Assembly (NCBI GenBank): GCA_030605415.1
Contig: JAUWIJ010000001.1
Span: forward strand, 568 to 64,567
DNA from: an archaeon
Lineage (GTDB): Archaea; Nanobdellota; Nanobdellia; Pacearchaeales; GW2011-AR1
DNA length: 64,000 nucleotides
Reading direction: 5' to 3'
Shown here: positions 1-64,000 of the stretch, in pieces
Layout of the letters: every line of letters begins with the position of its first letter
How positions within the stretch are numbered: the stretch's first letter is position 1
Program-made: the position numbers and the translations under genes
Notes under the pieces: generated by a model
Seen by the model: only the letters and a program-made list of their open reading frames with translations
What the model was told of the DNA's origin: nothing
The model's database searches: none

Positions 1-437
1 GAGCGGATGTTACTGATAATTGCTGAGGGTTGGTTGAAGGTCAAGGAAATTAAAAAAGAGCCCCTGCAGAGTTCAAGCCCTCGTCAAAAACGTTGCTCGG
101 CTTAACCCGTTAGTGCTTTTTTGATTGTTGGTACACTCTGCTCAGGCAATAAGCTAAATAATTTATCCTTTTTAAATTTATTTTTTATCTATTCTCCAGT
201 CTTTTGAGGGTTTATTGTTTATATTTACTATTGGAACACAATATTTAGTCTCCTCTCATTAACTTACGTTGATCTTATTAATGGATATGATTATACAGTA
301 ACAGAAACATTCTGGGGAACTGATGATAACGAAAATGCTGTTCAGGCAAGTTATAGTTTTAGCGTGACAGCTTGAGGAAAATGATTGAGGAAAATAAAAA
401 ATTAAAAGAGGCTCCAAAAGGGAGCCATAAAAATTAT

Positions 438-617
438 TTACATACTATAGCATGGCCCTTCCCCATGACAGGGTTGATGGCAAACACAATCACATCTGTC
501 ACAGCTTGCATCATATACATCAGCTTTTAAACCATTTCGTGCTCCTGTAAGAATTTTTGCATCTCCTAACGATTCTAAAACATTACTATCTATACATTCC
601 ATTTTTTCTAAATTCAT
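438..617 (-). CDS. Unannotated 59-aa Cys-rich peptide (MNLEKMECIDSNVLESLGDAKILTGARNGLKADVYDASCDRCDCVCHQPCHGEGPCYSM); candidate RiPP precursor
   Basis: Hand translation of minus strand. ATG at 617-615 is preceded by GGAGGT 5 nt upstream; stop at 440-438. Six Cys lie in the C-terminal 20 aa. Immediately downstream of the radical-SAM/HExxH genes on the same strand. Below the ORF-track size cutoff. Confidence 0.45.
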   Translation of the reverse strand: MNLEKMECIDSNVLESLGDAKILTGARNGLKADVYDASCDRCDCVCHQPCHGEGPCYSM

Positions 618-1275
618 TTTTTATACCTCCTTTTAAGTTGATTAGTTCGTTTATATTTCTTTCAAAATGCTGTACAAATATTTTATTTATTTCAACTTCT
701 TCCATTTGTCCATCAACATTTTTTAAAAACCTAATTATTTTATCCGCTCCAGATTCTCCGAAGTGCTCCATAATTGAACAAATTATTAAATGTCCAACTC
801 CATAATTATATTCTGGGGCACCTCCTTTTAATGAAGAAATATTAAAGTTAATTTTATTACTACAATTTTTATTACGATGATATTGAGCAATGCCCTCGTT
901 AAATAAGGACAAGTCAGCTATCTTAGAATAACCATAAAATAAATGGGATAACTCATGTGCAAAAGTTCCAAGCATACTCTCCTGTTTATGAATAGTAAAT
1001 TTTTCAATAACTGAAGGCGAAAAGATGTTAATTGTTGTGTGATATCCAACCATTGCACACATCCAATTTTGTTTAAATTCTTTCCCTGTAAAAAACAAAA
1101 ATTCTTCAGGAGAATAAATAAAACAAATTCTAATTGTTGGCAAATCTTTATCAAATGAATAAAATTTTTTTATCTCCTGATATTTCTCTTCGAGTTTATC
1201 AAAATCAAAATTTTCTAAATAGTCTTTATCTATTTCTTTATATCTTATTAAAAATCTTCCTTTTCGTATTATCAT
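586..1275 (-). CDS. HExxH-motif protein (putative Zn metallopeptidase-like)
   Basis: 229-aa ORF with HELSH motif in 'GTFAHELSHLFYGYS'. Overlaps the rSAM stop by 4 nt, suggesting an operon. Confidence 0.4.
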   Translation of the reverse strand: MIIRKGRFLIRYKEIDKDYLENFDFDKLEEKYQEIKKFYSFDKDLPTIRICFIYSPEEFLFFTGKEFKQNWMCAMVGYHTTINIFSPSVIEKFTIHKQESMLGTFAHELSHLFYGYSKIADLSLFNEGIAQYHRNKNCSNKINFNISSLKGGAPEYNYGVGHLIICSIMEHFGESGADKIIRFLKNVDGQMEEVEINKIFVQHFERNINELINLKGGIKNEFRKNGMYR

Positions 1276-2552
1276 TCTACTAAAAATCCTCCAGCTTTCA
1301 AAATTTTTCCAAATTCCTCTGCCTTCTCTCTATATTGTTTTGGAAAATTATTCAATTTAAATCCTTTTGGTCGTATACCTTCAACAAACTTTTTCATTGA
1401 TTCGTTTACTAATAATGTACCCCCATTATATAACAAATATTCCTCCTCTTTTTCTTTTCTCGTTCCATACAAATTAACTTTATAATTAATATTTTCGTCA
1501 ACAGAAGGTAATATTTCTGTTACTACCATTTTCTCTAATTTGCCAACCATTCTTGAATCTTTTTTATTTAATTCTTCTCCTTCTTTTAGTCCCTCATATC
1601 TGCATCCACCCAAGCAAGACTTTACTTCTACACATTCTTTACAATCATCTGGAACATATACATTTTTTCTAAAAACATTTAATCTATTCCAGATATTTTT
1701 AAATGGTTCTGTAAAAACATTTCCCTCTGTAAATGGAGAATGTCCACATGCTCTTATGTCACCATTATATGCAATCTGAATTGAACTTCTTCCTGCACTG
1801 CAACTTCTTCTAAAAGTTTTATCTTTTCTTAGGTCTTCAGGTAAAGCACAATATGGAATTACTTCTAAAGCATTTATTTTAATATTAAAATCACTTCTTA
1901 ATTTTACTAAATCTCTTAAAGTAGATACCATTTCATCATTATTCAAATGATAATTTGAGTCTCCTCTGAATGCTGGTCTCAATGCTGGCGTTACTGCAAT
2001 TTTTTTAATACCATAATTTTCTACAAGAAATTTTCCTTGTTCATACACAGAATCTTTATTGATTTTATGAACAACCATATTAATCGTTGGATTAAAACCT
2101 TCTTTAACTAAATTCTCTAAATTCTCCAAAACTTTATTCAACGTATTTATTCCAGTTATTTGTTTAAATTTTTCATTTTGGAAGTATGGTAAAGATACTA
2201 AAAAGCCCATATCTGGATTTACATTTTTCAATTGTGATAATTTGTTTTTATTTAATAAAGATAAATTTGTATTCATACTGCAAGGCGCATTCTTCTTGTA
2301 TAATTGTTTAGCAATTTCTAATGATGCTGGCATATTCATCAAGGGTTCTCCGCCTGTTATCACTGTATCAAAAGGTTTTATTTGACTAAAAAAGATATCC
2401 ATTAATTTTTTTGCTGATTCATTAGACATTTTTTTACTTACAGAATTATTTTCTCTCCAATAATTGTAACAGTAGAAGCATTTATGATTACAATCTTCTG
2501 TAACTTCAATTTGTGCATTTAAAGGATATCTCAATCCAACATTTTCTTCCAT
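1272..2552 (-). CDS. Radical SAM / SPASM-domain peptide-modifying enzyme
   Basis: N-terminal CNHKCFYC (Cx3Cx2C) radical-SAM motif. C-terminal Cys-rich SPASM-like region (CSAGRSS...CGHSPF...CKECVEVKSCLGGCRYEG). Confidence 0.8.
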   Translation of the reverse strand: MEENVGLRYPLNAQIEVTEDCNHKCFYCYNYWRENNSVSKKMSNESAKKLMDIFFSQIKPFDTVITGGEPLMNMPASLEIAKQLYKKNAPCSMNTNLSLLNKNKLSQLKNVNPDMGFLVSLPYFQNEKFKQITGINTLNKVLENLENLVKEGFNPTINMVVHKINKDSVYEQGKFLVENYGIKKIAVTPALRPAFRGDSNYHLNNDEMVSTLRDLVKLRSDFNIKINALEVIPYCALPEDLRKDKTFRRSCSAGRSSIQIAYNGDIRACGHSPFTEGNVFTEPFKNIWNRLNVFRKNVYVPDDCKECVEVKSCLGGCRYEGLKEGEELNKKDSRMVGKLEKMVVTEILPSVDENINYKVNLYGTRKEKEEEYLLYNGGTLLVNESMKKFVEGIRPKGFKLNNFPKQYREKAEEFGKILKAGGFLVE

Positions 2553-2813
2553 TTCGATTTCTCCAGAAACAGTCTGAAGTGCCGACCACCTCTGAATATA
2601 TACCGAGATTAAAGTTTATAAGTTTTATTGCGACTAAGTTTTTGTGTAATTCAATGGAAATGATAAATTAATCCATACAGATAAAAAATTCTCTACACTT
2701 CATGATTGGGAAAAATTTACTCTTAAGTACTGGGGCACCGATGATAATGAGAATTCTGTTTATATAGAGCAGACAGTGTGCGTAGAAAAAGGAACTTTTT
2801 TGTTTGATGTTGG

Positions 2814-3263
2814 TTGTTGAAATGGGAAATAAAAGATTTTATAAACATTATTACTTATGAAATATATATGAAAAAACCAATAATTGATTGTATTGCATTT
2901 CTTCTCATTAAGGGCAACAAAATTCTTTTAGAAAAACGCAAACTAACAAAAAAAGTAGATCCGGGAAAAATTTGTATACCAAGTGGAGGAACAGAAAAAG
3001 GAGAAACTCCAGAGGAGGCTACACTTAGAGAGATAAAAGAAGAATTTGATATTGAAGGAAAGAATCCAAAATTTATTGCAAAAATTATTTATCCTACTGA
3101 AAAAATTAATTTTTTAGTTAGTTATTATGTAATTAAAGAATGGGAAGGTAAAATACAAAATCTTGAAGCCGATAGATTAGAGTGGGTTGAGATAAGTAAA
3201 GACAATGTGGATACATGGATAGATAAAATTGCCATTGATATTTATAAAAATGTTAAATCATAA
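2814..3263 (+). CDS. NUDIX hydrolase (likely true start ATG 2868)
   Basis: Nudix box GGTEKGETPEEATLREIKEEFDI. The in-frame ATG at 2868 gives MKKPIIDCIAF. Confidence 0.75.
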   Translation: MLKWEIKDFINIITYEIYMKKPIIDCIAFLLIKGNKILLEKRKLTKKVDPGKICIPSGGTEKGETPEEATLREIKEEFDIEGKNPKFIAKIIYPTEKINFLVSYYVIKEWEGKIQNLEADRLEWVEISKDNVDTWIDKIAIDIYKNVKS

Positions 3264-3332
3264 TTCTTTCGATAAAAACAATTCACCTTTTCAAGAATAA
3301 TATTAAGCTTTCTTATAAGATAAGCCAATATC

Positions 3333-3959
3333 TTAAAAAAATTCCTCAAAACTCTTTTTTACTTCCTTAAAACTCTTCTCCTTAATATCAAAAATCCTAT
3401 CCTCTCTCTTATTCAAGGTTTCCATCATCTCAATAAATTCCTTTTCTTCAAATATCTCTATCCCCATTTTCTTGCAAACCTTTTTTATTTCCATGATAGA
3501 TTCTTCAACACTTTCTTCATCGGAAATTAATTTTTCTGCTTCAAAATAACAAATATCTCCAGAACGAACTAATGCAAATTCAATGTTTTCCAGCTTGAAT
3601 AAAAAAGTCTTAGTGTCCATTAGAACACCCCTAAACCAACCCAGATGCTTAAAGAATTCCAAAGCCGAACCAAATTTATCTAAATCTATCGGGAACAGAA
3701 ATTCCTTCCTCGCTTCTTCAGCGCCCCAGCGACCATACTTCATAACAATTTCCGCCTCCTTATTAGTCACTCGTAATTTCAAGTCTACCGGATCTTCCCT
3801 AACCGCATTCAAGTCATTAACATCAGAATCTTCTCTAAAATAAATAAAAGAAATTCTGTCTTTCTCTTCCACAAAAATAGCCTCTCGCCTAAATTTCTCT
3901 AAAAGCTCCTCAAAATTTTTTATTCCGCCCCTAACCTCTACTTCTATTTGCTTCGTCAT
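3333..3959 (-). CDS. CYTH-domain (triphosphate tunnel metalloenzyme / CyaB-like) protein
   Basis: N-terminal IEVEVRG (ExExK-like) motif. Size is typical of the CYTH family. Confidence 0.5.
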   Translation of the reverse strand: MTKQIEVEVRGGIKNFEELLEKFRREAIFVEEKDRISFIYFREDSDVNDLNAVREDPVDLKLRVTNKEAEIVMKYGRWGAEEARKEFLFPIDLDKFGSALEFFKHLGWFRGVLMDTKTFLFKLENIEFALVRSGDICYFEAEKLISDEESVEESIMEIKKVCKKMGIEIFEEKEFIEMMETLNKREDRIFDIKEKSFKEVKKSFEEFF

Positions 3960-4015
3960 AAATAACTTAGAAAAGACGGACTTTTATACCTTTTCAAAAC
4001 AATGTTTATGTTTCT

Positions 4016-4513
4016 TCATTTTATCCCAAAAACTTCCTTAGCTTTCCCTAATTGAAACTCTCCGTTGTCATCCCATTTTACAAATTTTAAAAAATCCTTT
4101 GGATCTATGAATTTTCTTAAGGGGATAGCTCCTTCTGCAGGATCCACAGTTTGCTTTTTTATTTTATCAACCTCGGCAACAAATCTAAGAATGTGATGGA
4201 TGCAATTTCTCTTGCAATTATCACCAAGGGGTGTAATTTTAAAACAGCCAACGCGTCTAATGTTTTTAATATCTAAATCAGCCTCCTCGTTAACTTCTCT
4301 AATTAAGGTGTCCTCAAAACTCTTATCGCAATCCTCGGGACCACCTCCGGGCAAACACCAGTATCCTTTATTACAATCAACTATGCAAAGCTTACCATTC
4401 TCGTCAAAAATAAAACCGTATGACTGAATCACATTTTCCAAACTTTCAAAATTGATATTATCGAGCCATTTCATCAAATATTTCTGTCCCTTCCATTCAA
4501 TTTCGGATATCAT
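4016..4513 (-). CDS. NUDIX hydrolase
   Basis: Nudix box GGGPEDCDKSFEDTLIREVNEEADL. Confidence 0.75.
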   Translation of the reverse strand: MISEIEWKGQKYLMKWLDNINFESLENVIQSYGFIFDENGKLCIVDCNKGYWCLPGGGPEDCDKSFEDTLIREVNEEADLDIKNIRRVGCFKITPLGDNCKRNCIHHILRFVAEVDKIKKQTVDPAEGAIPLRKFIDPKDFLKFVKWDDNGEFQLGKAKEVFGIK

Positions 4514-4597
4514 TAAACCATTATTACTTTAAGCACTAAATAAAATTAACTATTAATATCAAGCATAAAATGTTAAATCATAACAGCAATAGCTAAA

Positions 4598-5050
4598 TTA
4601 TTCATCCTTCCTCCTATAATCTTTAATTTCAAGCTTCTGAAAATATTTCTCCCTATTCATTCCCTTTTTCAAAACTTCCCTTAACAATTTCTTATCACCA
4701 CCCCACTTAATCCTCTCAATAAAATCCTCAAGCTCAAGCCACTCATATTTACTATGTTCCTCATTTAAAATAACGTCTGACAAATCAACAAAAGAAATAA
4801 AATTATATTCCTCACAAATATCCTCTTCCCAATTATAAATAGAACTCCAATTCAAAAAAACGGTCTCTCTTACAACTAGACCCGTTTCCTCCATAACTTC
4901 TCTTGTGACAACTGTCTCGTGAGACTCGCTATCTTCAACACCACCAGTTACAACAAACCAGTCGCCCTTTCCGTGCTCCGGATGCGGTTCGCTATACAAA
5001 GCCAACATCTTTTCATCCCTAATAATAAATGTTAAAATCTTTTCTTGCAT
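4598..5050 (-). CDS. NUDIX hydrolase
   Basis: Nudix box GGVEDSESHETVVTREVMEETGL. Confidence 0.75.
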   Translation of the reverse strand: MQEKILTFIIRDEKMLALYSEPHPEHGKGDWFVVTGGVEDSESHETVVTREVMEETGLVVRETVFLNWSSIYNWEEDICEEYNFISFVDLSDVILNEEHSKYEWLELEDFIERIKWGGDKKLLREVLKKGMNREKYFQKLEIKDYRRKDE

Positions 5051-5241
5051 CTCACACTAAAGATTTCTTAATTTTTAAGCTCTTCTAAAATGAGTGTTAC
5101 AGTATATAAAAAGAATTTATCAAAAGAATCAAATCAAAAATATTATTTAATATTAAACTTTTCAGAATTTTTAACACCACTTTTCTGTTATTACTAAAAA
5201 ATGCAAACACTTATAAATGTTAAATATTTTAAAATTCCAAC

Positions 5242-6309
5242 ATGAGTAAAAATATTAATATTGCACTTGTTGGTATAGGAAATGTTGCCAGTGCCCTTAT
5301 TCAAGGAATAGAGTATTACAAATTAAACCCCTCTGAGAAATTAGGGATTCTTCCGGAAATAACTCAATATGATGTTGAAGATTTTAATTTTTCCCTTGGA
5401 ATTGATGTTAATAAAGAAAAAGTGGATAAAGATTTAAGCGAGGCTATTTTCATCAAACCCAATTGCGCGGAATTTCTTCATAAACCCAAATGTTTGGATG
5501 CGAGAGTAATTGGAGGATCCATTTTAGATGGACTTGATAGTGATATAAAAAATTATATTCCAGTTGATGAATCATTCGAGAAGACAGATATCCAGACAGA
5601 ATTAATTAATAATAAAATTGATGTAGTCGTTATTCTTTTACCTACAGGTTCACAAAAGGCTGCGGAATTTTATACTAAAGAAGCAATATCTGCAGGATGC
5701 GCAGTTGTAAATGGGATGCCTGCTTTACTTGCAAACAATAAAGAAATAGTCTCCCTTGCGGAGCAGAAAAATATTCCTTTAATTGGAGATGATGTAAAAT
5801 CTCAAATAGGTGCAACAATTATTCATAGAAGTCTATCTAATCTTTTTCCAATGAGAGGGGCGATTATGGATCGCACTATTCAATTAGACTGGGGTGGAGA
5901 TATGGATTTTTGTAATCTTTTAAGCAATGGTAGATACGAACAAGGAAAAAGGCAATCCAAAACAGGGTCAGTGATAGATCATTTGCCGAATAAAAATTCT
6001 GTGGATGTGCAGATTAGTGCTGTAGACTATATCCCTTTTCTGAAAAATCAAAAAGAAGCATATACAAGAATTGAAGGTAGAATTTTTGGAGGCAAAAATG
6101 TAAGAATTGATGTTACTATGCAGGTTCAAGATGGATATAATTCTGCTGGAATTGTGGCAGATATGATTCGGGTCGCTAAAATTGCAAAAGATAAGAATCT
6201 TGGCGGAGTTATTCATCCAGCATGCTCTTTTTTTAATAAAAAACCCCCTATTCAGACAGAAGACGACACTGCAAAAAAAGAGCTTCTAAATTTATTAAGC
6301 GATAAATAA
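5242..6309 (+). CDS. myo-inositol-1-phosphate synthase (archaeal type)
   Basis: N-terminal Rossmann IALVGIGNVASA. Central 'NGMPALLANNKE...IPLIGDDVKSQIGATIIHRSL' and GGDMDF blocks resemble archaeal MIPS. A TATA-like ttataaat lies ~30 nt upstream. Confidence 0.7.
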   Translation: MSKNINIALVGIGNVASALIQGIEYYKLNPSEKLGILPEITQYDVEDFNFSLGIDVNKEKVDKDLSEAIFIKPNCAEFLHKPKCLDARVIGGSILDGLDSDIKNYIPVDESFEKTDIQTELINNKIDVVVILLPTGSQKAAEFYTKEAISAGCAVVNGMPALLANNKEIVSLAEQKNIPLIGDDVKSQIGATIIHRSLSNLFPMRGAIMDRTIQLDWGGDMDFCNLLSNGRYEQGKRQSKTGSVIDHLPNKNSVDVQISAVDYIPFLKNQKEAYTRIEGRIFGGKNVRIDVTMQVQDGYNSAGIVADMIRVAKIAKDKNLGGVIHPACSFFNKKPPIQTEDDTAKKELLNLLSDK

Positions 6310-6310
6310 A

Positions 6311-7750
6311 ATGATAATTAATTCTACTCTTCATAAAGAGAGAAGGGATGCTAGGATTAAAGCTATGAATCCTCAAATATCTTATTCTGGATTTGATTTA
6401 ATGAGTGATATTTCTCAGATGGCAGAAAGAGCAATTAAAAAATCATATAAGGTTTTAGAAAAAAATTTATTTGAAGAAAAATCTCCTTCTATAGCAATAT
6501 TTTTATATGGCTCTGGAGGAAGAGGGGAAATGACAAATTATTCTGATATAGATATACATTTTATTTCCGCGATAGATGATCCTCAAGCATCAGTTTTTCA
6601 AGAAAAATTACACAAGGAATTAGCTAGTTATCAATTTGGAAAAATTGATGATCCTAATTGGAAAAATATGAAATCTGTCGAGAAATATGCTGCAAGAAGT
6701 ATCACTGAAGCCAATCAAATTTTTGATGCAAAATTGGTAGCAGGAGATAAAGGATTAGCTAAGGAATTAACGAGAATTATAGAAAAATATGATACCCAGG
6801 AAAGAAAAATAAGAAATATGTTATTTCAAAAATTTTATTTAGAGCATTATTATGGTGCGAGGAGTAATGTCGAAGTTCCAAATGTAAAATATTGTTCGGG
6901 TGGATATAGAGATCTTTTAACTTTTGATTGGTTTTCTAATTGGATATCATCTACTAAGGGACTTCCTTCTGATATTATAGGAAAAATGCCTCAGATACAA
7001 TATTCTTTAAAGGATATAGGAGCCAAAGGTATTATTACGAACAAAAAAGAACGTTTAGCTCTAGATTCTGCGGAATTTATGGTTTTATTTAGAAATGAAG
7101 TTCTTCATTCTAATATTGGAACTAAAGATGAAGGAATTACTCATTTGGATATTCCTACTATGGAACGAACCTTTTCTTCATCTCCTGAATATTTTTGTTC
7201 TCTTGGTGTTTTTTCTCCGAATCAACTACTGCCTTTATTTAATGAACATGCCAAGGTTATCAAAAATACTAAGAAAAAAATTTTGGATTATATAATTTCA
7301 GTTGAAGGAAAAAATAGAGGGGGGAAATGGCTAAGGGACTATAAGGATTCTCTCGCAATAAATATCTCAAATCAAAGAAGAAAAGAAATTGCGAAACAAG
7401 ATGATGTTATAACCAAGCTTAGTTCTATTTGGGGAATGAATTATAATGCGGACACAGAATTGTTTAATGAGGTTTGTGGGCAAATGATTGGAACGACTCA
7501 ATGGGAAGCGTTAGCCTCGATGGCATGTAGCCCAAAGAGTTCTCCAGAATTATTGAGCGAGATAGCTAAAACTAGCATGAGTCATGAAGGTTTGGGTTAT
7601 ATTCTTAGGATACTCGGAAGGAATCCCTCTACTTCTAAAGGTACCTTAGAAGATATTGCTGGTAATTCTTCATTGGATAAAAGATATAGAATAGTTGCAA
7701 AATTGAATTTGGAAAAAGGTTTATATATTGCGACGACGAGATCTTCTTAA
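6311..7750 (+). CDS. GlnD/DUF294-like nucleotidyltransferase-domain protein
   Basis: Pol-beta NTase signature LYGSGGRGEMTNYSDIDIHF. Followed by a helical substrate-binding-like region. Confidence 0.5.
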   Translation: MIINSTLHKERRDARIKAMNPQISYSGFDLMSDISQMAERAIKKSYKVLEKNLFEEKSPSIAIFLYGSGGRGEMTNYSDIDIHFISAIDDPQASVFQEKLHKELASYQFGKIDDPNWKNMKSVEKYAARSITEANQIFDAKLVAGDKGLAKELTRIIEKYDTQERKIRNMLFQKFYLEHYYGARSNVEVPNVKYCSGGYRDLLTFDWFSNWISSTKGLPSDIIGKMPQIQYSLKDIGAKGIITNKKERLALDSAEFMVLFRNEVLHSNIGTKDEGITHLDIPTMERTFSSSPEYFCSLGVFSPNQLLPLFNEHAKVIKNTKKKILDYIISVEGKNRGGKWLRDYKDSLAINISNQRRKEIAKQDDVITKLSSIWGMNYNADTELFNEVCGQMIGTTQWEALASMACSPKSSPELLSEIAKTSMSHEGLGYILRILGRNPSTSKGTLEDIAGNSSLDKRYRIVAKLNLEKGLYIATTRSS

Positions 7751-7780
7751 TGGAGTTGAAGATATTATCAAGATTGGGAA
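7676..7780. repeat. ~105-bp direct repeat (copy A) duplicated at 8624-8757, flanking the GNAT+ASCH module
   Basis: ga.aaaagatatagaatagttgcaaaatt.aatttggaaaaaggtttatatattgc.acgacgagatcttcttaat …atattatcaagattgggaa. 3 mismatches in the first 75 bp. Copy B has a 23-bp indel. Confidence 0.85.
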
Positions 7781-7799
7781 GTGAGGAGGTTGAAGTATT

Positions 7800-8243
7800 T
7801 TGGTGATTCGTAAAGTTGAACAAAAAGACAGAAAATTGCTGGAAGAAATGGCTACTAAATATCTTGAGCCATTATATGGCAATCAGGATAAAGCTGTTGA
7901 GAGTTGGATGAATGGAAAAAGAATTGTTTATATAAGTTCGGATGAAAATAATGATGTGAAGGGACTTGTTGCACTTTTAGATAATCTTGATAAGGATTAT
8001 ATAACGATGTCTACATTGTTAATTGATGAAAATTTTCGACATAAGGGGGCTGGTAAAGGATTACTTGAAAAGGCTATTGAATATTCAAGTGGAACTCAAA
8101 ATGATTATTTAATAGTGACTGTTAATGAAAATATTAATAGTACTTTTAACTTGTTAAAAAAATATGGCTTTGAGGTTATAGATAAATTGAAAAATAAGCA
8201 TATTATTGGACAAACTGAGTTTGTACTTAGGAGGGATTTGTGA
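7800..8243 (+). CDS. GNAT family N-acetyltransferase
   Basis: Acetyl-CoA binding motif RHKGAGKGLLEKAIEY. Confidence 0.7.
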   Translation: MVIRKVEQKDRKLLEEMATKYLEPLYGNQDKAVESWMNGKRIVYISSDENNDVKGLVALLDNLDKDYITMSTLLIDENFRHKGAGKGLLEKAIEYSSGTQNDYLIVTVNENINSTFNLLKKYGFEVIDKLKNKHIIGQTEFVLRRDL

Positions 8244-8569
8244 AAATAGTAAGAAAAATGAACTTGCAACAGAAATATTATGATTTTATTGCTAGCGGAA
8301 GCAAGGTTTTTGAGGGGCGACTTGGAATTGGTAAGGATAAGAATTTGAAGATAGGAGATATCATTGTTTTTAATGATTCTTTAAGAGTTAGAATTACGAG
8401 TATTCATATTTTTTCTTCTTATGAAGATGCAATGAGGGTTTTAGATTTTAAAAAGTTGATTCCTGATGCAGAGAGTATTGATGAAGCTGTTGAGGTTTAT
8501 GAAGAGTTTTATTCTGAGAAAAGGCAGATGGAATTTGGAGTATGGGTTTTTGGCTTTGAATTAGCATGA
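8240..8569 (+). CDS. ASCH/PUA-like domain protein
   Basis: 109 aa, with 'YYDFIASGSKVFEGRLG' pattern typical of the ASCH fold. Start overlaps the GNAT stop. Confidence 0.45.
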   Translation: MKIVRKMNLQQKYYDFIASGSKVFEGRLGIGKDKNLKIGDIIVFNDSLRVRITSIHIFSSYEDAMRVLDFKKLIPDAESIDEAVEVYEEFYSEKRQMEFGVWVFGFELA

Positions 8570-8698
8570 CCATATAATAATCATCAAAGAGTGTTTTTAG
8601 TATTTTGAATATATTACTGTCAGACAAAAGATATAGAATAGTTGCAAAATTAAATTTGGAAAAAGGTTTATATATTGCAACGACGAGATCTTCTTAAT

Positions 8699-9424
8699 AT
8701 GAAGTTAAAAATATTATCTCTAAATATCTTTAGATATTATCAAGATTGGGAAACAAGAAAATCAAAAATTATTAATTTTATTAAAAAAACTAAACCTGAT
8801 ATTATCGTTCTTCAAGAATGTTTTGATGATTCTCGTTATAATAAGGAAGGAGATAATCAAGGCACTCAACTAAATAAGGAACTTGGTTTTAAAAATTGTA
8901 TTTATTCTATTGCAGAAAAACTTAAATCCGAAAGAGGAAAATTAATTGACGTCCCTGTTTATGATGGATTATGTCTATTAACCAACCTTTCAATTATTCA
9001 AAATAATGATATTAAATTAAAGAAAGCAATAGATGACAGACATGATAGAATTATTCAGAGAGTTGTTTTATCAAAAGAAGATAATAAATTTATATTATTT
9101 AATACTCATTTTTCCAACAGGGACGATTGGGCAAACGACCATTTAGAGGAAACAATTAATCTTGCCAAAAAAGAAACAAGCACTCCAATTATTATAGGAG
9201 ATTTAAATATAAAAGTTCAGGAAAATATAATGAAAATTACTGGAGAGGATTATAATATTTCTTGGTTTATAAAAAAATACATATCTTTTCCTTCCGAGGA
9301 AGAAACGTTTGATTATGTGCTCTTGCCAAAAATTGGATATAAATTTGAAAATATTTTTTGTTCAGGAAATCATTTATCGGACCATAAAGCGCTTGTTACT
9401 ACAATTTCTAAAGTAGAAAAGTGA
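8699..9424 (+). CDS. Endonuclease/exonuclease/phosphatase (EEP) family protein
   Basis: LKILSLNIF...PDIIVLQE N-terminal EEP motif. ORF track starts at 8675, but ATG 8699 (MKLKIL) is more likely. Confidence 0.6.
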   Translation: MKLKILSLNIFRYYQDWETRKSKIINFIKKTKPDIIVLQECFDDSRYNKEGDNQGTQLNKELGFKNCIYSIAEKLKSERGKLIDVPVYDGLCLLTNLSIIQNNDIKLKKAIDDRHDRIIQRVVLSKEDNKFILFNTHFSNRDDWANDHLEETINLAKKETSTPIIIGDLNIKVQENIMKITGEDYNISWFIKKYISFPSEEETFDYVLLPKIGYKFENIFCSGNHLSDHKALVTTISKVEK

Positions 9425-9585
9425 AAGATACGCCAATTAGTTAAGATTATTGAAGAGATTATTAATATTTAATTCTAATTTAACAAAAAAATATAAGAAG
9501 GTTGTAGAAGATTTAGATTTATCCGATTTTGAAAAAACCAAAGAAGAATATAATACCTTTTTGTAGAAAATCACTTCTAAAATCC

Positions 9586-9771
9586 CTAAAAATCTCCACC
9601 AGGTCCAACCGGTGCTGGCGTAGGAGCTGGTTCACTCGCCGCTGGCGCACTCGTCGTTGATGTACTCGCCGCTGGCGCACTCGGACTACTCAAACCACCA
9701 TTGCTTTGAGTAATTGCATACAAAATCGCTCCACCAACCAAAGCTGTACCAAGAATTGTTAAACGAGACAA
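9586..9771 (-). CDS. Small TM peptide with Pro/Ala/Ser/Thr-rich tail
   Basis: N-terminal hydrophobic helix. Low-complexity tail is encoded by a tandem 'actcgccgctggcgcactcg' repeat. May be spurious. Confidence 0.2.
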   Translation of the reverse strand: MSRLTILGTALVGGAILYAITQSNGGLSSPSAPAASTSTTSAPAASEPAPTPAPVGPGGDF

Positions 9772-9813
9772 CCATTACGCAAGGTTTATTAGTTTGTCTT
9801 TTGTTTTTATTGT

Positions 9814-12426
9814 ATGCCGTTTGATATAATTATTGGAAGAAACGAAAGCGACAAAAAAGCGTTCGGAAATAGAGGACTAGCTTTTATCGGGAAAAGTTTT
9901 GTTACAATGGGAAATTACACGTCGCTGTCGAACCCGATTTTCATGGACGTCGCTCGGTCGCATGTCATTCTAATAAGTGGAAAAAGAGGAAGCGGGAAAT
10001 GTCTTCACGAAGATAGCTTAATTAGTTTAGGAGACGGTTCTCAGGTTTCAATTAAAGATTTGGCTGAAAATTCTGAAAAGATTGTTTCAATGAATAATAA
10101 AATGAAAATGGAATTGGTGGATAAATCTAAGTTTTTTTCCAGAGAGGTTGATAAATTATTAAGTGTTAAACTAAGGAGTGGAAAAGAAATTAAATTAACT
10201 CCAGAGCATCCGCTTTTTACAGTGAAGGGGTGGATTCCTGTTGGTGAATTGGATGTTGGTAGTAGGATTGCGACTCCGAGGGTAATGCCGTGTTTTGGAG
10301 ATTTTCAAATGAAAGAGTGTGAGGTCAAGTTGCTTTCATACCTAATTGCGGAAGGGCATACTAAAAAAGTTGTTTTATTTTCTAATATGGATAAAGAAAT
10401 TGTTGAGGATTTTCGTGAAGCATTAAATAATTTTGATTCATCTCTAAGCTTAATTAAAGAACAAGAAGGTTGTTATAGAATTTCTGATCCTAATTGGAAG
10501 ACAAGTGTTTTGGAACATGATTTATCTCGGACTGATAAGGGGCAGTTTGTGAAAGGTACGAAAAATGTTTGTAGAAAAAGAAGTATTCGGGAATTGATTG
10601 AAAGGGAAAGTATTTTTGGAAAGTTGGCTGTCGAGAAATCCCTTTCTGATAATTTGATGAAACTAAGAAAGAAACAGATGATTTTGTTTTTAAATAGGTT
10701 GTTTAGTTGTGACGGGAGTATATATAAATCAAATAATTATTGGGAGATTTCTTATTCATCTTCTTCGGAAAAATTGATTTGTCAAGTTCAAAGCTTATTG
10801 TTGAGATTTGGTATTTTGTCTAAGCTGAGGGAGAAAAAAGTTAAATATAATGAGAAAATTTTTAATAGTTTTGAGTTGGTTTTGAATTCAGTTAATGTTG
10901 TGAGTTTTATTAAGCAAATTGGTTTTTTTGGACAGAAGGATGCTCGGATGGAAATTGCTCTTGAGGAAATTGATTTAGCCTCGAAGAATCCCAATGTTGA
11001 TATAATACCCAAGGAGATTTGGGATGGGTATCGTCCAAAGAATTGGGCAGAGATTGGTAGAAAATTGGGGTATAAACATCCTAAGGCAATGAGAGAAAGA
11101 ATTAGATATTGCCCTTCTCGAAATACTCTTATGAAGATTGCAGATGCCGATTCTCATGATTTATTTAAACGCTTTGCGAGTTCGGATATTTTTTGGGATG
11201 AGATTATTTCTGTTGATGTTTTAGAGGGAAATGCTACGGTTTATGATATTTGTGTTCCGCGTAATCATAATTTTGTTGCGAATGATATGATTGTTCATAA
11301 TAGCTACACAATTGGCACGATGGCTGAAGCGTTATCTGATTTGGGCGTCGAGGAGTCTGGGAATATAGCACCCTTGATTTTTGACACAATGGGAATTTTC
11401 TGGACGATGAAATATAAAAACGCAAAAGACGAAACCCTATTAGATGAATGGGAATTAGAACCAAAAAATATTCCAATGAGAGTTTTCGCCCCATTCGGTT
11501 ATTATCAAAAATATAAAGATAAGGGAGTTGATGTCGACGCTGAGTTTGCTATTAAAATTTCCGAGTTAGATTCGACAGATTGGGTCGCGCTTTTTGAGTT
11601 AAGGTTTACCGATGCGATTGCAGTTATAATTGAATCCGTAATCAGCGAGTTAAAAGAGTCAAAAGATAATTTTAGTTTTGAAGATATTTATAATTTAATT
11701 AGACGTGCGGAAAATGTTTCGCAGGAAGTCAAAAATTCGGCGATGGCATTATTCGATGCAGCGAAGAGCTGGAAGGTTTTTGACGAAGAAAAGGGAACAT
11801 CGGTCCGGGATTTGATTTCCGCAGGACGAACAACAGTGATTGACTTGTCGATGTATGCTTCGCTCGGAACTTTTAACGTCAGGGCTTTAATTATTAGTCT
11901 GGTTTCAAAGAAAATTTTTAATGAAAGGATGAGCGCAAGGAAAGACGAAGAAATTCAGGCAGTGCAACATGGTGCGGATTATGCGAGATATAAAATTAAA
12001 AGAGAGGTACCATTAGTCTGGATATTTATCGACGAAGCACACGAGTTTCTCCCCAGAGACGGAAAAACACCGGCGACAGATGCCCTGGTTCAAATATTAA
12101 GGGAGGGAAGACAACCCGGGATTTCAATAGTGATGGCGACGCAACAACCCGGAAAAATTCACACGGATGCGATGACCCAATCAGACATTATAATTTCACA
12201 TAGAGTCACAGCGAAGCTAGACGTCGACGCCCTAAATGACATTACGCAAAGCTATATGTATTCAAATATCTCGGAAAAAATTAACGGACTGCCTCGGCTG
12301 AAAGGTTCGGCTATTATTTTAGACGACAACTCGGAAAGAATTTATCCAATGAGAATCAGACCACGATGGACTTGGCACGGCGGCGAAGCACCGACAGCAA
12401 TCAAAAAAGTTGATGAAGAATTGTAG
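9814..12426 (+). CDS. HerA/FtsK-superfamily (COG0433-like) ATPase containing an intein
   Basis: Walker A GKRGSGK|C...HN|SYT is interrupted by the intein. Walker B VWIFIDEAHEF. ATQQPG motif. Confidence 0.8.
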   Translation: MPFDIIIGRNESDKKAFGNRGLAFIGKSFVTMGNYTSLSNPIFMDVARSHVILISGKRGSGKCLHEDSLISLGDGSQVSIKDLAENSEKIVSMNNKMKMELVDKSKFFSREVDKLLSVKLRSGKEIKLTPEHPLFTVKGWIPVGELDVGSRIATPRVMPCFGDFQMKECEVKLLSYLIAEGHTKKVVLFSNMDKEIVEDFREALNNFDSSLSLIKEQEGCYRISDPNWKTSVLEHDLSRTDKGQFVKGTKNVCRKRSIRELIERESIFGKLAVEKSLSDNLMKLRKKQMILFLNRLFSCDGSIYKSNNYWEISYSSSSEKLICQVQSLLLRFGILSKLREKKVKYNEKIFNSFELVLNSVNVVSFIKQIGFFGQKDARMEIALEEIDLASKNPNVDIIPKEIWDGYRPKNWAEIGRKLGYKHPKAMRERIRYCPSRNTLMKIADADSHDLFKRFASSDIFWDEIISVDVLEGNATVYDICVPRNHNFVANDMIVHNSYTIGTMAEALSDLGVEESGNIAPLIFDTMGIFWTMKYKNAKDETLLDEWELEPKNIPMRVFAPFGYYQKYKDKGVDVDAEFAIKISELDSTDWVALFELRFTDAIAVIIESVISELKESKDNFSFEDIYNLIRRAENVSQEVKNSAMALFDAAKSWKVFDEEKGTSVRDLISAGRTTVIDLSMYASLGTFNVRALIISLVSKKIFNERMSARKDEEIQAVQHGADYARYKIKREVPLVWIFIDEAHEFLPRDGKTPATDALVQILREGRQPGISIVMATQQPGKIHTDAMTQSDIIISHRVTAKLDVDALNDITQSYMYSNISEKINGLPRLKGSAIILDDNSERIYPMRIRPRWTWHGGEAPTAIKKVDEEL
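10000..11301 (+). mobile_element. Intein (434 aa) with LAGLIDADG homing endonuclease, inserted in the P-loop
   Basis: Begins with Cys (CLHEDSLISLGDGS, block A). Ends VHN followed by Ser. LAGLIDADG-like motifs LLSYLIAEGH and LNRLFSCDGSIY. Confidence 0.8.
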
Positions 12427-12439
12427 GAAACGTCTTTGA

Positions 12440-12520
12440 CGTTGCGGTTGGGAGTTAGGGGTTGGGAGTTGGGGGCGGGAAACTCCAAACTCCAAACTTC
12501 TAACTACCAACTGGAGAGGG
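12440..12520. repeat. Family-A G-rich repeat element (GGGAGTTGGG / CCAACT-type), intergenic
   Basis: gttgggagttaggggttgggagttggggg...aactccaaactccaaacttctaactaccaact. Related copies at 16845-16935, 19492-19572, 21258-21362, 31417-31555 and 32913-32965. Confidence 0.8.
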
Positions 12521-12562
12521 GGGAAATATTTATAAACAAGTCATTCTTAATATATTCAGAAA

Positions 12563-13234
12563 ATGGTGAAAAAAATTCAGATTAACATGTCGAACAAATC
12601 GTTTTATTCGTTGATTGTGTTTGGGGTTTTGATTTTGGCAGGCATTGGAGTTTACGCTTATAATTCTGGGGCTGACCCGTCGGTGATGGGGCATTCTATT
12701 GATGAGATTGAGGGATTGGGTTCTCTTATGGATAATTATTACACTAAAAGTGAAGTTTATACTCAAAGTGAAGTTTACACCAAAGAACAAATTGATGCTA
12801 TGATTTCTACAATAGAATCTGGCGGAACTGGATGTCCTGTAGGATATACACTTTATAAACAAAGCACTGAAACAGCGAAATGTTATAAGGATGGAAAGAT
12901 TATTACTATTCTATGGTATGCGTATGGTACAGTGATGAGTGGGCGTGACTGGCAGTGTGAAGGACGTATTAATAGTGGGAACCTTCAAACTCGCGCAACT
13001 TCCAACCCTGGAGATTATAATGAGGTTTCTAGTGGTTGGGTAGATGGAACAAGCGAAACATACCAAATGTATTATCCTCAATATAGAATTAGATGTGTTC
13101 CAAATTGGAAAGGAATGATTATGCAATATGAGAATTCAGTATATGGCACTCCAATGTGGCGCCCAACAGCGGAGTATCATCTAAGCCCAAAAGGGTATGA
13201 AGTTAGTTGGGGTAATGTTCTCCAAATTAATTAA
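12563..13234 (+). CDS. Secreted/TM-anchored protein with tail-fibre-like SEVYT repeats
   Basis: N-terminal TM/signal. 'KSEVYTQSEVYTKEQID' repeat. The first ~33 codons and the promoter are identical to the 19611 gene. Confidence 0.45.
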   Translation: MVKKIQINMSNKSFYSLIVFGVLILAGIGVYAYNSGADPSVMGHSIDEIEGLGSLMDNYYTKSEVYTQSEVYTKEQIDAMISTIESGGTGCPVGYTLYKQSTETAKCYKDGKIITILWYAYGTVMSGRDWQCEGRINSGNLQTRATSNPGDYNEVSSGWVDGTSETYQMYYPQYRIRCVPNWKGMIMQYENSVYGTPMWRPTAEYHLSPKGYEVSWGNVLQIN

Positions 13235-13300
13235 CTTCTGACATAATTAAAAATTAATTAAGTGTAATAATATTTATAAAGAGTTGAAAGATAAGATTTC

Positions 13301-13987
13301 ATGGGAGTTATCGCGAGCTCAAGTAACTGGATAGATTATGCCAATGCGGTTGGAGATTTTAATAAAGCTCATAGAAAAGATACCGTTGCTCAAGAGTATG
13401 GTTTAGATAGTAAAATTGCTCCCGGAATGTGGTTGGCTTCGCATATTCAGGGAAAGGAAAAAATTTCTGGCGTAAAACAAATTAAATTTCCCGAAGTGGT
13501 TCACGAGTGGGATTATTTTGAAATTACAAATACTAATGGGAAACCAAAAGAGAGAAATTATAAATTTAATTGTGAGGGCAAAAAAGTATGTGAAATTACA
13601 GGTGTTGCATTTCGAGATTACGATAGTCCCGCGGGAGATTTAGAAGACGTCCTCCATGAATACAAAACAGAGATAAGACAAAACCAAATCAATAACTATT
13701 GGAAATCTATCGGTCATCTTAAAGGAAACGGCAAGACTTTACCTAATATGTATTTAGCGTCACTGTTTGCTCCGGCTCTGTTAGATTTTGGAGAAAAAAC
13801 GGGATTGACAGGTTTTCATGCGACTCAAAATTTTCAAATTCATAAAGATTATTCCGAAGGGAAAATTAACTTTTTAATCGGGGACAGAAAAGACAGAGGA
13901 CCATTAAGTTTTTTGAAATTAAGAGGTTATCAAAATGGCGATATGGTAATTTCCGGAGGGGCAGGAATTCTTCTTTCTGATATGTAA
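13301..13987 (+). CDS. Hypothetical protein, possible MaoC/hotdog-like N-terminus
   Basis: GDFNKAHRKD...IAPGMWLAS resembles the MaoC dehydratase motif. Weak. Confidence 0.3.
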   Translation: MGVIASSSNWIDYANAVGDFNKAHRKDTVAQEYGLDSKIAPGMWLASHIQGKEKISGVKQIKFPEVVHEWDYFEITNTNGKPKERNYKFNCEGKKVCEITGVAFRDYDSPAGDLEDVLHEYKTEIRQNQINNYWKSIGHLKGNGKTLPNMYLASLFAPALLDFGEKTGLTGFHATQNFQIHKDYSEGKINFLIGDRKDRGPLSFLKLRGYQNGDMVISGGAGILLSDM

Positions 13988-14032
13988 TTATTTAACCTTA
14001 AAGCTCACTTGCCAACAGTATCTGTAAGCTCC

Positions 14033-14077
14033 AATATGGGCACAAATAAATTATAGTTTAAATGGTGCCCATATTTT
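14033..14077. repeat. Palindrome ATATGGGCAC-N21-GTGCCCATAT downstream of Fic. A second copy at 15000-15041 lies upstream of Fic
   Basis: atatgggcacaaataaattatagttt aaatggtgcccatat versus atatgggcacatgtttataaatgtttgttttgtgcccatat. Confidence 0.7.
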
Positions 14078-14080
14078 AGA

Positions 14081-14992
14081 TTAATCAAAAAAGTCTTTGA
14101 TGTTTTCTTCGAGTGTCTCAATTAGAAAAAAAAATATTAAATCATATTTTTCGTCGTTTGCTCCCCTTGTTGCTTGTAAGTATTTTTGTCTTTGTTTACT
14201 ATATATGTTTATCCAGGGATAGTTTTTTTTGCTTAGTAGAAAATTCATAATTAGTCTTGAAACTCTTCCGTTTCCGTCTATGAAAGGGTGGATTGTTACG
14301 AATTTCATTGAAACTAAGATTGCTAATTCGAATGGGGAGTAGTTGTTTTTATTTTGTTTATACCAGTAGAGTAAATTTCTTATTAGCTGCGGGACTTTTT
14401 CTGGGACAGGAATCTTGAAGGTGCTGCCGGTGATTCTTACATTTGTTTGTCTGTACTTTCCTGCAAATCTTTCTGAGATATCTTTTAGTATTATGGAATG
14501 TAGTTTTAGGATGAGTTCTTCGGTTAAATCTCCTTTGTATTCTTTTAGATAATTTAGTACCTTTTGGTGATTTTTTGCTTCGTAGATTTCTCTTATCGTT
14601 TTTCCTTCTGGTGAAATATTGTCGTTAATAATTAGAGATGTTTCTTGTAGTGAGAGTGTATTTCCTTCTATCGCGTTGCTGTTATAGGTTAGCTCTGTGA
14701 AAAATGCCTCTTCGAATTTTTCGAATTCGTCTTTGTTTAGTTTTTTAATTTCTTTGTTGTATTTGTTTTTTAGCGTTTCAATTCGAGTTGCTTGGTCTTT
14801 TTCTATGTAGTTGTATTTTTCTGCCATTAATTCTGTTTCGAATTTTTCTTTTAATTCTATTATTTCTTTTTTGGATTTTGTTCCCGTTCCAATGAATTTG
14901 CTTTTTTTAATCCATTTATTGTTAACTCGTTTGTTGTGGATTAGGTAATTTTGGGTTTCTCTATTAACTTTTCTTGTCTCATGATATACCAT
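14081..14992 (-). CDS. Fic/Doc family protein (AMPylase-like)
   Basis: Canonical Fic motif HPFIDGNGRVSRL. Confidence 0.85.
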   Translation of the reverse strand: MVYHETRKVNRETQNYLIHNKRVNNKWIKKSKFIGTGTKSKKEIIELKEKFETELMAEKYNYIEKDQATRIETLKNKYNKEIKKLNKDEFEKFEEAFFTELTYNSNAIEGNTLSLQETSLIINDNISPEGKTIREIYEAKNHQKVLNYLKEYKGDLTEELILKLHSIILKDISERFAGKYRQTNVRITGSTFKIPVPEKVPQLIRNLLYWYKQNKNNYSPFELAILVSMKFVTIHPFIDGNGRVSRLIMNFLLSKKNYPWINIYSKQRQKYLQATRGANDEKYDLIFFFLIETLEENIKDFFD

Positions 14993-15049
14993 ATTTATTT
15001 ATATGGGCACATGTTTATAAATGTTTGTTTTGTGCCCATATGAGATTTA

Positions 15050-15235
15050 TCATTTAACTTTAAATGTTGCTTGCCAACGGTATTTATAAGCTCCGATGTC
15101 GCCGGCTTTTCGGATTTTGATTTTGCCGATTTTACATAGAGTGTCTTTTTTTATTTCGTCCAAGACTTCTTCCCTTGTCCCAAACCCGTGATAAAAAATT
15201 ACCGTTCCCTTTTTAGAAGTCACTAAAATTACAAA
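15050..15235. repeat. Pseudo-copy (~180 bp, ~85% id) of the trm5 3' end
   Basis: Aligns with 16590-16770 (ttgccaacg.tat.tataagc.ccgat...ttcggattttgatt.tgccgatttta...cttcttcccttgtcccaaacccgtgata.aaaatta). A shorter 45-bp copy lies at 13995-14040. Confidence 0.85.
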
Positions 15236-15289
15236 TATATCTTATTTCTATTAACAATGGAAATTATATGACCAATATCTCCATTCTAA

Positions 15290-16579
15290 ATGGATAGTTT
15301 TATAAAGTCTATTCGTCATAGAATGTTTATGAATAAAATAGAGCTTAAAGAAATAATTTTAGATCAAAATAGGGAAAGAAAAGAAGAAAAGCTAATAGAA
15401 AGGGAAGTTTTTTCTAAAATTAAAGATTATGCAAAAAATCGTTTTGTAATAATTATTTCGGGGATACGAAGAAGTGGCAAATCAACATTATTGAGTCAAA
15501 TAAAGAATAAATATCCTGGTTATTATCTTAATTTTGACGACGACAGATTAGTCAATTTTAAATTAGAAAATTTTCAAATTTTATATGAAACTCTTATTGA
15601 GATATATGGTGAAAAAAATAATTTTTATTTTGACGAAATACAAAATATTGCGGGATGGGAAAGATTTGTCAGAAGATTACATGATGAAAGAGAAAAGGTT
15701 TTTGTAACTGGCTCTAATGCTTCTATGCTTAGCAGAGAGCTTGGAACTCATTTAACAGGAAGACATTTAGAAATGAACTTGTTTCCCTTTTCATTTAGAG
15801 AATTTTTAAATTTCAAGGAATTCAGTATAAATAAAAAATCAATTTACCTGACTAAAGAAAAAGCAAAAATAAAAAAATATTTTGAAGAATATTTATTAGA
15901 GGGAGGACTTCCGGAATATCTCAAGACCAATAATAAAGAATATCTTAAAACTCTTTATGATAATATTCTGTATAGGGATATAATAGTAAGATATAAGTTG
16001 TCAAATGAAAAAATTATAAAGGAGCTTGTTTATTTAGCCGTGACTAATATAGCAAAAGAAATAAGTTTCAATTCAATGAAAAAGTTATTGGGTTTTGGAA
16101 GTTCAACCACCGTAAAAGAGTATTTCAGTTATTTAGAGAACAGTTTTCTTATTTTTTTAGTGCCAAAATTTGACTATTCTTTAAAGAAACAAGTTTATTC
16201 AAATAAAAAAGTATACGTGATTGATAATGGTCTTGCGGTGAATTTAGGATTTAGATTTTCAAAAGATTCAGGCAAGTTGTTAGAAAATCTTGTGTTTGTC
16301 GAATTAAAAAGGAAGGGCAGAGAAATATTTTATTATTCTAATAAGCATGAATGTGATTTTGTCATTAGAGATAAAATGAAAATTAAAGAGGCGATACAAG
16401 TTTGTTATGAGTTTAATGAAGAGAATAAAAAGAGAGAGATTGAAGGACTGGTTGAAGCTATGGAAAATTTCAAATTGAAGAATGGCTTAATTTTAACTTA
16501 TGACCAAAATGAAGAATTTATTTTTAAAAAGAAAAATATAAAAGTTATTTCTGTTTGGAAATGGCTGTTAGAAGAATAA
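15290..16579 (+). CDS. AAA+ ATPase with DUF4143-type C-terminal domain
   Basis: Walker A IISGIRRSGKSTLL. Architecture matches the common archaeal 'ATP-binding protein (DUF4143)' family. Confidence 0.65.
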   Translation: MDSFIKSIRHRMFMNKIELKEIILDQNRERKEEKLIEREVFSKIKDYAKNRFVIIISGIRRSGKSTLLSQIKNKYPGYYLNFDDDRLVNFKLENFQILYETLIEIYGEKNNFYFDEIQNIAGWERFVRRLHDEREKVFVTGSNASMLSRELGTHLTGRHLEMNLFPFSFREFLNFKEFSINKKSIYLTKEKAKIKKYFEEYLLEGGLPEYLKTNNKEYLKTLYDNILYRDIIVRYKLSNEKIIKELVYLAVTNIAKEISFNSMKKLLGFGSSTTVKEYFSYLENSFLIFLVPKFDYSLKKQVYSNKKVYVIDNGLAVNLGFRFSKDSGKLLENLVFVELKRKGREIFYYSNKHECDFVIRDKMKIKEAIQVCYEFNEENKKREIEGLVEAMENFKLKNGLILTYDQNEEFIFKKKNIKVISVWKWLLEE

Positions 16580-16588
16580 AGGTTTTAA

Positions 16589-17503
16589 TCATCTAACCTT
16601 AAAACTCGCTTGCCAACGATACTTATAAGCCCCGATATCACCCGCCTTTCGGATTTTGATTCTGCCGATTTTATTTTTAGTGTCTGTTTTTATTTCGCTT
16701 AAAACTTCTTCCCTTGTCCCAAACCCGTGATAGAAAATTATTGTTCCTTTCTTTGAAAGTTTAAGCGCGGTTTTGAGAAAAGTATCTTTGAGGTTTGGTC
16801 GGGGCATCAAGATAATATCGAAGGTTTCGATATTATCAGGGATTAGGAATTTGGGATTTGGAATTTGTGGGAGCAGAGGACTACCAACTACAAACTCCCA
16901 ACTCCGAACTGGGGATGAGGATTTGGAATTAGGGACATGTCTAAGTTTTGTTGGTAATTTCTTCGCGTCGCCATCGACCAATGTTATATAATTTTGAAAT
17001 TTATTCAGAACAATATTTTTCTTCGCTGACTCATTCGCCTTTTTATTAAGTTCATTTGAAATTATGACCGCGTGTTTCCCCGCCTGTTTTAATTTTCTCG
17101 CAATAATAATTGGATAAGGAGCAACTCCGGCAAACATGACAAGGATTTTTGTGCCAGATTTTTTAGATAACTTAACAACCTCGTCGGCGATAATTTTTCT
17201 TTCATTTGACAACCGCGGAGAAAAATAAGATTCGTCGATATTAAATTTGAATACACACTGGTTTTCTCTGTATATTGTTTCCTTTGTTTTGATTCCCGCG
17301 AGGTGTTTTGTTTTCAAGATTCGAAGTTTTCCCGAGAAGCCTTCGGTTTTTTCGACGACAGTCATAACTGTTTTATTCTCTTTCAAAAATTTTCTTGCTT
17401 TTAATTTTTTAATTAACCATAAGGTTCGTCTTGGAAATTTTAGAATCGCGATATTTCCGAGGATGTCCTGAGGAATTTTTTTCATAAATAAATACAATTT
17501 CAT
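16589..17503 (-). CDS. trm5: tRNA (guanine37-N1)-methyltransferase Trm5 family, with in-frame repeat insertion
   Basis: FSPRLSNER and MFAGVAPY SAM-MTase motifs. Carries a ~30-aa insert (HVPNSKSSSPVRSWEFVVGSPLLPQIPNPKF) encoded by a family-A repeat at ~16845-16935. Confidence 0.7.
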   Translation of the reverse strand: MKLYLFMKKIPQDILGNIAILKFPRRTLWLIKKLKARKFLKENKTVMTVVEKTEGFSGKLRILKTKHLAGIKTKETIYRENQCVFKFNIDESYFSPRLSNERKIIADEVVKLSKKSGTKILVMFAGVAPYPIIIARKLKQAGKHAVIISNELNKKANESAKKNIVLNKFQNYITLVDGDAKKLPTKLRHVPNSKSSSPVRSWEFVVGSPLLPQIPNPKFLIPDNIETFDIILMPRPNLKDTFLKTALKLSKKGTIIFYHGFGTREEVLSEIKTDTKNKIGRIKIRKAGDIGAYKYRWQASFKVR

Positions 17504-17545
17504 AGATATAAAAAGTTTTGGAAGCGTTTCTGACGTTACTTTATA

Positions 17546-18271
17546 ATGACCTCATTTCAAAAGATTTATAAAGTCTTATTACTCGCTACAAATATCACTT
17601 GCAGGAAGAAGAGTTCTATCAAGATGGAAAATAAAATTTGGGCGGTTTGGATTTCGGGAATTTTTTTAGCTGTTGCGATTTTGTCAAATTCTGCGTACGC
17701 ATCAGAGAGCACTACCTCGGTAAATTTTACAATTATTTTAAATAACGATTCTCAGAATGAAAATCTTTTTAATGGTTCCGTTGAAAACTTAATTGTTGAA
17801 GACAAATCCTTCGACTGGATTTATTTATCCTGGGATAATCCAGATGGAATATTTTCAAATCTTATTTCTTTAGATAGATTTTTGATAGGAAATACATCTG
17901 GCGAATTTTTTAATATTACTAATTTAACCGAAAACACTTTGTATGATATTTCAATTATTAGCACAGATAATTCTTCCAATTACGGTCCAACAGTTAATTT
18001 GTCTGTAACAACTCTTAGCATAACAAACGGAAATGACGACGAAGAAAACGAAGAAGATAACGACAATTACTACAGAGAATATATCACTCCAAGTTACTTT
18101 TCGAATGACGATTCAAAGAAAAAAGAAAGTGTAACAATTTATTTAAATAACGGCTTCCCAAAAATATCCAAATCCTTTTCATGGCTGAACTCATTTCTAA
18201 TATCCATTAGTTTAGCTATCTGCATTTTAACATTATCAATTTCTATTTTAATAGTAAATAGAAAATATTAA
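17546..18271 (+). CDS. Membrane-anchored secreted protein with FN3-like domain and acidic stretch
   Basis: N-terminal TM. 'DWIYLSWDNPDG...YDISIIS' FN3-like region. DDEENEEDND. C-terminal TM. Confidence 0.4.
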   Translation: MTSFQKIYKVLLLATNITCRKKSSIKMENKIWAVWISGIFLAVAILSNSAYASESTTSVNFTIILNNDSQNENLFNGSVENLIVEDKSFDWIYLSWDNPDGIFSNLISLDRFLIGNTSGEFFNITNLTENTLYDISIISTDNSSNYGPTVNLSVTTLSITNGNDDEENEEDNDNYYREYITPSYFSNDDSKKKESVTIYLNNGFPKISKSFSWLNSFLISISLAICILTLSISILIVNRKY

Positions 18272-18316
18272 CAATTTCCAAAGATATAAAAAGGTTGTTT
18301 GATTTGATTTATTGAG

Positions 18317-18607
18317 GTGAAAATGTTATCTGATATTCCAAAAAGCTTAGAGAAAGTTTCTGGCGCTAATTTAGATAAAGAAATTCTTAGAGTTGGAATA
18401 ATTGCCGAACTTGATGCTATTTCCTTATACGAACAGTTATCTGCCACGACAAAGGATAAAAATTTAAAAAAAGTTTTATTGGATATTGCGAAAGAAGAAA
18501 AAACTCATGCAGGAGAATTTGAAGAATTACTAAAAAGGACAGATAAGGAATATGCTAAAGAAATTGAATCTGGAAAAGAGGAAGTGGAAGAATTAACAAG
18601 CAAATAA
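18317..18607 (+). CDS. Ferritin-like/rubrerythrin-like small protein
   Basis: E...EEKTHAGEFEE ExxH-type diiron-like motif. Confidence 0.35.
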   Translation: MKMLSDIPKSLEKVSGANLDKEILRVGIIAELDAISLYEQLSATTKDKNLKKVLLDIAKEEKTHAGEFEELLKRTDKEYAKEIESGKEEVEELTSK

Positions 18608-18879
18608 TGGCAAAGAAAAAAAAGGTGAGCAAAATGAAAGTTTCTGAGGATTCTTGGTTTAGAAAAAGAACCGAAAATTCAGAAAAAAGCTGGGGTTTTA
18701 TTCCAGTTAATTGGAAAGGCTGGGTAGCTTTAATTTTACTGATTGGAGTAAATGCTTTTGCGGCGAATTATTTTGATGTAATGAATGTTAGATTTAGAGA
18801 AGTGAGCAAATTTCTGGTCGTGTTTTTGTTTTCACTTGTTGTTTTTATTCTAATTGCGAAAAAGAAGACAAAAGTTTAG
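18607..18879 (+). CDS. Small membrane protein
   Basis: Two predicted TM helices. Start overlaps the upstream stop. Confidence 0.3.
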   Translation: MAKKKKVSKMKVSEDSWFRKRTENSEKSWGFIPVNWKGWVALILLIGVNAFAANYFDVMNVRFREVSKFLVVFLFSLVVFILIAKKKTKV

Positions 18880-19050
18880 TTCTGAGTTCTTTCCCAAGAC
18901 CGCTCATTCCTCGCTCTTAGATCTCAGACCGCTCATTTCATTCACTCTTAGAACCACCCCCGGGACGTGCCCCCTTCCCCCTCTAAGTTCTGAGAGCGAA
19001 GCGGTCTGAGTTCTGAGTTCTAGTTGGAGTTCTCAGTTCTGCAAGATTAG
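18880..19050. repeat. Family-B repeat element (GAGTTCTGAG tandem + 'gaccgctcatttcattcactcttaga' core)
   Basis: Shares the core with 35470-35790 (inverse orientation) and 55545-55730. Confidence 0.8.
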
Positions 19051-19084
19051 AAAACTATTAAAGTAAAAGAATCTATTATCTTTA

Positions 19085-19492
19085 ATGAGTTATAGGTTTT
19101 TGGAACATATGGCCGATGTGAAGTTTCGGGCTGAGGGTCCAACAATTGAAAAAGCATTTATTTCGGCGGCCGATGCGTTAAATGAGACGATTCGGGGAGA
19201 TATTAAAATTTTAGAACAGCAGGAAAAAAGTTTTGAGATTGAGGGCAAAGATGCGGAAAGTTTGCTATACAATTTTTTAGAAGAATTTTTATTTTTATTG
19301 GACGCTGAAGATTTTTTGACTGCAAGAATAAAGTCGATTTCAATTAAGCAAAATAAGTTAAGTTGCATTATTGTCGGCGATAATGCAGAACACTACAAAT
19401 TCACAAACGACGTAAAGGCAGTGACCTATAACGATATGTTTGTCCGCGAAGAAAATGGGAAGTTTATTTGTCAGGTTGTCTTGGATGTATAG
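19085..19492 (+). CDS. Archease
   Basis: N-terminal FLEHMADVKFRAEGPTIEKAF matches the archease signature (F.yL.HTADv..ra.G.tleEaF). Confidence 0.8.
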   Translation: MSYRFLEHMADVKFRAEGPTIEKAFISAADALNETIRGDIKILEQQEKSFEIEGKDAESLLYNFLEEFLFLLDAEDFLTARIKSISIKQNKLSCIIVGDNAEHYKFTNDVKAVTYNDMFVREENGKFICQVVLDV

Positions 19493-19610
19493 GTTAGGTG
19501 TTTGGGGTTCGGAGCGGGGGGGACTACTAACTCCTAACTACCAACTTCTAACTACCAACTGGAGAGGGGGGAAATATTTATAAACAAGTCATTCTTAATA
19601 TATTCAGAAA

Positions 19611-20108
19611 ATGGTGAAAAAAATTCAGATTAACATGTCGAACAAATCGTTTTATTCTTTGATTGTGTTTGGGGTTTTGATTTTGGCAGGCATTGGAGTT
19701 TACGCTTATGGGACTTCTAACCCTGCTGTTTTTGGGCATAGTGCTGGAGAGATTGAAGGTTTAGGAGAATTATTAATTCCTTCTGGGGCTGTGATGGCGT
19801 TTAATTTAGCAAGTTGCCCGTCTGGCTGGAGTACATATGCTTCTGCAAAAGATAGAGTTATTGTTGGTTCAGGAAGTTCATATTCTCTTGGTAAAAAAGG
19901 CGGAGCAAAAACACATACATTGACAATTGCTGAGATGCCGAAGCATAGACATGCATATACAAATGCAGGAAATTTTGGAGGGGGAGGGAAACATTATCCC
20001 TCTGGATATAGTCCTCAGGAAATGACTTACACTGATTATGTAGGTGGCAACCAACCTCACAACAATATGCAACCATATATTGCACTTTTATATTGTCAGA
20101 AAAATTAA
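19611..20108 (+). CDS. Phage tail-collar domain protein with N-terminal TM/signal
   Basis: THTLTIAEMPKHRHAY...HNNMQPY motif of the tail-collar (microcystin-dependent protein-like) domain. N-terminus is identical to the 12563 gene. Confidence 0.6.
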   Translation: MVKKIQINMSNKSFYSLIVFGVLILAGIGVYAYGTSNPAVFGHSAGEIEGLGELLIPSGAVMAFNLASCPSGWSTYASAKDRVIVGSGSSYSLGKKGGAKTHTLTIAEMPKHRHAYTNAGNFGGGGKHYPSGYSPQEMTYTDYVGGNQPHNNMQPYIALLYCQKN

Positions 20109-20267
20109 AATTTTTTCCTGAAAAATCGGGAATAAATCTTGAAATCATTTTAGAAATATAATATTTCTCAAATTAATAAAAACTATTTTTTATAAAGGGT
20201 ATTATTGATTTAGGGAACAGAATAAACAGAACAGAAGATTTATTAATTTGAGAAGTATCTTTTTATA

Positions 20268-21782
20268 ATGAAATTAAAAAAAATTAGCAATGTCGAATGG
20301 GAAATTCCTATCGAGGGCAAAATGAATGTTCCGGGAAGAATTTTTGCCAGCGAGGAAATGGTTAAAAATTTTGACGATAAGTGCTTAGAGCAAGTGAAAA
20401 ATGTTGCGAAATTGCCCGGGATTCTGAAAGCAAGTTATGCTATGCCAGATATGCATTTGGGCTACGGTTTTCCAATCGGCGGAGTCGCTGCGTTTGACAT
20501 TGACAAAGGTGTAATTAGTCCGGGTGGCGTCGGCTATGACATTAATTGTTCTGTGCGTTTATTGAAAACGAATTTGAAAGCGGAGGATTTAGTTGGTAAA
20601 GAAAAAGAGTTGGCACATTCGTTGTTTCGCACGGTGCCGTCGGGAATTGGTAGAAAAGGTAAAATTTTATTAGATGCTAAAGAACTAGATGAAGTTCTAA
20701 TCGGCGGGGCACAATGGGCTGTTAAAAAAGGTTATGGACAGAAAGAAGATTGTTTGCATATTGAAGAAGAGGGAAAAATGGAAGGAGCAAATCCGTCGGC
20801 AGTGTCGCAGAGAGCGAAAGGCAGAGGAATGTCTCAACTGGGTTCTCTCGGCGCAGGGAATCATTTTTTGGATGTATTAATTGTTGATGAGATTTTTGAT
20901 GAAAAAGTTGCAAAAGTTTTTGGTCTGGAAATTGGACAGATTGTGATTTTAATTCATTGCGGTTCGAGAGGGCTCGGACATCAGGTCGCGTCAGATTATA
21001 TTAAATTGATGGAAAATAAATATGGTTATCCGGATTTTGACAGAGAGTTAGTAAACGCGCCGATTAAGTCCGAACTCGGACAGAAATATCTGGGAGCGAT
21101 GGCGGCCGCGGCGAACTTTGCATTCGCAAACAAACAAATAATTACTCATTTCGTCCGCGAAAATATGAAACATTATTTTCCAAATTTTAAAGCAGACGTC
21201 GTCTACGATATCTGTCATAACATTGCGAAATTTGAGAAGCACGACGTAGGAACGAAGAACTCAAAACTCAGAGGGTTAGGTGTTAGGAGTTTGGGGTTAG
21301 GGGAGACTACCAACTACCAACTACCAACTATCAACTACCGACATCCGACATCCGACATCCGAAAACAAACGGTTCTCATCATGAGAAAGGGAGCGACCCG
21401 AAGTTTTGGTCCGGGCAGAGAAGAAATCCCAGAAGATTACAGAGAGGTTGGTCAGCCAGTTTTACTACCAGGCTCGATGGGAACACCAAGTTATGTTTTA
21501 TGCGGAACCAAAAAAGCAGAGGAAATTTCTTGGGGCTCGACGGCACACGGAGCAGGTCGGGTCAAAAGCAGAACTCAGGCGCATAGAGATATGAGTTTCA
21601 ACGACGCCAAAAAAGATATGGAAAAGCGGGGCGTGTTTGTTGAGTTCGGAGGACAAAAGGGTTTGGTAGAAGAATCACCATTTTCATACAAAGATGTCGA
21701 CGAGGTTGTCCGAATTTCTGACGAAGCAGGAATTGGAAAGAAAGTTGCGAAGCTGAAACCGGTTATTGTCATAATAGGATAA
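20268..21782 (+). CDS. rtcB: RNA-splicing ligase RtcB with in-frame repeat insertion
   Basis: GGVGYDINCSVR, HCGSRGLGHQ and HNIAKFEKHDV...RKGATR motifs. A ~40-aa insert (GTKNSKLRGLGVRSLGLGETTNYQLPTINYRHPTSDIRKQT) is encoded by a family-A repeat at 21258-21362. Confidence 0.9.
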   Translation: MKLKKISNVEWEIPIEGKMNVPGRIFASEEMVKNFDDKCLEQVKNVAKLPGILKASYAMPDMHLGYGFPIGGVAAFDIDKGVISPGGVGYDINCSVRLLKTNLKAEDLVGKEKELAHSLFRTVPSGIGRKGKILLDAKELDEVLIGGAQWAVKKGYGQKEDCLHIEEEGKMEGANPSAVSQRAKGRGMSQLGSLGAGNHFLDVLIVDEIFDEKVAKVFGLEIGQIVILIHCGSRGLGHQVASDYIKLMENKYGYPDFDRELVNAPIKSELGQKYLGAMAAAANFAFANKQIITHFVRENMKHYFPNFKADVVYDICHNIAKFEKHDVGTKNSKLRGLGVRSLGLGETTNYQLPTINYRHPTSDIRKQTVLIMRKGATRSFGPGREEIPEDYREVGQPVLLPGSMGTPSYVLCGTKKAEEISWGSTAHGAGRVKSRTQAHRDMSFNDAKKDMEKRGVFVEFGGQKGLVEESPFSYKDVDEVVRISDEAGIGKKVAKLKPVIVIIG

Positions 21783-21818
21783 GATTATAAACCTGTTTTT
21801 CTATTGAAATAAAATAAG

Positions 21819-23795
21819 ATGGAATCAAAAAAGAGGACATTAATTATAATATGTTTATTCTTAGTTGTATTTTCTTTAAGTATTATTAACGCAAAAAGTT
21901 GTGATGTCCAGAGTTCATGTAATACAGCCAATACAGTAATGAAATTATCTTCTACATCGAATGCCCATGGTGCGTTATATAATCAGGGAAATCATAATAA
22001 TTTTTTATGTTGTGATTTTTCCGGGACACATAGCAATAATGGAGATAATAAAATAATTGGATTATCTTCTACAGCAAATGCACATGCAGAAATACCGACA
22101 CTGAGTAATTACGGAACAGGTGTTTATTTTGGCGATTTAAAATGTAGTAGTAAAAGTGGCAGTTGTCCTACTGGTTATAATATTCCGATGATTTCTTTAT
22201 CTTCCACGACAAATGCTCATGTTGCAAGTTTTAATAGTTATCCTGTAAAAATTTGTTGTTGTGCCCCTGGCGAATGGGAATGGACAGGTAACTACCGATG
22301 TGTTGGAGATATAAGACAGGGAGAGCAGCGTAGAACTCTTTGTCCTTCGGGTTACGAATATCAGTGGGTTGATTCTGCCTGCTCTTCGGGACAAAGATGT
22401 ATCGGAGCTGGGCAATGTGTTGATAATTGCATATTTACAAGCGCTTCATGGAGTAAGAGTTCAGCGGTTGAAGGAGACAGCATCCAGATGATTTTAGAAG
22501 GAACTAATTGTAATGGAAAATCAGTGAGTTTTGAAATTTATGAAGACGATTTAGTGGGAGATGATTACATGACAACAATAAGCGGGGTATTTGACAGAGG
22601 AACATGGACTGCTGAATGGGTAGAAGATGTAAGTAGTGACCCTGAATATTATTTTATAGCGATACTGGATGCTTATACTGCTGTAACAAAACAAAGTGGA
22701 TTATTAACAGTAACTACTGCATGCGGTAACGGTGTCATAACTGGAACTGAAATATGTGATGATGGAACAAACAATGGAGAGTATGGTTATTGCAAAGATG
22801 ATTGTAACGGGATGGGACCCTACATGGGAGATGGTATAATTAATGGACCCGAAGAGTGTGATGATGGGAATCAGGATAATAATGATGGATGTTCGAGTAT
22901 AGGATTATTAGAAACAGAAGTTTATTGGATGGATATGGATGGTAATAGAGTTAACGAAGCAGATTTTGGAGATACAATTCGGATGATTATAACTTGGGCG
23001 GAGTCAGGAACTTTTGAAATTAAAGAAAATAACTTATTATTTGATGATAAAATTAAAATCATAGAAGGTGTTTCTATTGAAAACGATGTCGTCGCTGAAT
23101 GGACAATAACACAGGAAGACATGGACAAGGCAGATGATTATGACGAATTTTATTTTAAAGTCGATGGAGGGGAAAAGAGTGAGTATTTAAAAATTAATCT
23201 AAGGAGAAATGATGACCCAACGAATATTACAATCATATCTCCTGAATGCGGCTCGTATTTTGATGAGAGCACAGAAGTTATTATTAATATTAATGTTGAT
23301 GATGCTGATGACGTGATTGCTGGAACTATTAGTATTGACGGAAGCCAGGTAAAGACATTCAGCAATGACGGTGCGAGTTTTAGTAGAATTTTTGATTCAT
23401 CTGGCAATTTTCAGATTGTTGTTGAAACTATTAGCGACAGAGGTGGAAGAGCCAGGTCAATTTCTAATATTATGGTTTTAAATAAAGAATCTGGAAGTTA
23501 TGTCGATGGTAAATATGTCGCGGCATGTATTACGAAACCTAAAGATTTCAGTTATATTGATGGTGGTGAGGTTGAATTTGATGCTTCGGCTACTCGAGCT
23601 GTGAGGATTACTAATAAAGTTCTTGATTTACTTGTACCTGACGAGGGTGATATTTTCAGTTGGTATTGGAAATTTCTACCCGAAGAAGTTGTAAGGAAAT
23701 TTGTTAATAGTTCCGACCTCTTAGCATATAAATTTACTGCAGAGTTCCCTATCGCCGGAGATAATTCAGCGACTCTGAGGGTTGAGATTAATTAA
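21819..23795 (+). CDS. Large secreted Cys-rich surface protein (triplicated S-x-N-x-H module, Cys-rich repeats, Ig-like C-terminus)
   Basis: Signal peptide. Three 'LSSTxNAH...CC' modules. CGNGVITGTEICDDGTNNGEYGYCKDDC repeats resemble Myxococcus Cys-rich repeats. C-terminal ~150 aa is shared with the 23840 gene. Confidence 0.5.
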   Translation: MESKKRTLIIICLFLVVFSLSIINAKSCDVQSSCNTANTVMKLSSTSNAHGALYNQGNHNNFLCCDFSGTHSNNGDNKIIGLSSTANAHAEIPTLSNYGTGVYFGDLKCSSKSGSCPTGYNIPMISLSSTTNAHVASFNSYPVKICCCAPGEWEWTGNYRCVGDIRQGEQRRTLCPSGYEYQWVDSACSSGQRCIGAGQCVDNCIFTSASWSKSSAVEGDSIQMILEGTNCNGKSVSFEIYEDDLVGDDYMTTISGVFDRGTWTAEWVEDVSSDPEYYFIAILDAYTAVTKQSGLLTVTTACGNGVITGTEICDDGTNNGEYGYCKDDCNGMGPYMGDGIINGPEECDDGNQDNNDGCSSIGLLETEVYWMDMDGNRVNEADFGDTIRMIITWAESGTFEIKENNLLFDDKIKIIEGVSIENDVVAEWTITQEDMDKADDYDEFYFKVDGGEKSEYLKINLRRNDDPTNITIISPECGSYFDESTEVIININVDDADDVIAGTISIDGSQVKTFSNDGASFSRIFDSSGNFQIVVETISDRGGRARSISNIMVLNKESGSYVDGKYVAACITKPKDFSYIDGGEVEFDASATRAVRITNKVLDLLVPDEGDIFSWYWKFLPEEVVRKFVNSSDLLAYKFTAEFPIAGDNSATLRVEIN

Positions 23796-23839
23796 TTTGA
23801 TTAAGTAAAGTTTAAATAGTATAATATTATTAATAAATT

Positions 23840-25201
23840 ATGAAAAAAGAATTGGTGGCTGGATTCGTTTTAATTTTACTCGGTAGTTTTGTAGTTATTG
23901 CCGGAACGTGCGACGACGATCAGACAATTATGAGATTATATAGTGCTTCAAATTCGCATGTTTCTTTCTGGAATGAAGATACCGCAGATTATACGGTAGA
24001 GATTTGCTTTGATGAAATTTTCGGTTCAACATATACCGGAGCAAACCCGCATGATTGCACCGGAGAAAATAAAGTTTTAAGTTTATTTGATGTAGAGAAT
24101 TCTCATGCATCGAGCACAGCCGATAGTAACTATAATAATGAAGTTTGTTATGGACGTTTAAAATGCGTTTACGATAGTAGTGATAATGATGAATGTTCAA
24201 ATGACGGGAAAATCGTAGCGAGAATGTACAGCGAATACAATACTCATGTTTCGGTTGCATCAGATACAAATTATGACGTGAAAGTTTGCTGTAAAGCATC
24301 GGAAGCTTATTGGGCAAACATGAATGGCGATAGAATTACCGAAGCAGATTTTGGCGATACGGTTAAATTAGTTTTGACAGGTACTTCTGATATTCATGAT
24401 TTTGAAATTTTCGAAGAAGACGATGGAATAATAGGATTCCTTACTGGCGGTGACGATTCAATTAAAACTGTGACAGGAAGCGCAACTGACGGTAATCTTA
24501 TTACCAAATGGACGATAACACAAGAAGATTTAGACAAGACAAATGATTATGATAATTTTAGGTTTATGGCTAATGGCGAGATAAGCAAAGATTTGAAAAT
24601 CAATTTAAATGGTGATGATAGCGAAATGGATGTTACAATTTCATCTCCAAAATGTGGCTCGCATTTTGATGAGGGTACAGAAATTACTATTACCGTTGAT
24701 GCTAATGACGCTGACGATGCAATTGAAGGAACCATTACTATTGACGGAGATGTCGTAAAAACGTTTAGCAACGGAGGCATTACCTTTAATAAAATTTTCA
24801 GTTCATCAGGCAATTCCCAAATTGTTGTCGAAGCGGTTAACAGCAGAGGAAAAAATGTTAGAGCAATTTCTAATATTATGGTTTTGGATAAGGAAGCTGG
24901 AAGTTATGTTGATGGTAAATATGTCGCGGCATGTATTGCAAAACCTAAAGATTATAGTAACATTGACGGAAGCGTAGTTGAGTTTGATGCTTCGACCACT
25001 AGAGCCATAAAAGTTGTTAACGGAGTTCTTGATTTGCTTGTGCCCGACGAGGGTGATGTTTTTAGCTGGTATTGGAAATTTATGCCAGAAAACATAGTCA
25101 GAGAGTTTATTCAGAGTTCCGAATCTATTGCATACAAATTTACCGCAGAGTTTCCTATTGCCGGAGATAATTCAGCGACGCTAAGAGTTGAAATAGATTA
25201 A
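23840..25201 (+). CDS. Paralogous secreted Cys-rich surface protein
   Basis: Signal peptide. Three 'S-x-N-[ST]-H' modules. C-terminal domain ~75% identical to 21819's (ISNIMVL...FPIAGDNSATLRVEI). Confidence 0.5.
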   Translation: MKKELVAGFVLILLGSFVVIAGTCDDDQTIMRLYSASNSHVSFWNEDTADYTVEICFDEIFGSTYTGANPHDCTGENKVLSLFDVENSHASSTADSNYNNEVCYGRLKCVYDSSDNDECSNDGKIVARMYSEYNTHVSVASDTNYDVKVCCKASEAYWANMNGDRITEADFGDTVKLVLTGTSDIHDFEIFEEDDGIIGFLTGGDDSIKTVTGSATDGNLITKWTITQEDLDKTNDYDNFRFMANGEISKDLKINLNGDDSEMDVTISSPKCGSHFDEGTEITITVDANDADDAIEGTITIDGDVVKTFSNGGITFNKIFSSSGNSQIVVEAVNSRGKNVRAISNIMVLDKEAGSYVDGKYVAACIAKPKDYSNIDGSVVEFDASTTRAIKVVNGVLDLLVPDEGDVFSWYWKFMPENIVREFIQSSESIAYKFTAEFPIAGDNSATLRVEID

Positions 25202-25256
25202 TTTGATTAAGTAAAGTTTAACGCAATATTTATAAAGAACTGATTTATGTAATTAT

Positions 25257-26219
25257 ATGAAGTGGTTGATATTAATTTTGTTAGGAATTTTTTTATTTAG
25301 TTTTGTCAGTGCAGATGGTTCATCAGAAACACAAACTGATTTTAATATTCAAGGATGTACTTTTGATTTTAATAGTGAGTTAATCGGGGTTGTAGCTGGT
25401 GAATGTTCAAGAGGAGATGCCGAGGGGCATTTTTATTGTGATGATGATAAATTCGGCTGGATTACCACAGAAGAAGGAAGAGGATGTTCATTGGGAGAGG
25501 AGACTTATACTCTTGGAGATAATTTTTGTTGTCCATCCGGGATGTTTTGTAATAAGACTGGAGACAAACTGTTTAGATGTGACCGTAGAATCGAGAATTG
25601 TTTTAATATGACAACCAAACCGGATTGTGAAGCAATAGGTTGCATTTGGTTTAATGATATTTGCGTAGAAAATGTAAGAGATTTTGATTGTGGAATTTAT
25701 GATAATAAACCAGATTGTGACGAGGATATTTGGAACCTTGGACAAACAGGCATAGGAACAGAGTTCTGCGGAACAACTATAGAATGTAATAACGGAACGA
25801 TTTATACAATTTCCGAGGACGAATGTGGATGCGAATGGTATCCAAGTGCCCCCGAAGATAAACGTTGTCAGGTTAAATTAGTAGGAGTGCAAATGTTTTC
25901 TGACGATATTGATACCAGAGATGAATTTTGGTGCTCAAATGTTTATGAATCTGGAGAATGTATTGACGGTGAACAAAATATAACATGGTATTCGACCAGT
26001 TCTGCAGACCAAGGTTTTGATACATTTGGTGGCATTGTCCCTGATGATTGCTTAGGTATATTAGGATGCAACGGAGGAGAGACGACGAGGTTTTGCGGGG
26101 AGCCAATAATTAAGTTGTCCGGATTTAGTCTGTTTAGTTTATTTGCTTCTTTATTCATTGTAGGAATATATTATTTTTTAAGTCAGAATGCGGAAGGTTT
26201 AAATAAGAGAATGCATTAA
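25257..26219 (+). CDS. Secreted Cys-rich protein with C-terminal TM anchor
   Basis: Signal peptide. Many Cys. C-terminal hydrophobic LFSLFASLFIVGIYYFL. Confidence 0.4.
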   Translation: MKWLILILLGIFLFSFVSADGSSETQTDFNIQGCTFDFNSELIGVVAGECSRGDAEGHFYCDDDKFGWITTEEGRGCSLGEETYTLGDNFCCPSGMFCNKTGDKLFRCDRRIENCFNMTTKPDCEAIGCIWFNDICVENVRDFDCGIYDNKPDCDEDIWNLGQTGIGTEFCGTTIECNNGTIYTISEDECGCEWYPSAPEDKRCQVKLVGVQMFSDDIDTRDEFWCSNVYESGECIDGEQNITWYSTSSADQGFDTFGGIVPDDCLGILGCNGGETTRFCGEPIIKLSGFSLFSLFASLFIVGIYYFLSQNAEGLNKRMH

Positions 26220-26226
26220 AATAATT

Positions 26227-26514
26227 ATGAAAGAGGCAATTTGGAGTTTGTTATTGATTGTTGTTTTGTCTAGTTTGGTGATGGCAGGATCTGAAATCAA
26301 TACAAATTTTATCATTGGAGAAAAGGAAGTTGTTATTGAGAATTATATTCCTAACGGAAGTTTCTGGAATAATTACAGTAATTATATAATCGCAGTTCTG
26401 GTCATTTTCGTTATCGGTTATTTTGTATTGAAAATAAAAGACAAAAAGTTACATAAGAGCAAGAAGATTTCTAAGAAGCAAATTAAGAAAAAAAGTAATT
26501 TGAAATGTTTATAA
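26227..26514 (+). CDS. Small membrane protein with Lys-rich tail
   Basis: Signal/TM, a second TM, and KK-rich C-terminus. Confidence 0.3.
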   Translation: MKEAIWSLLLIVVLSSLVMAGSEINTNFIIGEKEVVIENYIPNGSFWNNYSNYIIAVLVIFVIGYFVLKIKDKKLHKSKKISKKQIKKKSNLKCL

Positions 26515-26518
26515 ACTA

Positions 26519-29224
26519 TTGTTGCTAATTTATTTTATGAGAAAGTGGTTGATATTTTCATTTTTAATTTGCGCTTTGATTAGTGCCGTTTCAGCATCGG
26601 TGACCGTGCACAATTATAGTGTTGTTGACACCTACTCTCCGTTTGAACTAATTAAAGGCGAAATTAATTTAACAATTTCCGAAGAGGAATATGATGCGAA
26701 AATATTTTCTAACGATGGAGACGAAATTGGACTTGGGAATTTTCTGTATACGAGCGGAATGATTTTTGAATGTTCGCCACCAGATTGCTCTAAAGATTAT
26801 AATTTTTCTACAGGAACTAAAGACAAAAGTTTTAGCGTTCCCGTTGCGGGGACGAAGTATATAGGCTTTGTCGTGGATGGAGAAAATGTCGTTGTGGATA
26901 GTTTAAATTTCAAAATGGGGAGTGATTTTATGGAGAGTGCAAGACGACCACTAACCATTGAATTTTTTGAAAAAGAAGAATGGAAATTTAATGAATTTTC
27001 TGATTCGTTTTTACCGAAAAACTGGGGATGTTATAGTCAAATTGATGGAGCCCAAGGCTCTTTAATTGGCAATTCGTTTTACTGCGAGATGATTTCAATT
27101 TCGGATAGTGGAAAATTATATATTGGGGCAAATATCGGCGGGACAGATACAGTAAAATTAGACATGATAGTTTATCCAGAAAGCGGAATGGGCGCTTCTT
27201 GGGAATGCAATTTCGACCCTAATTCAGAGGAAGGTTGCTTAATCACTCCCGATATCGGCGAAATTTTTTCAGCAGGGGATTATCAGGTTTGTGTAGGTTC
27301 GGACACATTGACCGGTTATAAAATTTATCAGGAAAATGTCGGAGATAACTGTGGGTTCAATTACGTTTCAGGACCAGGAGGAAGCACAAAAGATTACGCG
27401 ATTTTTGCCCAAACTACGAAATATGCAAGTGCGGATTCTTTCAATATAGACGACTTCGACAAAGAGGACATCATCACTGCGGCTAATACACTCATCACGG
27501 AGAGATATGGAGGAGATTGCTCCGATGGATGCATTTTGCCGCTATCATTCTCTGGGGTGTCCCAAAATGCCCGAATTTATGATATGCAGTTGGCATACAC
27601 AAGAGATTTGGAATGGTACTCTACAAATGACATTTATGATTTAGATATTACCCCCGTCAAAATTGATTTCAGCGGAGTCCTCGATTTAAGCACACTTGGC
27701 TTTAGCGTTTCTAAAACTATGGACTACATCGTTTCACTTAATGGGACAAATCTTTTCGAAGAAAGTATAAATATTTTACCCGCGCCAATTATCCTACTAA
27801 TTTTACCCTTAAATCCCCCTGCAGGAGTGCCGATTGAGTTTTATGCTGGAGTTGACTTTGGCGGAAACAATTCGTTAAATTATAAATGGGATTTTGGAGA
27901 CGAAAAAACTACTACAACAAATGTGCCGTTTGCTTTTCATACTTATGCCGATTTGAAAAACTATACATTAACTCTCGAGGTTAGTGCAGGCGGAAATTTA
28001 ACTTCTAAGAAAACTTTTAATATTGAAACAATTAGTCCTGAAACAGCGATTAATACGAGTTTGACCCTTAAGAAAAATGCCTTAGAAAAAGTTATGTCCA
28101 GTATCGAGAATTTCCCTTTTTGGTATAGTGAAGCATTGTCAAAAGTTATTAATGTAGCTTTTTTCAAAAGTGAGTTAGATAGATTAGACAGGGCGAGAAA
28201 TAATTCTTTTAATGAGCAGGATTTTATTAAAATTGCCGAAGAACTTTATGCCTTGAATGTTCCGACCAGACTTAATATCAACAGTTTTGAAGTTCCTTAC
28301 TTAATGACAGAGTTGAAAGATATTAATATTAATCCCATCGAGATAATCAGCGGAAGCGTCAGCGAAAGCAACGACGACGATTATGCAAATTCTATTTTAA
28401 ACTGGCAGAATACTAACATTAATACTAATTATGTAATGAAAGAATTTACGATTTCGTTGTGGAACGGAGAAGATAGTCCGGTTTTTACAGTGTATAGTTT
28501 TAACGTCAACTCGAAGAGCGATAGAGAAAGTTACTTTGTAATTAATCGACCATTCAGCGAGCTGTATTTCAAAGAAGATGTAGAGGCAAGGAAAGCAGGA
28601 GATTCGACGATTATTATTTTGGCCCCGGAAGATAAAAAAACATTTGAATTTTATTACAAAAGCACCGAACCGACATCGTTTTTTGTTTCTCCAAAATTAA
28701 GTTCGATAGTTATTGATGCCGATATTGATACAACTTGCAATTATAATTTAGTTTGTGAAAAAGAATTTGGCGAAAATTCCGAGAATTGTCGAAACGACTG
28801 CAAACCAGTTAACCGGGCGATTTTCTATATGATTTTATCACTGGTATTTATGTTAATTATTTACGCCATTTTGCAGATTTGGTATAAGCATCGTTACGAA
28901 AAATATTTATTCAAAGACGAGAGACAGCAATACAATCTTTTAATGTACGTGACAAATGCCAGGGCGCGAGGGATGAACGATTCGAGAATTGGTGCGGAAT
29001 TAAGGTCAAAAGGATGGTCAGGCGAAAGAGTAAATTATATCATTAAGAAATCGAGAGGGGACAGAACGGGATTATACGAAATTATTCCATTTGAAAAAGT
29101 TTCGGCTTATTTTAGGAATCGAAAAGCCAGAAAAATTGTGGAAGCAAAAATAAATATCGCTACTGAGAATCGACAACAAATAGGGAGAAACATTAATAAA
29201 TCTAACTTTCAAAGAAGAATATAA
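26519..29224 (+). CDS. Large surface protein with PKD domain, C-terminal TM and cytoplasmic tail
   Basis: Signal peptide. PKD motif YKWDFGDEKTTTTNVPFAFHTY. TM IFYMILSLVFMLIIYAILQIW followed by a basic tail. Confidence 0.5.
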   Translation: MLLIYFMRKWLIFSFLICALISAVSASVTVHNYSVVDTYSPFELIKGEINLTISEEEYDAKIFSNDGDEIGLGNFLYTSGMIFECSPPDCSKDYNFSTGTKDKSFSVPVAGTKYIGFVVDGENVVVDSLNFKMGSDFMESARRPLTIEFFEKEEWKFNEFSDSFLPKNWGCYSQIDGAQGSLIGNSFYCEMISISDSGKLYIGANIGGTDTVKLDMIVYPESGMGASWECNFDPNSEEGCLITPDIGEIFSAGDYQVCVGSDTLTGYKIYQENVGDNCGFNYVSGPGGSTKDYAIFAQTTKYASADSFNIDDFDKEDIITAANTLITERYGGDCSDGCILPLSFSGVSQNARIYDMQLAYTRDLEWYSTNDIYDLDITPVKIDFSGVLDLSTLGFSVSKTMDYIVSLNGTNLFEESINILPAPIILLILPLNPPAGVPIEFYAGVDFGGNNSLNYKWDFGDEKTTTTNVPFAFHTYADLKNYTLTLEVSAGGNLTSKKTFNIETISPETAINTSLTLKKNALEKVMSSIENFPFWYSEALSKVINVAFFKSELDRLDRARNNSFNEQDFIKIAEELYALNVPTRLNINSFEVPYLMTELKDININPIEIISGSVSESNDDDYANSILNWQNTNINTNYVMKEFTISLWNGEDSPVFTVYSFNVNSKSDRESYFVINRPFSELYFKEDVEARKAGDSTIIILAPEDKKTFEFYYKSTEPTSFFVSPKLSSIVIDADIDTTCNYNLVCEKEFGENSENCRNDCKPVNRAIFYMILSLVFMLIIYAILQIWYKHRYEKYLFKDERQQYNLLMYVTNARARGMNDSRIGAELRSKGWSGERVNYIIKKSRGDRTGLYEIIPFEKVSAYFRNRKARKIVEAKINIATENRQQIGRNINKSNFQRRI

Positions 29225-29862
29225 TGATAAAAATAATTAGAAATTTTGCACGGAGAATCTTTTCAGGCATTTTTAAAAAGAGAGGAGAAATTAAGCTGGG
29301 CTTCTATGGTTCACCAAATGCAGGGAAAACAAGTTTGGCTAATCGGATTTGTCAGGATTGGTTGGGCGAGGACTTGGGTTCAGTTAGCAAAATGCCACAC
29401 GAAACGAGAGAAATTCAGATTAAAGAAAAGGTTGTACTTGAGAGAGACGGAAAGAGAATTGAATTTAAACTAATTGATACGCCAGGAATTGCAACAAAAA
29501 TAGATTTTGAAGATTTTATGAAATTTGGTCTAAATAGAAAGGCAGCTCAGAAAGTAGCGAAGGAAGCGACTCAGGGAATTATCGAATCAATTAAGTGGCT
29601 TGACGACGTGGATGTGGTTATTATTTTAATTGACGCGACAATAAATCCGTATTCTCAAGTCAATATTACAATTATTGGAAATTTAGTAGCGAGGAAAATT
29701 CCCATTTTAATTGTTGCCAATAAGATAGATTTAAAAAAGTCGAATGTTAAAAAGGTATGTGGCGCTTTCCCGGAATATGAAGTTGTGGGAATTTCGGCAA
29801 AAAATGGTGATAATATCGAAGAGTTTTATGAAGAACTTTTCAAGTTGGTAAAAAAAATTTAA
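29224..29862 (+). CDS. Small Ras-like/Era-like GTPase
   Basis: G1 GSPNAGKTS, G3 DTPGI, G4 ANKID, G5 SAK. Confidence 0.7.
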   Translation: MIKIIRNFARRIFSGIFKKRGEIKLGFYGSPNAGKTSLANRICQDWLGEDLGSVSKMPHETREIQIKEKVVLERDGKRIEFKLIDTPGIATKIDFEDFMKFGLNRKAAQKVAKEATQGIIESIKWLDDVDVVIILIDATINPYSQVNITIIGNLVARKIPILIVANKIDLKKSNVKKVCGAFPEYEVVGISAKNGDNIEEFYEELFKLVKKI

Positions 29863-29863
29863 G

Positions 29864-30253
29864 ATGGTGATGAAGAATATTAGAGAGTTTGAGAAGTGGT
29901 TTAGACAGGCAGAAGCAGATTTTGCGAAAATACAGATTCTCATAAATAGTAATAGTCTTGATGGGGCAGCGTTTTATTCTCAGCAATCGATTGAGAAAGG
30001 TTTAAAGGCATTAATAATCAAAACTAAGAAGCAATTGCCTCGTATTCATGATCTTTTGGCTTTATCAAAAATGGCGAATTGCCCTGAAGAAATAATTGAC
30101 AAATGTAAAATTATTAATCCCTATTATATTGAAACAAGGTACCCGGATTTTCTTGGAAAAATTCCTGCGGAGTCTTTTGAAAAAAAAGAAATAAAAAAGG
30201 TTTTAAAATTATGTAGTGAGGTATTAGAATGGATAAAAAAAGTATTGTATTAA
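29864..30253 (+). CDS. HEPN-domain protein (toxin-antitoxin-like)
   Basis: HEPN-like IHDLLALSK and ETRYPD motifs. Immediately precedes the MNT gene. Confidence 0.55.
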   Translation: MVMKNIREFEKWFRQAEADFAKIQILINSNSLDGAAFYSQQSIEKGLKALIIKTKKQLPRIHDLLALSKMANCPEEIIDKCKIINPYYIETRYPDFLGKIPAESFEKKEIKKVLKLCSEVLEWIKKVLY

Positions 30254-30546
30254 ATGTGATTAAAAGATTCAAAGAGAGAATTAAACCTATTTACAATATA
30301 AAGAAAATTATTTTGTTTGGTTCTTTTGCAAGGGGAGATTATAATAAATGGAGTGATGTGGATGTGATTATTGTTTCAGATGATTTCAATGATTTAAAAA
30401 AAGTTGAGAGACCTGTAAAACTTTATGATTATTGGACATCTGGTTATCCAGTTGATTTTTTGTGTTATACTCCCAAGGAATTTAATAGTTTAAAAAGTAG
30501 GGTCACTATTGTCAGAGAGGCAGTGAAAGAGGGGATTGAAATTTAA
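30229..30546 (+). CDS. Minimal nucleotidyltransferase (MNT) partner of HEPN
   Basis: LFGSFARGDYNKWSDVDVIIV pol-beta NTase motif. Confidence 0.75.
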   Translation: MDKKSIVLNVIKRFKERIKPIYNIKKIILFGSFARGDYNKWSDVDVIIVSDDFNDLKKVERPVKLYDYWTSGYPVDFLCYTPKEFNSLKSRVTIVREAVKEGIEI

Positions 30547-30985
30547 GATGGTTGGTGAAAAAAAGAAGGTTATTAAGAAAGGTAAAAAAATTACTAAGAA
30601 AAATATTGGCGATTTAATGATTCATTTTATGCCATATTCGGAAATTGCAAGGGAAGATGCAATTGGAAGGATTAAAAAAATTATGGGGTTAATTCTCGAC
30701 CATAAAATTATTATTTTACAGGGACGGTTAAGTTCAGATGAAGAGGCGCGTCTGATTGAAAATTCGATGGTTTTAATTGGCAACGTTAAGGGCTTCCAGG
30801 GAATTGAAATTGCAGCGATGTCGGGAGAAAACGAATATAGGAGCTTGTTTGAGAGGATAAGACGTAACATTGCGAAAATTTTAGTAGGAGAACAAGATGC
30901 GATTACAATTATTGGTCCGGCTTCAGTTGTAAAAGAGATTACTAAAAATCCTAAAAAACTTGAGTTGATGTTGCAGAAAAGGTAG
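30536..30985 (+). CDS. Conserved archaeal hypothetical protein (possibly DUF2073-like)
   Basis: Lys-rich N-terminus and globular C-terminus. The family assignment is from memory of the GTPase/DUF2073/Zn-ribbon archaeal neighbourhood, not sequence proof. Confidence 0.3.
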   Translation: MKFKMVGEKKKVIKKGKKITKKNIGDLMIHFMPYSEIAREDAIGRIKKIMGLILDHKIIILQGRLSSDEEARLIENSMVLIGNVKGFQGIEIAAMSGENEYRSLFERIRRNIAKILVGEQDAITIIGPASVVKEITKNPKKLELMLQKR

Positions 30986-31047
30986 AGCAAAACTTATAAC
31001 AGGAAGGTTTATTAATTTCTTAATTCTATAAATTTAAGGAGATAAAA

Positions 31048-31416
31048 ATGCCACACCAATGCGTCCACTGTTCGAAAATAATTGAAGTAGGGAGTAAGGA
31101 AATTCTTGAGGGTTGTAATAGTTGTGGTGGGAAGTTTTTTTTCTATATTCGTGATGAACAGGCGTTACAAATAAAAGAATCAAGGGAGACGCCGATTCCA
31201 GAATTTGATACCGTTGATAAGAAAAAAATTGAAAAAGACGTCAGAAGCATCTTAAAAATTGAGGACGAAACAAAGCCGGTTATTTTAGACATAGAAAGCA
31301 TTAGAGTTTTAGGACCAGGACAATTTGAAATTGATATTGTTTCTTTGATGAATCGTCGACCGATTGTTTTTAAGTTACAAGAAGGTAAGTATTTGATTGA
31401 TATAGAAGGGATGTGA
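31048..31416 (+). CDS. Zn-ribbon protein (possibly DUF2072-like)
   Basis: N-terminal CxxC...CxxC (CVHCSK...CNSCGG). Confidence 0.35.
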   Translation: MPHQCVHCSKIIEVGSKEILEGCNSCGGKFFFYIRDEQALQIKESRETPIPEFDTVDKKKIEKDVRSILKIEDETKPVILDIESIRVLGPGQFEIDIVSLMNRRPIVFKLQEGKYLIDIEGM

Positions 31417-31555
31417 GACTGGGAATTTGGGACACGAGCTAGGTATTTGGTATTTGGGATTTGGGATTTGTGGGAGCAGGGGACTACCAACTACAAACTC
31501 CCAACTCCGAACTGGGGATGGGGATTTGTGAGAAACAGGGAAGGGGATTGGAAGC
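31417..31555. repeat. Family-A repeat element, intergenic; ~75 nt near-identical to the copy inside trm5
   Basis: gatttgtgggagcaggggactaccaactacaaactcccaactccgaactggggatgggga matches 16858-16932 with 2 mismatches. Confidence 0.85.
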
Positions 31556-31570
31556 TTTAGTTCTGAAAAT

Positions 31571-32947
31571 ATGGAGAATAACTTTACAAACTTTAATAAA
31601 CCGATTTTTCTTGTCTGGATTATGACCATGAAAGATATTTTAAAAAAAGAGATTGAATTAATTTCACTTTCTCGTGAGGAAATTTTAAAATTATCCAAAG
31701 TTGCTAAAGAATTTATTACCTCTCTTAAAGCGGAGGGGCTTAATGCTTACGTCGGTGGCAGTTTAGCAAAAGGGACTGTAATTAAAGGGGAGGGTTTGTT
31801 TCCGTCTATGGATACTTCCGGAGAACCTCAGGATGTAGATATTTTTGTTGTATTTAATTACAGCGAAGATATTAAAAAACTGGAAGGAATTTTAAAGAAG
31901 ATTAATTTACCTGGCATTTTAAAAAAAGTTCATGGCTCAAGAGATTATTTTCAAATTAATTGTGGCACACCCAAGGGTATACCTCCTGCCCAGATGGCAT
32001 CCACTGACGCGGACAAGGTCGGCAATGCTTTATTAGAAGTAATTCCCGTTGTAAAAAATAACGACCCCGAGCTGGCGGAAAACGTGACAGATGTTTCGCT
32101 TAGTCACGTTAAATATATTGGCGGGGAGATAAAGAAAAATCCGAAAATTGCCGACGATATTAAATTAGCGAAAGCGTTTTGTCGGGCAAATCGTTGCTAC
32201 GGCGCAGAGGGTTATGCCCGAGGTTTTAGTGGCTATTCGCTGGAAGTGTTAGTTATTTATTTTGGCGGATTTGTGAAATTTTTAAAAAGAATTCAAAAAA
32301 AGCGGGTGATTGACCCATTAAAATATTTTAGAAGTGAGCGGGAAATTTTAAGTGAGTTAAATGCGTCGAAACTAAACTGTCCCGTGGTTTTAATTGACCC
32401 GACTTACAAATATAGAAATATTTCAGCAGGATTAGGACTTGAGAGTTTTGAAAGATTTATTGATACCGCTAAGAAATTTTTAAAATCACCGTCGTTGAAG
32501 TTTTTTGAGAAGAAAGATATCGACATTGAAGAAATAAAAAAGTTTGCTAAAAGTAGAAAGGCAAAGTTTATCGAAATAGATTTGAAGACAGATAGACAAG
32601 ATGGAGATATTGCTGGGACGAAGATGAAAAAGTTTTTGGATTTTTTTGCTAAAGAATTGGTTCGAAAACAGCAAAAGGTTCTTAGAAAGGAATTTGATTA
32701 TTTGGGCGGGAAGAAAGCCAAAGGATATTTGGTTGTCGAGGAGAAAATGGAAATTGAGTTACGGGGACCTTCGGTTGGACTAGAAGAAGCGGTTAAAAAT
32801 TTCAAGAAAGCAAAAGGCAGAAAAATCTTTGAAAGAAAAAATTATTGGTGGTGCAAAGAAAAAAGCGGAGTTGCTGAGGTGTTTAAATTGGTTGGAAAAG
32901 TTGAGGGAGAGATGGGAGCGAGGATGGAATTAGGGATTGGGGATTAG
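31571..32947 (+). CDS. cca: CCA-adding tRNA nucleotidyltransferase (archaeal class I), with in-frame insert and repeat-extended C-terminus
   Basis: GGSLAKGT...DVDIFVV NTase motif. 18-aa insert PKGIPPAQMASTDADKVGNA identical to one in GatB. C-terminal 'GARMELGIGD' is encoded by a family-A repeat. Confidence 0.7.
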   Translation: MENNFTNFNKPIFLVWIMTMKDILKKEIELISLSREEILKLSKVAKEFITSLKAEGLNAYVGGSLAKGTVIKGEGLFPSMDTSGEPQDVDIFVVFNYSEDIKKLEGILKKINLPGILKKVHGSRDYFQINCGTPKGIPPAQMASTDADKVGNALLEVIPVVKNNDPELAENVTDVSLSHVKYIGGEIKKNPKIADDIKLAKAFCRANRCYGAEGYARGFSGYSLEVLVIYFGGFVKFLKRIQKKRVIDPLKYFRSEREILSELNASKLNCPVVLIDPTYKYRNISAGLGLESFERFIDTAKKFLKSPSLKFFEKKDIDIEEIKKFAKSRKAKFIEIDLKTDRQDGDIAGTKMKKFLDFFAKELVRKQQKVLRKEFDYLGGKKAKGYLVVEEKMEIELRGPSVGLEEAVKNFKKAKGRKIFERKNYWWCKEKSGVAEVFKLVGKVEGEMGARMELGIGD

Positions 32948-32984
32948 GTATTTGTGGGGAAGGAAAAGTTGATATTAGAATTTT

Positions 32985-33284
32985 TTATAGCCATCTGGGA
33001 GGTTGTTTAAAAACAGAATATTCTATTTTTTTATACGTGAATCTTGTTTCATGTGAATAATCTTTGCTCCCCTTGGGTCCCTTGAATCCTATAATTTCTC
33101 CATTAATAGGATATACCCTTATTAAATTTTTTACCGAAACTGGAGAATCTATTCCTATATCTTCTGTAGACTCAAGAGACTCAAGAGATTTTAGTGTTTC
33201 TTTTGGCAATTTTTTTAAATGCTTAGTTATCCAATTTATCTCTTTTATAGTGTTTGCGTAAAATGTGAATTTTTCTATAGCCAT
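32985..33284 (-). CDS. Hypothetical 99-aa protein (weak RelE/ParE-like features)
   Basis: KKLPKE segment. Flanked by duplicated cca 3'-end sequence. Confidence 0.25.
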   Translation of the reverse strand: MAIEKFTFYANTIKEINWITKHLKKLPKETLKSLESLESTEDIGIDSPVSVKNLIRVYPINGEIIGFKGPKGSKDYSHETRFTYKKIEYSVFKQPPRWL

Positions 33285-33431
33285 AAAATTATAAATATTG
33301 TTTAGTTTAAATTAATTGTGGTGTTCAAATTAGTTAAGAAAGTTGAGGGAGAGATGGGTGCTTTCGGGAAAATTATTTAGCTCGAACAAAATAGGAAGGT
33401 TTATATACAAACTTCTATATAAAGATATATA

Positions 33432-33689
33432 ATGAAACAGGTATTACACTATCCTAATTTGAAAACTATGTTATCTATAGAAAGGACTTTAAGAGATGCG
33501 GAAATGATGATTAATAGGGAAGAATTAAAAAGAAGATTGCCGATGAAAATAATGCACCAAACAATGAATATAGTTTTAGATTATTTGGAACAGAGAGGAA
33601 TGCTAATTGATAGCCATAAAGGAATATTATGGATTTACAATCCAAGTTCTAAATTAAAAAAAGCAATTGAGAAAGGAAGAGAAATTTGA
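33432..33689 (+). CDS. Putative antitoxin (partner of RelE-like)
   Basis: 85 aa. Stop overlaps the downstream start (ATGA). Weak. Confidence 0.3.
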   Translation: MKQVLHYPNLKTMLSIERTLRDAEMMINREELKRRLPMKIMHQTMNIVLDYLEQRGMLIDSHKGILWIYNPSSKLKKAIEKGREI

Positions 33690-34063
33690 TGTTTGAAAAT
33701 AAGGAGATAAAGGTGATTCTATCTAATGAGGCAGATGATGTGTATAAAGAGTTAAATCAAATTGTGGGCAAGGAAAAGAAAAATAATGTTGAGTCTTCTT
33801 TTCATCAATCTTTGTTAAGGTCGATAAATAGAGCTGTAGACTTATTGAAAGAAAATCCATTTGCGGGAAACCAAATTCCAAAAAGACAAATTCCAGAAAA
33901 ATATATTGTCACATATGATACTGAAAATATTTGGAGAATTGAAATTGCTAATCGCTGGAGATTAATTTATACAATAACTGGAAATCAGTTGGAAATAATT
34001 AATTTTATTGTAGACATTTTTGATCATAAAAAATACGATAAAGTTTTTGGATATAAGCATTGA
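33686..34063 (+). CDS. RelE/ParE-family toxin-like protein
   Basis: NPFAG...IWRIEIANRWRLIYTI...DHKKYDKVF resembles RelE/ParE toxins. Confidence 0.5.
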   Translation: MMFENKEIKVILSNEADDVYKELNQIVGKEKKNNVESSFHQSLLRSINRAVDLLKENPFAGNQIPKRQIPEKYIVTYDTENIWRIEIANRWRLIYTITGNQLEIINFIVDIFDHKKYDKVFGYKH

Positions 34064-34098
34064 ATTAAATAAATTGTATAGTCATTTTTCCCCCCATC

Positions 34099-34881
34099 TT
34101 AATCCCTCCACGCCATCTCAAACATATATGCCAGAGAACTTGTGAAAAATGGCGAGTTAATCCAAACGCCATAATCAAAATCTTCGTGGACGTTAGTAGG
34201 CTTGATTGTAAAGATTAATTCTTTTCTATCCGAAATTACAAATCGCGCATTGATTGGTTTCGACCTAACCTCTACCCCAAGTTTCTTAGAAATTTTTGCC
34301 GCATCCTCTTCACCGTCGCTAATCATTACTTTAATATCCACTTTTCTTTTCTTTAATTTATCAAAAGTTTCTTTAAATATTTTTGATTTTGAAGAAAGCT
34401 CGTACGCAGATGATACCAGATGAATCGTGCTTTCCGCCGTTTCCATAATCGCCCGCATCTGAACATAAAGATTACTTCGCCCCTTAATAGACGTCGAAAG
34501 CTCGTGGTTCTTAATCGGCTCAACTCCCGTTTTATGAAGCTGTTCAAGTTCCTTATATTCAACCGTGTCTTTCAAATTAGAAAGCGTCTTGATTTTTTCC
34601 TCCGCGTGTTGCGTCGTATTATTTTTCAATTTCTCAATAACAGTCTTAGGTTTTATCGCAATATATTTCACAGGCTTACCCAATTTCTGAATCACAAATC
34701 CTCGCTTCTCTAAAGATTCCAAAACATCATAAGTTCTCGAACGTGGCACGCCAGAAAGTTCCGCAATCTCACCAGCCGAGGAAATACCCTTTGACAGCAA
34801 CGCTACCCAGACCTTCGTCTCATAAATATTAAGGTCAAAACATCCTCTTAATCTTTTTATTAATTCTTGTTTAGCTATCAT
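34099..34881 (-). CDS. TrmB-family transcriptional regulator
   Basis: N-terminal TrmB wHTH (YETKVWVALLSKGISSAGEIAELSGVPRSRTYDVLESLEKRGFV). Confidence 0.75.
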   Translation of the reverse strand: MIAKQELIKRLRGCFDLNIYETKVWVALLSKGISSAGEIAELSGVPRSRTYDVLESLEKRGFVIQKLGKPVKYIAIKPKTVIEKLKNNTTQHAEEKIKTLSNLKDTVEYKELEQLHKTGVEPIKNHELSTSIKGRSNLYVQMRAIMETAESTIHLVSSAYELSSKSKIFKETFDKLKKRKVDIKVMISDGEEDAAKISKKLGVEVRSKPINARFVISDRKELIFTIKPTNVHEDFDYGVWINSPFFTSSLAYMFEMAWRD

Positions 34882-34964
34882 TTCACCACTACGACATAAT
34901 GACCCTTTATAAATCTTTCTGTATGTTGTCTTTTCTTAGGGGTTACATCAGAAAGATTTAAATA

Positions 34965-35468
34965 ATGAGATTTGATTTAGATTTTATGAAACCAAAATAT
35001 ATACTTGTATTTTTCCTGGGTTTTTTTAGCTGCGCATTTTTGTTTTACGGTTTTAGTTATTCAAATATTGAAGTTCCATTTGGGACAGGACTAATTGGCT
35101 TAAATAGCGACGCTATTGCCCCTTCCGATTGGGTTTCCGAGAAGGATATTATTGTTTTCGACGACATGGTGATTTTGCGAGTTCCAAATACAACGTTATC
35201 CAACTACGCAGATAGCGGGAGCATGAAACCGGTTTTTGACAAAGGGGCAAACGGAATTCGTGTTGTGCCCGATAGCGAGGATGATGTGAACGTCGGGGAT
35301 ATTGTCAGCTACAGATTTGGAGACATTTTAGTTGTCCATCGTGTTATCGAAAAAGGAATCGACAACAAGGGAATTTATTTCGTAATGCAAGGAGATAATA
35401 ATATTTTAAGCGATGGAAAAATTAGGTTTGAAGATATTGAGTATGTAACTATTGGTGTGATTTGGTAG
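34965..35468 (+). CDS. Signal peptidase I (S26/Sec11-type)
   Basis: N-terminal TM. Catalytic Ser motif SGSMKP. GDIVSY/GDNN boxes. Confidence 0.6.
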   Translation: MRFDLDFMKPKYILVFFLGFFSCAFLFYGFSYSNIEVPFGTGLIGLNSDAIAPSDWVSEKDIIVFDDMVILRVPNTTLSNYADSGSMKPVFDKGANGIRVVPDSEDDVNVGDIVSYRFGDILVVHRVIEKGIDNKGIYFVMQGDNNILSDGKIRFEDIEYVTIGVIW

Positions 35469-35469
35469 G

Positions 35470-35790
35470 AAAAACAAGAAGTTTTTCCAGAGCTTAGAAC
35501 TCGGTGGACAGGAAGTCCAGAGCTTAGAACTCGATGGACAGAAAGTCCAGAACTCAGAACTGAGAACTGAGAACTCAGAGGGGGCAACCGACGGGGAAGC
35601 GGGGGGTTGCTCTCAGAGTGAATGAAATGAACGGTCTAAGTTCTGAGTTCTCAGTTCTAGGGAGTGAAACGACCTCTAAGAGTGAATGAAATGAACGGTC
35701 TGAGTTCTGAGTTCTAGGGAGTGGAACGACCTCTAAGAGCGAATAAAATGAGCGGTCTGAAATCTCAGATCTGAGTTCTATTTTAAAACA
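35470..35790. repeat. Family-B composite repeat element (largest copy, internally duplicated)
   Basis: Contains two copies of 'tctaagagtgaatgaaatgaacggtctgagttctgagttc' and 'ccagagcttagaactcg(g/a)tggacag(g/a)aagtcc' modules. Confidence 0.8.
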
Positions 35791-36769
35791 CAAACATTCT
35801 CCAAACTAACATTCCCAAAAAAATCCCGGTTGTTATATATGGCATTGCAGGATAAGCTTTACCTTTTTCAGAAAATAAAAATATTGATGTCAGACCAATC
35901 AACGCTCCGCCTATTATAAAAAGCGCAGGAATTAATCCACCTATTCCAAACAAAACCTGATTCGGATAAGCCCACATAAATACACCCGCCGTGATTATCG
36001 GGAAAATGACATCGCCACCCCCAAGAATTGCAAGATTAACTTTGAACTTTTTATCCTTAATTTTCTTTGGCATTTTTTTATTTTTGTACTTTTGTTTTAT
36101 TTTCGCAATTTGATTTTTAACTTTTTTAGAGATAGACGGAACCAAAAAACCACCGAATATTTTTAACTCACTCATCTGAAACTTTGCCATTTTTTGCATA
36201 ATGCCCGAACGCCAGACTGCCCACATGTCGTAAATTGATATTAAAATTAAAAGCCCGATGATTGAAATTGGAGTTAAAATCGGGACAAATACAGCCGCGA
36301 TACCGGGATAAATTAAAAGTTCAGTTAGATTATGAGTGTAGGGATTTGGTTTAAATATTTTAAAGAAAGAGAGCGGGATTGCGATTGCCAGTGCGATAAC
36401 CGAGATATTTGTCAGCGTCGTGTATTTCAGAAAAGCATTAAACGCGATGCCGAGAGATAGTGTTACAACGAAGAAAAACCAAAGCCGGATTACCATTTTC
36501 CATTTATATTTCATTAGAATAAAAATAAGAGCGAAAGCCAACGCAAACGCGAAAACAATTGAAAGGAAACCCGGAGTCGGTTCGTCCTGAGGAGTTTGGA
36601 GACCAAACGGAAGACTGCCCTCGGTAAAAATAATTTCAGACTCGCCCGTCGCTGGATTAATCACTGTATGAGAAACTGGAGCGTAAGCATTAATGACAAA
36701 AACCCCAATGAACTGCGTTACTACGAACATACTTAACAGAATTAATGTTATAGAAATTTTGTGTTTCAC
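35783..36769 (-). CDS. Presenilin/signal-peptide-peptidase-like intramembrane aspartyl protease (A22 family)
   Basis: Multi-TM protein with ordered YD (SIYDMW), GxGD (LGGGDVIF) and PAL (LIPALFI) motifs. Confidence 0.5.
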   Translation of the reverse strand: MKHKISITLILLSMFVVTQFIGVFVINAYAPVSHTVINPATGESEIIFTEGSLPFGLQTPQDEPTPGFLSIVFAFALAFALIFILMKYKWKMVIRLWFFFVVTLSLGIAFNAFLKYTTLTNISVIALAIAIPLSFFKIFKPNPYTHNLTELLIYPGIAAVFVPILTPISIIGLLILISIYDMWAVWRSGIMQKMAKFQMSELKIFGGFLVPSISKKVKNQIAKIKQKYKNKKMPKKIKDKKFKVNLAILGGGDVIFPIITAGVFMWAYPNQVLFGIGGLIPALFIIGGALIGLTSIFLFSEKGKAYPAMPYITTGIFLGMLVWRMFVF

Positions 36770-36874
36770 TTTTACCTCTTAATTAAATCAAACAAACAAT
36801 GTTTTTAAGGGTTGGGATTGGATGTTAAAAACGACAGTAGTTAGTTATTTATATCTTGGTTTCTTAGTTTCTTT

Positions 36875-37441
36875 ATGGATAGAAAAATTGATGATAGAAA
36901 TATCTTAGATAAATTTGCTGAAGAATTTTGTGCCGTCGTGAATAGACATGTCAAATATATGATTGTGTCCGGATTTGCGGCAATTTCAAGTGGGAGGACG
37001 AGAGGAACAGAAGATATTGATATGATTATTGAAGTGATGCCAAAGGAAAAGTTTGTGGAGATGCATAACGATTTAGTAAAAAATAATTTTGAATGTATGC
37101 AATCTTCAAATCCCGAAGAAATTTTTGAGTTCTATTTGAAAGGGAAAAATAGTATTAGATATACATGGAAGGGGAAACATTTGCCTGAGATGGAAATTCA
37201 TTTTGCTAAAGATTCTGTTGATGAGTATCAGTTAGAAAGAAGAATAAAAATGAAAATTACAGGATTGAATATTTATTTTGCTTCGCTTGAGGGGAATATA
37301 GCGTTTAAAGAAGAATGGCTAAAGAGCGATAAAGATATTGAGGACGCAAGACATTTGAGAATTGTTTATTCCGATGAAATTAATGAAGAAGAAATTAATA
37401 AAATTAAGAAAATGATTAGGGACGTTAAGCATGAGAGATAA
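36875..37441 (+). CDS. Nucleotidyltransferase-fold protein (hypothetical)
   Basis: GFAAISSGRTRGTEDIDMII resembles minimal NTase. Confidence 0.3.
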   Translation: MDRKIDDRNILDKFAEEFCAVVNRHVKYMIVSGFAAISSGRTRGTEDIDMIIEVMPKEKFVEMHNDLVKNNFECMQSSNPEEIFEFYLKGKNSIRYTWKGKHLPEMEIHFAKDSVDEYQLERRIKMKITGLNIYFASLEGNIAFKEEWLKSDKDIEDARHLRIVYSDEINEEEINKIKKMIRDVKHER

Positions 37442-37653
37442 AACACATTTGGAGCAAATTGAGAGATGGGGTAAATTTGTTAAGGAAAATCCAGATAGTT
37501 GGAAAAAAGAACATACGCAGTTTATTGATGCTCAGATTGAAAAGTCGTGGAAATTTTATGAGAGATTGAAAAAGACTTCTGGTGGAGATGAGAAGATAAG
37601 GAAGCTGAGGGCGATTTAGATATTATAGCGATAATTTTATATATCACTAAATA

Positions 37654-38349
37654 ATGACTATATTTATGAGTTTAAGTTTGGCTGAACAAATAAAAGAAAC
37701 ATCTTGGGCATTGATGCTTGAAAGGATAGATGGAAAATCACAATTACCAATAAATCCATTTAATCAAGCAGATTTATCTTTCGATTATTCTAAAGTTAAT
37801 TTAAAATATCACGCAAGTGCAAATCCCGATGATGAAATTATTTTATACAAAGGTACACCAAGAGGATATGAAAGTAAGGGGTTATTGTCTATGGCTTTAA
37901 GTAGGGGATTAACAAGTCATGTTGCAGAAGTTAAAGATATCATTGAAAATGGGAATAATAATTTAATATATGAATTATTTAATGAGCACACATCATACTA
38001 TCATCATACAGCATTATTGTCGGCGACATTTAATCCTGAAGAGGCACAAGTATTCGCACCAACTCATCCGATTACAAAAAAAAAGAAAGATAATACAATT
38101 TATCAACTTAGAATAAAAACAAATAGGTGTGTTCTTGATTGTTATGACACAGGTAATTGTGGTTTGAGCAAAGAATTACTAATTCTTGGAGCGATATTTC
38201 CTGAAGAGATTTCTGCCGTAAAAATAGATAATGATGAGCATCATTCTGAATTGCTCTCTCTATGTGGTCATTACATAAAGTGGCATCCAAATAAAGATTC
38301 TAGAAATACGAATGTAAAGAATACGGCAAATTGGAAGTATTTGAAATAA
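37654..38349 (+). CDS. Hypothetical protein
   Basis: ORF only. No confident motif. Confidence 0.25.
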   Translation: MTIFMSLSLAEQIKETSWALMLERIDGKSQLPINPFNQADLSFDYSKVNLKYHASANPDDEIILYKGTPRGYESKGLLSMALSRGLTSHVAEVKDIIENGNNNLIYELFNEHTSYYHHTALLSATFNPEEAQVFAPTHPITKKKKDNTIYQLRIKTNRCVLDCYDTGNCGLSKELLILGAIFPEEISAVKIDNDEHHSELLSLCGHYIKWHPNKDSRNTNVKNTANWKYLK

Positions 38350-38351
38350 CC

Positions 38352-40241
38352 TCACCTCAACCTAATCGTCTCCAAATTTTTAGGTACGGTTGTTTCAACT
38401 CGTTGAGATTTGTAAATACTTGACGCCAAATCCAAACACTTAGACTGCTCGCCGTGATTGATAATAATTTTTTTCGGCTTCGGATTTATATTATTTACAA
38501 ATGCCATTAGTTCGTTCCGAGATGAGTGTCCAGAAAATCCGTCAATACTCAAAAACTTTAATTTAATCGGAACGACCTCTTCTTTTCCGTTTACATTAAA
38601 CCTCGCCTCCTTCAATCCTTCCTTAAGTTGTCGGCCAAGTCCTTTCGGTGGCTGATAACAAGATAGACAGAGCCCATTGTTTGGACTATCTGCGAATTCT
38701 CTTAAATATTCAACCGATGCACCGCCGACAAGCATTCCCGATGTTGCCAGAACGATACACGGTCCGCCCTCAATTACATTCTTTCGTTCGTGTGGCGAGC
38801 CGACCTGACTAAATACTTCTGATACAAATGGATTCTTGTCTGCAAAAATACTTGCCCGAAGTGAATTCGACAAAAAATCAGGATACGCAGTATGAACCGC
38901 ATTGATATCCCAAATCATTCCGTCAATATAAATCGGAACCTTCGGAATTTTCCCGTTTTGCATCGCATCGTCCAGCAAAAGCATTTTCTCCTGAGCGTGA
39001 CCAGTTCCCAATTCGGGAAGCAACACTTTCCCGCCATTTGACACAACATCATTTACAAAATTAAGCAACTCTTCTTCAGATTCTTTTCGCGGAGGGTAAT
39101 TATTATCTCTACCACCATATGTCGCTTCAAGTTGCAGAGTTTCTAATCTTGGAAAATAAGATGTTGCGGATTCCAACGAACGCGATTTGCCGAATTTTAT
39201 GTCGCCAGAGTAAACGTAATTATGCAGTCCGTTTCCGATGTTAAAATGTATCATCGCGGAACCCAGTGTGTGACCGGCGTTGTAAAACGTGATTCGGATA
39301 TCAGGTGTAATATCAGTTACCTCCTGATAATTCAGCGTGATTGAATGCTTCACCATATTCCGAACATCAGACGATTTAAACAAAGGAGCGGCGGCTTGTT
39401 TATAAGCCACGCCAATAAAATCAAGTGCCATTAGCGCAGAAATATCCCGCGTCGGAGCGGTCATATAAACCGGACCTTTATATCCCATTTTGTACAAGTA
39501 GGGAATTAACCCTGAATGGTCAAGGTGCGCGTGCGACAAAATTACCGCATCAAGCGTTGACAAGTCCAGTTCCGGAGCTTCAAGATATGGATATTTATCT
39601 TTGCCACTTGAAGATACGTCCACACCACAATCAATTAACACTTTAGAAATCGGAGTTTGTAAAAGAAAACAACTTCGTCCAACCTGCCGTCCGCCCCCAA
39701 GTACCGTAATCCGAATCCATTCTTCTATTTTATCGGGGTTCCATCCCTTGTAAATTTTTTCACCAATACTATTTAAGAATTTTTTCCTGTAAGAATTATC
39801 CTGATACAGAACCTCTCTTATTTTGTCTGTGATTTTCGATTTAATCGCGGCCGAACGTTGAACTTGCGGAGTCCATAAAGTTTCGGCCTTAACTTCTTGT
39901 AAAACCGAGCCACCCTTCCCAATTGCCAATCCCGGTCTTTTCGCCTCGATAATCACTATGCTTCGCTGCGGGTCAAAAATTAATTGTGTCAGCTCGGCCT
40001 CTTTCGGAATTATATCTCGGATTTTTGCCTCAGTCTCTTCTTGCGGTACCAACAACGACTTATCCGCCCGCAATTCGACTCGTTTCTTAATTATATTTAC
40101 AATTTCTTTAATCTGGGAATCGCCACTTTTGAAAAACGCCACGTCGGTAGTATAAACTACAATATTAGCACCTTCAAATATCGACGAACCAATCACGCCC
40201 CGCGGTAATTGATTCTCTATTGTTTTTAGAATATCCGCCAT
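38352..40241 (-). CDS. aCPSF1/FttA (KH + metallo-beta-lactamase + beta-CASP RNase)
   Basis: N-terminal KH region. HAHLDHSG MBL motif. ~630 aa, typical of archaeal CPSF1. Confidence 0.9.
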   Translation of the reverse strand: MADILKTIENQLPRGVIGSSIFEGANIVVYTTDVAFFKSGDSQIKEIVNIIKKRVELRADKSLLVPQEETEAKIRDIIPKEAELTQLIFDPQRSIVIIEAKRPGLAIGKGGSVLQEVKAETLWTPQVQRSAAIKSKITDKIREVLYQDNSYRKKFLNSIGEKIYKGWNPDKIEEWIRITVLGGGRQVGRSCFLLQTPISKVLIDCGVDVSSSGKDKYPYLEAPELDLSTLDAVILSHAHLDHSGLIPYLYKMGYKGPVYMTAPTRDISALMALDFIGVAYKQAAAPLFKSSDVRNMVKHSITLNYQEVTDITPDIRITFYNAGHTLGSAMIHFNIGNGLHNYVYSGDIKFGKSRSLESATSYFPRLETLQLEATYGGRDNNYPPRKESEEELLNFVNDVVSNGGKVLLPELGTGHAQEKMLLLDDAMQNGKIPKVPIYIDGMIWDINAVHTAYPDFLSNSLRASIFADKNPFVSEVFSQVGSPHERKNVIEGGPCIVLATSGMLVGGASVEYLREFADSPNNGLCLSCYQPPKGLGRQLKEGLKEARFNVNGKEEVVPIKLKFLSIDGFSGHSSRNELMAFVNNINPKPKKIIINHGEQSKCLDLASSIYKSQRVETTVPKNLETIRLR

Positions 40242-40247
40242 TTTAAA

Positions 40248-40913
40248 TTAATTATGTTCTTCATAAACCGCTTCGCTCTTTTGTTTCGAAACTTGTTTTA
40301 TTCCGTCTTTTGTAATTGTAAAAACATCAACACCACATCCCGAAGCAGTGTCTCTTTCCGAGGAAGCTTTAATTGCTTCAATCGCCAAAACAACTCCCTC
40401 TTCGATTGATAGGTCTTTTTTATATGATTTCTCCAAAAGCCCCAAAATATACGGCATTCCTGAAGAAAAATTTGCATCGAAGTCTTTTACTTTCATTACG
40501 CTACCAGCTGGTTCAATAGAATAGAGTTCCGTTGCGCCATCTTCATTTAGTCCGCCAACCATTAAGCCCGCAATAAATTGAATCATCGTGGGCTGACGAA
40601 TATTTTTGTAGTTCATTGCAGCAATCAGGTTTGCTGCTTCCTTAACTGTAGGTCTTTTTTTATCTCGTAATTCTTTGATTTTTAATTGGGCTTTTGCTAA
40701 TTTTTGTAACATATCTATATCCGAAGAAACTCCAGTTCCAGAAGTAATTAGATATTCATTAATTGGTATAATTTTATCTGCATTTTTATTCATTACAACT
40801 TGCCCGCCAGCCGTTGCCCGCCTGTCGCCTGCCATAACCACGCCGTCTTTACACACTATTCCAACTAAGCTCGTACCGCTTGACAAAATATTTTTTTTCA
40901 AATCCGTATCCAT
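40248..40913 (-). CDS. psmB: Proteasome subunit beta
   Basis: Propeptide then TTLVGIVCKDGVVMAGDRRAT active-site N-terminus. Confidence 0.85.
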   Translation of the reverse strand: MDTDLKKNILSSGTSLVGIVCKDGVVMAGDRRATAGGQVVMNKNADKIIPINEYLITSGTGVSSDIDMLQKLAKAQLKIKELRDKKRPTVKEAANLIAAMNYKNIRQPTMIQFIAGLMVGGLNEDGATELYSIEPAGSVMKVKDFDANFSSGMPYILGLLEKSYKKDLSIEEGVVLAIEAIKASSERDTASGCGVDVFTITKDGIKQVSKQKSEAVYEEHN

Positions 40914-41033
40914 TTTAGAATTGTAGAGTAATCTCTAGAATTTATATTAATTCTTATTTTATTTTATTTATAAGGCTTTCGGTGGAAATTCTCTCGTGTA
41001 AATTTTTATAAAGGAGGTTATCATGAAAATTCT

Positions 41034-41435
41034 ATGAATTATGAGACTTTATTAGATAAAGCGTATGAAAATGTTAAGGCGACTGTTGAGTGCGGACGAT
41101 TTGAGATTTTGAAAGTTAAAGGACATCACGAGGGAACACGGACGGTGATTTCGAATTTTATGCAGGTCGCCATGTGCGTCAGACGGACACCAGAGCATTT
41201 ATTAAAATTTTTAACCAAAGAACTAGCCAGCTCAGGAGAAATCAAAGGAGAAAGACTAATTTTATCACGAAGATTGTCCAGTAAAGATATTAACGAAAAA
41301 ATTGAAAAATATGTAAATCGATTTGTGCTATGTCCAAAATGCAAAAAACCTGATACTGAGTTAAATGAAGAAAAAGGCAAGATGTTTTTGAGGTGTTTAG
41401 CGTGTGGAGAGAAACAAGAAATTCAAAAGATTTAA
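41034..41435 (+). CDS. Translation initiation factor aIF-2 beta
   Basis: C-terminal Zn ribbon CPKCKKPDTEL...CLACG. Size ~135 aa. Confidence 0.8.
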   Translation: MNYETLLDKAYENVKATVECGRFEILKVKGHHEGTRTVISNFMQVAMCVRRTPEHLLKFLTKELASSGEIKGERLILSRRLSSKDINEKIEKYVNRFVLCPKCKKPDTELNEEKGKMFLRCLACGEKQEIQKI

Positions 41436-41466
41436 CTTAAGAAATTAAATAAAATAGGAGGTAAAA

Positions 41467-41661
41467 ATGACAATTGAAGGAAGATGTATGAGATGTAAAG
41501 AACAAAAAGCTATGAAAGACGTTAAGATGACAAAAACGTCTCGTGGTGGCTTTATGGCTAAAGGAAAGTGTTCTGTATGCGGATGTGGCATGTGCAGAAT
41601 CATGTCTAAGGATAACGCCGAAAAAGCAGTAGCCGACGGCGAAGCCAAGAAAGCTTATTAG
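41467..41661 (+). CDS. Small Zn-ribbon protein
   Basis: CMRC...CSVCGCGMC. 64 aa. SD-like GGAGGT upstream. Confidence 0.3.
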   Translation: MTIEGRCMRCKEQKAMKDVKMTKTSRGGFMAKGKCSVCGCGMCRIMSKDNAEKAVADGEAKKAY

Positions 41662-41766
41662 TTTTTATTTTAATAATTCCCCTAGGGAGTGGGGAATTTA
41701 ATTTTTTTATAAATTTAATCTAAATAATATTAAACATCCAAAGATAATAAAAAAAAGTGGAAGGAA

Positions 41767-41833
41767 AACGACCGAAGTCGTTAACCAACCGATTATTTAA
41801 CCGAAGTTAAACAATATTCAACCGAAGTTGAAT
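41767..41833 (+). ncRNA. Three tandem hairpins with identical CGAA loops and covarying stems
   Basis: aacgac-cgaa-gtcgtt (41767-41782). tttaac-cgaa-gttaaa (41796-41811). attcaac-cgaa-gttgaat (41816-41833). Perfect stems of different sequence around a constant C-CGAA-G core. Confidence 0.35.
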
Positions 41834-41866
41834 AATAAACAATAAACAATTGAGTATATAAACATT

Positions 41867-42217
41867 TTGGTCGAACGATTATTTTATAAAGTCGTGAATT
41901 TTGTTTTTATTATGGGAAAAATTTTATTGAAGATTCACAAATCGTATCGATGGGTCGTTGCCGTTTGCGATGAAGACATTTTTGGACGGAAGCTCGTCGA
42001 TGGAAAGCGAGTCATAGATGTAAGCGGGGAATTTTTTAATGGCAAGGAAATGAATAATAAAGAAGTAGCGACGGAAATTATAAGGTGCAACCGTGAAGAC
42101 GCGACTTTTAATCTTGTTGGAGAAAATTCAGTCAGAATTGCAAAAGAACTAGGAATTATAAAAAACGAAGGCATCGTCAGCATCGACGGAGTTCCGTTTG
42201 CATTAGTTTTACTGTGA
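41867..42217 (+). CDS. Conserved archaeal hypothetical (DUF424-like?)
   Basis: ORF of ~110 aa. Weak recollection only. Confidence 0.25.
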   Translation: MVERLFYKVVNFVFIMGKILLKIHKSYRWVVAVCDEDIFGRKLVDGKRVIDVSGEFFNGKEMNNKEVATEIIRCNREDATFNLVGENSVRIAKELGIIKNEGIVSIDGVPFALVLL

Positions 42218-42264
42218 CATAATTTTCTGGGTAGTTTTATAAAGCGATTTCTTTTTATCTAATT

Positions 42265-42621
42265 ATGGCATTTAGTAAATTTAAAGATAAGTCAAAAAAG
42301 AACAAAGAAAGAGTTTTTGTTCCGGGACAAGAAGGACCAGTCCGAGTGAAGCTACCGCACGGGCGCGAGATTATCGGAATTATTACACAGAGATGTGGTG
42401 CGAGCCGAATGATGGTTTCATGTATGGACGGTAAAACAAGAAATTGCCGAGTGCCCGGCAGAAAGAGAAGAGGATTATGGCTAAGAGAAGGAGACGCGAT
42501 TATCATTGAGCCGTGGGAATTTGATGATGACAAGGGAGATGTCTTGTTTAAATATACAATAAATCAAGTTACGAAGCTGAAGCAGATGGGGAAGCTAACT
42601 ACTGATGAAAATGAGTTTTAA
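42265..42621 (+). CDS. Translation initiation factor aIF-1A
   Basis: S1-like fold sequence VRVKLPHGREIIGIITQRCGASRMMVSCMDGKTRNCRVPGRKRRGLWLREGD. Confidence 0.85.
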   Translation: MAFSKFKDKSKKNKERVFVPGQEGPVRVKLPHGREIIGIITQRCGASRMMVSCMDGKTRNCRVPGRKRRGLWLREGDAIIIEPWEFDDDKGDVLFKYTINQVTKLKQMGKLTTDENEF

Positions 42622-42671
42622 TTCTTCCGAATACTAACATAGTTTTAAAAGTTTGATATCTGTTAAATGGT

Positions 42672-42947
42672 ATGAGATTGAGAAATAGCGCCTTGGTTTT
42701 GTTGTTAGTTATGTCGATTGGTGCGGCTGGTTGTGTGAAATCCGAGAAACGGAATCCTTATAGTCAGGTGCCTACGAACCCTCAAGAGTATCAACGATTT
42801 ATAGATACTAAACGTCATTATGATAACCAGACGCGCAAAGGGAAATGGGCGGGGCAGTATAAATCCGGTAAGCCAATACGCAGAATACCGACTGAGTCGT
42901 ATAATGGATATCGAAGTTTAAAGAGGGGAATAAAGAGAGGATATTAA
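42672..42947 (+). CDS. Small putative lipoprotein
   Basis: Signal peptide with lipobox-like IGAAGC. Confidence 0.3.
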   Translation: MRLRNSALVLLLVMSIGAAGCVKSEKRNPYSQVPTNPQEYQRFIDTKRHYDNQTRKGKWAGQYKSGKPIRRIPTESYNGYRSLKRGIKRGY

Positions 42948-42986
42948 ATCCCACAATCTTATAAACTTCTTTTTATTTATTGTAAT

Positions 42987-43514
42987 ATGAGAAATGTGTT
43001 AGTTAATAATATGCAGAAGGTCAAGAAAGCTGTGCCTGTAATCGAAAATAAAGTTAAAGTTAAAATTGGCTTCGGAAAAGAAACTATTAGTATTAAAAGC
43101 ACAGAGCTAAACGAATATTTAATTGAACAAGTTATTCGGGCGGTTGATTTTGGATTTTGTGCTGATGATGCGTTGTTATTAATTAATGAGGATTTCGTTT
43201 TGGAATTTATTGAGGTTAAAGAACACACAAGACGAAAGAATTTGAAAGATGTCCGGGCGCGATTGATTGGAACGGGGGGAAAAGCGCGGAAGACAATTGA
43301 AAACCTGACCGGAGCGGAAATTGTTATTCATGGAAACACCGTCGGTGTAATCGTTGATTCAATTCATTTGGACGCAGTTGTGCAAGCAATAGAATCATTA
43401 ATTCAGGGAGCCAAACACGGGAATGTTTTTGCGTATTTAGAAAAACAGAACATCTCAAGACGAAAATTTGAGGAAGATGATTTAGGTTTGAAGAAAGGAG
43501 TTAAGACAGATTAA
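42987..43514 (+). CDS. KH-domain RNA-binding protein (Dim2/Pno1-like)
   Basis: Two KH-like segments, including IGTGGKARKTIENLTGAEIVI. Confidence 0.6.
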   Translation: MRNVLVNNMQKVKKAVPVIENKVKVKIGFGKETISIKSTELNEYLIEQVIRAVDFGFCADDALLLINEDFVLEFIEVKEHTRRKNLKDVRARLIGTGGKARKTIENLTGAEIVIHGNTVGVIVDSIHLDAVVQAIESLIQGAKHGNVFAYLEKQNISRRKFEEDDLGLKKGVKTD

Positions 43515-43562
43515 GAACGAGATTAGTTAGTTTTAAAAATGATTTAAATTTCTATTTATTAT

Positions 43563-43665
43563 GCTTTCGTAGCTCAGCAGGTAGAGCGCACGGCTGTTAC
43601 ATGGGTTTGCTTTGGTAGATTTTGCAGAGACCGTGATGTCGGAGGTTCGAGTCCTCCCGAAAGCG
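43563..43665 (+). tRNA. tRNA-Asn(GUU) with ~30-nt intron in the anticodon loop
   Basis: Hand fold. Acceptor GCTTTCG/CGAAAGC. D arm GCTC-AGCAGGTA-GAGC. Anticodon stem CACGG/CCGTG with loop CTGTTA + intron (43600-43629) + A. T arm GGAGG-TTCGAGT-CCTCC. Discriminator G. No encoded CCA. Confidence 0.75.
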
Positions 43666-44215
43666 TAGCTGAGTCGAACCGACGACGTCGGAGGCGAAAA
43701 CCTTTGCTCGAATTTTGCACAAACAGAAATATATCGCAAAATTTCAGAGTGAAGTTTGAGTAGAGTCCTCCCGAAAGCGTAGCTGAGTAGGACATCGAAC
43801 CGTAGACGTCGGAGGCGAGCAATTTACTCGAATTTTTCTCAACAAGAAAATAAAATCGACAAAATTTCAGTGTGCCCCGCCCAGTTTCAAATATATTTGG
43901 TAGGGTATAGAGTGAAGTTTGAGTAGAGTCCTCCCGAAAGCGTAGCTGAGTAGGACATCGAACCGTAGATTGTCGGTGTGAGTTTCGAGCTGTTTGACTA
44001 AATCCAAATACACAAATTGCTCGGAACGAAAGAAAATCTTTGCTCCTCGCAGAGGTTCCTGTGACCCTTGTGGTTACGAATTTTGTCTAAAAAATAAAAA
44101 TAAAATCGACAAAATTTCAGTATGCCCCGCCCAGTTTCAAATATATTTGGTAGGGTATAGAGTGAAGTTTGAGCAGAGTCCTCCCCGAAGTGTAGTTAAG
44201 TCAAACCGACGACGT
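43666..44215. repeat. Array of three degenerate copies of the tRNA-Asn 3' end with ~240-nt duplicated spacer
   Basis: gagtcctcccgaaagcgtagctgagt recurs at ~43757, ~43927 and ~44175 (last copy degenerate). Spacer 43838-43960 duplicates 44090-44200 (aaaataaaatcgacaaaatttcagt.tgccccgcccagtttcaaatatatttggtagggtatagagtgaagtttgag). Confidence 0.7.
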
Positions 44216-44271
44216 CTAACACCCAAACCAATTTCCAAATAATTTATAAACTTCTTTTTCTATTTTATTCT

Positions 44272-44838
44272 ATGAAATTAGATGATGCAATCAAACAAAG
44301 AAGGAGTGTTCGACGATTTGATTTGAAGAAACCAGATTGGCAGAAAATTATTCGGGCAATTGATTCGGCACGTTTTGCTCCATGTGCGGGGAACCAATTT
44401 GTAACAAAATTTATTTTAGTTTCGGATGAGAAGAAAATAAAAGAATTAGCGACGGCATCTCAGCAAAATTTTGTCGGAACCGCCAAATACATTGTCGTCG
44501 CTATTTCAGACGATTCTAATTTAATTAGGGATTATGACAAGAGGGGAACTCGTTATTGTGCACAACAGGCAGGAGCGGCGATTGAAAATTTTTTATTAGC
44601 CCTAATGGATCAAAAGTTAGTGACGACGTGGGTTGGGCATTTTTATGAAGAACAAGTCAGAAGAACTTTAGGCATTCCCGAAGGTCTACATATTGAAGCA
44701 CTTTTTCCGATTGGCATTGAGACTAAGATAAAAACAAGAGAGAAAAGAAAAATAAATTTAGACCACATTCTTTATTTCGATAAATGGAAGAATAATAAAA
44801 TGGCGCCGATGATTAAAGTAAGTAAGGAAGCTATTTAA
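44272..44838 (+). CDS. Nitroreductase family protein
   Basis: KQRRSVRRF...FAPCAGNQ motif. Confidence 0.7.
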   Translation: MKLDDAIKQRRSVRRFDLKKPDWQKIIRAIDSARFAPCAGNQFVTKFILVSDEKKIKELATASQQNFVGTAKYIVVAISDDSNLIRDYDKRGTRYCAQQAGAAIENFLLALMDQKLVTTWVGHFYEEQVRRTLGIPEGLHIEALFPIGIETKIKTREKRKINLDHILYFDKWKNNKMAPMIKVSKEAI

Positions 44839-44884
44839 TTTAATTTTAATTTTTAGCGAAAATAAAAATAATTGTTTATAAAAA

Positions 44885-45169
44885 CTAATAATTAAAATTC
44901 TTTTCAAATAATAAGTAAGGTTGATTTTTTACCATATTGCATATATCTTCTTTAAATGAAACAATATAGGATAAAAAAGAAGCTTTATCGTTGTAAGAAT
45001 TGTTTTCGTCATACATTCTATTTTGAGAGAAGCAAAACCATTGTTTTAATGCGAATTCTTGTCCCAATATCTTAGATGAAGGGATGTTTAGATAACTTCT
45101 TTCATTGGTAACAAGAAGTTCGATTCTTTTTTGCAAAAAACTTTTCTTGTTTACATCAATTTTTTCCAT
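44885..45169 (-). CDS. Hypothetical protein
   Basis: ORF only. Confidence 0.2.
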   Translation of the reverse strand: MEKIDVNKKSFLQKRIELLVTNERSYLNIPSSKILGQEFALKQWFCFSQNRMYDENNSYNDKASFLSYIVSFKEDICNMVKNQPYLLFEKNFNY

Positions 45170-45300
45170 TTAAATATAATTCCTGAATTTATCATTAATA
45201 TATTCACATCCGTAGAGTATATAAAAATTGTGGTAACAAAATCCAACCCTCTGCTCGTAAGAGCAGAGGAATAAAAATAAAAATAAAAATATTTTTTGAC

Positions 45301-46380
45301 TTAACTTAAATCATCTAAGCCAAGTTCGTTGACGCTGATTTTTTCTTCGTTGTCGAAACTACTGGTATTTTTTCCTAAGATGTAAGGGGATTTTACTCCC
45401 GTCATAATTGTAATGACTCTTACTCTTCCCTGGAATTCTTTATTGACTCTTGCTCCGATGATAACCTGTGCTTCTGGTGACAAGTTTTCGGTTACGAGTC
45501 GTCCAATAGTGTCGAATTCTTCAAGTTTTAAATCAGGACCGCACGTAATGTGAATCAACGCTCCAGTCGCGCCCCTATAATCTACATCCAACAACGGATG
45601 CGTCAGAGCTTGCTGTACCGCTGCGTCTACCCGTGTGCTCGAATTATCTTCGCCGATACCAATCACTGCTACGTCGCCGTTTCTCATAATCGAAGATACG
45701 TCTGCATAGTCCAGATTAATTAATGACGGAAGAGTGATTGTCTCAACAATACCCTTAATCATTGTGGAAACCAACTCGTTCGCAACCGCAAAAGCTTGTT
45801 CCATTGGTAACTGACCAGCGATGTCGACTAACCGATTATTGTCTAATACAATTACCGTATCAACCGTTTCTCTCAATTCCTGAAGACCGAACTCCGCCTT
45901 ATCAATTCTTGCTTTTTCTGCCTCAAAAGGCATTGTAACTACCGCGATTACTACCGCGCCTGCTTCCTTAGCTAATTGAGCAACTACTGGAATGGACCCA
46001 GTTCCGGACCCGCCTCCCATACCAGCCAGAACAAAAACCATATCCGAATTCGAAACAGCTTTTTTCAAGTCAGTAAGAGATTCCTTAGCAGCCTCTCGTC
46101 CTTTTTTAGGGTATCCTCCGCATCCAAGACCTCGTGTCAATTCCTTACCTATAAGGATTTTTTCGTCAGTCTTTGTGATAGATAAATGAAGCGCGTCGGT
46201 ATTGATACCGTAAATTGTCGCACCACTAATACCTTTATTGAAAAGCCAGGTAGCCATATTACATCCACAACCACCCATTCCGAAAACTTTAATGTTAGCT
46301 TTTCCAGCTTTCAAATCGTCAAAATTAATGGAGTTCGCCTCCGCAGTTTGTATCGCTTCTTTTGCAAAATCTAATGGCAT
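45301..46380 (-). CDS. ftsZ: Cell division GTPase FtsZ
   Basis: Tubulin signature GMGGGSGTGSIPVVAQLAKE. N-terminal GMGGCGCN. Confidence 0.9.
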   Translation of the reverse strand: MPLDFAKEAIQTAEANSINFDDLKAGKANIKVFGMGGCGCNMATWLFNKGISGATIYGINTDALHLSITKTDEKILIGKELTRGLGCGGYPKKGREAAKESLTDLKKAVSNSDMVFVLAGMGGGSGTGSIPVVAQLAKEAGAVVIAVVTMPFEAEKARIDKAEFGLQELRETVDTVIVLDNNRLVDIAGQLPMEQAFAVANELVSTMIKGIVETITLPSLINLDYADVSSIMRNGDVAVIGIGEDNSSTRVDAAVQQALTHPLLDVDYRGATGALIHITCGPDLKLEEFDTIGRLVTENLSPEAQVIIGARVNKEFQGRVRVITIMTGVKSPYILGKNTSSFDNEEKISVNELGLDDLS

Positions 46381-46447
46381 ATTCTCTTTTTTAAACCTCC
46401 TTTCAATAAATTGACTGAATTTATTGGGTGAAGCACCTCTGGTGCTA

Positions 46448-46533
46448 CTTTCAAATCTTTCAGTATGACAAGATTTGCATGATGGACATTTGGTCTTTCT
46501 TTCAAATCTTTCAGTATGACAAGATTTGCATGA
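46448..46533. promoter_or_regulatory. Two tandem copies of a 36-bp palindromic element upstream of ftsZ
   Basis: ctttcaaatctttcagtatgacaagatttgcatgat at 46448-46483 and 46498-46533. Each contains inverted repeat CAAATCTT-N10-AAGATTTG. Flanked by ctttcaataaat at 46400 and 46550. Confidence 0.5.
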
Positions 46534-46625
46534 TAGTTTTCCAAACTTTCTTTCAATAAATGAAATGTATAATAATAAGGGGATATTTTTATTTAAAAAG
46601 ATATATGTGGTTGGAGGCGTTGTTA

Positions 46626-47864
46626 TCAGGGAGATATCCTGTTACTTTGCTTTGTTAGAACACTAAACGCCCATGGAATGTTGGCTGATTTTACATTAAG
46701 TTTCGTATCGCCTACGCCAGAATAGAATATGACAGTGTTTTTATCGGTTGGGTCTTTTAAAATTCCCATTGAAAACATTATATATTTTTTTTCATTCTTT
46801 CCAAATAGAGTATCTCCTTTTTCCATTGATGGTATTAGATAATTGTGTCTCTGTGCAGAAACTATTTGTCCGATTCGCGGGTCGTACTCAAATAATGAAC
46901 TTGTATAAAAAAATTTTGTAATATTATCTTCTTCTTTTCTTTCTACTCCGTGATAGTGTGCAATATATTTCCCGTTAATTAATATTGGAGGTCCTCCGAG
47001 TCCTATTTTTTCTGAGTTCCATGTTCCCGAGCCAGCTCTCAGCACTGTTGAGTAAGTTATGTTTTTAAGTTGGTTAGTCCAATATGTTTCTTCCAAAAAA
47101 TCTTCTATATTTTTTGCTTTTGCAATTTGAATATGCGGTTCAATTCGATGCCATAAATTCCATTCGTTTCTGCCGTAATTGAATTCAAGAGCGGCATCTT
47201 TGTCAGTTATAAGAAAATCCGAATCGGTTAAAAGCGGGTTTGATTTTAATTTTTCTGAGAGTCGTAATTTTGCGCAGTCTCGATATCCGAATTCTTCCGG
47301 AAGATATGCAATCGCTTTTTTGTAAGGAATTTGCGGTCCGATGATTCCAAAGGGAATTACTTTTTCGAAATTTTCGGTCAAATCTAATCTTATTCTTGGA
47401 TTTCTGCCATCAAATGCCACAGAAGTTAGTGCATAGATTTTCTCTTTTGTAAATTCGTTTCTGATTTTGTCTGGAAGTTTGTCTCGTGGGATTTGTGTTA
47501 TTCGTGTGTCTTCTATTCCATTTTGGGAGAATTTGTCGTCTTGTCCGAGGAGCATTTGTTTGTTGTAGTGTATTTTAAATGGGTCGTTTGGATCTATAAA
47601 CGCAAGATGTATTTCTGAAGATTCACCTCTTGTATTGTAGGCTTTTTTTATTACTCGGATTGTCATTGGATAACCGCAGATTTTTTTCTTTGTATCGATG
47701 TGAATTTCAGGATATACTGATGGGTTCAAAAATGCCAAAATCTCTGGATTGTTTTCGTCCGGACTTAAAAGGGTTTTTTCTTTGTCGATTATTGCTATCT
47801 CTAAACCAAGGATATTATCACTTTCCCTTACGCCATTAAATGGTTCAGCATAATCATCTTCCAT
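46626..47864 (-). CDS. Hypothetical beta-propeller glycosidase-like protein (GH130/DUF377-like?)
   Basis: Repeated E/D-x-R-I motifs (IEDTRITQI, YDPRIGQI). Weak. Confidence 0.3.
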   Translation of the reverse strand: MEDDYAEPFNGVRESDNILGLEIAIIDKEKTLLSPDENNPEILAFLNPSVYPEIHIDTKKKICGYPMTIRVIKKAYNTRGESSEIHLAFIDPNDPFKIHYNKQMLLGQDDKFSQNGIEDTRITQIPRDKLPDKIRNEFTKEKIYALTSVAFDGRNPRIRLDLTENFEKVIPFGIIGPQIPYKKAIAYLPEEFGYRDCAKLRLSEKLKSNPLLTDSDFLITDKDAALEFNYGRNEWNLWHRIEPHIQIAKAKNIEDFLEETYWTNQLKNITYSTVLRAGSGTWNSEKIGLGGPPILINGKYIAHYHGVERKEEDNITKFFYTSSLFEYDPRIGQIVSAQRHNYLIPSMEKGDTLFGKNEKKYIMFSMGILKDPTDKNTVIFYSGVGDTKLNVKSANIPWAFSVLTKQSNRISP

Positions 47865-47967
47865 AAAGCGGAGGAATTATTTTGGTTTTTAAGTCTTGTT
47901 ATTTTTGTGTTGAAATTTGTTGGTTTACTTATAAAGAGATGTATTTAGAAAGTGCTATTCACAAAAA

Positions 47968-48978
47968 TTATTCCGATATAAACTTCCTAATATTTTCTTT
48001 AAACTTCTCAATATCTTTTGTGAGAATCATTCCGCCTGCCGATGCTGGGTGTCCGCCAGCAGAACCATCCCCTAATCCTGCAACTCCCGCCCGTAGAAGT
48101 TCCGTCATATTTATTTTTTGAGAAGTATTTCTTGCGGATAGCCCGATGTGCTTGCCGTCACTTTTTGGAGTTGCAAAAATATATATTTGATTTTTATCCC
48201 GATAGCTAATTATTCCGCAGACCGGAGCTTTCACAGGAAAATGTGGTGCAAAATAATAAAAATCCACATCTCCCAATCTTTCTTTTTTGTCCTCATATTG
48301 CTCGACGAATTTTTGAACTTCTTTCTCAACCGATTCAGAGTATTTTTTCAACTTAGATATTTCTTCAATTGAATTAATTTGCCGTAAAATTTCGAAAGCC
48401 TTTTTAAAATCTTTATCAAAGTAGACCAAAAAGTTTGTGACAATACTTGTTGCATTTTGCTGAAACTCATCCAGTGTCATATTAAGTTTTTTTAAATGTT
48501 CGTCGATAAAGTCTTGATTTTCTGAATAAAGCTGCCCGGAATCAGTAACTGTTCCAATCAAAGCCAACCACGGTTTTAGCCCCGTTAATTCTCCTGCAGT
48601 TCGCGACGAAGGAATATATCCCTTACCTGTTGTCACTAACTCTAAAATTTCTTTTGGGATAGGAGTACCCCTCGGATGATGGTCAGAATATAAAACCTGC
48701 TTGTCTTTTATCAATTCAAATTCTTTCGCCATAAAATCTGGACCAAGGTCACAAACAATTATTTTGTTGAATTTTTCTAAATCAAAGTTTTTTAATTTTG
48801 ATTTACTGATAGAATAAGCAAAGTGCTCAGCTACCACCTCTTTATTTTTACACCAATCGTAATACAATATCCCAGCACAGAACCCATCCCCGTCATCGTG
48901 GTGAATAATCGCAACTTTGTCCTCGCTGATTATACTATCTAAAAATTCTTTTGCTTGACTAAATGTTATTTCTGGCAT
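47968..48978 (-). CDS. DHH-family phosphoesterase (NrnA/RecJ-like) with DHHA1
   Basis: HHDDGDG motif I. SDHHP motif III. C-terminal GGHPASAGG. Confidence 0.7.
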   Translation of the reverse strand: MPEITFSQAKEFLDSIISEDKVAIIHHDDGDGFCAGILYYDWCKNKEVVAEHFAYSISKSKLKNFDLEKFNKIIVCDLGPDFMAKEFELIKDKQVLYSDHHPRGTPIPKEILELVTTGKGYIPSSRTAGELTGLKPWLALIGTVTDSGQLYSENQDFIDEHLKKLNMTLDEFQQNATSIVTNFLVYFDKDFKKAFEILRQINSIEEISKLKKYSESVEKEVQKFVEQYEDKKERLGDVDFYYFAPHFPVKAPVCGIISYRDKNQIYIFATPKSDGKHIGLSARNTSQKINMTELLRAGVAGLGDGSAGGHPASAGGMILTKDIEKFKENIRKFISE

Positions 48979-49079
48979 TTTAGATTAGATGGTTTTGGGT
49001 TGATAAAGGTTGTTATTTGGTTTTTAACAGTTATGATGGAAGACATAAATGTTTTTATACAAAAAATAATTTCAATTGA

Positions 49080-49547
49080 ATGGCAAATGAAAAATTAGAA
49101 GTATTAATTGAGTTATTTAGTGCTATGGAAAACGCGTTTCTGACTCGGTGTTACGAAGTTTATGATTTAGACTTTGAGGAAACATTAAAAACAGCATTAA
49201 AATCTGCGGAGAATTCAGGATTAAAATGGGGCGATTTCTATGATTTGCATGAACGACAACTGGGAGGATATAAACAAAAACAACGTTGCGCACTAATATA
49301 CAACGGATTAGAAGCTCAGGCACTTGAAAAAGAGAGTAAGGGAGCAGCGAAAATTGGTTCACCATCTAATTATTTTGAATTAGGCGCAAGTATGATATTA
49401 GGAGATGCTTATAGTCAATTATATAAAAAACGAGTGACAGAGATAGAAAATATGCAGATAACTAAAAAGTTTCCGGAAAACAAATTGATTAATTCGAAAG
49501 ATTTTTCAAAAGCCGAATCTTATTTCAAAAACAATTTAACTAAATAG
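49080..49547 (+). CDS. Hypothetical protein
   Basis: ORF only. Confidence 0.25.
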   Translation: MANEKLEVLIELFSAMENAFLTRCYEVYDLDFEETLKTALKSAENSGLKWGDFYDLHERQLGGYKQKQRCALIYNGLEAQALEKESKGAAKIGSPSNYFELGASMILGDAYSQLYKKRVTEIENMQITKKFPENKLINSKDFSKAESYFKNNLTK

Positions 49548-49548
49548 T

Positions 49549-50973
49549 TCACTCAAAATCCTTCGCTAGTTTAAAAATTAATTCCTCTTGAAAATGTGGT
49601 GCCACAATTTGGAGTCCGACATCTTTGTTATCGAGTTTCCCTACTGGAATTGAGATTGCCGGGAGTCCTGCGATTGAAGCTGGCGTTGTGAAGACATCGT
49701 AAGCATACATATCTTTAACAGAGATTATCTCGCCAATTTTATGTGGAGTTCTCGGAACAGTTGGAAGAATTATAATATCGACCTCTTGGAAAATTTTTTC
49801 AAATTGTTGCTTGATAAAATTTCTTGCTTTTAGCGCCTCTCTATAATACTTCCCCTCGTGCTCGGCTTTCGTAATTTCGGAACCACCAATAATTCTTCTG
49901 ATGACTTCCGGACCCACAACTTCTTCAATTTTTTTTCCAAATCTTCGACCATCAAATTTTCGCGTTGCTGAGAAAAATTCGGTGTAAACAATTATATAAT
50001 AAGTTTGAATTGTAATATCTAACGGCAAATTTATTTTTTTAATTTTCCAATTATTTTGTTTTCCAATTTCTTTTGTTTTAGTTTCGATTAATTCTGCAAT
50101 TTCTTTCGGGCAAAAATCCTGAACATTCACCAATCCGATTACTCCCTTGTGCGGGTCTGAGGTCTGAGGTCTGAGTCGGCGTGCCCCAACCCATTTGAGT
50201 CTGCCCCAACCTGATTCTCTTTCATATTTGTGAGGGTATTCCCTTTTATCTGTGAGGGTATCTGAGGTCTGAGTCGTCTGGTCAAAGTTGTCTTGTCCTT
50301 TAATTATATTGAAAATTAATCTTGCGTCTTCCGGAGTTTGTGTTAACGGTCCGATGCAATCGAAAGACATTGTGTTATCTATTAGCCCGTATCGCGACAC
50401 CGCTCCATAAGTTGGTTTTAGTCCGACGATTCCGCAGTGCGATGCCGGATTTCGAATTGAACCACCAGTATCTGAACCTAACGAAAAATCGCAAAGTTCT
50501 GCAGCAACCGCCGCCGCTGAACCTGAGCTTGTCCCACCCGGAACTAATTCTGGATTTCTAGGATTTTTTGTTGGACCAAATGCCGACGTCTCTCCCGACG
50601 ACCCACAAGCGAACTCGTCCATGTTAACCATTCCTAAAATTATCGCATCCTCGGCTAAGAGTTTGTTTATTACCGTCGCATTATAAGGAGAAACATATCC
50701 TTCCAAAACTTTCGAGCCGCAATTTGTCTCAAGCTCTCTAACTGAAATATTTGATTTTACGGCGAAACATAAACCTGCTAGTTTTCCCGCCGTTCTCTTT
50801 TTTATTCGCTTATCTATTTCTTTTGCCTGCTCAATTGCGTTTTCATTCAAAGATAAAAAAATATTCAAGTCTTTTGTTTTTGGTGTTGCAATTTTTTTAG
50901 AAAAATTCATTAGGTTTTCAACTGCGGTTAGTTTTCCTGATTTGATTTGTTTGAGTTTATGTTTAAGTGTCAT
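49549..50973 (-). CDS. gatA: Glu/Asp-tRNA amidotransferase subunit A (amidase family) with in-frame repeat insertion
   Basis: Amidase signature GGTSSGSAAAVAA. A ~46-aa in-frame insert (…DTLTDKREYPHKYERESGWGRLKWVGARRLRPQTSDPHKG) is encoded by the family-C repeat at 50150-50290. Confidence 0.8.
   Translation of the reverse strand: MTLKHKLKQIKSGKLTAVENLMNFSKKIATPKTKDLNIFLSLNENAIEQAKEIDKRIKKRTAGKLAGLCFAVKSNISVRELETNCGSKVLEGYVSPYNATVINKLLAEDAIILGMVNMDEFACGSSGETSAFGPTKNPRNPELVPGGTSSGSAAAVAAELCDFSLGSDTGGSIRNPASHCGIVGLKPTYGAVSRYGLIDNTMSFDCIGPLTQTPEDARLIFNIIKGQDNFDQTTQTSDTLTDKREYPHKYERESGWGRLKWVGARRLRPQTSDPHKGVIGLVNVQDFCPKEIAELIETKTKEIGKQNNWKIKKINLPLDITIQTYYIIVYTEFFSATRKFDGRRFGKKIEEVVGPEVIRRIIGGSEITKAEHEGKYYREALKARNFIKQQFEKIFQEVDIIILPTVPRTPHKIGEIISVKDMYAYDVFTTPASIAGLPAISIPVGKLDNKDVGLQIVAPHFQEELIFKLAKDFE
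50150..50290. repeat. Family-C repeat (GGTCTGAG tandem + 'ccccaacc' + 'tgtgagggtat' duplications) inside gatA
   Basis: gggtctgaggtctgaggtctgag...ctgtgagggtatctgaggtctgag. In-frame within the amidase ORF. Confidence 0.75.
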
Positions 50974-51378
50974 TTAATATTCCTTCTCTATCAATGCTTT
51001 AACATTCGGAGAAACATTTCCCTTGCCCTGTTTAATTTCTTCTATACCAACCCATTTAATATCTTGACTAGGCGGTAAGGGCGTTATCTCCTCTTTGTTT
51101 TTTAGTTTAGCTAAATAATTAATCAAGATGATTGTCATCTTCTCTTTTGTCTTCGGGTTTTCATAAAGAATATGAGGCATTAGAGGGCGGATGATTTCGA
51201 CATCTGCATTAATTTCTTCCCTTGCTCTTCGCATACAACCATCTTCTAAACTTTCTCTTTCTTTTACCGTTCCTCCCGGAAGTTTGTAAAATGGATCTTT
51301 GTTATCTTTTACAACTAACAATTTGTTATCTTCAATAATTACAGGTCCTGATGCTACTATGAATTTCCCCTCAGGCAT
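50974..51378 (-). CDS. NUDIX hydrolase
   Basis: Nudix box GGTVKERESLEDGCMRRAREEINAD. Confidence 0.7.
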   Translation of the reverse strand: MPEGKFIVASGPVIIEDNKLLVVKDNKDPFYKLPGGTVKERESLEDGCMRRAREEINADVEIIRPLMPHILYENPKTKEKMTIILINYLAKLKNKEEITPLPPSQDIKWVGIEEIKQGKGNVSPNVKALIEKEY

Positions 51379-51379
51379 T

Positions 51380-51652
51380 TTATTTCTTCCAGCCTCCCTT
51401 TTCTGCTACAATTGAATCATCCTCGACAAATGGTGCATTAGATAGCGTTATACTTCGAAACTCCGAGTCAGTATTCCAACCATCGCCTTCTTCCCGTGTT
51501 CCAGAGACGTTTTCTTCCTGTTCTTTAATCAATGTCGAAGTCTTAATCTTAGACAACTCGGACGCAAACTCGTTTAAAAGATTCTTAGATTCCTTCCTGA
51601 TTTCTTCCTTTTCTTTCTCGCTAACTTCGTGCCAGAGTGAATTATTTGTCAT
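51380..51652 (-). CDS. gatC: Probable GatC subunit
   Basis: 90 aa. Position upstream of gatA in the same orientation. Size typical of GatC. No strong motif. Confidence 0.4.
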   Translation of the reverse strand: MTNNSLWHEVSEKEKEEIRKESKNLLNEFASELSKIKTSTLIKEQEENVSGTREEGDGWNTDSEFRSITLSNAPFVEDDSIVAEKGGWKK

Positions 51653-51700
51653 ATATATAGTTAGAGGGAGAGTTTATAAATTTGGGGTTATTATAATATC

Positions 51701-52048
51701 ATGGACGATTGTATTTTTTGTAAGATTGTGGCGGGGGAAATTCCGAGCGAGAAAGTTTTAGAAAGTGAAAATTTTATTGTGGTTAAAGATGCTTTTCCTA
51801 AACTTAACGGACATTCACTCGTAATTTCCAAAAAACATTATGATAGTTTTCTGGATATGCCATCGGAATTGTATGAAGAGTTATTGAAGACAAGTAAGGA
51901 GGCGACTTTAAAAATTGTTAAAGAAGTTGGAGCAGAGGGATTTAATCTTGTCGTAAATAACGGAAGAGTTGCCGGGCAAATTGTTCCACATGTTCACTGG
52001 CATATTTTACCAAGAAAAAAGGACGACGGTTTTGAGTTTGGGGTTTAA
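51701..52048 (+). CDS. HIT-family hydrolase
   Basis: CIFCKI N-terminus. HVHWHILPR histidine triad. Confidence 0.8.
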   Translation: MDDCIFCKIVAGEIPSEKVLESENFIVVKDAFPKLNGHSLVISKKHYDSFLDMPSELYEELLKTSKEATLKIVKEVGAEGFNLVVNNGRVAGQIVPHVHWHILPRKKDDGFEFGV

Positions 52049-53331
52049 GGAATAATTCTATCTCTATCTCTCGGAAACATACAAGCTTCCCGAATATTTG
52101 ATATATCTAAAAGAACTTGTGTAAATCTTTCTATGCCAATAGACCAGCCCGCGTGAGGCGGAGCACCAAATCTGAAACTATTAATGTAAGATTTAAAATC
52201 TTTTAGATTTAGCTTATTAGCTTTCAATCTTTTTTCTAACAACTCAGGAATATGAATCCTCTGTCCACCAGAGCTAATTTCCATCCCCTTGTAAATAGCA
52301 TCAAAACCTTCACTTAATTCCGCATCGGCTTTCTCATCTTTTGGCATAATATAAAATGGCTTCCCCGCCATTGGCCAATCGTAAACAAAAATAAGCGTAT
52401 CAGAATATAATTCACTAAGCTTCTTTTCAGCCTCGCCAGTCAAATCATCATCTCTAATTTTAATTTTGTTTTTATCCATCAAACTCTTTGCCTCCGCAAA
52501 AGTCAGATATTTAACTTTAGGAATTTTTAAGTTGACATTAAGTATTTCCAAATCTTCTTTATTCTTTTTAATGACCTGCTCAACAATATATTTAACGGAG
52601 TCCTCCATTTCTTTCATAACAATTTTAGAATCGGCAAACGCCATTTCGATATCCATCTGTCTGCACTCGTTGAGATGTCTGACCGTATTATGTTTTTCTG
52701 CTCTCCAAACTGGAGTAATTGTAACCATATTTTCCATCGAGCACGCAATCATTTGTTTATACAACTGAGGAGACTGTGCAAGAAAAACATCCTTTTCAAA
52801 ATATTTTGCTTTGAATAATTCTGTTCCGCCCTCGGAGCTGGAGCTAATTATTGAGGGAGGATGAGCATAAACAAAACCCTTGTTTGTAAAATATTCAATG
52901 AATGAACTTCCAACCGTGGACTGTATTTTGAAAATTGCCTGTGTTCTTTGAGAGTGTAAATCAACAGCCCGATTATCCAACCTCAAAGGCAGTTCCGTCT
53001 TTGAATAATCCGAAGTATCAATCGGCAACGGATTTATCGCTTCTGCAATTACCGTTATAGATTCTGGCAAAATTTCTTTCCCGCCGGGTGCCTGTTTGCA
53101 CTCTTTCAATTCTCCAATAACTTCCACAACCGACTCCCTGTTTAAATTATCTAACAACTCAAAAGTTTCGGGATTTGTTTTGCCATCAATTCCAGTTATC
53201 TGAATTCGCCCCGAAATATCTTTAAGAATCAAAAATCTCACTTTTTTCAAATCCCGAGTTTCATGCACCCATCCCTTAACCAAAACCTTCCCGCTTTTCT
53301 CAAACGAATCTTTAATCATTGTTCTTTCCAT
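52045..53331 (-). CDS. aspS: Aspartyl-tRNA synthetase (archaeal class IIb, probably non-discriminating)
   Basis: N-terminal OB fold. Motif 2 VWRAEKHNTVRHLNE. Motif 3 FGAPPHAGWSIGIER. The GatCAB genes nearby imply Asn-tRNA is made by transamidation. Confidence 0.7.
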   Translation of the reverse strand: MERTMIKDSFEKSGKVLVKGWVHETRDLKKVRFLILKDISGRIQITGIDGKTNPETFELLDNLNRESVVEVIGELKECKQAPGGKEILPESITVIAEAINPLPIDTSDYSKTELPLRLDNRAVDLHSQRTQAIFKIQSTVGSSFIEYFTNKGFVYAHPPSIISSSSEGGTELFKAKYFEKDVFLAQSPQLYKQMIACSMENMVTITPVWRAEKHNTVRHLNECRQMDIEMAFADSKIVMKEMEDSVKYIVEQVIKKNKEDLEILNVNLKIPKVKYLTFAEAKSLMDKNKIKIRDDDLTGEAEKKLSELYSDTLIFVYDWPMAGKPFYIMPKDEKADAELSEGFDAIYKGMEISSGGQRIHIPELLEKRLKANKLNLKDFKSYINSFRFGAPPHAGWSIGIERFTQVLLDISNIREACMFPRDRDRIIP

Positions 53332-54108
53332 ATTGGATGGAAGTTATGAGGTTTTTTAAGTTTGTTGGCTTGTTGTGGGATTTAATATATTGAAGTATAA
53401 CAATTTTTATAAAGTGAGTTTAGTTTTTTAAGAGATGGAAGATGCGGGAAATGAATGTTCTTCAGAGGAAAGAATTTTACGGAGAGTTGGATTCGATTTT
53501 ATGACTAATCGTCCAATGTATGGAGCATATAGCATTAAATCTTTTGATAAGGGCAGGTTGTGTTCTTTAGAAAGGATGTATAGGAAAACTAACAAGGAGA
53601 AATCTATTACGAGTTTTGGTAAGGTTTTTCCTAGATATGTAAATCATTATCGAGATTAATTAAAATCCTGAAGTTGATAAGCAAGTTTTTAAACTAAAAA
53701 GTTTTTGAGGTGTTATGGACGTTGATAATTTAGAGAACGCAATTAATTCCGCAAAAAATCCCGATGACAAAACCGTCGAAGAGAATAAAACTCCAGAGAT
53801 GTCGCAAGAGCAGGAAATCGGTTTTCATAAAGGAGCTTTGAATACGTTGGTTGCCGAGAGGACGGAGCTGGTTAAAATGGTTGGAAATATCGAAGCAATA
53901 ATGCAGGCACATATTAAAAGATTAAAAGAGTTGGGAGTTGATATCAAATAATGGAAGTGCGAAAAAGGAGTTTAATTCTCGCCGGAATTGGTGCTGCCAT
54001 TGGTGGTGCTTTGGGTGCAGTTTGCGGTTCAAATAGCTGGGTTGTCGTCGCTGTTGTTTCCGCCGTGTTTGCTATCTTAACAGTTTGGGGATTAGAAGGG
54101 ACGATTAA

Positions 54109-55725
54109 CTAACCACACAATTCCCTCAAAACTTCACTTACTTCTTTCCCAGAAACCTGACCCTTGAATTTTCCCATAACTAATCCCATATAAGCTCCCT
54201 GAGATAATCCCGGTTTTTCTCTAATCAACTTCTCAACTTCTTCTTTCAAATTAATATCAGACTTTTCCATTGCTTCATCCAAAGACATTCCCTGCGCAAT
54301 TTTTTGCATTACCGTTTTCACATCGTTGCTCGAAATGTTTTTACCGACGTGTTCGAGAATCGCCTCAAGAGTGTGAGCATTAAAAATTTCCTCAAGTTCC
54401 CCTTTGGACTTATTTTCCTTTTTCCCAATCTCAGTTTGAAACAGCGTTAAGGATTTTGCGATTAGTTCGTAATTAGAAATTGTTTTAGCGAGAACTTTAA
54501 AATCTTCTACCTTGTTTCGTTTCAAAACCAGTTTCATCAATTCATCATTAAGACCAAATTCGCTCAGATAAGATTTATGTTCGGATGCAAGTTTCGGCAG
54601 ATTCTTTCTCGTTTTGTTAATTAGTTCTCTTGATATTTTCAGGAGCGGAACGTCGGTTTCGGGATACATCCGCGCAGCACCAGGCATTGGTCGGAGGAAT
54701 TCCGTTGTTCCGTCGGGAAGAGCATTTCGAACTTCATTTTTGCAAGATTTTTCTTTAATACGTTTCTGTTGCCTTGCGATTTCCATATCTATAGTTTTTA
54801 TCATCATCTTCGTATCCTGAAAACCCTTAATCTCAACTCGCTTACTTTCCTTAATCGAAATATTAACATCCTGACGAATCGTCCCAATTCCCCGCTTAAT
54901 TTTACATGCCCGCAAAATTTCCCCAATTTTCAAAGCCGCCTCTTTAATTTCTTCCGGCGTATGCATATGAGGACCCGTCGCAATTTCAACCAACGGAATT
55001 CCCAACCTGTCTAACTTGTAAGTTGTAGTTTCTTCATCTCTGGCAACCACTCGCGCAGAATCCTCTTCGAGCATTATCGCATCAATCGGAATTTTCCCCG
55101 ACGAGATTTCAATGTATCCGTCGTGAGCAATCAATACCGTTCGCTGAAACCCCGTTGTATTTGAACCATCAATCACAGTCTTACGCATGACCTGAGCGAC
55201 CGGAAATATTTTACAATTTAAAAGATGCGAAATCTGCAATGCAATTTTCAGAGCTTCCCGATTTATTGAATGTGGTGGTTCCTCGTCAATTTCAACAAGA
55301 CAATTTGTGTCATAAACCTGATAGATAAATTTCTTGTTTTGCAATTTTTCGTGAGCAACCGCTACATCAATTTTACCCGTTTCACCGACGACAGGATTCA
55401 ACGTTCTCTGGATTTCATACTGTGGCTTATCATTCCGCAAAAGACTTGGGCAGTCACAAAAAAGTTTATGCGTGTCCAACTGCTGATGAATTTCCAGCCC
55501 CGATTTCAATCCAACTTTTTTATAGTCGTAAACTGTGGGGGCTGAGGTTGTTTCACTTCCAGAACTGAGACCGCTCCGCTCTGAGAACTTAGACCGCTTT
55601 GCTCTTAGAGATTCTTCCGCTTTCCCGTCCCTGCCCCCGTCGGTTTCCCCTTCTGAGTTCTGAGTACCGAGTTCTGAGTTCTGGACTTCCCGTCCACCGA
55701 GTTCTGAATTCTTGTCGGATTTCAT
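54109..55725 (-). CDS. gatE: Glu-tRNA(Gln) amidotransferase subunit E with repeat-encoded N-terminal extension
   Basis: GLEIHQQLDTHKLFCDC motif. N-terminal ~65 aa (SELGGREVQNSELGTQNSEGETDGGRDG...) is encoded by family-B repeat 55545-55725. Confidence 0.85.
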   Translation of the reverse strand: MKSDKNSELGGREVQNSELGTQNSEGETDGGRDGKAEESLRAKRSKFSERSGLSSGSETTSAPTVYDYKKVGLKSGLEIHQQLDTHKLFCDCPSLLRNDKPQYEIQRTLNPVVGETGKIDVAVAHEKLQNKKFIYQVYDTNCLVEIDEEPPHSINREALKIALQISHLLNCKIFPVAQVMRKTVIDGSNTTGFQRTVLIAHDGYIEISSGKIPIDAIMLEEDSARVVARDEETTTYKLDRLGIPLVEIATGPHMHTPEEIKEAALKIGEILRACKIKRGIGTIRQDVNISIKESKRVEIKGFQDTKMMIKTIDMEIARQQKRIKEKSCKNEVRNALPDGTTEFLRPMPGAARMYPETDVPLLKISRELINKTRKNLPKLASEHKSYLSEFGLNDELMKLVLKRNKVEDFKVLAKTISNYELIAKSLTLFQTEIGKKENKSKGELEEIFNAHTLEAILEHVGKNISSNDVKTVMQKIAQGMSLDEAMEKSDINLKEEVEKLIREKPGLSQGAYMGLVMGKFKGQVSGKEVSEVLRELCG

Positions 55726-56129
55726 AGTAAAGAGAATATGATAAGGTTTAAATAATCTTTCTTCGTGTCTTAATCAAGAAAGGAGGTAAGAATGAAATTA
55801 ACAAAAATTGATTATAAATCGGCTGCGTTTTTTGGAGCACTTGCTTTAGTGATGTATCTGCCTTTCGGTTTGCTTATGTGGAGTTCACGAGACGTTTTAT
55901 TGGCTCAGGGAGTTTCCATAACAGCAGTTCAGACATTTATTATTGCACCAATCCAGTCTGGTATCATAGGATGTTTAATTACGCTGATTGCGATTCTGGT
56001 CTACAATTTTGTGGCGAAAAAATATCCGATTTCTTGGGAAGTAGATAAGAAGTAATTTTTATATCCTCTTTAATTTCTATAGGATTTAATTTTTGAAAGA
56101 TTTATATAGTTTGCTTTTTATTTCTTTTT

Positions 56130-57755
56130 ATGAACAAGAGAGGAATTTCATTAGTTGTGGCATCGGTTTTGTTGATTTTAATGGTTGTTGTTTTGATTGC
56201 TCTTTTATGGCTTTTTCTTTTGCCCTACTTACAAAAGATTGATCTCGAACAGGATACTGGTATTTTAATAAATTTTGCAGAGGGATACACTTGTTACGAT
56301 GCCAGTAATAATGTTTCTATGGTTCAAATTACCAGAGGGGCGAGTGACACGAATCTTTCTGGTTTGAATGTAGTTTTTTTGAAGGATGGAAACAGTCATA
56401 GTTTTTATCCTGACTCTTTAGACCCCAATTCAAAAAAAGTTTTCACATTCGAAATTCCTGGGGAGATAGATGAAGTTCGAGTTGCACCAATTTTTTTAAA
56501 GGGCGGAAAAGAAGTTTTGGGAGATTTTTCTTCTTCGGGTAAAATTTTTCCATGCAGTAATACTATAACTGTTGCCGATTTACTGTACGAGGATTGTGGG
56601 AATGGGAAGATAGATGATGGCGAAGAATGTGGGGAACCAGGGTTGCCTGAATGTGAATCCGGTAAGAACTGCGAGGGATGTAAGTGTAAAGTAGCGAACT
56701 GTGAGGAATGTACCAGTTGGCAAGATAGTGATTGCGGAGAAGGAGAATGCGCATTAAATCAGATGTATCAGACATGCAATACTCCCCCAGAATGTTCTAT
56801 GGAAACAAGATGTATTGATCATTCTAATTGTTCTTGTAATATTTTATTAAGTCCGGGAACCAATGTTATTTACAATGAAATTTTGAATGTTCCCGATAGT
56901 TCGGAATTAGGATATAATCAATATACGATTTGTTTAAATCCAGGAAATTATTTTGAAAGTTTATTGGGAAGCAATGGTATTTCTAATAAGAGCGGAATTA
57001 GTTTAATAGGTTATAGTGGAAGACCTAAGATTGATTTAATGGAGGAATTAGGGATAAAGTTGATTAATTCTTCGTATATGATTTTAGATAATTTGGAAAT
57101 ATTTAATACCTCAAATCATGGAGTTTATATGTTTAGCGGTTCTAATAATATTCTTAATAATTCTATTATTCATGACACCGGAAATGATGCAATAACTATT
57201 GAACAGGGAGAGAATCATTTGATTAGTTATAATACTGTTTATAATAGCGATGATTCTGCGATTTATGTGAGAAACGGAGAACCAAAAAATGTTGTTTTTA
57301 AGAATAATTATCTTTGGAAAGGAATTGGATTGCAGTATTCAAATGGGATTATTTATATTTCTTCTGATAATATTATTATAGATTATTATTGTAATTATAT
57401 GAATGCTTCTGACGAGGCTGGCGGAGGTTTTGCTGCTGCGATAGGAGTCCACAGAACAGATAATTTACATCTTAATTTTTCTTATAATTATATTGATGAA
57501 AAAATTTCTTATGATGAAACAACTACTAATCTTTATTGGGAAGATTTGTCTGGCTCTTGTGTTCATGGAAATAAAACAGTAATTATTTCCAATTGTTCTG
57601 GAAGTGCTACAATTGGAACATTTATATTTGAAAATAATTATTGTAACGAATTTAATAATCCGGCTTATTGTGATTTTTCTGCGGATAGTGGTAATTATGC
57701 TTCATGGAAGACAGTTTGCGGACACGTTGGAGCTTATGATATGGACTATTCTTAA
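56130..57755 (+). CDS. Secreted protein with prepilin-like N-terminus, Cys-rich repeat and right-handed beta-helix repeats
   Basis: MNKRGISLVVASVLLIL resembles an archaeal class III signal. CGNGKIDDGEECGEPG Cys-rich repeat. NNSIIHDTGNDAITIE...NSDDSAIYV PbH1-like repeats. Confidence 0.5.
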   Translation: MNKRGISLVVASVLLILMVVVLIALLWLFLLPYLQKIDLEQDTGILINFAEGYTCYDASNNVSMVQITRGASDTNLSGLNVVFLKDGNSHSFYPDSLDPNSKKVFTFEIPGEIDEVRVAPIFLKGGKEVLGDFSSSGKIFPCSNTITVADLLYEDCGNGKIDDGEECGEPGLPECESGKNCEGCKCKVANCEECTSWQDSDCGEGECALNQMYQTCNTPPECSMETRCIDHSNCSCNILLSPGTNVIYNEILNVPDSSELGYNQYTICLNPGNYFESLLGSNGISNKSGISLIGYSGRPKIDLMEELGIKLINSSYMILDNLEIFNTSNHGVYMFSGSNNILNNSIIHDTGNDAITIEQGENHLISYNTVYNSDDSAIYVRNGEPKNVVFKNNYLWKGIGLQYSNGIIYISSDNIIIDYYCNYMNASDEAGGGFAAAIGVHRTDNLHLNFSYNYIDEKISYDETTTNLYWEDLSGSCVHGNKTVIISNCSGSATIGTFIFENNYCNEFNNPAYCDFSADSGNYASWKTVCGHVGAYDMDYS

Positions 57756-58982
57756 AATAGATTCTCCAACATCTTTTCTTTTACATTCCATTTCTTGTGT
57801 CCGAGCACCCACCCAAGTTTTATCAAAGCAGTTTCTGAAAGCATTCCCCCGAGAAAAATAATTCCAGTTTTTTGTAACTCTCGTCCTGTAGAATACACAT
57901 TTGGATTAAGTTGTCCGTAAATAGTTTGTGGCGTTGCGCAAATTGTGATTCCGTTTTGAATCGCCTTTTTAATTTTTGGAAGCCAATTTGTCGAGGATTG
58001 TTTTCCCGGGACTTGTCCTAATCCAGTGACTTCTAAAATTATTCCTTTGTATCCTTGTTGTTCATAATATTCTAAAATTGCTGGGTCTTGTCCTGGGTGA
58101 ATTTTTATTAGCGTAACTTTATCTGAAAATTTTATATCTATTTTTGATTTGTTATTCGAACGAGCATTGAAGGTTTTTAATATATTTATTTTATCTGGGG
58201 TGATTTCTGCAATAGGAGTGTCGTTAATTATTTTGAAAGCGTCTCGTTTTGAGGTGTGCATTTTTCTGACTTTGGTTGCGGGCATTGCTAAACAAATTTC
58301 ATCGTTTGTATTTTTGTGTCCGACTAGTGCGATTTCTGCGATGTCTGATGTTGCGTATTTTGCTGAGCAAATTAAGTTGAGGGCGGCGTCGGTTGAGGCT
58401 CGGTCGATGGAACGTTGGGAATATGTTAGGGCAATTGGTTTGTTGAGTTTTTGAATGAAAAAAGATAATGCCGCGGCGGTGTAATGCAAAGTGTCGGTTC
58501 CGTGTGTGATAATTATTCCCTTGATTGATTTGTCGTTTAAATATAGTTCACAAGTTTCGGCTAATCTTTTCCAATCTTTTGGATCCATGTCCTCAGAGAA
58601 TTTCATAAACGGGCTGACAATTATTGGATTGCAAATGTTTTTTATTTCTGGCGCGATGTCTAATATTGCTTCTTTATCGGTCGAGATTACTCCACCCGTT
58701 TTTGAATCAAGCCGAGAAGAAATTGTTCCGCCTGTAATGACAAAAACTACGTTGGGTAATTTTTGTAGGACGCTTCGCTGGTAGGACGCTTCGCTGGTAG
58801 GACGCTTTCTCCAGAATTGTTGCATCAAGAATTTCACCTTCCCGTATTCCAATGTTATAACCACTTGGTAATTTTAGGAGAATTATTTCAGGGTCGTGAG
58901 ACTCAAGAATATATCCCTCCCACGTTCTATTCTTGGTTTGGATTTTTACTTTGTCTCCAGGTGCGAATGCTTTTATTTCCAT
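57752..58982 (-). pseudogene. gatD: Glu-tRNA(Gln) amidotransferase subunit D, split across two frames at a 16-nt tandem repeat
   Basis: ORF 58982-58707 encodes the GatD N-terminal domain (…LLKLPSGYNIGI…). ORF 58864-57752 encodes the asparaginase-like body (VVFVITGGTISS). The frames differ and the junction coincides with (gtaggacgcttcgctg)x2.7 at 58765-58807. Confidence 0.7.
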
Positions 58983-59090
58983 AGAATAGATAGTTTGAGA
59001 AGATATAAAAAGGTTTCCGACGGAACCAAGGTTCCCTACAGGTAGCCTCCTTTGAGTTAGATTAATAAATGAGAGTTTCTATAAAATTTT

Positions 59091-60554
59091 ATGAAAACCA
59101 AAACATTTCCCATAAAAATTGGCTTAGAAATCCACGGATATTTAGACACGAAAGAAAAGTTATTTTGTATGTGCTTAGTTTCGGGGTGTCGGTGTTCGGG
59201 GGTCGGAGGGTCGGAAGATATACCTAACTCGAGAATCTGCCCAATTTGCACAGGGACGCCGGGGTCAAAACCAATGGCACCTAATATTGAAGCAGTTAAA
59301 AAAATGATTCAGATTGCATTGGTCTTTGGGTCGAAAATTAGTTTTGAAACGACCTGGCAGAGGAAACATTATAACTGGGCAGATTTGCCGAAGGGATATC
59401 AGACGACAATTTCCGGAGCGCACGCGACGCCAAATGCTGTCGGGGGAAAATTTAAAGGGATTAATCTGACTGAGTTGCATCTTGAGGAAGACCCGGCGCA
59501 GTGGAATCCGGATTCGGGGAAAATTAATTATAATCGTTCGGGGTTACCCCTGATTGAGATTGTGACCGAGCCGGAGTTTTCGGATTCGGAGCAGGTTGTT
59601 GAGTGGCTAAAGAGTTTAATTTTATCTTTGAGTTATATTAAGGCAGTTCGAAAGAACGCGGGAATCAAAGTTGATGTAAATATTTCGACTTACGGCGAGC
59701 GGGTTGAGATGAAGAATTTGAATTCGTTGGAGAAGATTCGGAAAGCGATTGATTATGAAATTTTGAGACAAGTTGAAGCTAACGAGAAAGGAGAAGTTCA
59801 GAAAATGGAGACACTTGCGTTTGATGAGAAACTTGGCAAGACAATTAAGATGAGGTCGAAGGAAGGGGCGGCGGATTATAGGTTTATTCCCGACCCTGAT
59901 TTGCTTACGATTAAAATAGATAAAAAAATGGTCAATAAAATTAAATCGGAATTACCTGAGATGCCTGAAGTTAAATTGGCTAAACTACTGAAGACACATA
60001 AAGTTGACAAAAAGAATGCTGAGGTATTGACAAGAAATTTAGAACTGGTTGAGTTTTTTGAAAAATTAGCTATGATTACTGCACCCAAGGGTGTACCTCC
60101 TGCCCAGATGGCATCCGCTAAAGCGGACAAGGTCGGCAATGTGAATAAAAATTTGTCGTGGGTGACGATTGAATTATTGAGGGTTCTAAATTATAATAAA
60201 AAAACTTTGGAGGATGAGGATGTTGAGATTTTACCTGAGCATTTGGCGGAGTTGATTAAGGCGGTTGAATCGGGGAAGATTACGGTTTTGAAAGGGAAAC
60301 AGATTATGAATGATTTTGTGCCGAAGTCGTTTTCGTTGAAGGAGCATAAGGGAGAGATTGGGAATATTGATGAGGCTGCGATTGAGAATTTGTGTAGGCA
60401 GGTGATTGATGAGAATTTAAAAGTTGTTGATGAGTATAAATCTGGGAAGGGTGCGTCGTTGAATTATTTGATTGGGCAGGTTATGAGGTTGTCGGAGAGA
60501 CGGGCAGATTTTAAAGTTGCTGGAGAGATTTTGAAGAGGTTGATTGGGAATTGA
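59091..60554 (+). CDS. gatB: Asp/Glu-tRNA amidotransferase subunit B with in-frame 18-aa insert
   Basis: GLEIHGYLDTKEKLFCMC...ICPICTGTPG...DLPKGYQ GatB/E motifs. Insert PKGVPPAQMASAKADKVGNV at 60082-60144. Confidence 0.8.
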   Translation: MKTKTFPIKIGLEIHGYLDTKEKLFCMCLVSGCRCSGVGGSEDIPNSRICPICTGTPGSKPMAPNIEAVKKMIQIALVFGSKISFETTWQRKHYNWADLPKGYQTTISGAHATPNAVGGKFKGINLTELHLEEDPAQWNPDSGKINYNRSGLPLIEIVTEPEFSDSEQVVEWLKSLILSLSYIKAVRKNAGIKVDVNISTYGERVEMKNLNSLEKIRKAIDYEILRQVEANEKGEVQKMETLAFDEKLGKTIKMRSKEGAADYRFIPDPDLLTIKIDKKMVNKIKSELPEMPEVKLAKLLKTHKVDKKNAEVLTRNLELVEFFEKLAMITAPKGVPPAQMASAKADKVGNVNKNLSWVTIELLRVLNYNKKTLEDEDVEILPEHLAELIKAVESGKITVLKGKQIMNDFVPKSFSLKEHKGEIGNIDEAAIENLCRQVIDENLKVVDEYKSGKGASLNYLIGQVMRLSERRADFKVAGEILKRLIGN

Positions 60555-60878
60555 GTTGATGAAGATTTTAAAGAATGAGAAGTTGGCGAGATTATGACTT
60601 GGTAAAACCGATGGGATAATCTTATAAAGTCCCGATTGTTAGTTGGTTCATGGGTGATGAAATTGTTAAGACTCCTGATGTAGCAAATACTCCAGCTGCA
60701 GCAAAGACTTCCGATGTTGCAAATACCCCAGCCGTTGAGGGGACAAGCAAGAAGTGGATTTTTTGGGCTGTCGGGGCTGCTGTGGTGATTGTGGCGTTGC
60801 TGTTAGTTTGGATGTTTATATAAAAATGCTATTACTGCGATTAGAAAGTTCTAAAAATAGCTGTTGCCAGTAAAGAGT

Positions 60879-61345
60879 ATGGAAATTAGGAAAGCTACAA
60901 TCAGAGATTTAAAGAGAATTCAAGATTTGAATTTTTTACTTTTTGAGAAAGAGAAAAAAGAGTATGACAAGTTTCTGAATATGGATTGGACTTTTGGCGA
61001 AAAGGGAACGAAATGTTTTAAAATCATTTAACTAAAGAAAATTCTTGCGCTTTTGTTGTTGAGGATAATGGAAAAATTATTGGATATTTAGCAGGGGGCG
61101 AGATTAAAGCAGAAAATTATAGGAATATTTCTAAAATAGTGGAATTAGATAATATGTTTGTTTTGGAAGAATATCGTGAAAGGGGTGTTGGTGGAATGTT
61201 ACACGATGCTTTTGTTAAATGGTGTAAAGGGAGAGGAGTTAAGGTATTAAGAGTTGAAGCTTCGGCGGAAAATAAACAAGCTATTGGATTTTATAGGAAG
61301 AGAGGATTTGGAGATTGTAGTTTGGTTTTAGAGAGGGAGATTTGA
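60879..61345 (+). pseudogene. GNAT acetyltransferase interrupted by a frameshift
   Basis: N-terminal frame (60879-61031) stops at KCFKII*. The C-terminal GNAT core (RGVGGMLHDAF...) continues in another frame from 61022. The shift lies in an A/T homopolymer run. Confidence 0.45.
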
Positions 61346-61543
61346 TGAAACAAATACAAATAAACAAAATATTGAAAGAGAATAAGGATTTGTTTGATAC
61401 TCTGGAGAGGCATGACGAAACGATGGAGTTGCCTTTTCAGAGAAAGAAGATAAACCTAACTTTGTCAGTTGAAATTATTAACAAACTTAAACAGATGAGG
61501 GAAAAAACCGGAAAGCCGATTTCGCAGATTATAGAGGAAAAGT

Positions 61544-62236
61544 TTGTGTAAAGTTTTTAAAGCTGGTTTGGGTAATATTTTTATGGAAAAAGAATATTAT
61601 TGTTCAAAATGTAAAGAAAATATAGATAAAAAAGTTTATGAGTATTCTAAGAAAAATTGTGGAAAGGTTTTGTGTCGTGGGTGTCAAGAAGGTTTTGTTT
61701 TGAAGGTGAAAGATGTCAAGAAGGATGTGGAAAAAAATGGTGAAAAATCTGGATTGAGTAATAAGCAAAGTAGCTACAGGGAAAATATGATTAAGGGAAG
61801 AATAGCGGAAACACTTATTGAAGAACTGTTTTTGTCCTTAGATTACGACGTTTTTAGATATGGAATGGAGAATACAGTTCCAGGAATTATGAAATTACTC
61901 AAGGGCGTTAAGGGGGATGTTGCTACAAATATTAGAAGAATGCCAGATTTTGTGATTAAGAAAGGTGAGGATGTATTTTTTGTTGAGGTTAAATTTAGAG
62001 CGAATGAAACTTTTACAAAAAAGAATTTACCTGAAGATTATCCTTTTCTGAATGCATATTTTATTGTTGTATCTAAAAAGCATATTAAATGTATTACTTA
62101 TGCAGAACTGATAGAGGGAAAAGAAGTAACTCCAGCATCTAAAAACTACTTAGGAAGTAGAAAAGAATTTGACTTAGACAAAGAAGTGATTATTGATTTC
62201 TGTAAATTTGCTGTTAAATTTTTTGAAAATGTATAA
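61544..62236 (+). CDS. Zn-ribbon + PD-(D/E)xK-like nuclease-fold protein (hypothetical)
   Basis: N-terminal CSKC...CRGC. Later PDFVIKKGEDVFFVEVK resembles a D...(D/E)xK motif. Confidence 0.3.
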   Translation: MCKVFKAGLGNIFMEKEYYCSKCKENIDKKVYEYSKKNCGKVLCRGCQEGFVLKVKDVKKDVEKNGEKSGLSNKQSSYRENMIKGRIAETLIEELFLSLDYDVFRYGMENTVPGIMKLLKGVKGDVATNIRRMPDFVIKKGEDVFFVEVKFRANETFTKKNLPEDYPFLNAYFIVVSKKHIKCITYAELIEGKEVTPASKNYLGSRKEFDLDKEVIIDFCKFAVKFFENV

Positions 62237-62278
62237 AAAATTTAAAATAAAAAAAATAAATTTAAAACATAAAGATTA

Positions 62279-62734
62279 TTAGTCTTTGTCTTTATCGTCT
62301 TCAGCGTCTTCCTTAGCTTCTTCAGCTGTTTCGATGTCTTCTTCGTCGTCTTCAGCGTCGGAATTATCGTCAACTACTTCTGGAGCTTCATCTTTAGCGT
62401 TATCTTCATTGATAACTGATGAGTCTGCCATTGGAGCTTCTGCTGATTCTTCTGACCGGTTTGAATCGTTGTATCTTGGCGCATTGTCCCGTGGAACCAT
62501 TGGTTTTGCCTCACTAACTGTTAGAGCTCGACCTTCGATATCTTTCTCGTGCATTTCAGAGATTGCTTTTTTAGCTGCCTCGTCGTCCGCGATAGTTACA
62601 AATCCGAATCCTTTAGATCTACCCGAGTATTTATCTTTGATTAACACTGCTTCTTCTACATCAAAAGACGCGAAAAGTTCCTTTAGCGCTTTATCATCAA
62701 CCGACCAAGGCAGATTACCTACGTATAATTTCAT
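62279..62734 (-). CDS. RRM-type RNA-binding protein with acidic C-terminal tail
   Basis: RNP-2 LYVGNL and RNP-1 KGFGFVTI. D/E-rich tail. Confidence 0.7.
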   Translation of the reverse strand: MKLYVGNLPWSVDDKALKELFASFDVEEAVLIKDKYSGRSKGFGFVTIADDEAAKKAISEMHEKDIEGRALTVSEAKPMVPRDNAPRYNDSNRSEESAEAPMADSSVINEDNAKDEAPEVVDDNSDAEDDEEDIETAEEAKEDAEDDKDKD

Positions 62735-62826
62735 ATTTTCCTCCTGTGTTATTTAATAATTTTAATAGAATTCTCATTTGGGCTCTTGGTCATTTACATA
62801 ATTTCATAGAAAGAGGCTTTTTAAAG

Positions 62827-63942
62827 TTAATGCATAAATTGCAAAATAATGCCCATAATAAAAACTAGCGATAAAATAACTATTAGTGCCCAATTTAGCG
62901 GAACTTCAATTTCCGGCTTTTTATTGTTTCGCGTGTTAGACTTCGCCCTTTTAGCAATTAGAAGAATTAATATTCCAGTCAGTCCGCCCGAGATTACACC
63001 ACCAATACTCAAGACTAAAGCAAAACTGATAAAGTCAAACTGAGTTACCAGAACATAAAAGATTAACGGAACCAGCGACGCAAAAAGAAATCTTTTTTTC
63101 TTAGATGCTTTAATATCATATTTGAATGTATTTAAGAGGGAAAACGAAAGAACGAAATAAGACGTTAACATCGTAAAAATTCCGAGTATTGTTACAACAG
63201 GACCGAACGATAAAGTCGCGATTTGTGTAATATCCGTGCCGAAAACTCCGACAAAAACTGCACTAAAAATAACATAGAGAACAATTGGAATCAAACTACC
63301 GAGGATAATTGCTCGTTTAAGGAGTTTCTCCTGGCCCCTAATTTCCCGACGAAGTTCTGGGATTGACGTAAACCCGAGAAGAGCAAACATAACGACCCCG
63401 ATTGGAGTTATAAAATTTGCCGAATTCCATGTCGCCAGATTTGCCGGGTTTACCAACGGAACAAATCTAATAAAAATACCCAAGATGATTACAATAATTG
63501 CGATGACACCCCACGTTTCAATTTTCTTTAATCCCTTCAGCCCTTCTCTCAAAAGCAAAGTCATAACGAGCCAGAACATTATACCGAAGATAATTGGCGG
63601 AATATCGCCCGGCAAAAGTTTAGACAAAGATTCACCCTCCCCGATAAGATAAGCCATAAGCGCAGAATAAATACCAAAAATCATTGCAAAAAACATCGCT
63701 CGCCTGCCCCATTTGCCCAAATATTTCTCAGCATAACCCGAAAGCTGATGTCTACCCCGCGTCCGCAACGTGATTTCCCCAAGTGTTAAATTTATAAAAA
63801 GTGCCACTGCACCGAGGACAACCAGCCAAAACAAACCTGCAATAAAACCCGATTTCGCAAAAACATATGGCAACCCCAAAATACCCGCGCCTATAATAGA
63901 ACCCGAAAGCGTAAAAGTCGTTGCCCAAAATTTTTTATTCAC
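62827..63942 (-). CDS. Amino-acid permease (AAAP/HAAAP-like, ~11 TM)
   Basis: N-terminal LSGSIIGAGILGLPY motif. Multiple TM helices. Confidence 0.5.
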   Translation of the reverse strand: MNKKFWATTFTLSGSIIGAGILGLPYVFAKSGFIAGLFWLVVLGAVALFINLTLGEITLRTRGRHQLSGYAEKYLGKWGRRAMFFAMIFGIYSALMAYLIGEGESLSKLLPGDIPPIIFGIMFWLVMTLLLREGLKGLKKIETWGVIAIIVIILGIFIRFVPLVNPANLATWNSANFITPIGVVMFALLGFTSIPELRREIRGQEKLLKRAIILGSLIPIVLYVIFSAVFVGVFGTDITQIATLSFGPVVTILGIFTMLTSYFVLSFSLLNTFKYDIKASKKKRFLFASLVPLIFYVLVTQFDFISFALVLSIGGVISGGLTGILILLIAKRAKSNTRNNKKPEIEVPLNWALIVILSLVFIMGIILQFMH

Positions 63943-64000
63943 TTTAATTACCTAATTTATTTAAGAATTGGAGATTTTTAAGAGTTTGGGGGATGCACTA

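What the first reader, a model, noticed from the sequence alone, without database searches (positions are those of the whole stretch)
438..2552. Candidate archaeal RiPP cluster: radical-SAM/SPASM enzyme + HExxH protein + unannotated 59-aa Cys-rich peptide
Three co-directional genes on the minus strand overlap by a few nt. They encode (i) a Cx3Cx2C radical-SAM enzyme with a C-terminal SPASM-like Cys cluster, (ii) a 229-aa HELSH-motif protein (possible leader peptidase) and (iii) a hand-found 59-aa ORF (617-438) with an SD-like GGAGGT. The core 'SCDRCDCVCHQPCHGEGPC' has 6 Cys in 18 residues, which is the composition of SCIFF/ranthipeptide-type precursors. The peptide is below the ORF-track cutoff and easy to miss. 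Such rSAM-RiPP loci are little documented in DPANN-like archaea. The whole cluster is bracketed by coding-like direct repeats (see next finding), suggesting acquisition as a cassette.
Basis: partly seen in the sequence, partly recalled or inferred. Interest (0 to 1): 0.8.

Follow-up and report, generated by a model that had tools for sequence, protein, structure and literature searches.

The report
Archaeal radical-SAM modified-peptide gene cassette
This is a real, conserved three-gene cassette in tiny symbiotic (DPANN) archaea: a radical-SAM enzyme, a zinc protease and a short cysteine/aspartate-rich peptide that they almost certainly modify and trim. It belongs to a large family of modified-peptide systems that no searched database or paper describes.

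Summary
Three co-directional minus-strand genes encode a radical-SAM/SPASM enzyme (1272-2552), an HExxH protein (586-1275) and a 59-aa peptide with six Cys (438-617).

The peptide gene is real. It has a conserved GGAGGT ribosome-binding site, dN/dS of 0.06-0.15, and an almost frozen core (pN 0.018 against pS 0.84).

The trio recurs in DPANN archaea. Of 25 related loci with enough flanking DNA, 21 have the peptide, 23 the protease and 20 both. Only 15 of 2990 control small ORFs meet the same peptide criterion. The three genes co-diverge, and one contig carries two paralogous cassettes.

The HExxH protein folds as a gluzincin metalloprotease. The enzyme's nearest solved structures are mostly peptide maturases (SuiB, CteB, TigE, PqqE, SkfB), plus the protein-modifying anSME. 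It reaches no curated family cutoff, including anSME, AhbD/NirJ, PapB and SCIFF.

Cores across the wider family are 31% Cys and 22% Asp, and 47% of Cys are followed by Asp. This suggests PapB-like Cys-Asp thioether cross-links, but the chemistry is untested.

Two claims fail. No direct repeats bracket the cluster, and the peptide is already a nameless called gene in public collections.

Verdict: a genuine, uncharacterised RiPP cassette, a new member of a known kind.

The parts
1272..2552 (-). Radical-SAM/SPASM peptide maturase, 426 aa
2469..2492 (-). CX3CX2C radical-SAM [4Fe-4S] motif (C21, C25, C28)
   Evidence: Invariant in the 19-sequence alignment A1. It starts at residue 21, so there is no N-terminal RRE domain.
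1602..1850 (-). SPASM auxiliary-cluster region with seven invariant Cys (C235, C251, C269, C304, C307, C313, C317)
   Evidence: Invariant columns in A1. The pattern C251-x12-G264-x4-C269 ... C304-x2-C307-x5-C313-x3-C317 fits the SPASM motif. No Cys follows C317.
1293..1484 (-). C-terminal beta-sheet plus helices domain (residues 357-420), candidate leader-recognition (RRE-like) domain
   Evidence: The AF2 model shows strands 357-359, 363-368, 371-375 and 379-383, then helices 384-393 and 405-420, with block mean pLDDT of about 90-94 from residue 351. Sequence tests against PqqD and the TigE N-terminus align in register but are not significant.
586..1275 (-). Stand-alone gluzincin-type zinc metallopeptidase, 229 aa, probable leader peptidase
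943..957 (-). HELSH zinc-binding/catalytic motif (residues 107-111); third ligand E127 at 895-897
   Evidence: Read directly from the sequence. Invariant in A2.
438..617 (-). Precursor peptide gene, 59 aa: leader residues 1-37 (507-617), core residues 38-59 (441-506), stop 438-440
   Evidence: Homologue P0122 is 78% identical. A conserved family lies downstream of the peptidase gene. dN/dS is 0.06-0.15, with core pN 0.018 against pS 0.84. Leader motif is [VI]LE[SN]Lx2A[KE][IF]L and core is CDxCDC[VI]C[NH]QPC[HD]G..PCY.
625..630 (-). Shine-Dalgarno GGAGGT for the precursor gene, embedded in the peptidase's conserved C-terminal LKGG codons
   Evidence: GAAAGGAGGT lies 6-8 nt upstream of the ATG in most loci where the peptide follows the peptidase.
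410..426 (-). Terminator-like hairpin GGCTCC-CTTTT-GGAGCC followed by a T-rich run, 12 nt after the precursor stop codon
   Evidence: It is the only terminator-like site in 1-3000. The count alone equals the chance expectation (mean 1.0), so only the position is suggestive.

Best explanation
This is a self-contained three-gene RiPP (ribosomally synthesised, post-translationally modified peptide) operon of a DPANN archaeon. The 59-aa product is a precursor. It has an N-terminal leader with a conserved amphipathic motif (VLESLGDAKIL) and a C-terminal core of about 22 residues (SCDRCDCVCHQPCHGEGPCYSM). The radical-SAM/SPASM enzyme probably docks the leader on its C-terminal sheet-plus-helix domain (inferred). 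It cleaves SAM at the CX3CX2C cluster and uses the resulting 5'-deoxyadenosyl radical to abstract a hydrogen from an acceptor residue in the core. It then joins a Cys sulfur to that carbon. The most likely products are several intramolecular thioether cross-links. A PapB-like Cys-S to Asp-C-beta (ranthipeptide-type) link is the leading guess, because Cys-Asp is the dominant conserved dipeptide. Seven rather than eight SPASM cysteines would leave one auxiliary-cluster iron free to bind a substrate thiolate, which is also inferred. The small gluzincin protease then removes the leader. Shown here: the gene trio, its conservation and co-divergence, purifying selection on the peptide, and the fold and family assignments. 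Inferred: the leader-binding site, the cross-link chemistry, the cleavage event and the biological role of the product.
For: rSAM/SPASM identity rests. The nearest solved structures are mostly RiPP maturases, plus the protein-modifying anSME. Gluzincin identity of the HExxH protein rests. The trio is conserved in Woese-, Pace- and Nanoarchaeota MAGs and in metagenomes. Census: 21, 23 and 20 of 25 close loci have the peptide, the peptidase and both, against 15 of 2990 control ORFs. dN/dS is 0.06-0.15, with the core frozen. Co-divergence of pairwise identities: Spearman 0.85 for rSAM against peptidase and 0.52 for rSAM against peptide. The two cassettes on L104 each resemble orthologues elsewhere more than each other. 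The SD is conserved and the genes overlap, consistent with translational coupling. Across 55 family peptides the cores are 30.7% Cys and 21.7% Asp, and 47% of Cys are followed by Asp. PapB forms Cys-Asp/Glu thioethers in Cys-Xn-Asp with n = 0-6 and needs Cys N-terminal to Asp (PMC9413430). PapB is the second-best NCBIfam hit.
Against: There are no chemical or expression data. PapB and SCIFF model scores (77.5 and 48.3 bits) are far below their cutoffs (340 and 425), and NirJ2 scores slightly higher (85.6), so sequence gives no specific chemistry. The RRE assignment is not significant at sequence level. No transporter or immunity gene is conserved beside the trio, and flanks differ between loci. 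A Cys/Asp/His-rich peptide could instead act mainly as a metal ligand.
Confidence: 0.75

Rival explanations
1. It is the same RiPP cassette, but the enzyme makes sactionine (Cys-S to C-alpha) links or a different radical modification. Candidates are epimerisation, C-C cross-links, or anSME-like oxidation of Cys to formylglycine or thioaldehyde, rather than Cys-Asp C-beta thioethers.
Against: The very strong co-conservation of Cys with an adjacent Asp (47% CD dipeptides, 22% Asp) is most simply explained if Asp is the partner residue, as in PapB. Sactisynthases such as AlbA, StsB and the SCIFF maturase align only from about profile position 100, so this enzyme lacks their N-terminal domain.
Confidence: 0.2
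2. The mature peptide is chiefly a metal-binding or redox peptide, such as a metallothionein-like, metallophore-like or cofactor-precursor molecule in the manner of PQQ, mycofactocin or the bufferins. The rSAM and protease tailor it for that role rather than making an antagonistic or signalling natural product.
For: The core is rich in Cys, Asp and His. No exporter or immunity gene is conserved nearby. The architecture of rSAM/SPASM plus peptidase plus small peptide resembles the PQQ and mycofactocin systems; MftC and PqqE are among the weak hits. Cys-containing RiPPs that chelate copper exist, for example the bufferins (PMC12452194 abstract).
Against: Core length and Cys number vary widely between clades, from 4 to about 10 Cys, with 1-3 tandem precursors in some loci. 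This is atypical of a cofactor with a fixed structure. Paralogous cassettes with different cores coexist on one contig. This rival concerns the role of the product and is compatible with thioether chemistry.
Confidence: 0.2
3. The small ORF is a chance or non-functional ORF, and the rSAM acts on a non-peptide substrate, for example a haem or siroheme intermediate like AhbD/NirJ or a lipid like the tetraether synthase.
Against: All those scores are 5-10 fold below their cutoffs. The peptide ORF is conserved with a strong SD and dN/dS of about 0.1. It co-diverges with the enzyme. It is found in 21 of 25 close loci against 0.5% of control ORFs.
Confidence: 0.03

Closest known systems
PapB/PapA (freyrasin) ranthipeptide system, NCBIfam NF047865
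   Same: Both pair an rSAM/SPASM maturase with a precursor whose core repeats Cys and Asp. PapB links Cys-S to Asp/Glu C-beta in Cys-Xn-Asp with n = 0-6. PapB is the second-best NCBIfam hit.
   Different: The score is 77.5 bits against a cutoff of 340. The precursor is unrelated in sequence. The dominant motif here is CD/CDxCDC rather than six CX3D. A dedicated gluzincin gene and a C-terminal extra domain are present. The host is archaeal (DPANN).
SCIFF / CteB (six-Cys-in-forty-five ranthipeptide, TIGR03973/TIGR03974)
   Same: Both have a short precursor with six Cys clustered at the C-terminus and a SPASM maturase. CteB is the best sequence match among solved structures (75 bits) and a top structural neighbour. 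As I recall from the literature, not checked here, SCIFF loci also lack an adjacent transporter.
   Different: TIGR03974 scores 48.3 bits against 425, and the precursor hits no model. CteB has an N-terminal RRE of about 100 aa, since the alignment starts at CteB residue 101. Here the extra domain is C-terminal, and a protease gene is part of the operon.
Sactipeptide synthases (AlbA, SkfB, StsB)
   Same: They share the rSAM/SPASM fold and Cys-containing precursors.
   Different: Scores are 47-55 bits against cutoffs of 625-850. The N-terminal RRE is absent. The acceptor residues and core composition differ.
MA-clan gluzincin peptidases (M9 collagenase, M1 aminopeptidase, M4 thermolysin catalytic domains)
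   Different: This is a minimal 220-230 aa stand-alone domain. It matches no Pfam family above threshold. The spacing is HExxH-x15-E. It is genetically tied to an rSAM and a precursor peptide.

Membership tests
Radical SAM superfamily | CX3CX2C cluster motif and a PF04055 match above gathering score | tested here: met
   C21/C25/C28 are invariant. PF04055 scores 70.2 bits against 29.5.
SPASM subfamily | PF13186 match and the C-x9-15-G-x4-C ... C-x2-C-x5-C-x3-C motif for auxiliary [4Fe-4S] clusters | tested here: met
   PF13186 scores 29.6 bits against 21.5. C251..G264-x4-C269 and C304/C307/C313/C317 are invariant, as is upstream C235. No Cys follows C317.
RiPP biosynthetic cluster (general) | A short precursor gene with conserved leader and core lies next to the modifying enzyme, and the linkage is conserved across taxa | tested here: met
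SCIFF system (TIGR03974 maturase / TIGR03973 precursor) | Scores above the curated cutoffs | tested here: not met
   The maturase scores 48.3 bits against 425. The precursor has no hit.
PapB family ranthipeptide maturase (NF047865) | Score above the curated cutoff of 340 bits | tested here: not met
   77.5 bits.
PapB family ranthipeptide maturase (NF047865) | Precursor with repeated Cys-X3-Asp/Glu motifs | tested here: inconclusive
   The window core has one CX3D (C39-D43) and two CD dipeptides. Family-wide, 47% of Cys are followed by Asp. PapB accepts n = 0-6 in vitro.
Ranthipeptide class (chemical definition) | Thioether from Cys sulfur to a non-alpha carbon | not testable with these tools
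   Needs MS/MS and NMR of the modified peptide.
Sactipeptide synthases (AlbA NF012164, StsB NF045574) | Score above cutoff and an N-terminal RRE domain | tested here: not met
   Scores are 46.9 against 850 and 54.7 against 625. Alignments start at profile positions 101 (StsB) and 111 (AlbA), while this protein's cluster motif starts at residue 21.
Anaerobic sulfatase maturase (TIGR03942) | Score above the cutoff of 349 bits | tested here: not met
   50.1 bits.
AhbD / NirJ haem-pathway rSAMs (TIGR04545, TIGR04055) | Score above the cutoff of 500 bits | tested here: not met
   68.8 and 85.6 bits.
RRE / PqqD-like leader-recognition domain (PF05402) | Winged-helix fold of three strands then three helices, and sequence similarity to PqqD or known RREs | tested here: inconclusive
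   The topology is compatible. There is no Pfam, NCBIfam or PDB sequence hit. hhalign against K. pneumoniae PqqD gives probability 0.2%, and against the TigE N-terminal segment E 0.023 and probability 2%; both align in register but are not significant.
Gluzincin metallopeptidases (clan MA) | HExxH plus a downstream Glu zinc ligand on a thermolysin-like fold | tested here: met

The most novel reading that the evidence does not exclude
The cassette is the DPANN branch of a large, unnamed superfamily of 'Cys-Asp repeat' RiPPs spread through uncultured, small-genome lineages. In this reading its maturase installs a cross-link pattern not yet described, for example a ladder of adjacent Cys-Asp thioethers or a metal-templated cage. 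The product would serve the symbiont-host lifestyle of these archaea, through signalling, adhesion, antagonism or metal capture, rather than being an ordinary bacteriocin.
Probability: 0.25. Interest if true: 0.8.

Novelty: new member of a known kind. Interest (0 to 1): 0.6.

Why it matters
In the literature searched here, RiPP clusters of DPANN archaea appear only as counts in antiSMASH-type surveys (PMC12144867), and I found no characterised product. These organisms have tiny genomes, yet they keep this trio. One contig carries two complete paralogous copies, and two loci (the same sequence recovered twice) show a second peptidase-precursor pair just upstream, which implies a selected function. 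The cassette is compact (2.1 kb, three genes), has a clear precursor and is ready for heterologous expression. The conserved Cys-Asp grammar gives a specific, testable chemical hypothesis, namely PapB-like thioethers. PapB is already used to make peptide macrocycles, so a new thioether maturase could be useful in the same way.

Tried and rejected
1. Direct repeats bracketing the cluster. Only weak AT-rich matches occur in 1-8000. GC content of the cluster (0.28) is like that of its surroundings. Rejected.

2. Sequence evidence for an RRE in the C-terminal domain. I tried Pfam, NCBIfam and a PDB profile search. I also ran hhalign against a PqqD sequence that I recalled and then verified by Pfam, and against the TigE N-terminal segment. 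All alignments were in register but none was significant.

3. Structure search against afdb50 was unavailable.

4. Anti-phage defence identity. PADLOC gives only generic similarity of the rSAM core to viperins. Rejected.

5. Functional link to the neighbouring NUDIX genes. A similar NUDIX lies next to a relative in only 3-4 of about 100 loci. Probably coincidental.

6. phmmer of the 59-aa peptide against 1.84 billion representatives. It returned three small relatives and three large Cys-rich proteins that look spurious. The peptide family therefore has to be found by genomic context rather than by sequence.

7. Rfam and tRNA scans of 1-8000 found nothing.

8. Literature searches for this family in DPANN or CPR organisms found survey-level mentions only.
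Full report
**1. What is in the sequence**

Three co-directional minus-strand ORFs lie at the stated coordinates. They are 1272-2552 (426 aa), 586-1275 (229 aa) and 438-617 (59 aa).

- The first two genes overlap by 4 nt (ATGA). The last two overlap by 32 nt.
- A GGAGGT sits at 625-630, 7 nt upstream of the peptide ATG.
- A GC-rich hairpin with a T-run lies at 426-410, 12 nt after the peptide stop.
- The peptide is MNLEKMECIDSNVLESLGDAKILTGARNGLKADVYDASCDRCDCVCHQPCHGEGPCYSM, with six Cys in the last 21 residues.

Two side statements are not.

- The exact peptide is already a called but nameless protein in public collections.
- No meaningful direct repeats flank the cluster. The neighbours are three diverged NUDIX paralogues, all on one side, and a myo-inositol-1-phosphate synthase. 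GC content is uniform across the region.

**2. The enzyme**

The 426-aa protein passes the Pfam thresholds for Radical_SAM, Fer4_12 and SPASM.

In a 19-sequence alignment spanning 31-85% identity, the invariant cysteines are C21/C25/C28 (CX3CX2C) and seven SPASM-region Cys: C235, C251, C269, C304, C307, C313 and C317. No Cys follows C317.

It reaches no curated NCBIfam cutoff:

| Model | Score (bits) | Cutoff (bits) |
|---|---|---|
| NirJ2 | 85.6 | 500 |
| PapB | 77.5 | 340 |
| AhbD | 68.8 | 500 |
| anSME | 50.1 | 349 |
| SCIFF maturase | 48.3 | 425 |
| AlbA | 46.9 | 850 |

The AF2 model is confident (pLDDT 87.4).

- Foldseek agrees.
- CteB is the best sequence match among solved structures.

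The cluster motif begins at residue 21, so the N-terminal RRE of CteB, SuiB and AlbA is absent. Residues 357-420 instead form a confident four-strand sheet followed by helices. That topology is compatible with a winged-helix RRE.

Sequence tests of this idea were in register but not significant. I treat the RRE assignment as an inference.

**3. The HExxH protein**

No Pfam or NCBIfam family matches it.

- Homologues are DPANN 'hypothetical proteins', and one carries PF04450.
- H107, E108, H111 and E127 are invariant across 17 sequences.
- The model has pLDDT 91.

It is a minimal stand-alone gluzincin and is presumably catalytically competent.

**4. Is the small ORF a gene, and is the trio a unit?**

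Genome and metagenome scans returned 100 related loci. The named ones are Woesearchaeota, Pacearchaeota and Nanoarchaeota MAGs.

In the close clade (rSAM identity 38% or more) the usual order is rSAM, then peptidase, then a short Cys-rich ORF. Some loci have the peptide first, and one lacks the peptidase.

| rSAM identity to window | Loci with enough flank | With Cys/Asp-rich peptide | With peptidase homologue | With both |
|---|---|---|---|---|
| 38% or more | 25 | 21 | 23 | 20 |
| Below 38% | 61 | 38 | 14 | 14 |

Only 15 of 2990 control small ORFs in the same loci meet the peptide criterion. Some loci are the same sequence recovered from two collections, so these counts are not fully independent.

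The peptides align into a family. The leader motif is [VI]LE[SN]Lx2A[KE][IF]L, and the core in the window's clade is CDxCDC[VI]C[NH]QPC[HD]G..PCY.

Several lines show that the peptide gene is functional and tied to its neighbours.

- dN/dS is 0.06-0.15. For the window against its closest relative, the core has pS 0.84 and pN 0.018.
- The SD GAAAGGAGGT is conserved upstream of the peptide and lies inside the peptidase's conserved C-terminal LKGG codons.
- Pairwise identities of the three proteins are correlated: Spearman 0.85 for rSAM against peptidase and 0.52 for rSAM against peptide.
- One 30.8-kb contig carries two complete cassettes. Each is closer to orthologues in other genomes than to the other cassette, and each has its own precursor type.
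- Another locus pair, L025 and L004, shows a second peptidase-precursor pair just upstream of the cassette.
- Flanking genes differ between loci, for example Ham1, Fic and type-IV-pilus-like genes. The conserved unit is exactly the three genes.

**5. Mechanism**

The established logic of rSAM/SPASM RiPP maturases suggests the following sequence. The enzyme recognises the leader, SAM cleavage yields a 5'-deoxyadenosyl radical, the radical abstracts a hydrogen in the core, and a bond forms. The leader is then removed by proteolysis.

The specific clue here is core composition. Across 55 family peptides the cores are 30.7% Cys and 21.7% Asp, and 47% of Cys are immediately followed by Asp.

PapB is the one characterised enzyme that joins Cys sulfur to Asp or Glu C-beta. 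It accepts Cys-Xn-Asp with n = 0-6 and requires Cys to be N-terminal to Asp (PMC9413430).

I therefore favour multiple Cys-Asp thioethers. My estimates are about 0.35 for that exact chemistry and about 0.55 for thioethers of any kind.

Seven rather than eight SPASM Cys would leave one open or non-Cys-ligated iron. As I recall from the CteB literature, not checked here, such a site binds the substrate thiolate in that enzyme. This too is inference.

No exporter or immunity gene is linked to the trio. The product's role is therefore open: signalling, antagonism or metal binding.

**6. Comparison and novelty**

The cassette works like a ranthipeptide or SCIFF-type system. It is not a member of the SCIFF, PapB, sactisynthase, anSME or AhbD/NirJ families by their curated models.

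- Neither the peptide nor the peptidase has any curated family.
- Literature searches found only survey-level counts of predicted ranthipeptide and sactipeptide clusters in DPANN (PMC12144867). Nothing on this family turned up.

It is thus a new, uncharacterised member of a known kind, the rSAM/SPASM-modified Cys-rich RiPPs. Its distinctive features are a CD-repeat core, a dedicated gluzincin, a C-terminal accessory domain and a DPANN host.

**7. Verdict**

Confidence that this is a genuine RiPP cassette is about 0.75-0.85. The chemistry is unresolved. Interest is 0.6.

Noticed in passing
window 43563-43665 (+): Rfam finds a 103-nt tRNA (59.5 bits) that ARAGORN in bacterial mode misses. It is probably an intron-containing archaeal tRNA, which fits an archaeal origin for the window.
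   Followed up: no
window 2814-3263 (+), 4016-4513 (-), 4598-5050 (-): Three diverged NUDIX hydrolase paralogues (25-37% identical) cluster just upstream of the cassette. A 55%-identical NUDIX sits directly upstream of a distant rSAM relative in L042/L043, but this pairing occurs in only 3-4 of about 100 loci.
   Followed up: partly
window 621-632 (-) and equivalent positions in L001-L027: The peptidase's conserved C-terminal 'LKGG' is encoded by ...AAAGGAGGT..., which doubles as the Shine-Dalgarno sequence of the precursor gene. These codons may therefore be constrained both as protein and as ribosome-binding site.
   Followed up: partly
L104:345-2509 and L104:4919-7055: One 30.8-kb contig carries two complete paralogous cassettes 2.4 kb apart (starts 4.6 kb apart), each with a different precursor type. 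They lie next to a T2SSE/T2SSF (type IV pilus or archaellum-like) gene cluster. L025 and L004 (the same sequence) also show a second peptidase-precursor pair just upstream of the cassette.
   Followed up: partly
L041:2100-2665; L051:1630-2850; L042:2793-3269: Distant rSAM relatives (about 30% identity) are followed by two or three tandem precursor genes with extremely Cys/Asp-rich cores, for example NCYSCDGSCDSCNDCDCDACNCDSCDNSCDYR. This points to a much larger 'CD-repeat' RiPP superfamily with no NCBIfam model.
   Followed up: partly
L014:2245-3758: In a Peribacteria (CPR bacterium) MAG, a related rSAM is followed by a 72-aa ORF ending in TMCCTCDSN. It is preceded by a P-loop protein that also ends in LKGGKL, so the family may extend into CPR bacteria.
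   Followed up: no
window 3333-3959 (-): A 208-aa ORF lies between the NUDIX genes and is co-directional with the cassette. It has no Pfam or PADLOC match, and its function is unknown.
   Followed up: no

What the first reader, a model, noticed from the sequence alone, without database searches (positions are those of the whole stretch)
12497..19706. Two tail-fibre-like genes share an identical ~165-bp promoter + signal-peptide module but divergent C-terminal domains
12497-12663 and 19540-19706 are essentially identical. They span a family-A repeat tail, a TATA-like 'atttataaa', the start codon and the first ~33 codons (MVKKIQINMSNKSFYSLIVFGVLILAGIGVYAY). Downstream, one gene has SEVYT tail-fibre-like repeats and the other a phage tail-collar domain (THTLTIAEMPKHRHAY…HNNMQPY). 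Shared 5' modules with variable C-terminal 'heads' suggest cassette-type diversification (recombinational head switching) of surface adhesins, or co-regulation through identical promoters. Tail-collar domains are phage/receptor-binding associated, which is unusual as a membrane-anchored cellular protein in an archaeon.
Basis: seen in the sequence. Interest (0 to 1): 0.6.

Follow-up and report, generated by a model that had tools for sequence, protein, structure and literature searches.

The report
Gene-converted leader on modular surface proteins
Two genes of a tiny symbiotic (DPANN) archaeon carry the same ~170-bp promoter-plus-export-signal because one copy recently overwrote the other, and both belong to a large undescribed family that joins this conserved front end to many different binding domains, some like phage tail-fibre tips, which are swapped between loci and genomes.

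Summary
Window 12495-12661 and 19543-19709 are identical except for one synonymous base; the looser repeat is 12481-12661 / 19529-19709 (181 nt, 98%). The block holds the 3' arm of a palindromic repeat, a BRE/TATA-like promoter about 26 nt before the ATG, and codons 1-33 of two complete genes (223 aa and 165 aa).

Comparison with syntenic contigs from relatives shows a sharp recombination breakpoint at codon 33/34 (Fisher p = 1.4e-12). The 5' end of gene A was overwritten by the copy at the archease-RtcB locus, which is gene conversion.

The ~50-residue leader (charged N-region, 20 uncharged residues, V-Y-A|Y-G, then GTSNPxVFGHSxxEI) heads at least 609 protein clusters (2,394 at E<=1e-3). All genome hits are DPANN archaea. 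It always sits at the N-terminus and is joined to dozens of unrelated small heads.

Gene B's head is a phage tail-fibre-tip (gp10_C/collar-class) domain. Gene A's head has no known fold.

A relative has the same leader at the same archease-RtcB slot but an unrelated head, so heads are exchanged over evolutionary time. Nothing indicates programmed switching: no silent cassettes, no recombinase, and the repeats are direct.

The function as exported adhesins for host recognition is inferred, not shown.

The parts
12445..12512 (+). Palindromic heptamer-repeat element ((GGTTGGGAGTT)n ... (AACTNCN)n) between the stop of the upstream ATPase gene and the promoter of gene A. Its 3' arm lies inside the shared block.
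   Evidence: Hairpin -43.3 kcal/mol, z = -6.65. Heptamer pattern found at 5 sites in the window, 17 matches against 0.05 expected.
12481..12661 (+). Repeat copy A (perfect core 12495-12661): repeat tail + promoter + codons 1-33. This is the recipient of the gene-conversion tract.
   Evidence: Breakpoint analysis.
12523..12536 (+). BRE-like GGGAAA + TATA-like TATTTATAAA. The ATG lies 34 nt after the first T of TTTATAAA, which implies a (nearly) leaderless mRNA.
   Evidence: Sequence reading. Conserved in relatives L015/L017/L064. Archaeal promoter geometry is from general knowledge, so function is inferred.
12563..13234 (+). Gene A (223 aa, P0001): leader (aa 1-33), post-leader motif NSGADPSVMGHSIDEIEGLG (aa 34-53), short stalk with SEVYTQSEVYTKEQIDAMI (aa 63-81), Cys-containing beta-rich head (aa ~86-223) of unknown fold.
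   Evidence: ORF. Only 6 head homologues. AF2 gives head pLDDT 70-90. No significant PDB or BFVD match.
19493..19560 (+). Degenerate copy of the palindromic heptamer-repeat element, directly after the archease stop codon and upstream of gene B.
   Evidence: (family D4).
19529..19709 (+). Repeat copy B (perfect core 19543-19709). Probable donor of the conversion tract.
   Evidence: The leader is closest to the leader at the orthologous slot in L060, 85-88%.
19571..19584 (+). BRE/TATA-like promoter of gene B, identical to that of gene A.
19611..20108 (+). Gene B (165 aa, P0007): same leader (aa 1-33), GTSNPAVFGHSAGEIEGLG (aa 34-52), tail-fibre-tip head of the gp10_C/collar class (aa ~56-165; ..THTLTIAEMPKHRH..QPHNNMQPYIALLYC).
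   Evidence: Pfam PF21939. PHROG tail-fibre families. 213 homologues. AF2 pLDDT 80. Foldseek 9nxk_A E = 7.7e-5 and 6ov6. PDB profile hit 9qgo tail fibre.
19085..19492 (+). Archease gene, the left flank of the slot that holds gene B.
   Evidence: Pfam PF01951, 5e-36. Syntenic in L060.
20268..21782 (+). RtcB RNA ligase gene, the right flank of the slot that holds gene B.
   Evidence: Pfam PF01139, 1e-157. 85-87% nt identity to L060.
9814..12426 (+). Intein-containing ATPase gene, the left flank of gene A. Used as a synteny anchor.
   Evidence: Pfam Intein_splicing and LAGLIDADG_3. 88% aa identity to the L017 neighbour.
13301..13987 (+). 228-aa gene of unknown function, the right flank of gene A. 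Used as a synteny anchor.
   Evidence: 78% aa identity to the L017 neighbour.

Best explanation
The two genes belong to a large family restricted to DPANN archaea (Pacearchaeota / Woesearchaeota / Nanoarchaeota). Its members are small exported proteins built from a conserved 5' module and an interchangeable C-terminal head.

The 5' module consists of:
- its own BRE/TATA promoter giving a nearly leaderless mRNA;
- a ~12-residue positively charged N-region (..I.IN.SN[KR]);
- exactly ~20 uncharged residues ending G-V-Y-A|Y-G. This fits the -3/-1 rule of signal peptidase I, but could instead be an uncleaved N-in/C-out anchor;
- a conserved motif, GTSNPxVFGHSxxEI.

Some heads are phage tail-fibre-tip folds.

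Shown:
- The 167-181-bp identity in this window is a recent non-reciprocal homologous recombination (gene conversion). It replaced the promoter and codons 1-33 of gene A with the sequence from the archease-RtcB locus (gene B).
- Such 5' homogenisation recurs in other genomes.
- At a syntenic slot the leader is conserved while the head is replaced.

Inferred:
- The conserved leader DNA acts as the 5' homology anchor for head exchange.
- Identical promoters co-express the paralogues.
- The proteins are surface-displayed or secreted binding proteins (adhesins) used by the episymbiont to recognise host surfaces, analogous to phage receptor-binding proteins with a constant N-terminal part and variable tips.
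For: **Breakpoint and direction of conversion**
- In the alignment of winA, winB and the A-orthologue L017, sites up to +99 read winA=winB!=L017 at 36 positions against 1 of the opposite kind. After +99 the counts are 14 against 40. Fisher p = 1.4e-12 (alignment).
- L017 is syntenic to locus A: ATPase 88% aa, 228-aa gene 78% aa.
- The window leaders differ by 1 synonymous site in 33 codons. dS to relatives is 0.5-2.9.
- The window leader is closest to the leader at the orthologous archease-RtcB slot of L060 (85-88% nt) and further from the A-locus orthologue (76%). This indicates B to A.

**Recurrence in other genomes**
- L001 tandem pair: leader 89%, upstream 60 nt 83%, heads unrelated.
- L004/L009, same MAG on different contigs: upstream 85%.
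- L064 tandem pair shares lineage-specific substitutions.
- Within-contig leader identity has a median of 70% against 61% between contigs, p = 7e-4.

**Head replacement**
- L060 is syntenic to window 16647-21782 at 77-89% nt. Between leader and RtcB it has an unrelated 288-aa head.
- The RIO kinase / leader gene(s) / SRP54 slot holds different heads in different genomes.

**Family**
- The leader profile finds 2,394 representatives at E<=1e-3 and 609 at E<=1e-10. The match is always at residues ~1-60 of proteins 60-370 aa long.
- There are at least 42 head clusters among 168 sequences.
- All 12 genome loci come from DPANN MAGs, plus one MAG labelled 'Methanosarcinales'.
- No Pfam, NCBIfam or PDB model covers the leader.

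**Leader features**
- -3 = V in 157/175, +1 = Y/F, uncharged stretch of 20 residues (IQR 20-20), net charge +3 in the N-region.
- A at -1 is invariant in the profile alignments.

**Head B** is a tail-fibre tip. Other heads include Peptidase_S74, Collar, BclA_C and C4.
Against: - Function and localisation are untested. No signal-peptide predictor could be run, and the AF2 monomer cannot tell a cleaved signal from an anchor.
- The direction B to A rests on two relatives from different organisms. L017 and L060 are not one genome (86% identity in their overlap). A conversion in the L017 lineage cannot be excluded.
- The L015/L017 pair comes from one metagenome but is not proven to be one genome. 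Their contig coverages in a second sample differ (39x and 11.8x).
- No conserved 3' junction for head exchange was found, so whole-gene replacement with a convergent leader is not fully excluded.
- Only 64 kb of a 162-kb contig was visible, so further copies in this genome are unknown.
- Head A has no structural relative, so 'binding domain' is a guess for it.
Confidence: 0.7

Rival explanations
1. Recent duplication of a promoter-leader cassette that fused to pre-existing head sequences, rather than conversion between two pre-existing leader genes. This would be birth of a new gene by module capture.
For: The block begins inside a repeated palindromic element that occurs at 5 sites in the window and could carry or seed such a cassette. 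L060 shows a duplicated promoter/ATG remnant ~54 nt upstream of its leader gene, a scar of rearrangement.
Against: Gene A already had a leader before the event. Its orthologues in L017 and L064 have leader + A-head, and winA from codon 34 on is orthologous to L017, including the post-leader motif. Leader + collar genes are also old and widespread.
Confidence: 0.1
2. A programmed antigenic or phase-variation system in which heads are switched behind a single expression module by site-specific recombination or by conversion from silent cassettes. Models are Mycoplasma vsa/vpma, Neisseria pilE/pilS and shufflons.
For: The architecture resembles these systems: conserved 5' UTR + signal sequence with variable mature parts (PMC2268961). 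Head content differs between relatives at fixed slots.
Against: Both genes are complete and each has its own promoter. No promoterless head copies exist in 64 kb. No recombinase lies between or beside the genes; the neighbours are Fic, AAA_14/DUF4143, TRM5, EncFtn-like, archease and RtcB. No inverted repeats link the genes. The repeats are direct, so crossover would irreversibly delete 7 kb of housekeeping genes.
Confidence: 0.05
3. Assembly artefact: a collapsed or consensus repeat in a metagenome assembly makes two diverged 5' ends look identical, or joins unrelated loci.
For: The block length (167-181 bp) is in the range of short-read and k-mer lengths. The source is a metagenome-derived contig.
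Against: All junctions of locus A and the outer junctions of locus B are seen independently in other assemblies and samples (L017/L018, L060/L061), and the leader-to-collar-head join recurs in many homologues. One base still distinguishes the copies. The same phenomenon, less extreme, is seen in unrelated assemblies.
Confidence: 0.03
4. Identity is maintained purely by selection on the nucleotide sequence (promoter, 5' mRNA, signal peptide) without recombination.
For: The promoter and the first codons are conserved across genomes. Leaderless mRNAs may constrain the first codons.
Against: Orthologous leaders differ at many synonymous sites between relatives (dS 0.5-0.7), so these sites are free to change. 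Paralogues within a genome nevertheless share the same synonymous states, and a sharp breakpoint exists.
Confidence: 0.02
5. The genes are tail-fibre genes of an integrated or degraded virus of the archaeon rather than cellular genes.
For: Head B and several other heads of the family are phage tail-fibre domains.
Against: The genes sit singly between housekeeping genes that are syntenic across relatives: archease/RtcB, RIO/SRP54 and RNase P p30/TatD. No other virion genes are adjacent. The proteins are short (60-370 aa) with an N-terminal signal/anchor, unlike virion fibres.
Confidence: 0.05

Closest known systems
Mycoplasma variable surface lipoprotein families (vpma of M. agalactiae, vsp of M. 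bovis, vsa of M. pulmonis)
   Same: These are multigene families in reduced-genome, host-attached microbes. The 5' untranslated region and the signal-peptide coding region are highly conserved among paralogues, while the mature parts are unrelated (PMC2268961).
   Different: The Mycoplasma genes are clustered, share one promoter, and are switched by an adjacent tyrosine recombinase (Xer1/HvsR) through inversions. Here the genes are dispersed and each has its own promoter. No recombinase or invertible sites were found. The signal is not a lipoprotein signal.
Modular phage receptor-binding proteins / tail fibres (conserved N-terminal attachment part, exchangeable C-terminal tip; T4 gp10/gp12 collar-class tips; fibres carrying the Peptidase_S74 chaperone)
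   Same: A constant N-terminal part is joined to horizontally exchanged heads. Head B shares fold and sequence with phage fibre tips. Other family members carry Peptidase_S74, Collar and BclA_C domains. Recombination breakpoints sit at the constant/variable junction.
   Different: These are cellular archaeal genes with a signal/anchor in place of a virion-docking domain. They are very short and are not linked to virion genes. Trimeric state was not tested.
Concerted evolution of outer-membrane adhesin paralogues by gene conversion (e.g. Helicobacter pylori babA/babB, Neisseria opa); from general knowledge
   Same: Dispersed paralogues have near-identical 5' ends, including the signal sequence, homogenised by short-tract gene conversion. 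Binding regions are divergent.
   Different: This case is in archaea, and the tract also includes the promoter. The heads here are non-homologous folds rather than diverged versions of one domain.
Cellular 'microcystin-dependent protein' MdpB / phage-tail-collar proteins of bacteria (e.g. Bizionia argentinensis C24, PDB 6ov6)
   Same: Gene B's head belongs to this class..HTH.LT..EMP.H.H...HNN.QPY motifs, and a Foldseek hit to 6ov6 with probability 0.9.
   Different: The bacterial proteins lack this leader. The Pfam Collar N-terminal half is not detected in gene B.
Type IV pilins / archaeal class III signal-peptide proteins
   Same: A conserved N-terminal hydrophobic helix is followed by variable beta-rich domains. 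The full-length gene A model weakly resembles pilins and pseudopilins (E 0.08-1.6, not significant).
   Different: There is no [KR]-[GA] cleavage motif directly before the hydrophobic stretch; the residue after K/R is variable and bulky. A 10-14-residue conserved N-region precedes it.

Membership tests
Gene conversion / concerted evolution of paralogues | Paralogues within a genome are more alike than orthologues between genomes, in a delimited tract | tested here: met
   Codons 1-33: winA vs winB 99%; winA vs orthologue L017 76%. Flanks are syntenic at 78-88% aa.
Gene conversion / concerted evolution of paralogues | Statistically supported breakpoint with discordant phylogeny on the two sides | tested here: met
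   36:1 against 14:40 informative sites, Fisher p = 1.4e-12.
Gene conversion / concerted evolution of paralogues | Homogenisation includes synonymous and non-coding sites | tested here: met
   The promoter is identical. There is 1 synonymous difference in 33 codons, against dS 0.5-2.9 to relatives.
Phage tail-fibre tip, gp10_C/collar class (gene B head) | Match to Pfam PF21939 Gp10_C at or above the gathering score | tested here: met
   27.3 bits against a cutoff of 27, which is marginal. Supported by PHROG tail-fibre families at 2e-15 to 1e-7.
Phage tail-fibre tip, gp10_C/collar class (gene B head) | Match to Pfam PF07484 'Phage Tail Collar Domain' | tested here: not met
   No hit even at E <= 10. 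Some homologues do carry PF07484.
Phage tail-fibre tip, gp10_C/collar class (gene B head) | Fold similarity to solved tail-fibre tips | tested here: met
   Foldseek 9nxk_A (phage Pa223 tail fibre) E = 7.7e-5, probability 1.00; 6ov6 probability 0.9; T4 gp10 weak. TM-scores are low (0.3) because the full-length monomer model was used.
Phage tail-fibre tip, gp10_C/collar class (gene B head) | Homotrimeric assembly | not testable with these tools
   Only monomer AF2 was available.
Phage tail-fibre repeats (gene A 'SEVYT' repeats) | Profile or fold match to a tail-fibre repeat family | tested here: not met
   No Pfam hit at E <= 10. The only PHROG hit is E 0.26, of unknown function. No PDB or BFVD fold match.
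Sec-type cleavable signal peptide | Positively charged n-region, hydrophobic h-region, small residues at -3 and -1 | tested here: inconclusive
   N-region net +3; 20 uncharged residues; -3 V/I/T/A in 173/175; -1 A invariant; helix-breaking G at -4/-6. No predictor or experiment was available, so an uncleaved anchor is equally compatible.
Archaeal class III (type IV pilin-like) signal peptide | [KR]-[GA(S)] cleavage motif immediately before the hydrophobic stretch | tested here: not met
   The residue after the K/R is S, I, M, V, A, W, L or Y across the family.
Programmed cassette switching (vsa/vpma, pilE/pilS, shufflon) | Silent, promoterless variable cassettes | tested here: not met
   tblastn of 270 family proteins, and blastn of both heads against the window, find only the two expressed genes. 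The rest of the genome was not visible.
Programmed cassette switching (vsa/vpma, pilE/pilS, shufflon) | Adjacent site-specific recombinase and inverted recombination sites | tested here: not met
   Neighbouring genes have no recombinase domains. No inverted repeats join the two genes, and the repeats are direct.
Diversity-generating retroelement target | Template repeat ~80-90% identical to the 3' end of the target gene | tested here: not met
   No second copy of either head in the window. A reverse transcriptase was not searched for systematically.

The most novel reading that the evidence does not exclude
The conserved leader (promoter, signal/anchor and the GTSNPxVFGHSxxEI motif) defines a DPANN-specific system of 'cellular receptor-binding proteins'. 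In this reading it is a dedicated export/docking module that displays a recombining repertoire of phage-like and novel binding heads on the episymbiont surface. The leader DNA doubles as a portable homology anchor, letting heads move between fixed genomic slots and between genomes. This would set or shift host specificity in the way tail-fibre exchange does for phages.
Probability: 0.3. Interest if true: 0.8.

Novelty: new variant of a known kind. Interest (0 to 1): 0.6.

Why it matters
How DPANN archaea recognise and attach to their hosts is an open question, and very few candidate molecules exist for the uncultured Pacearchaeota and Woesearchaeota.

This analysis turns a two-copy repeat into a defined, searchable family: a 54-position leader profile with at least 609 confident clusters. 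Its architecture and evolution are what is expected of host-interaction proteins. The family has a constant export module and dozens of fast-evolving heads that are replaced between genomes, some of them homologous to phage receptor-binding tips. It occupies conserved genomic slots and shows recurrent gene conversion.

The family gives concrete targets for binding assays, cryo-ET labelling and host-range prediction. It is also a clear archaeal example of concerted evolution confined to promoter + signal sequence.

Tried and rejected
**Searches that found nothing or failed**
- The exact-pattern scan of JGI metagenome contigs for the DNA module found nothing. The window's own genome is also not among the GTDB representatives, so further copies in the same genome could not be counted.
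- The third homology search, with the 52-aa leader alone, returned nothing for technical reasons (too few shared words).

**Negative results on the module and leader**
- Rfam found no RNA family in the module.
- The sigma-70/terminator scan is not informative for archaea.
- NCBIfam, Pfam and PDB have nothing matching the leader.

**Ideas considered and dropped**
- A double-glycine-type leader (S..E[IL]..G.G resemblance). The motif follows a transmembrane helix and the spacing differs.
- A class III pilin signal, because there is no [KR][GA] site.
- A weak tblastn hit of a leader to 36614-36766. That ORF is a presenilin/SPP-type protease (PF06550), so the hit is only hydrophobic similarity.
- No shared 3' junction element behind the different heads was found.
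- The initial assumption that L015, L017 and L060 are one genome was rejected. The L017/L060 overlap is only 86% identical, and the argument was rebuilt on three separate relatives.

Full report
**Observation**

Reading and aligning the two regions and comparing base by base at offset 7048 shows an ungapped block. It runs 12495-12661 = 19543-19709: 167 nt with 166 identical. The single difference, at 12610, is a synonymous TCG/TCT. The repeat finder reports the looser block 12481-12661 / 19529-19709 (181 nt, 98%). A 56-nt probe occurs exactly twice, against 0.00 expected.

The block holds, in order:
- the 3' arm of a palindromic heptamer-repeat element (AACTTCTAACTACCAACT);
- GGAGAGGGGGG;
- a BRE-like GGGAAA and TATA-like TATTTATAAA (12523-12536 / 19571-19584);
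- the ATG (12563 / 19611);
- 33 codons, MVKKIQINMSNKSFYSLIVFGVLILAGIGVYAY.

The TATA element lies ~34 nt before the ATG. By standard archaeal promoter geometry (general knowledge) this implies a nearly leaderless mRNA. Between relatives, codons 2-12 differ only at synonymous positions, which confirms the first ATG as the start.

**The genes and their surroundings**

Gene A (12563-13234, 223 aa) follows an intein-containing ATPase and precedes a 228-aa gene. Gene B (19611-20108, 165 aa) lies between archease and RtcB. After the identical 33 codons the proteins stay similar for ~20 residues (..P.V.GHS..EIEGLG) and then become unrelated.

Evidence on gene B's head:
- It matches Pfam Gp10_C (27.3 bits; cutoff 27) but not Pfam Collar.
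- It matches PHROG tail-fibre families down to 2e-15.
- It has 213 homologues.
- Its AF2 model (pLDDT 80) hits the Pseudomonas phage Pa223 tail fibre (E = 7.7e-5, probability 1.0) and Bizionia C24.
- A profile hits a solved tail fibre, 9qgo.

Evidence on gene A's head:
- It has only six homologues and four conserved cysteines.
- Its model is moderately confident and beta-rich (pLDDT 70-90 in the head).
- It has no significant relative in PDB or BFVD.
- Its SEVYT repeats are real but are not linked to any tail-fibre family.

**A large leader family**

Many hits share only the N-terminal ~50 residues. A 20-sequence leader profile (A2) was searched against 1.84 billion representatives. It found 2,394 proteins at E<=1e-3 and 609 at E<=1e-10. 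The match was always at residues ~1-60 of short proteins, 60-370 aa.

Among 168 leader proteins the C-terminal parts form at least 42 BLAST clusters. Pfam recognises only a few of them: Peptidase_S74 x4, Collar x2, Gp10_C, BclA_C, C4 and Shufflon_N. Nothing covers the leader, and NCBIfam and PDB also have no match. A scan of one genome per species found 12 loci. All are in Nanoarchaeota/Pacearchaeota/Woesearchaeota MAGs, plus one MAG labelled Methanosarcinales.

Leader features:
- an N-region of median 12 residues and net charge +3;
- an uncharged stretch of exactly 20 residues (IQR 20-20);
- V at -3 in 157/175, invariant A at -1, Y/F at +1;
- then invariant P, G-H-S and E.

This fits a signal-peptidase-I site (V-Y-A|Y-G) but equally fits an uncleaved N-in anchor. 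It does not fit a class III pilin signal, because there is no [KR][GA] site.

**Why the 5' ends are identical: gene conversion**

Three related organisms could be compared.

L017 (R1) is syntenic with locus A: ATPase 88% aa, A-type gene, 228-aa gene 78% aa. L060 (R2) is syntenic with window 16647-21782 (TRM5, archease 78%, RtcB 85-87% nt). L017 and L060 are not the same genome, since their overlap is only 86% identical.

In the alignment, winA equals winB and resembles L060 through codon 33. From codon 34 onward, winA follows its orthologue L017 (NS..P.VMGHSIDEIEGL).

| Region | winA=winB, differs from L017 | winA=L017, differs from winB |
|---|---|---|
| Left of +99 | 36 | 1 |
| Right of +99 | 14 | 40 |

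Fisher p = 1.4e-12.

The paralogues differ at 1 synonymous site in 33 codons, while dS to the relatives is 0.5-2.9. The event is therefore much younger than the split from those relatives. The window leader is closer to the L060 leader at the orthologous slot (85-88%) than to the A-locus orthologue (76%). The most parsimonious direction is B to A.

The tract's 5' end lies inside the palindromic element that precedes both genes. That element may have supplied homology or been copied along with the tract.

**Recurrence elsewhere**

The same pattern appears in other genomes: a near-identical block of ~40-60 nt of promoter plus the leader, followed by unrelated heads.
- L001, a tandem pair: leader 89%, upstream 83%.
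- L004/L009, one MAG on different contigs.
- L064, where an A-type gene shares lineage-specific substitutions with its tandem neighbour.

Across 58 distinct leader genes, within-contig leader identity exceeds between-contig identity (median 70% against 61%, p = 7e-4). The window is the most recent and most complete case.

**Head exchange**

In L060 the leader at the archease-RtcB slot is 85-88% identical to the window's. That is above the 99th percentile of between-genome leader identity, 76.7%. The 288-aa head behind it is nevertheless unrelated to the collar head.

Homologues of that head sit at an RNase P p30/TatD slot in two other relatives. Collar-head genes of other relatives sit in a RIO-kinase/SRP54 slot. 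In different genomes that slot holds one to three leader genes with different heads.

Head A evolves faster than its neighbours: 53% aa identity and dN/dS 0.41, against 78-92% and 0.02-0.20. No common 3' junction sequence was found.

**What it is not**
- No promoterless head copies exist in the window.
- No recombinase lies nearby; the neighbours are Fic, AAA_14/DUF4143, TRM5/TYW2, an EncFtn-like protein, archease and RtcB.
- No inverted repeats link the genes.
- The repeats are direct, so a crossover would delete 7 kb including archease and TRM5.
- No Rfam family lies in the module.
- An assembly artefact is unlikely because the junctions are reproduced in independent assemblies and one base distinguishes the copies.

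**Interpretation**

Shown:
- the repeat;
- the gene-conversion breakpoint;
- the leader family and its DPANN restriction;
- the tail-fibre-tip nature of head B;
- head replacement at a syntenic slot.

Inferred:
- export through the leader, whether cleaved or anchored;
- co-expression from identical promoters;
- a role for the leader DNA as the homology anchor for head exchange;
- an adhesin or host-recognition function.

**Closest analogues**
- Mycoplasma vpma/vsp/vsa families have a conserved 5' UTR and signal peptide with variable mature parts, but are clustered and driven by a recombinase (PMC2268961).
- Modular phage receptor-binding proteins.
- Gene-converted adhesin paralogues of bacteria (general knowledge).

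I found no paper describing this leader family or tail-fibre-like proteins in DPANN.

**Verdict**

This is a new variant of a known kind. It is of moderate to good interest because it yields a defined candidate family for DPANN host recognition.

Noticed in passing
window 21236-21364 (inside RtcB) and 16808-16945 (inside the TRM5/TYW2 gene, minus strand); also 31441-31528: Copies of the same palindromic heptamer-repeat element ((..GGGAKTT)n / (AACTNCN)n) are inserted in frame inside two housekeeping genes. They add ~37-38 residues, and the RtcB Pfam match is split in two. Both insertions are absent from the orthologues in L060 (RtcB 466 aa against 504 aa). This resembles the Rickettsia palindromic elements that insert into coding genes.
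   Followed up: partly
window 43563-43665 and 43746-43806, 43909-43969, 44159-44219: Rfam finds an intron-containing tRNA (59.5 bits), while ARAGORN reported no tRNA in the whole 64 kb. It is followed by three direct repeats of its 3' end (..GAGTCCTCCCGAAAGCGTAGCTGAGT..), which look like stacked attachment-site scars of integrated elements.
   Followed up: partly
window 14034-14074 / 15001-15041, and 15046-15218 / 16585-16757: The Fic/DOC gene (14081-14992) is bracketed by 41-nt inverted repeats (ATATGGGCAC...GTGCCCATAT). The adjacent AAA_14/DUF4143 ATPase gene is bracketed by a 173-nt direct repeat (83%) that duplicates the 3' end of the TRM5 gene. In relative L017 the 228-aa gene appears to abut TRM5 directly. 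The Fic + ATPase segment therefore looks like an insertion between the two leader genes.
   Followed up: partly
window 9814-12426: The ATPase upstream of gene A (weak Zot/AAA matches) carries a full intein with a LAGLIDADG homing endonuclease (Intein_splicing 6e-27, LAGLIDADG_3 5e-20).
   Followed up: no
window 21819-23795 and 23840-25201: These are two paralogous secreted proteins (658 and 453 aa; internal DNA repeat 71%). They have repeated 'SST.NAH' motifs, DUF4215-like Cys repeats and a Big_7 domain. The 658-aa gene is missing from the syntenic relative L060, where RtcB is followed directly by the homologue of the second gene.
   Followed up: partly
L060 1950-2046: Upstream of the leader gene in the relative there is a second, displaced copy of the module's promoter and start (AAATGTTTATAAAG...TAGAAAATGGT). 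It is followed by a ~43-nt insert and then the real ...TAGAAAATGGTG start. This is a rearrangement scar at the slot where the head was exchanged.
   Followed up: partly
window 35783-36769 (minus strand); L001 6718-7644, L005, L019: A presenilin/signal-peptide-peptidase homologue (PF06550, 8e-16) is encoded in the window. In three other loci its homologue lies within ~1 kb downstream of leader genes. This could be coincidental synteny or a link to processing of the leader.
   Followed up: no
L004, L012, L013, L053, L054, L062, L063: A conserved slot, RIO-type kinase (minus) / 1-3 leader genes (plus) / SRP54 (minus), recurs in several DPANN genomes with different head types in each. The adjacency to SRP54 is striking for genes whose conserved part is a signal/anchor sequence.
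   Followed up: partly
window 20161-20180 / 20239-20258: A 20-nt inverted repeat (95% complementary, 58 nt apart) lies in the intergenic region between gene B and RtcB. It has no counterpart in L060.
   Followed up: no

Follow-up and report, generated by a model that had tools for sequence, protein, structure and literature searches.

Displaced copies of the trm5 terminus and single-gene insertions between trm5 and herA in a compact archaeal chromosome

Structure of the trm5 locus

The window (the whole stretch of DNA that was analysed, 64 kb of a 162-kb contig) contains the gene trm5, whose homologues (n = 1828, Pacearchaeota/Nanoarchaeota) have a typical length of 261 aa. Read in the direction of trm5, the locus consists of trm5 with its present terminus R0, an AAA/DUF4143 gene, a second trm5 terminus (R1), a Fic gene, a third terminus (R2) and a convergent gene of 228 aa (Table 1). 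R0 completes trm5, R0 and R1 (173 nt) flank the AAA gene, and R1 and R2 (48 nt) flank the Fic gene. A first-pass annotation had placed the three termini at 16589-16770, 15050-15235 and 13995-14040; the copies proved to be real, with borders a few bases away from these positions, and the gene assignments made there for trm5, AAA/DUF4143 and Fic were upheld by Pfam.

A repeat search of the window aligned R0 and R1 over 173 nt without gaps at 83% identity (local alignment score 115; the best of 200 shuffles reached 17). R2, which holds approximately 48 nt of the trm5 end, is 77-79% identical to both R0 and R1 (blastn E = 1e-8 against the 8.6-kb flank), and its stop codon adjoins that of the 228-aa gene. 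The stacked arrangement is not a misassembly, since window positions 12632-16907 recur with 100% identity in a separate, independently made Logan assembly (L008).

Table 1. Coordinates of the genes, repeats and predicted control regions of the trm5 locus
Feature	Position	Strand	Basis
herA-type ATPase with LAGLIDADG intein; conserved far border of the probable hotspot	9814..12426	+	Pfam
228-aa MaoC-like gene; convergent with trm5 and its older neighbour, shows where the locus originally ended	13301..13987	+	Synteny
R2, probable oldest displaced trm5 terminus, reads IGAYRYCWQVSFKVK followed by stop	13985..14037	-	Repeat search, translation
H2, second copy of the Fic operator arms, different loop, no gene behind it	14034..14074	-	Palindrome search
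Fic/DOC family gene, cargo of the putative older insertion	14081..14992	-	Pfam Fic 4.6e-22; PADLOC PDC-S04 / SoFic-like
H1, predicted Fic promoter/operator: arms ATATGGGCAC/GTGCCCATAT around a TATA box (TTTATAAA)	15001..15041	-	Conserved upstream of Fic homologues
R1, displaced trm5 terminus: 55 intact codons and stop	15046..15218	-	Repeat search
Putative partner crossover interval in R1	15124-15159	-	Switch of allele type at informative sites
Predicted promoter/operator of the AAA gene, left edge of the AAA module	15234..15328	+	Upstream alignment of homologues
AAA_14 + DUF4143 ATPase gene, cargo of the putative younger insertion, convergent with trm5	15329..16579	+	Pfam; PADLOC PDC-S01, 1e-117
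R0, present trm5 terminus: last 55 codons, stop and 4 nt	16585..16757	-	Repeat search
Putative crossover interval of the AAA event in R0	16663..16698	-	Change of allele type within nt 58-93 of the 165-nt terminus
trm5, tRNA (m1G37) methyltransferase, 304 aa; live target gene	16589..17503	-	Pfam TRM5-TYW2_MTfase, 2.3e-23

Throughout its 55 codons R1 has no stop, frameshift or indel, and the R0 and R1 peptides match at 47 of 55 residues. The dN/dS ratio between the two over these codons is 0.12 (dS 0.77), as against about 0.5 expected from in-situ decay. With such a ratio and an intact frame, R1 must therefore once have worked as a trm5 end in another lineage; it was probably the live end of the gene before the AAA insertion. 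Decay is greater in R2, where translation shows an invariant Arg replaced by Cys. Among the relatives, L004 retains a positional homologue of the R2 remnant, and a displaced trm5 end in L068 bears the same allelic signature (pN 0.10, pS 0.50). Judged from these sequences, the older copies are once-functional foreign alleles of the trm5 end and not in-situ duplicates that decayed.

Cargo genes and their control regions

The G+C contents of the Fic gene (31%) and the AAA gene (26%) deviate from those of their neighbours (36-38%). Homologues of Fic occupy varied, unrelated genomic contexts, and AAA homologues were likewise found in unrelated contexts; both are candidate imported genes of defence type, the AAA gene matching the candidate defence family PDC-S01 in PADLOC.

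Two 41-nt palindromes (ATATGGGCAC-N21-GTGCCCATAT; none is expected by chance) bracket the Fic gene as H1 and H2. In L089-L093, where the contexts are unrelated, Fic homologues are preceded by the H1 element at a distance of 47 nt. H2 adjoins R2 at an ATAT microhomology and may represent the promoter of a gene that stayed behind in the donor. The two palindromes are restricted to the surroundings of Fic; the AAA gene carries a different one, CAATGGAAAT..ATCTCCATTC at 15255-15286, and a TATA box (TTTTATAAAG) at 15298-15307. A role of the hairpins as recombination sites was considered and rejected, H1 being a conserved Fic operator in unrelated loci.

The AAA gene has a conserved ATGAAT start at 15329, as shown by alignment of the start and upstream regions (the mechanical open reading frame begins at 15290), and its promoter/operator is likewise conserved in front of the homologues that occupy three other genomic contexts. 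DNA homology with the corresponding module of L094 extends over window positions 15234-16570. As delimited by these alignments, AAA/DUF4143 is a discrete, self-contained module, and Fic, with its conserved H1 element, is another. In L096, an AAA homologue lies behind a gene other than trm5, and the end of that gene is itself duplicated (pN 0.12 and pS 0.58 between the flanking copies). In both stacked arrays (the window and L096) the AAA module is the latest insert and lies closest to the gene; at two of the four close AAA contexts there is no flanking duplication.

The insertion site in relatives and recombination within trm5

Comparison of the trm5 locus in relatives revealed empty or nearly empty sites. 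The gene adjoins herA in L005, L013, L015 and L082, and the 228-aa gene in L004, where this neighbour (88% aa identity) lies immediately downstream; more distant copies of the latter lie directly downstream of trm5 in about 15 other relatives. In 44 related loci herA is convergent with trm5 and lies downstream of it, at a distance of 0 to about 4.6 kb. Both Fic and AAA are absent from the trm5 site in about 80 related Pacearchaeota loci, in which trm5 converges on herA or on the 228-aa gene, and the two genes are therefore insertions. No donor with trm5 beside AAA or Fic was found among the 80 relatives. The best reading is that the 3′ end of trm5 is an insertion hotspot between the conserved, convergent trm5 and herA in a very compact DPANN chromosome.

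Between the window and L004, trm5 is 97-100% identical in its middle 300 nt and 76-88% identical at both ends, which shows that homologous exchange occurs in this gene. R0 itself is a mosaic, consensus-like in its 5′ third and L004-like in its 3′ two thirds, and R1 is the reciprocal mosaic. In comparison with the closest relative, L004, informative sites left of nt 68 side with R1 (6:1) and those right of it with R0 (14:1; Fisher p 0.0006, from about 25 informative sites and a breakpoint picked after seeing the data). The consensus of 70 relatives yields the opposite pattern (p 0.02). A max-chi-square permutation test with the edge sites included gave p = 0.05. The 5′ parts of R0 and R1 differ at 10 of 66 nt, with the allele types swapped.

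Reciprocal mosaics of two alleles point to a single Campbell-type crossover within the repeat, and we infer such a crossover for the AAA event from the sequences of R0 and R1. It maps 60-95 nt upstream of the stop codon, in an 11+7-nt identical patch outside a 29-nt identical block, and that of the Fic event must fall within the last 48 nt. Nor do the trm5 segments that were duplicated begin at one point: their 5′ edges vary by event and lineage (about -173, -141, -48, -33 and -19 nt from the stop), and no crossover core common to the independent trm5 insertions was found among these differing edges and crossovers.

We read the locus as the product of serial, homology-guided insertion into the trm5/herA hotspot by general homologous (homeologous) recombination, a route to which we give roughly an even chance. 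Foreign DNA would have entered at least three times through recombination within the trm5 terminus. Each incoming piece would have brought an allele of the trm5 end that was diverged yet functional, and the last two would each have added one accessory gene with its own promoter/operator, Fic first and AAA/DUF4143 second. Every event would have left trm5 intact and shifted the previous terminus downstream as a pseudo-copy (R2, then R1), and it is for this reason that the newest cassette would adjoin trm5. In the AAA event, a circular or ends-in donor of approximately 1.5 kb, composed of a trm5-end allele and the AAA module, may have joined the chromosome through a single reciprocal crossover. 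At the Fic/R2 junction the DNA would have been joined at the 4-nt microhomology (ATAT), and selection would remove insertions that damage the abutting genes.

Campbell-type integration of a non-replicating circle by a single crossover is the 'pop-in' of archaeal and bacterial genetics, of which the AAA event would be a natural instance. As in a pop-in, direct repeats of the homology segment flank the insert, and the repeats around AAA are the reciprocal donor/resident chimeras that such integration predicts, as far as a post hoc breakpoint and few sites allow. In contrast to the laboratory procedure, the trm5 case is natural, offers about 175 nt of 83% identical homology and calls for a circular or ends-in donor that is hypothetical. 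Insertion of this kind is a real and broadly known type of event.

Several observations weigh against the homologous route. Alleles of approximately 83% identity, with the crossover outside the 29-nt identical block, are a poor substrate for RecA/RadA-type recombination; the 11+7-nt patch fits the core of a tyrosine recombinase equally well; and the cargo modules lie within 5-12 nt of the repeats, which is tidier than random events predict. The missing donor and the small set of informative sites count on the same side, as do the tRNA-Asn 3′-end copies described below. We nevertheless think that a dedicated site-specific recombinase is not required, and that the recombination machinery of the cell together with selection would be sufficient.

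Alternative routes and comparison with known systems

The first-pass annotation had proposed repeated site-specific integration that regenerates the target 3′ end, possibly through a mechanism acting in trans. Its core, serial insertion with regeneration of the target, is supported by the empty sites in relatives, the foreign-allele copies and the deviant G+C content of the cargo. Neither site-specificity nor a recombinase acting in trans is supported: repeat edges and crossovers vary, the related NTase/EEP case duplicates a gene-gene junction and not merely a 3′ end, and no mimic of the trm5 end was found on virus or plasmid-like contigs (2.9 million viral contigs). Duplication across a gene junction is expected under homology-guided insertion, since any local homology could serve. 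Two further statements held. There is no integrase among the window ORFs of at least 188 aa, and the gene-end duplication pattern recurs, both elsewhere in the window and in relatives.

Integration by a tyrosine or serine recombinase encoded elsewhere, with minimal integrative elements or CIME-like remnants whose attP mimics the trm5 3′ end, is nonetheless the foremost competing explanation, possible though doubtful. It fits the anatomy of the locus (regenerated target, displaced fragment, tandem stack) and the tight junctions, and an integrase too would yield a reciprocal crossover, here in a short identical patch. In addition, three copies of the 3′ end of a tRNA-Asn gene lie behind that gene in the window, a classic integrase footprint. 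Moreover, archaeal elements are known in the 3′-distal parts of protein genes, with tandem arrays (PMC6563490), although the att sites described there are identical and 8-69 bp long, as opposed to diverged repeats of 48-173 nt. No recombinase family was detected in any of the 38 window ORFs of at least 188 aa. In relatives, the 25 commonest families of the 114 ORFs that lie downstream of trm5 likewise include none. There is no integrase pseudogene between the repeats, and the cargo comprises solely the AAA/DUF4143 and Fic genes. An integrase may be encoded outside these 64 kb of the genome and might act in trans. The variation between events and lineages would, however, demand several specificities for one gene, and the AAA module also lies behind the unrelated gene of L096.

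A one-sided, homology-facilitated illegitimate recombination, in which a linear fragment from a relative pairs with trm5 on one side and its other end is joined at microhomology within the resident terminus, would also partly duplicate the old end; we regard it as unlikely. The ATAT microhomology at the H2/R2 junction is consistent with such a join, as is the divergence of trm5 from L004, which reaches well upstream of the 48-nt R2 repeat. With zero intergenic space, joins inside trm5 alone spare the neighbouring gene, and the mechanism has been proposed for stacked T6SS effector-immunity arrays and Rhs tips (PMC5361080). It predicts that R0 is all donor and R1 all resident, or that their 5′ parts are identical, but the AAA event shows the differences and swapped alleles described above, and the neat ends of the cargo modules are left without a reason.

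It is similarly improbable that DPANN archaea possess a dedicated, trans-acting shuttle that delivers single-gene defence cassettes, complete with promoters, to the ends of housekeeping genes. Such a shuttle would be functionally integron-like, with gene-terminus mimics replacing attC and an unrecognised recombinase or the AAA/PD-(D/E)XK protein as its agent. If true, it would explain the neat boundaries, the four cases in 64 kb and the presence of the AAA module behind two unrelated genes with duplicated ends.

Self-mobilisation of AAA/DUF4143, in which the ATPase with a PD-(D/E)XK nuclease would cut gene ends and be copied in by a homing-like process, is very improbable. DUF4143 has been classed within the PD-(D/E)XK nuclease superfamily (PMC3424549), and the module is gene-proximal in both stacked arrays and has the same boundaries in three contexts. 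Against this stand the two close contexts free of flanking duplication, the occurrence of such repeats around other cargo too (Fic, GNAT+ASCH, PIN and HicAB), the match of the AAA family to a candidate defence gene, and repeats that are allelic rather than fresh target duplications. A transposon, IS or casposon was rejected: the module ends have no terminal inverted repeats, no transposase occurs in the window ORFs, and the flanking repeats are 48-173 nt long and allelic. Finally, the scenario that had been named as the refuting one, in which trm5 was duplicated in tandem in situ and the copies decayed beside Fic and ATPase genes inherited from the ancestor, accounts for the bare presence of partial copies downstream and nothing more, and is rejected in view of the dN/dS ratio and intact frame of R1, the relatives lacking both genes, the deviant G+C content and the unrelated contexts of the cargo homologues.

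Homology-guided insertion at trm5 shares features with several known systems. [quoted passage not shown] Unlike them, the trm5 cassettes have no integrase in or near them and carry one gene each (1.0 and 1.5 kb), and their repeats (48-173 nt, 79-83% identical) have crossovers that differ between events. CIMEs and site-specific accretion at the fda 3′ end in streptococci (PMC5704250) likewise stack att-flanked units devoid of recombination genes behind a protein gene with a housekeeping role. Those units derive from ICEs/IMEs, and the known integrase that acts on them uses att sites that are short and identical, whereas the trm5 locus has no known helper element or integrase and its repeats have diverged as alleles.

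The trm5 locus also resembles C-terminal displacement arrays (Rhs tips, CDI orphans and T6SS effector-immunity arrays), as outlined in PMC5361080 and in Jackson et al. 2009 as cited there, in that DNA anchored by homology to the conserved part of a gene replaces its 3′ end, the old end is kept downstream and the newest unit is proximal, with no integrase in that account. The targets there are polymorphic toxins that gain functionally new tips, and the cargo is the cognate immunity gene; Trm5, by contrast, is a tRNA methylase with a housekeeping role that gains an equivalent allele of its end, and its cargo genes bear no relation to it. As with integron cassettes, single genes are added beside a fixed point and older ones pushed back, but the trm5 cassettes lack IntI and attC and bear their own promoters, the Fic hairpins being promoter/operator elements.

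DPANN genomes are tiny and tightly packed, and little is understood of how they gain accessory and defence genes. The trm5 locus would record, at base resolution, three acquisitions that followed one another at a conserved hotspot, with a foreign allele replacing the gene end each time. It suggests that a single-gene module of 1-1.5 kb needs no more than short, diverged homology, and no element-encoded integrase, to be inserted. If this is general, such gene flow would be overlooked by integrase-based island finders, and displaced gene ends could serve as markers by which the gene gains of streamlined genomes from uncultured organisms are dated and counted.

Repeated ends of trm5

The live terminus of trm5 (R0) is followed by an AAA_14 + DUF4143 ATPase gene (AAA) convergent with trm5, a displaced copy of the trm5 end (R1), a Fic/DOC gene (Fic), situated between R1 and a shorter copy (R2), and a convergent 228-aa gene whose stop codon abuts that of R2 (Table). 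The first-pass annotation had reported this locus correctly to within a few bases, as regards both the repeat coordinates and the gene order. The alignment of R0 and R1 scored 115 (shuffled sequences, at most 17), and the whole array was 100% identical in the Logan assembly of run SRR12623522, in which the contig breaks only at two dispersed repeats, both outside the array. The host is a DPANN archaeon of low G+C content (35%). Trm5 homologues carry the source labels Pacearchaeota or Nanoarchaeota, and an exact-sequence look-up returned no record for the window's own Trm5.

Table. Coordinates of trm5, its displaced ends and similar repeats in the window
Feature	Position	Strand	Remarks
trm5 ORF	17503 down to 16589	minus	
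R0, terminal 173 nt of trm5	16585-16757	minus	
R1, second copy of the trm5 end	15046-15218		83% identity to R0, no gaps
R2, copy of the last ~48 nt of trm5	13985-14037		blastn E = 1e-8
NTase/EEP repeat	7676-7769 and 8623-8718		92-96% identical; around a GNAT + ASCH pair
cca repeat, 45-nt piece close to the 3' terminus of the gene for the CCA-adding enzyme	32875-32919 and 33317-33361		84% identity
tRNA-Asn(GTT) array	43563-44219		intron-containing; Rfam 59.5 bits; missed by ARAGORN

R1 comprises 55 codons and a stop, still in frame. Its divergence from R0 (dS = 0.77, dN = 0.09) corresponds to a dN/dS of 0.12, and neutral decay since an in-situ duplication would give a value of about 0.5. The displaced copies thus have the appearance of once-working trm5 ends out of other lineages. 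The decay of R1 has nevertheless begun, since it carries seven private changes (including Lys-Asn to Leu-Cys) as against two in R0. R2, which reads IGAYRYCWQVSFKVK*, has decayed further than R1, and in it Cys replaces the invariant Arg of the RWQ motif. In the closest relative (locus L004) a shorter positional homologue of R2 lies beside the 228-aa gene, only 40 nt from the live end, which suggests that the first displacement is older than the split between the window and L004, and that the insert was later lost in the latter. Scars of this kind were found in two further relatives: L068 retains an intact 141-nt trm5-end copy (pN 0.10, pS 0.50), the two copies being just 118 nt apart, and L077 a 33-nt copy located ~200 nt downstream. 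Protein identity was abandoned as a means of placing R0 and R1 in the phylogeny, because the C-terminus is too conserved to resolve them.

The trm5 gene also contains an 88-nt dispersed repeat (16838-16925), forming an in-frame insert of ~43 extra residues. A second copy (93% identical) is placed upstream of cca (31441-31528), and weaker copies occur near 12447, 19493 and 21276. Its identification as a hairpin-forming MITE was rejected, since the DNA fold is no better than that of shuffled sequences (z = -0.15). The in-frame insertion is reminiscent of the in-frame palindromic elements of Rickettsia. Other in-frame inserts occupy two loop positions in the Trm5 of relatives (e.g. G[TS]AP.NNKNKSVRV), and the C-terminus of cca also runs into a GGGATT-type repeat.

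The insertion hotspot and its cargo

Among the 87 related trm5 loci that were fetched, herA is convergently downstream of trm5 in 44, at a distance ranging from a few bases (L005, L013, L015, L082) to about 4.6 kb. In L004, whose Trm5 body and HerA gene are 92% and 97% identical, respectively, to those of the window, the order is trm5, the 228-aa gene, a 233-aa gene and herA, without Fic or AAA; neither gene occurs at the trm5 site in any of about 80 relatives. The G+C content of Fic (31%) and AAA (26%) deviates from that of the neighbouring genes (36-38%), and homologues of both (60-85% identity) are spread over many unrelated contexts. These observations show that the trm5/herA junction is a conserved insertion hotspot at which Fic and AAA were acquired as cargo. 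The search for a donor revealed no relative (of about 80) with trm5 adjoining Fic or AAA, and no trm5 remnants beside homologues of these genes elsewhere. The herA gene of the window (9814-12426; 870 aa) has a LAGLIDADG intein, also present in herA of L005 (872 aa) and suggested for L047 by a match of ~2.6 kb; in other relatives, judged from contigs showing the full extent of the gene, herA encodes about 390-450 aa and is intein-free.

Both cargo units are discrete modules. AAA matches the PADLOC candidate single-gene defence family PDC-S01 (1e-117), and DUF4143 is a member of the PD-(D/E)XK nuclease superfamily (PMC3424549). The true start of the gene is at 15329, and it is preceded by its own conserved upstream region of about 95 nt, containing a palindrome and a TATA box. 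DNA homology to the L094 module (85% identical) extends over window positions 15234-16570, which places the ends of the module no more than about 10 nt from R1 and 5 nt from the trm5 stop codon. In L096, a 72%-identical AAA module is located behind an unrelated beta-helix gene and is flanked by 89-nt copies of the 3' end of that gene (80% identity, pN 0.12, pS 0.58), followed by a PIN cassette and a further copy. AAA has the same orientation as the target gene in L096 and is inverted in the window. Flanking duplications were absent from the other AAA loci (L094, L102, L103 and L104).

The L096 stack is a second stacked array, in another archaeon, and reads beta-helix gene, AAA module, 89-nt gene-end copy (4810-4898 / 6262-6350), PIN cassette, 96-nt copy of a stretch further upstream in the beta-helix gene (4631-4726 / 7042-7137) and convergent PPIase gene; simple nesting does not account for this order of copies. 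In L104 (2299-3820) another AAA/DUF4143 homologue is immediately preceded by an IS66-family transposase gene, and it is there that most contigs with that homologue break.

Fic matches two PADLOC candidate single-gene defence families, PDC-S04 and SoFic. Upstream of the gene lies a palindrome (H1; arms ATATGGGCAC/GTGCCCATAT around TTTATAAA). In three unrelated genomic contexts, Fic homologues are likewise preceded, at a distance of 47 nt, by this element with a TATA box in its loop. H1 is therefore the Fic promoter/operator and not a recombination site, and for the same reason we rejected the interpretation of the Fic palindromes as attC-like or arm-type recombination sites. A second set of ATATGGGCAC/GTGCCCATAT arms with a different loop (H2; 14034-14074) lies between Fic and R2 with no gene behind it, and is joined to R2 at an ATAT microhomology. 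Such a downstream copy is absent at three other distinct Fic loci, and no flanking duplications were found around three distinct Fic loci.

Similar repeats at other genes

Three other genes of the window are associated with repeats of their ends (Table). The NTase/EEP repeat contains the NTase gene's 3' end together with the first codons of EEP, the next gene downstream; in the first copy the EEP start is degraded. Because this repeat spans the start of the next gene, the duplicated unit is local sequence generally and not the 3' end specifically. The second copy of the cca end comes after a 99-aa ORF of unknown family. The 3' end of tRNA-Asn and the sequence downstream of it are present in three further copies (at 43746, 43909 and 44159), with no ORFs between them.

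In relatives, HicAB-type toxin-antitoxin cassettes are flanked by direct repeats of 32-92 nt. The repeats in L071 (5798-5889 / 6588-6679) are 92 nt long and 98% identical, and those in L093 (6492-6523 / 7303-7334) 32 nt and 97%; the cassettes carry HicAB or HicA with small ORFs, and one is placed just upstream of trm5. The window also contains a 181-nt repeat (12481-12661 and 19529-19709; 98% identical), shared by two pilin-like genes that otherwise differ; it covers their upstream regions and their first 33 codons, which encode a class III signal-peptide-like N-terminus.

Mechanism and significance

The 5' edges of the duplicated trm5 segments vary (about -173, -141, -48, -33 and -19 nt from the stop codon). 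At the sites that differ between R0 and R1, L004 agrees with R1 at 6/7 before nt 68 and with R0 at 14/15 beyond it (Fisher p 0.0006; few sites, breakpoint picked post hoc), and the consensus of 70 relatives has the opposite pattern (p 0.02). We infer that R0 combines a 5' part of allele F with a 3' part of allele D, and R1 the reverse. This switch would make them the reciprocal products of one crossover, at ~16663-16698 in R0 and 15124-15159 in R1, and the AAA event could then have been a Campbell-type insertion of a ~1.5-kb circular or ends-in donor. The crossover of the older, Fic event must have been confined to the last 48 nt, i.e. to another place in the terminus. The codons for YHGFGT contain the longest identical run both in the window and in L068, and were considered as a shared recombination core; the run also starts there in 71% of random pairs of relatives, because no part of the terminus is better conserved at the DNA level, and the idea was discarded.

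Compared with L004 (2914-3807), trm5 of the window is a three-part mosaic, with DNA identity of 97-100% over the central 300 nt but 76-88% at either end, which indicates that exchange between diverged alleles takes place in this gene; the neighbouring 228-aa gene is 91% identical. The most economical explanation of the array, in which we place about as much belief as doubt, is recombination that is guided by homology and then filtered by selection, in a genome that lacks intergenic space. An integrase acting in trans is a serious, if rather unlikely, rival: the alleles share only 83% identity, the crossover lies in a short patch, the junctions are tidy, and, as the tRNA footprint shows, the window's lineage may undergo integrase-like events. 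Recombinase families were found neither in the 38 window ORFs of at least 188 aa nor among the commonest families of the 114 ORFs downstream of trm5 in relatives. The probable reciprocal crossover in R0 and R1 speaks against an AAA insertion that was illegitimate and purely one-sided.

Two Y2 (IS91-type) transposases and one Y1 transposase are encoded downstream of trm5 in relatives. A scan of viral contigs with the Trm5 C-terminus detected no mimic of the trm5 end, and scans with this C-terminus, AAA (single sequence and profile) and Fic revealed only one distant relative of AAA.

Integrase-borne islands likewise regenerate their target (PMC4383910, PMC6563490), and the architecture of the trm5 array matches CIME accretion at fda (PMC5704250). 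Closest in logic are Rhs and T6SS loci with their C-terminal displacement arrays, which have been proposed to arise by integrase-free, homology-anchored recombination (PMC5361080). The trm5 array differs from these cases in that a housekeeping gene is affected, equivalent alleles are swapped, the cargo consists of unrelated, promoter-bearing single-gene defence candidates, and the host is a DPANN archaeon. Its value lies mainly in the clean and datable record that it gives of how a streamlined, uncultured archaeon gained genes.
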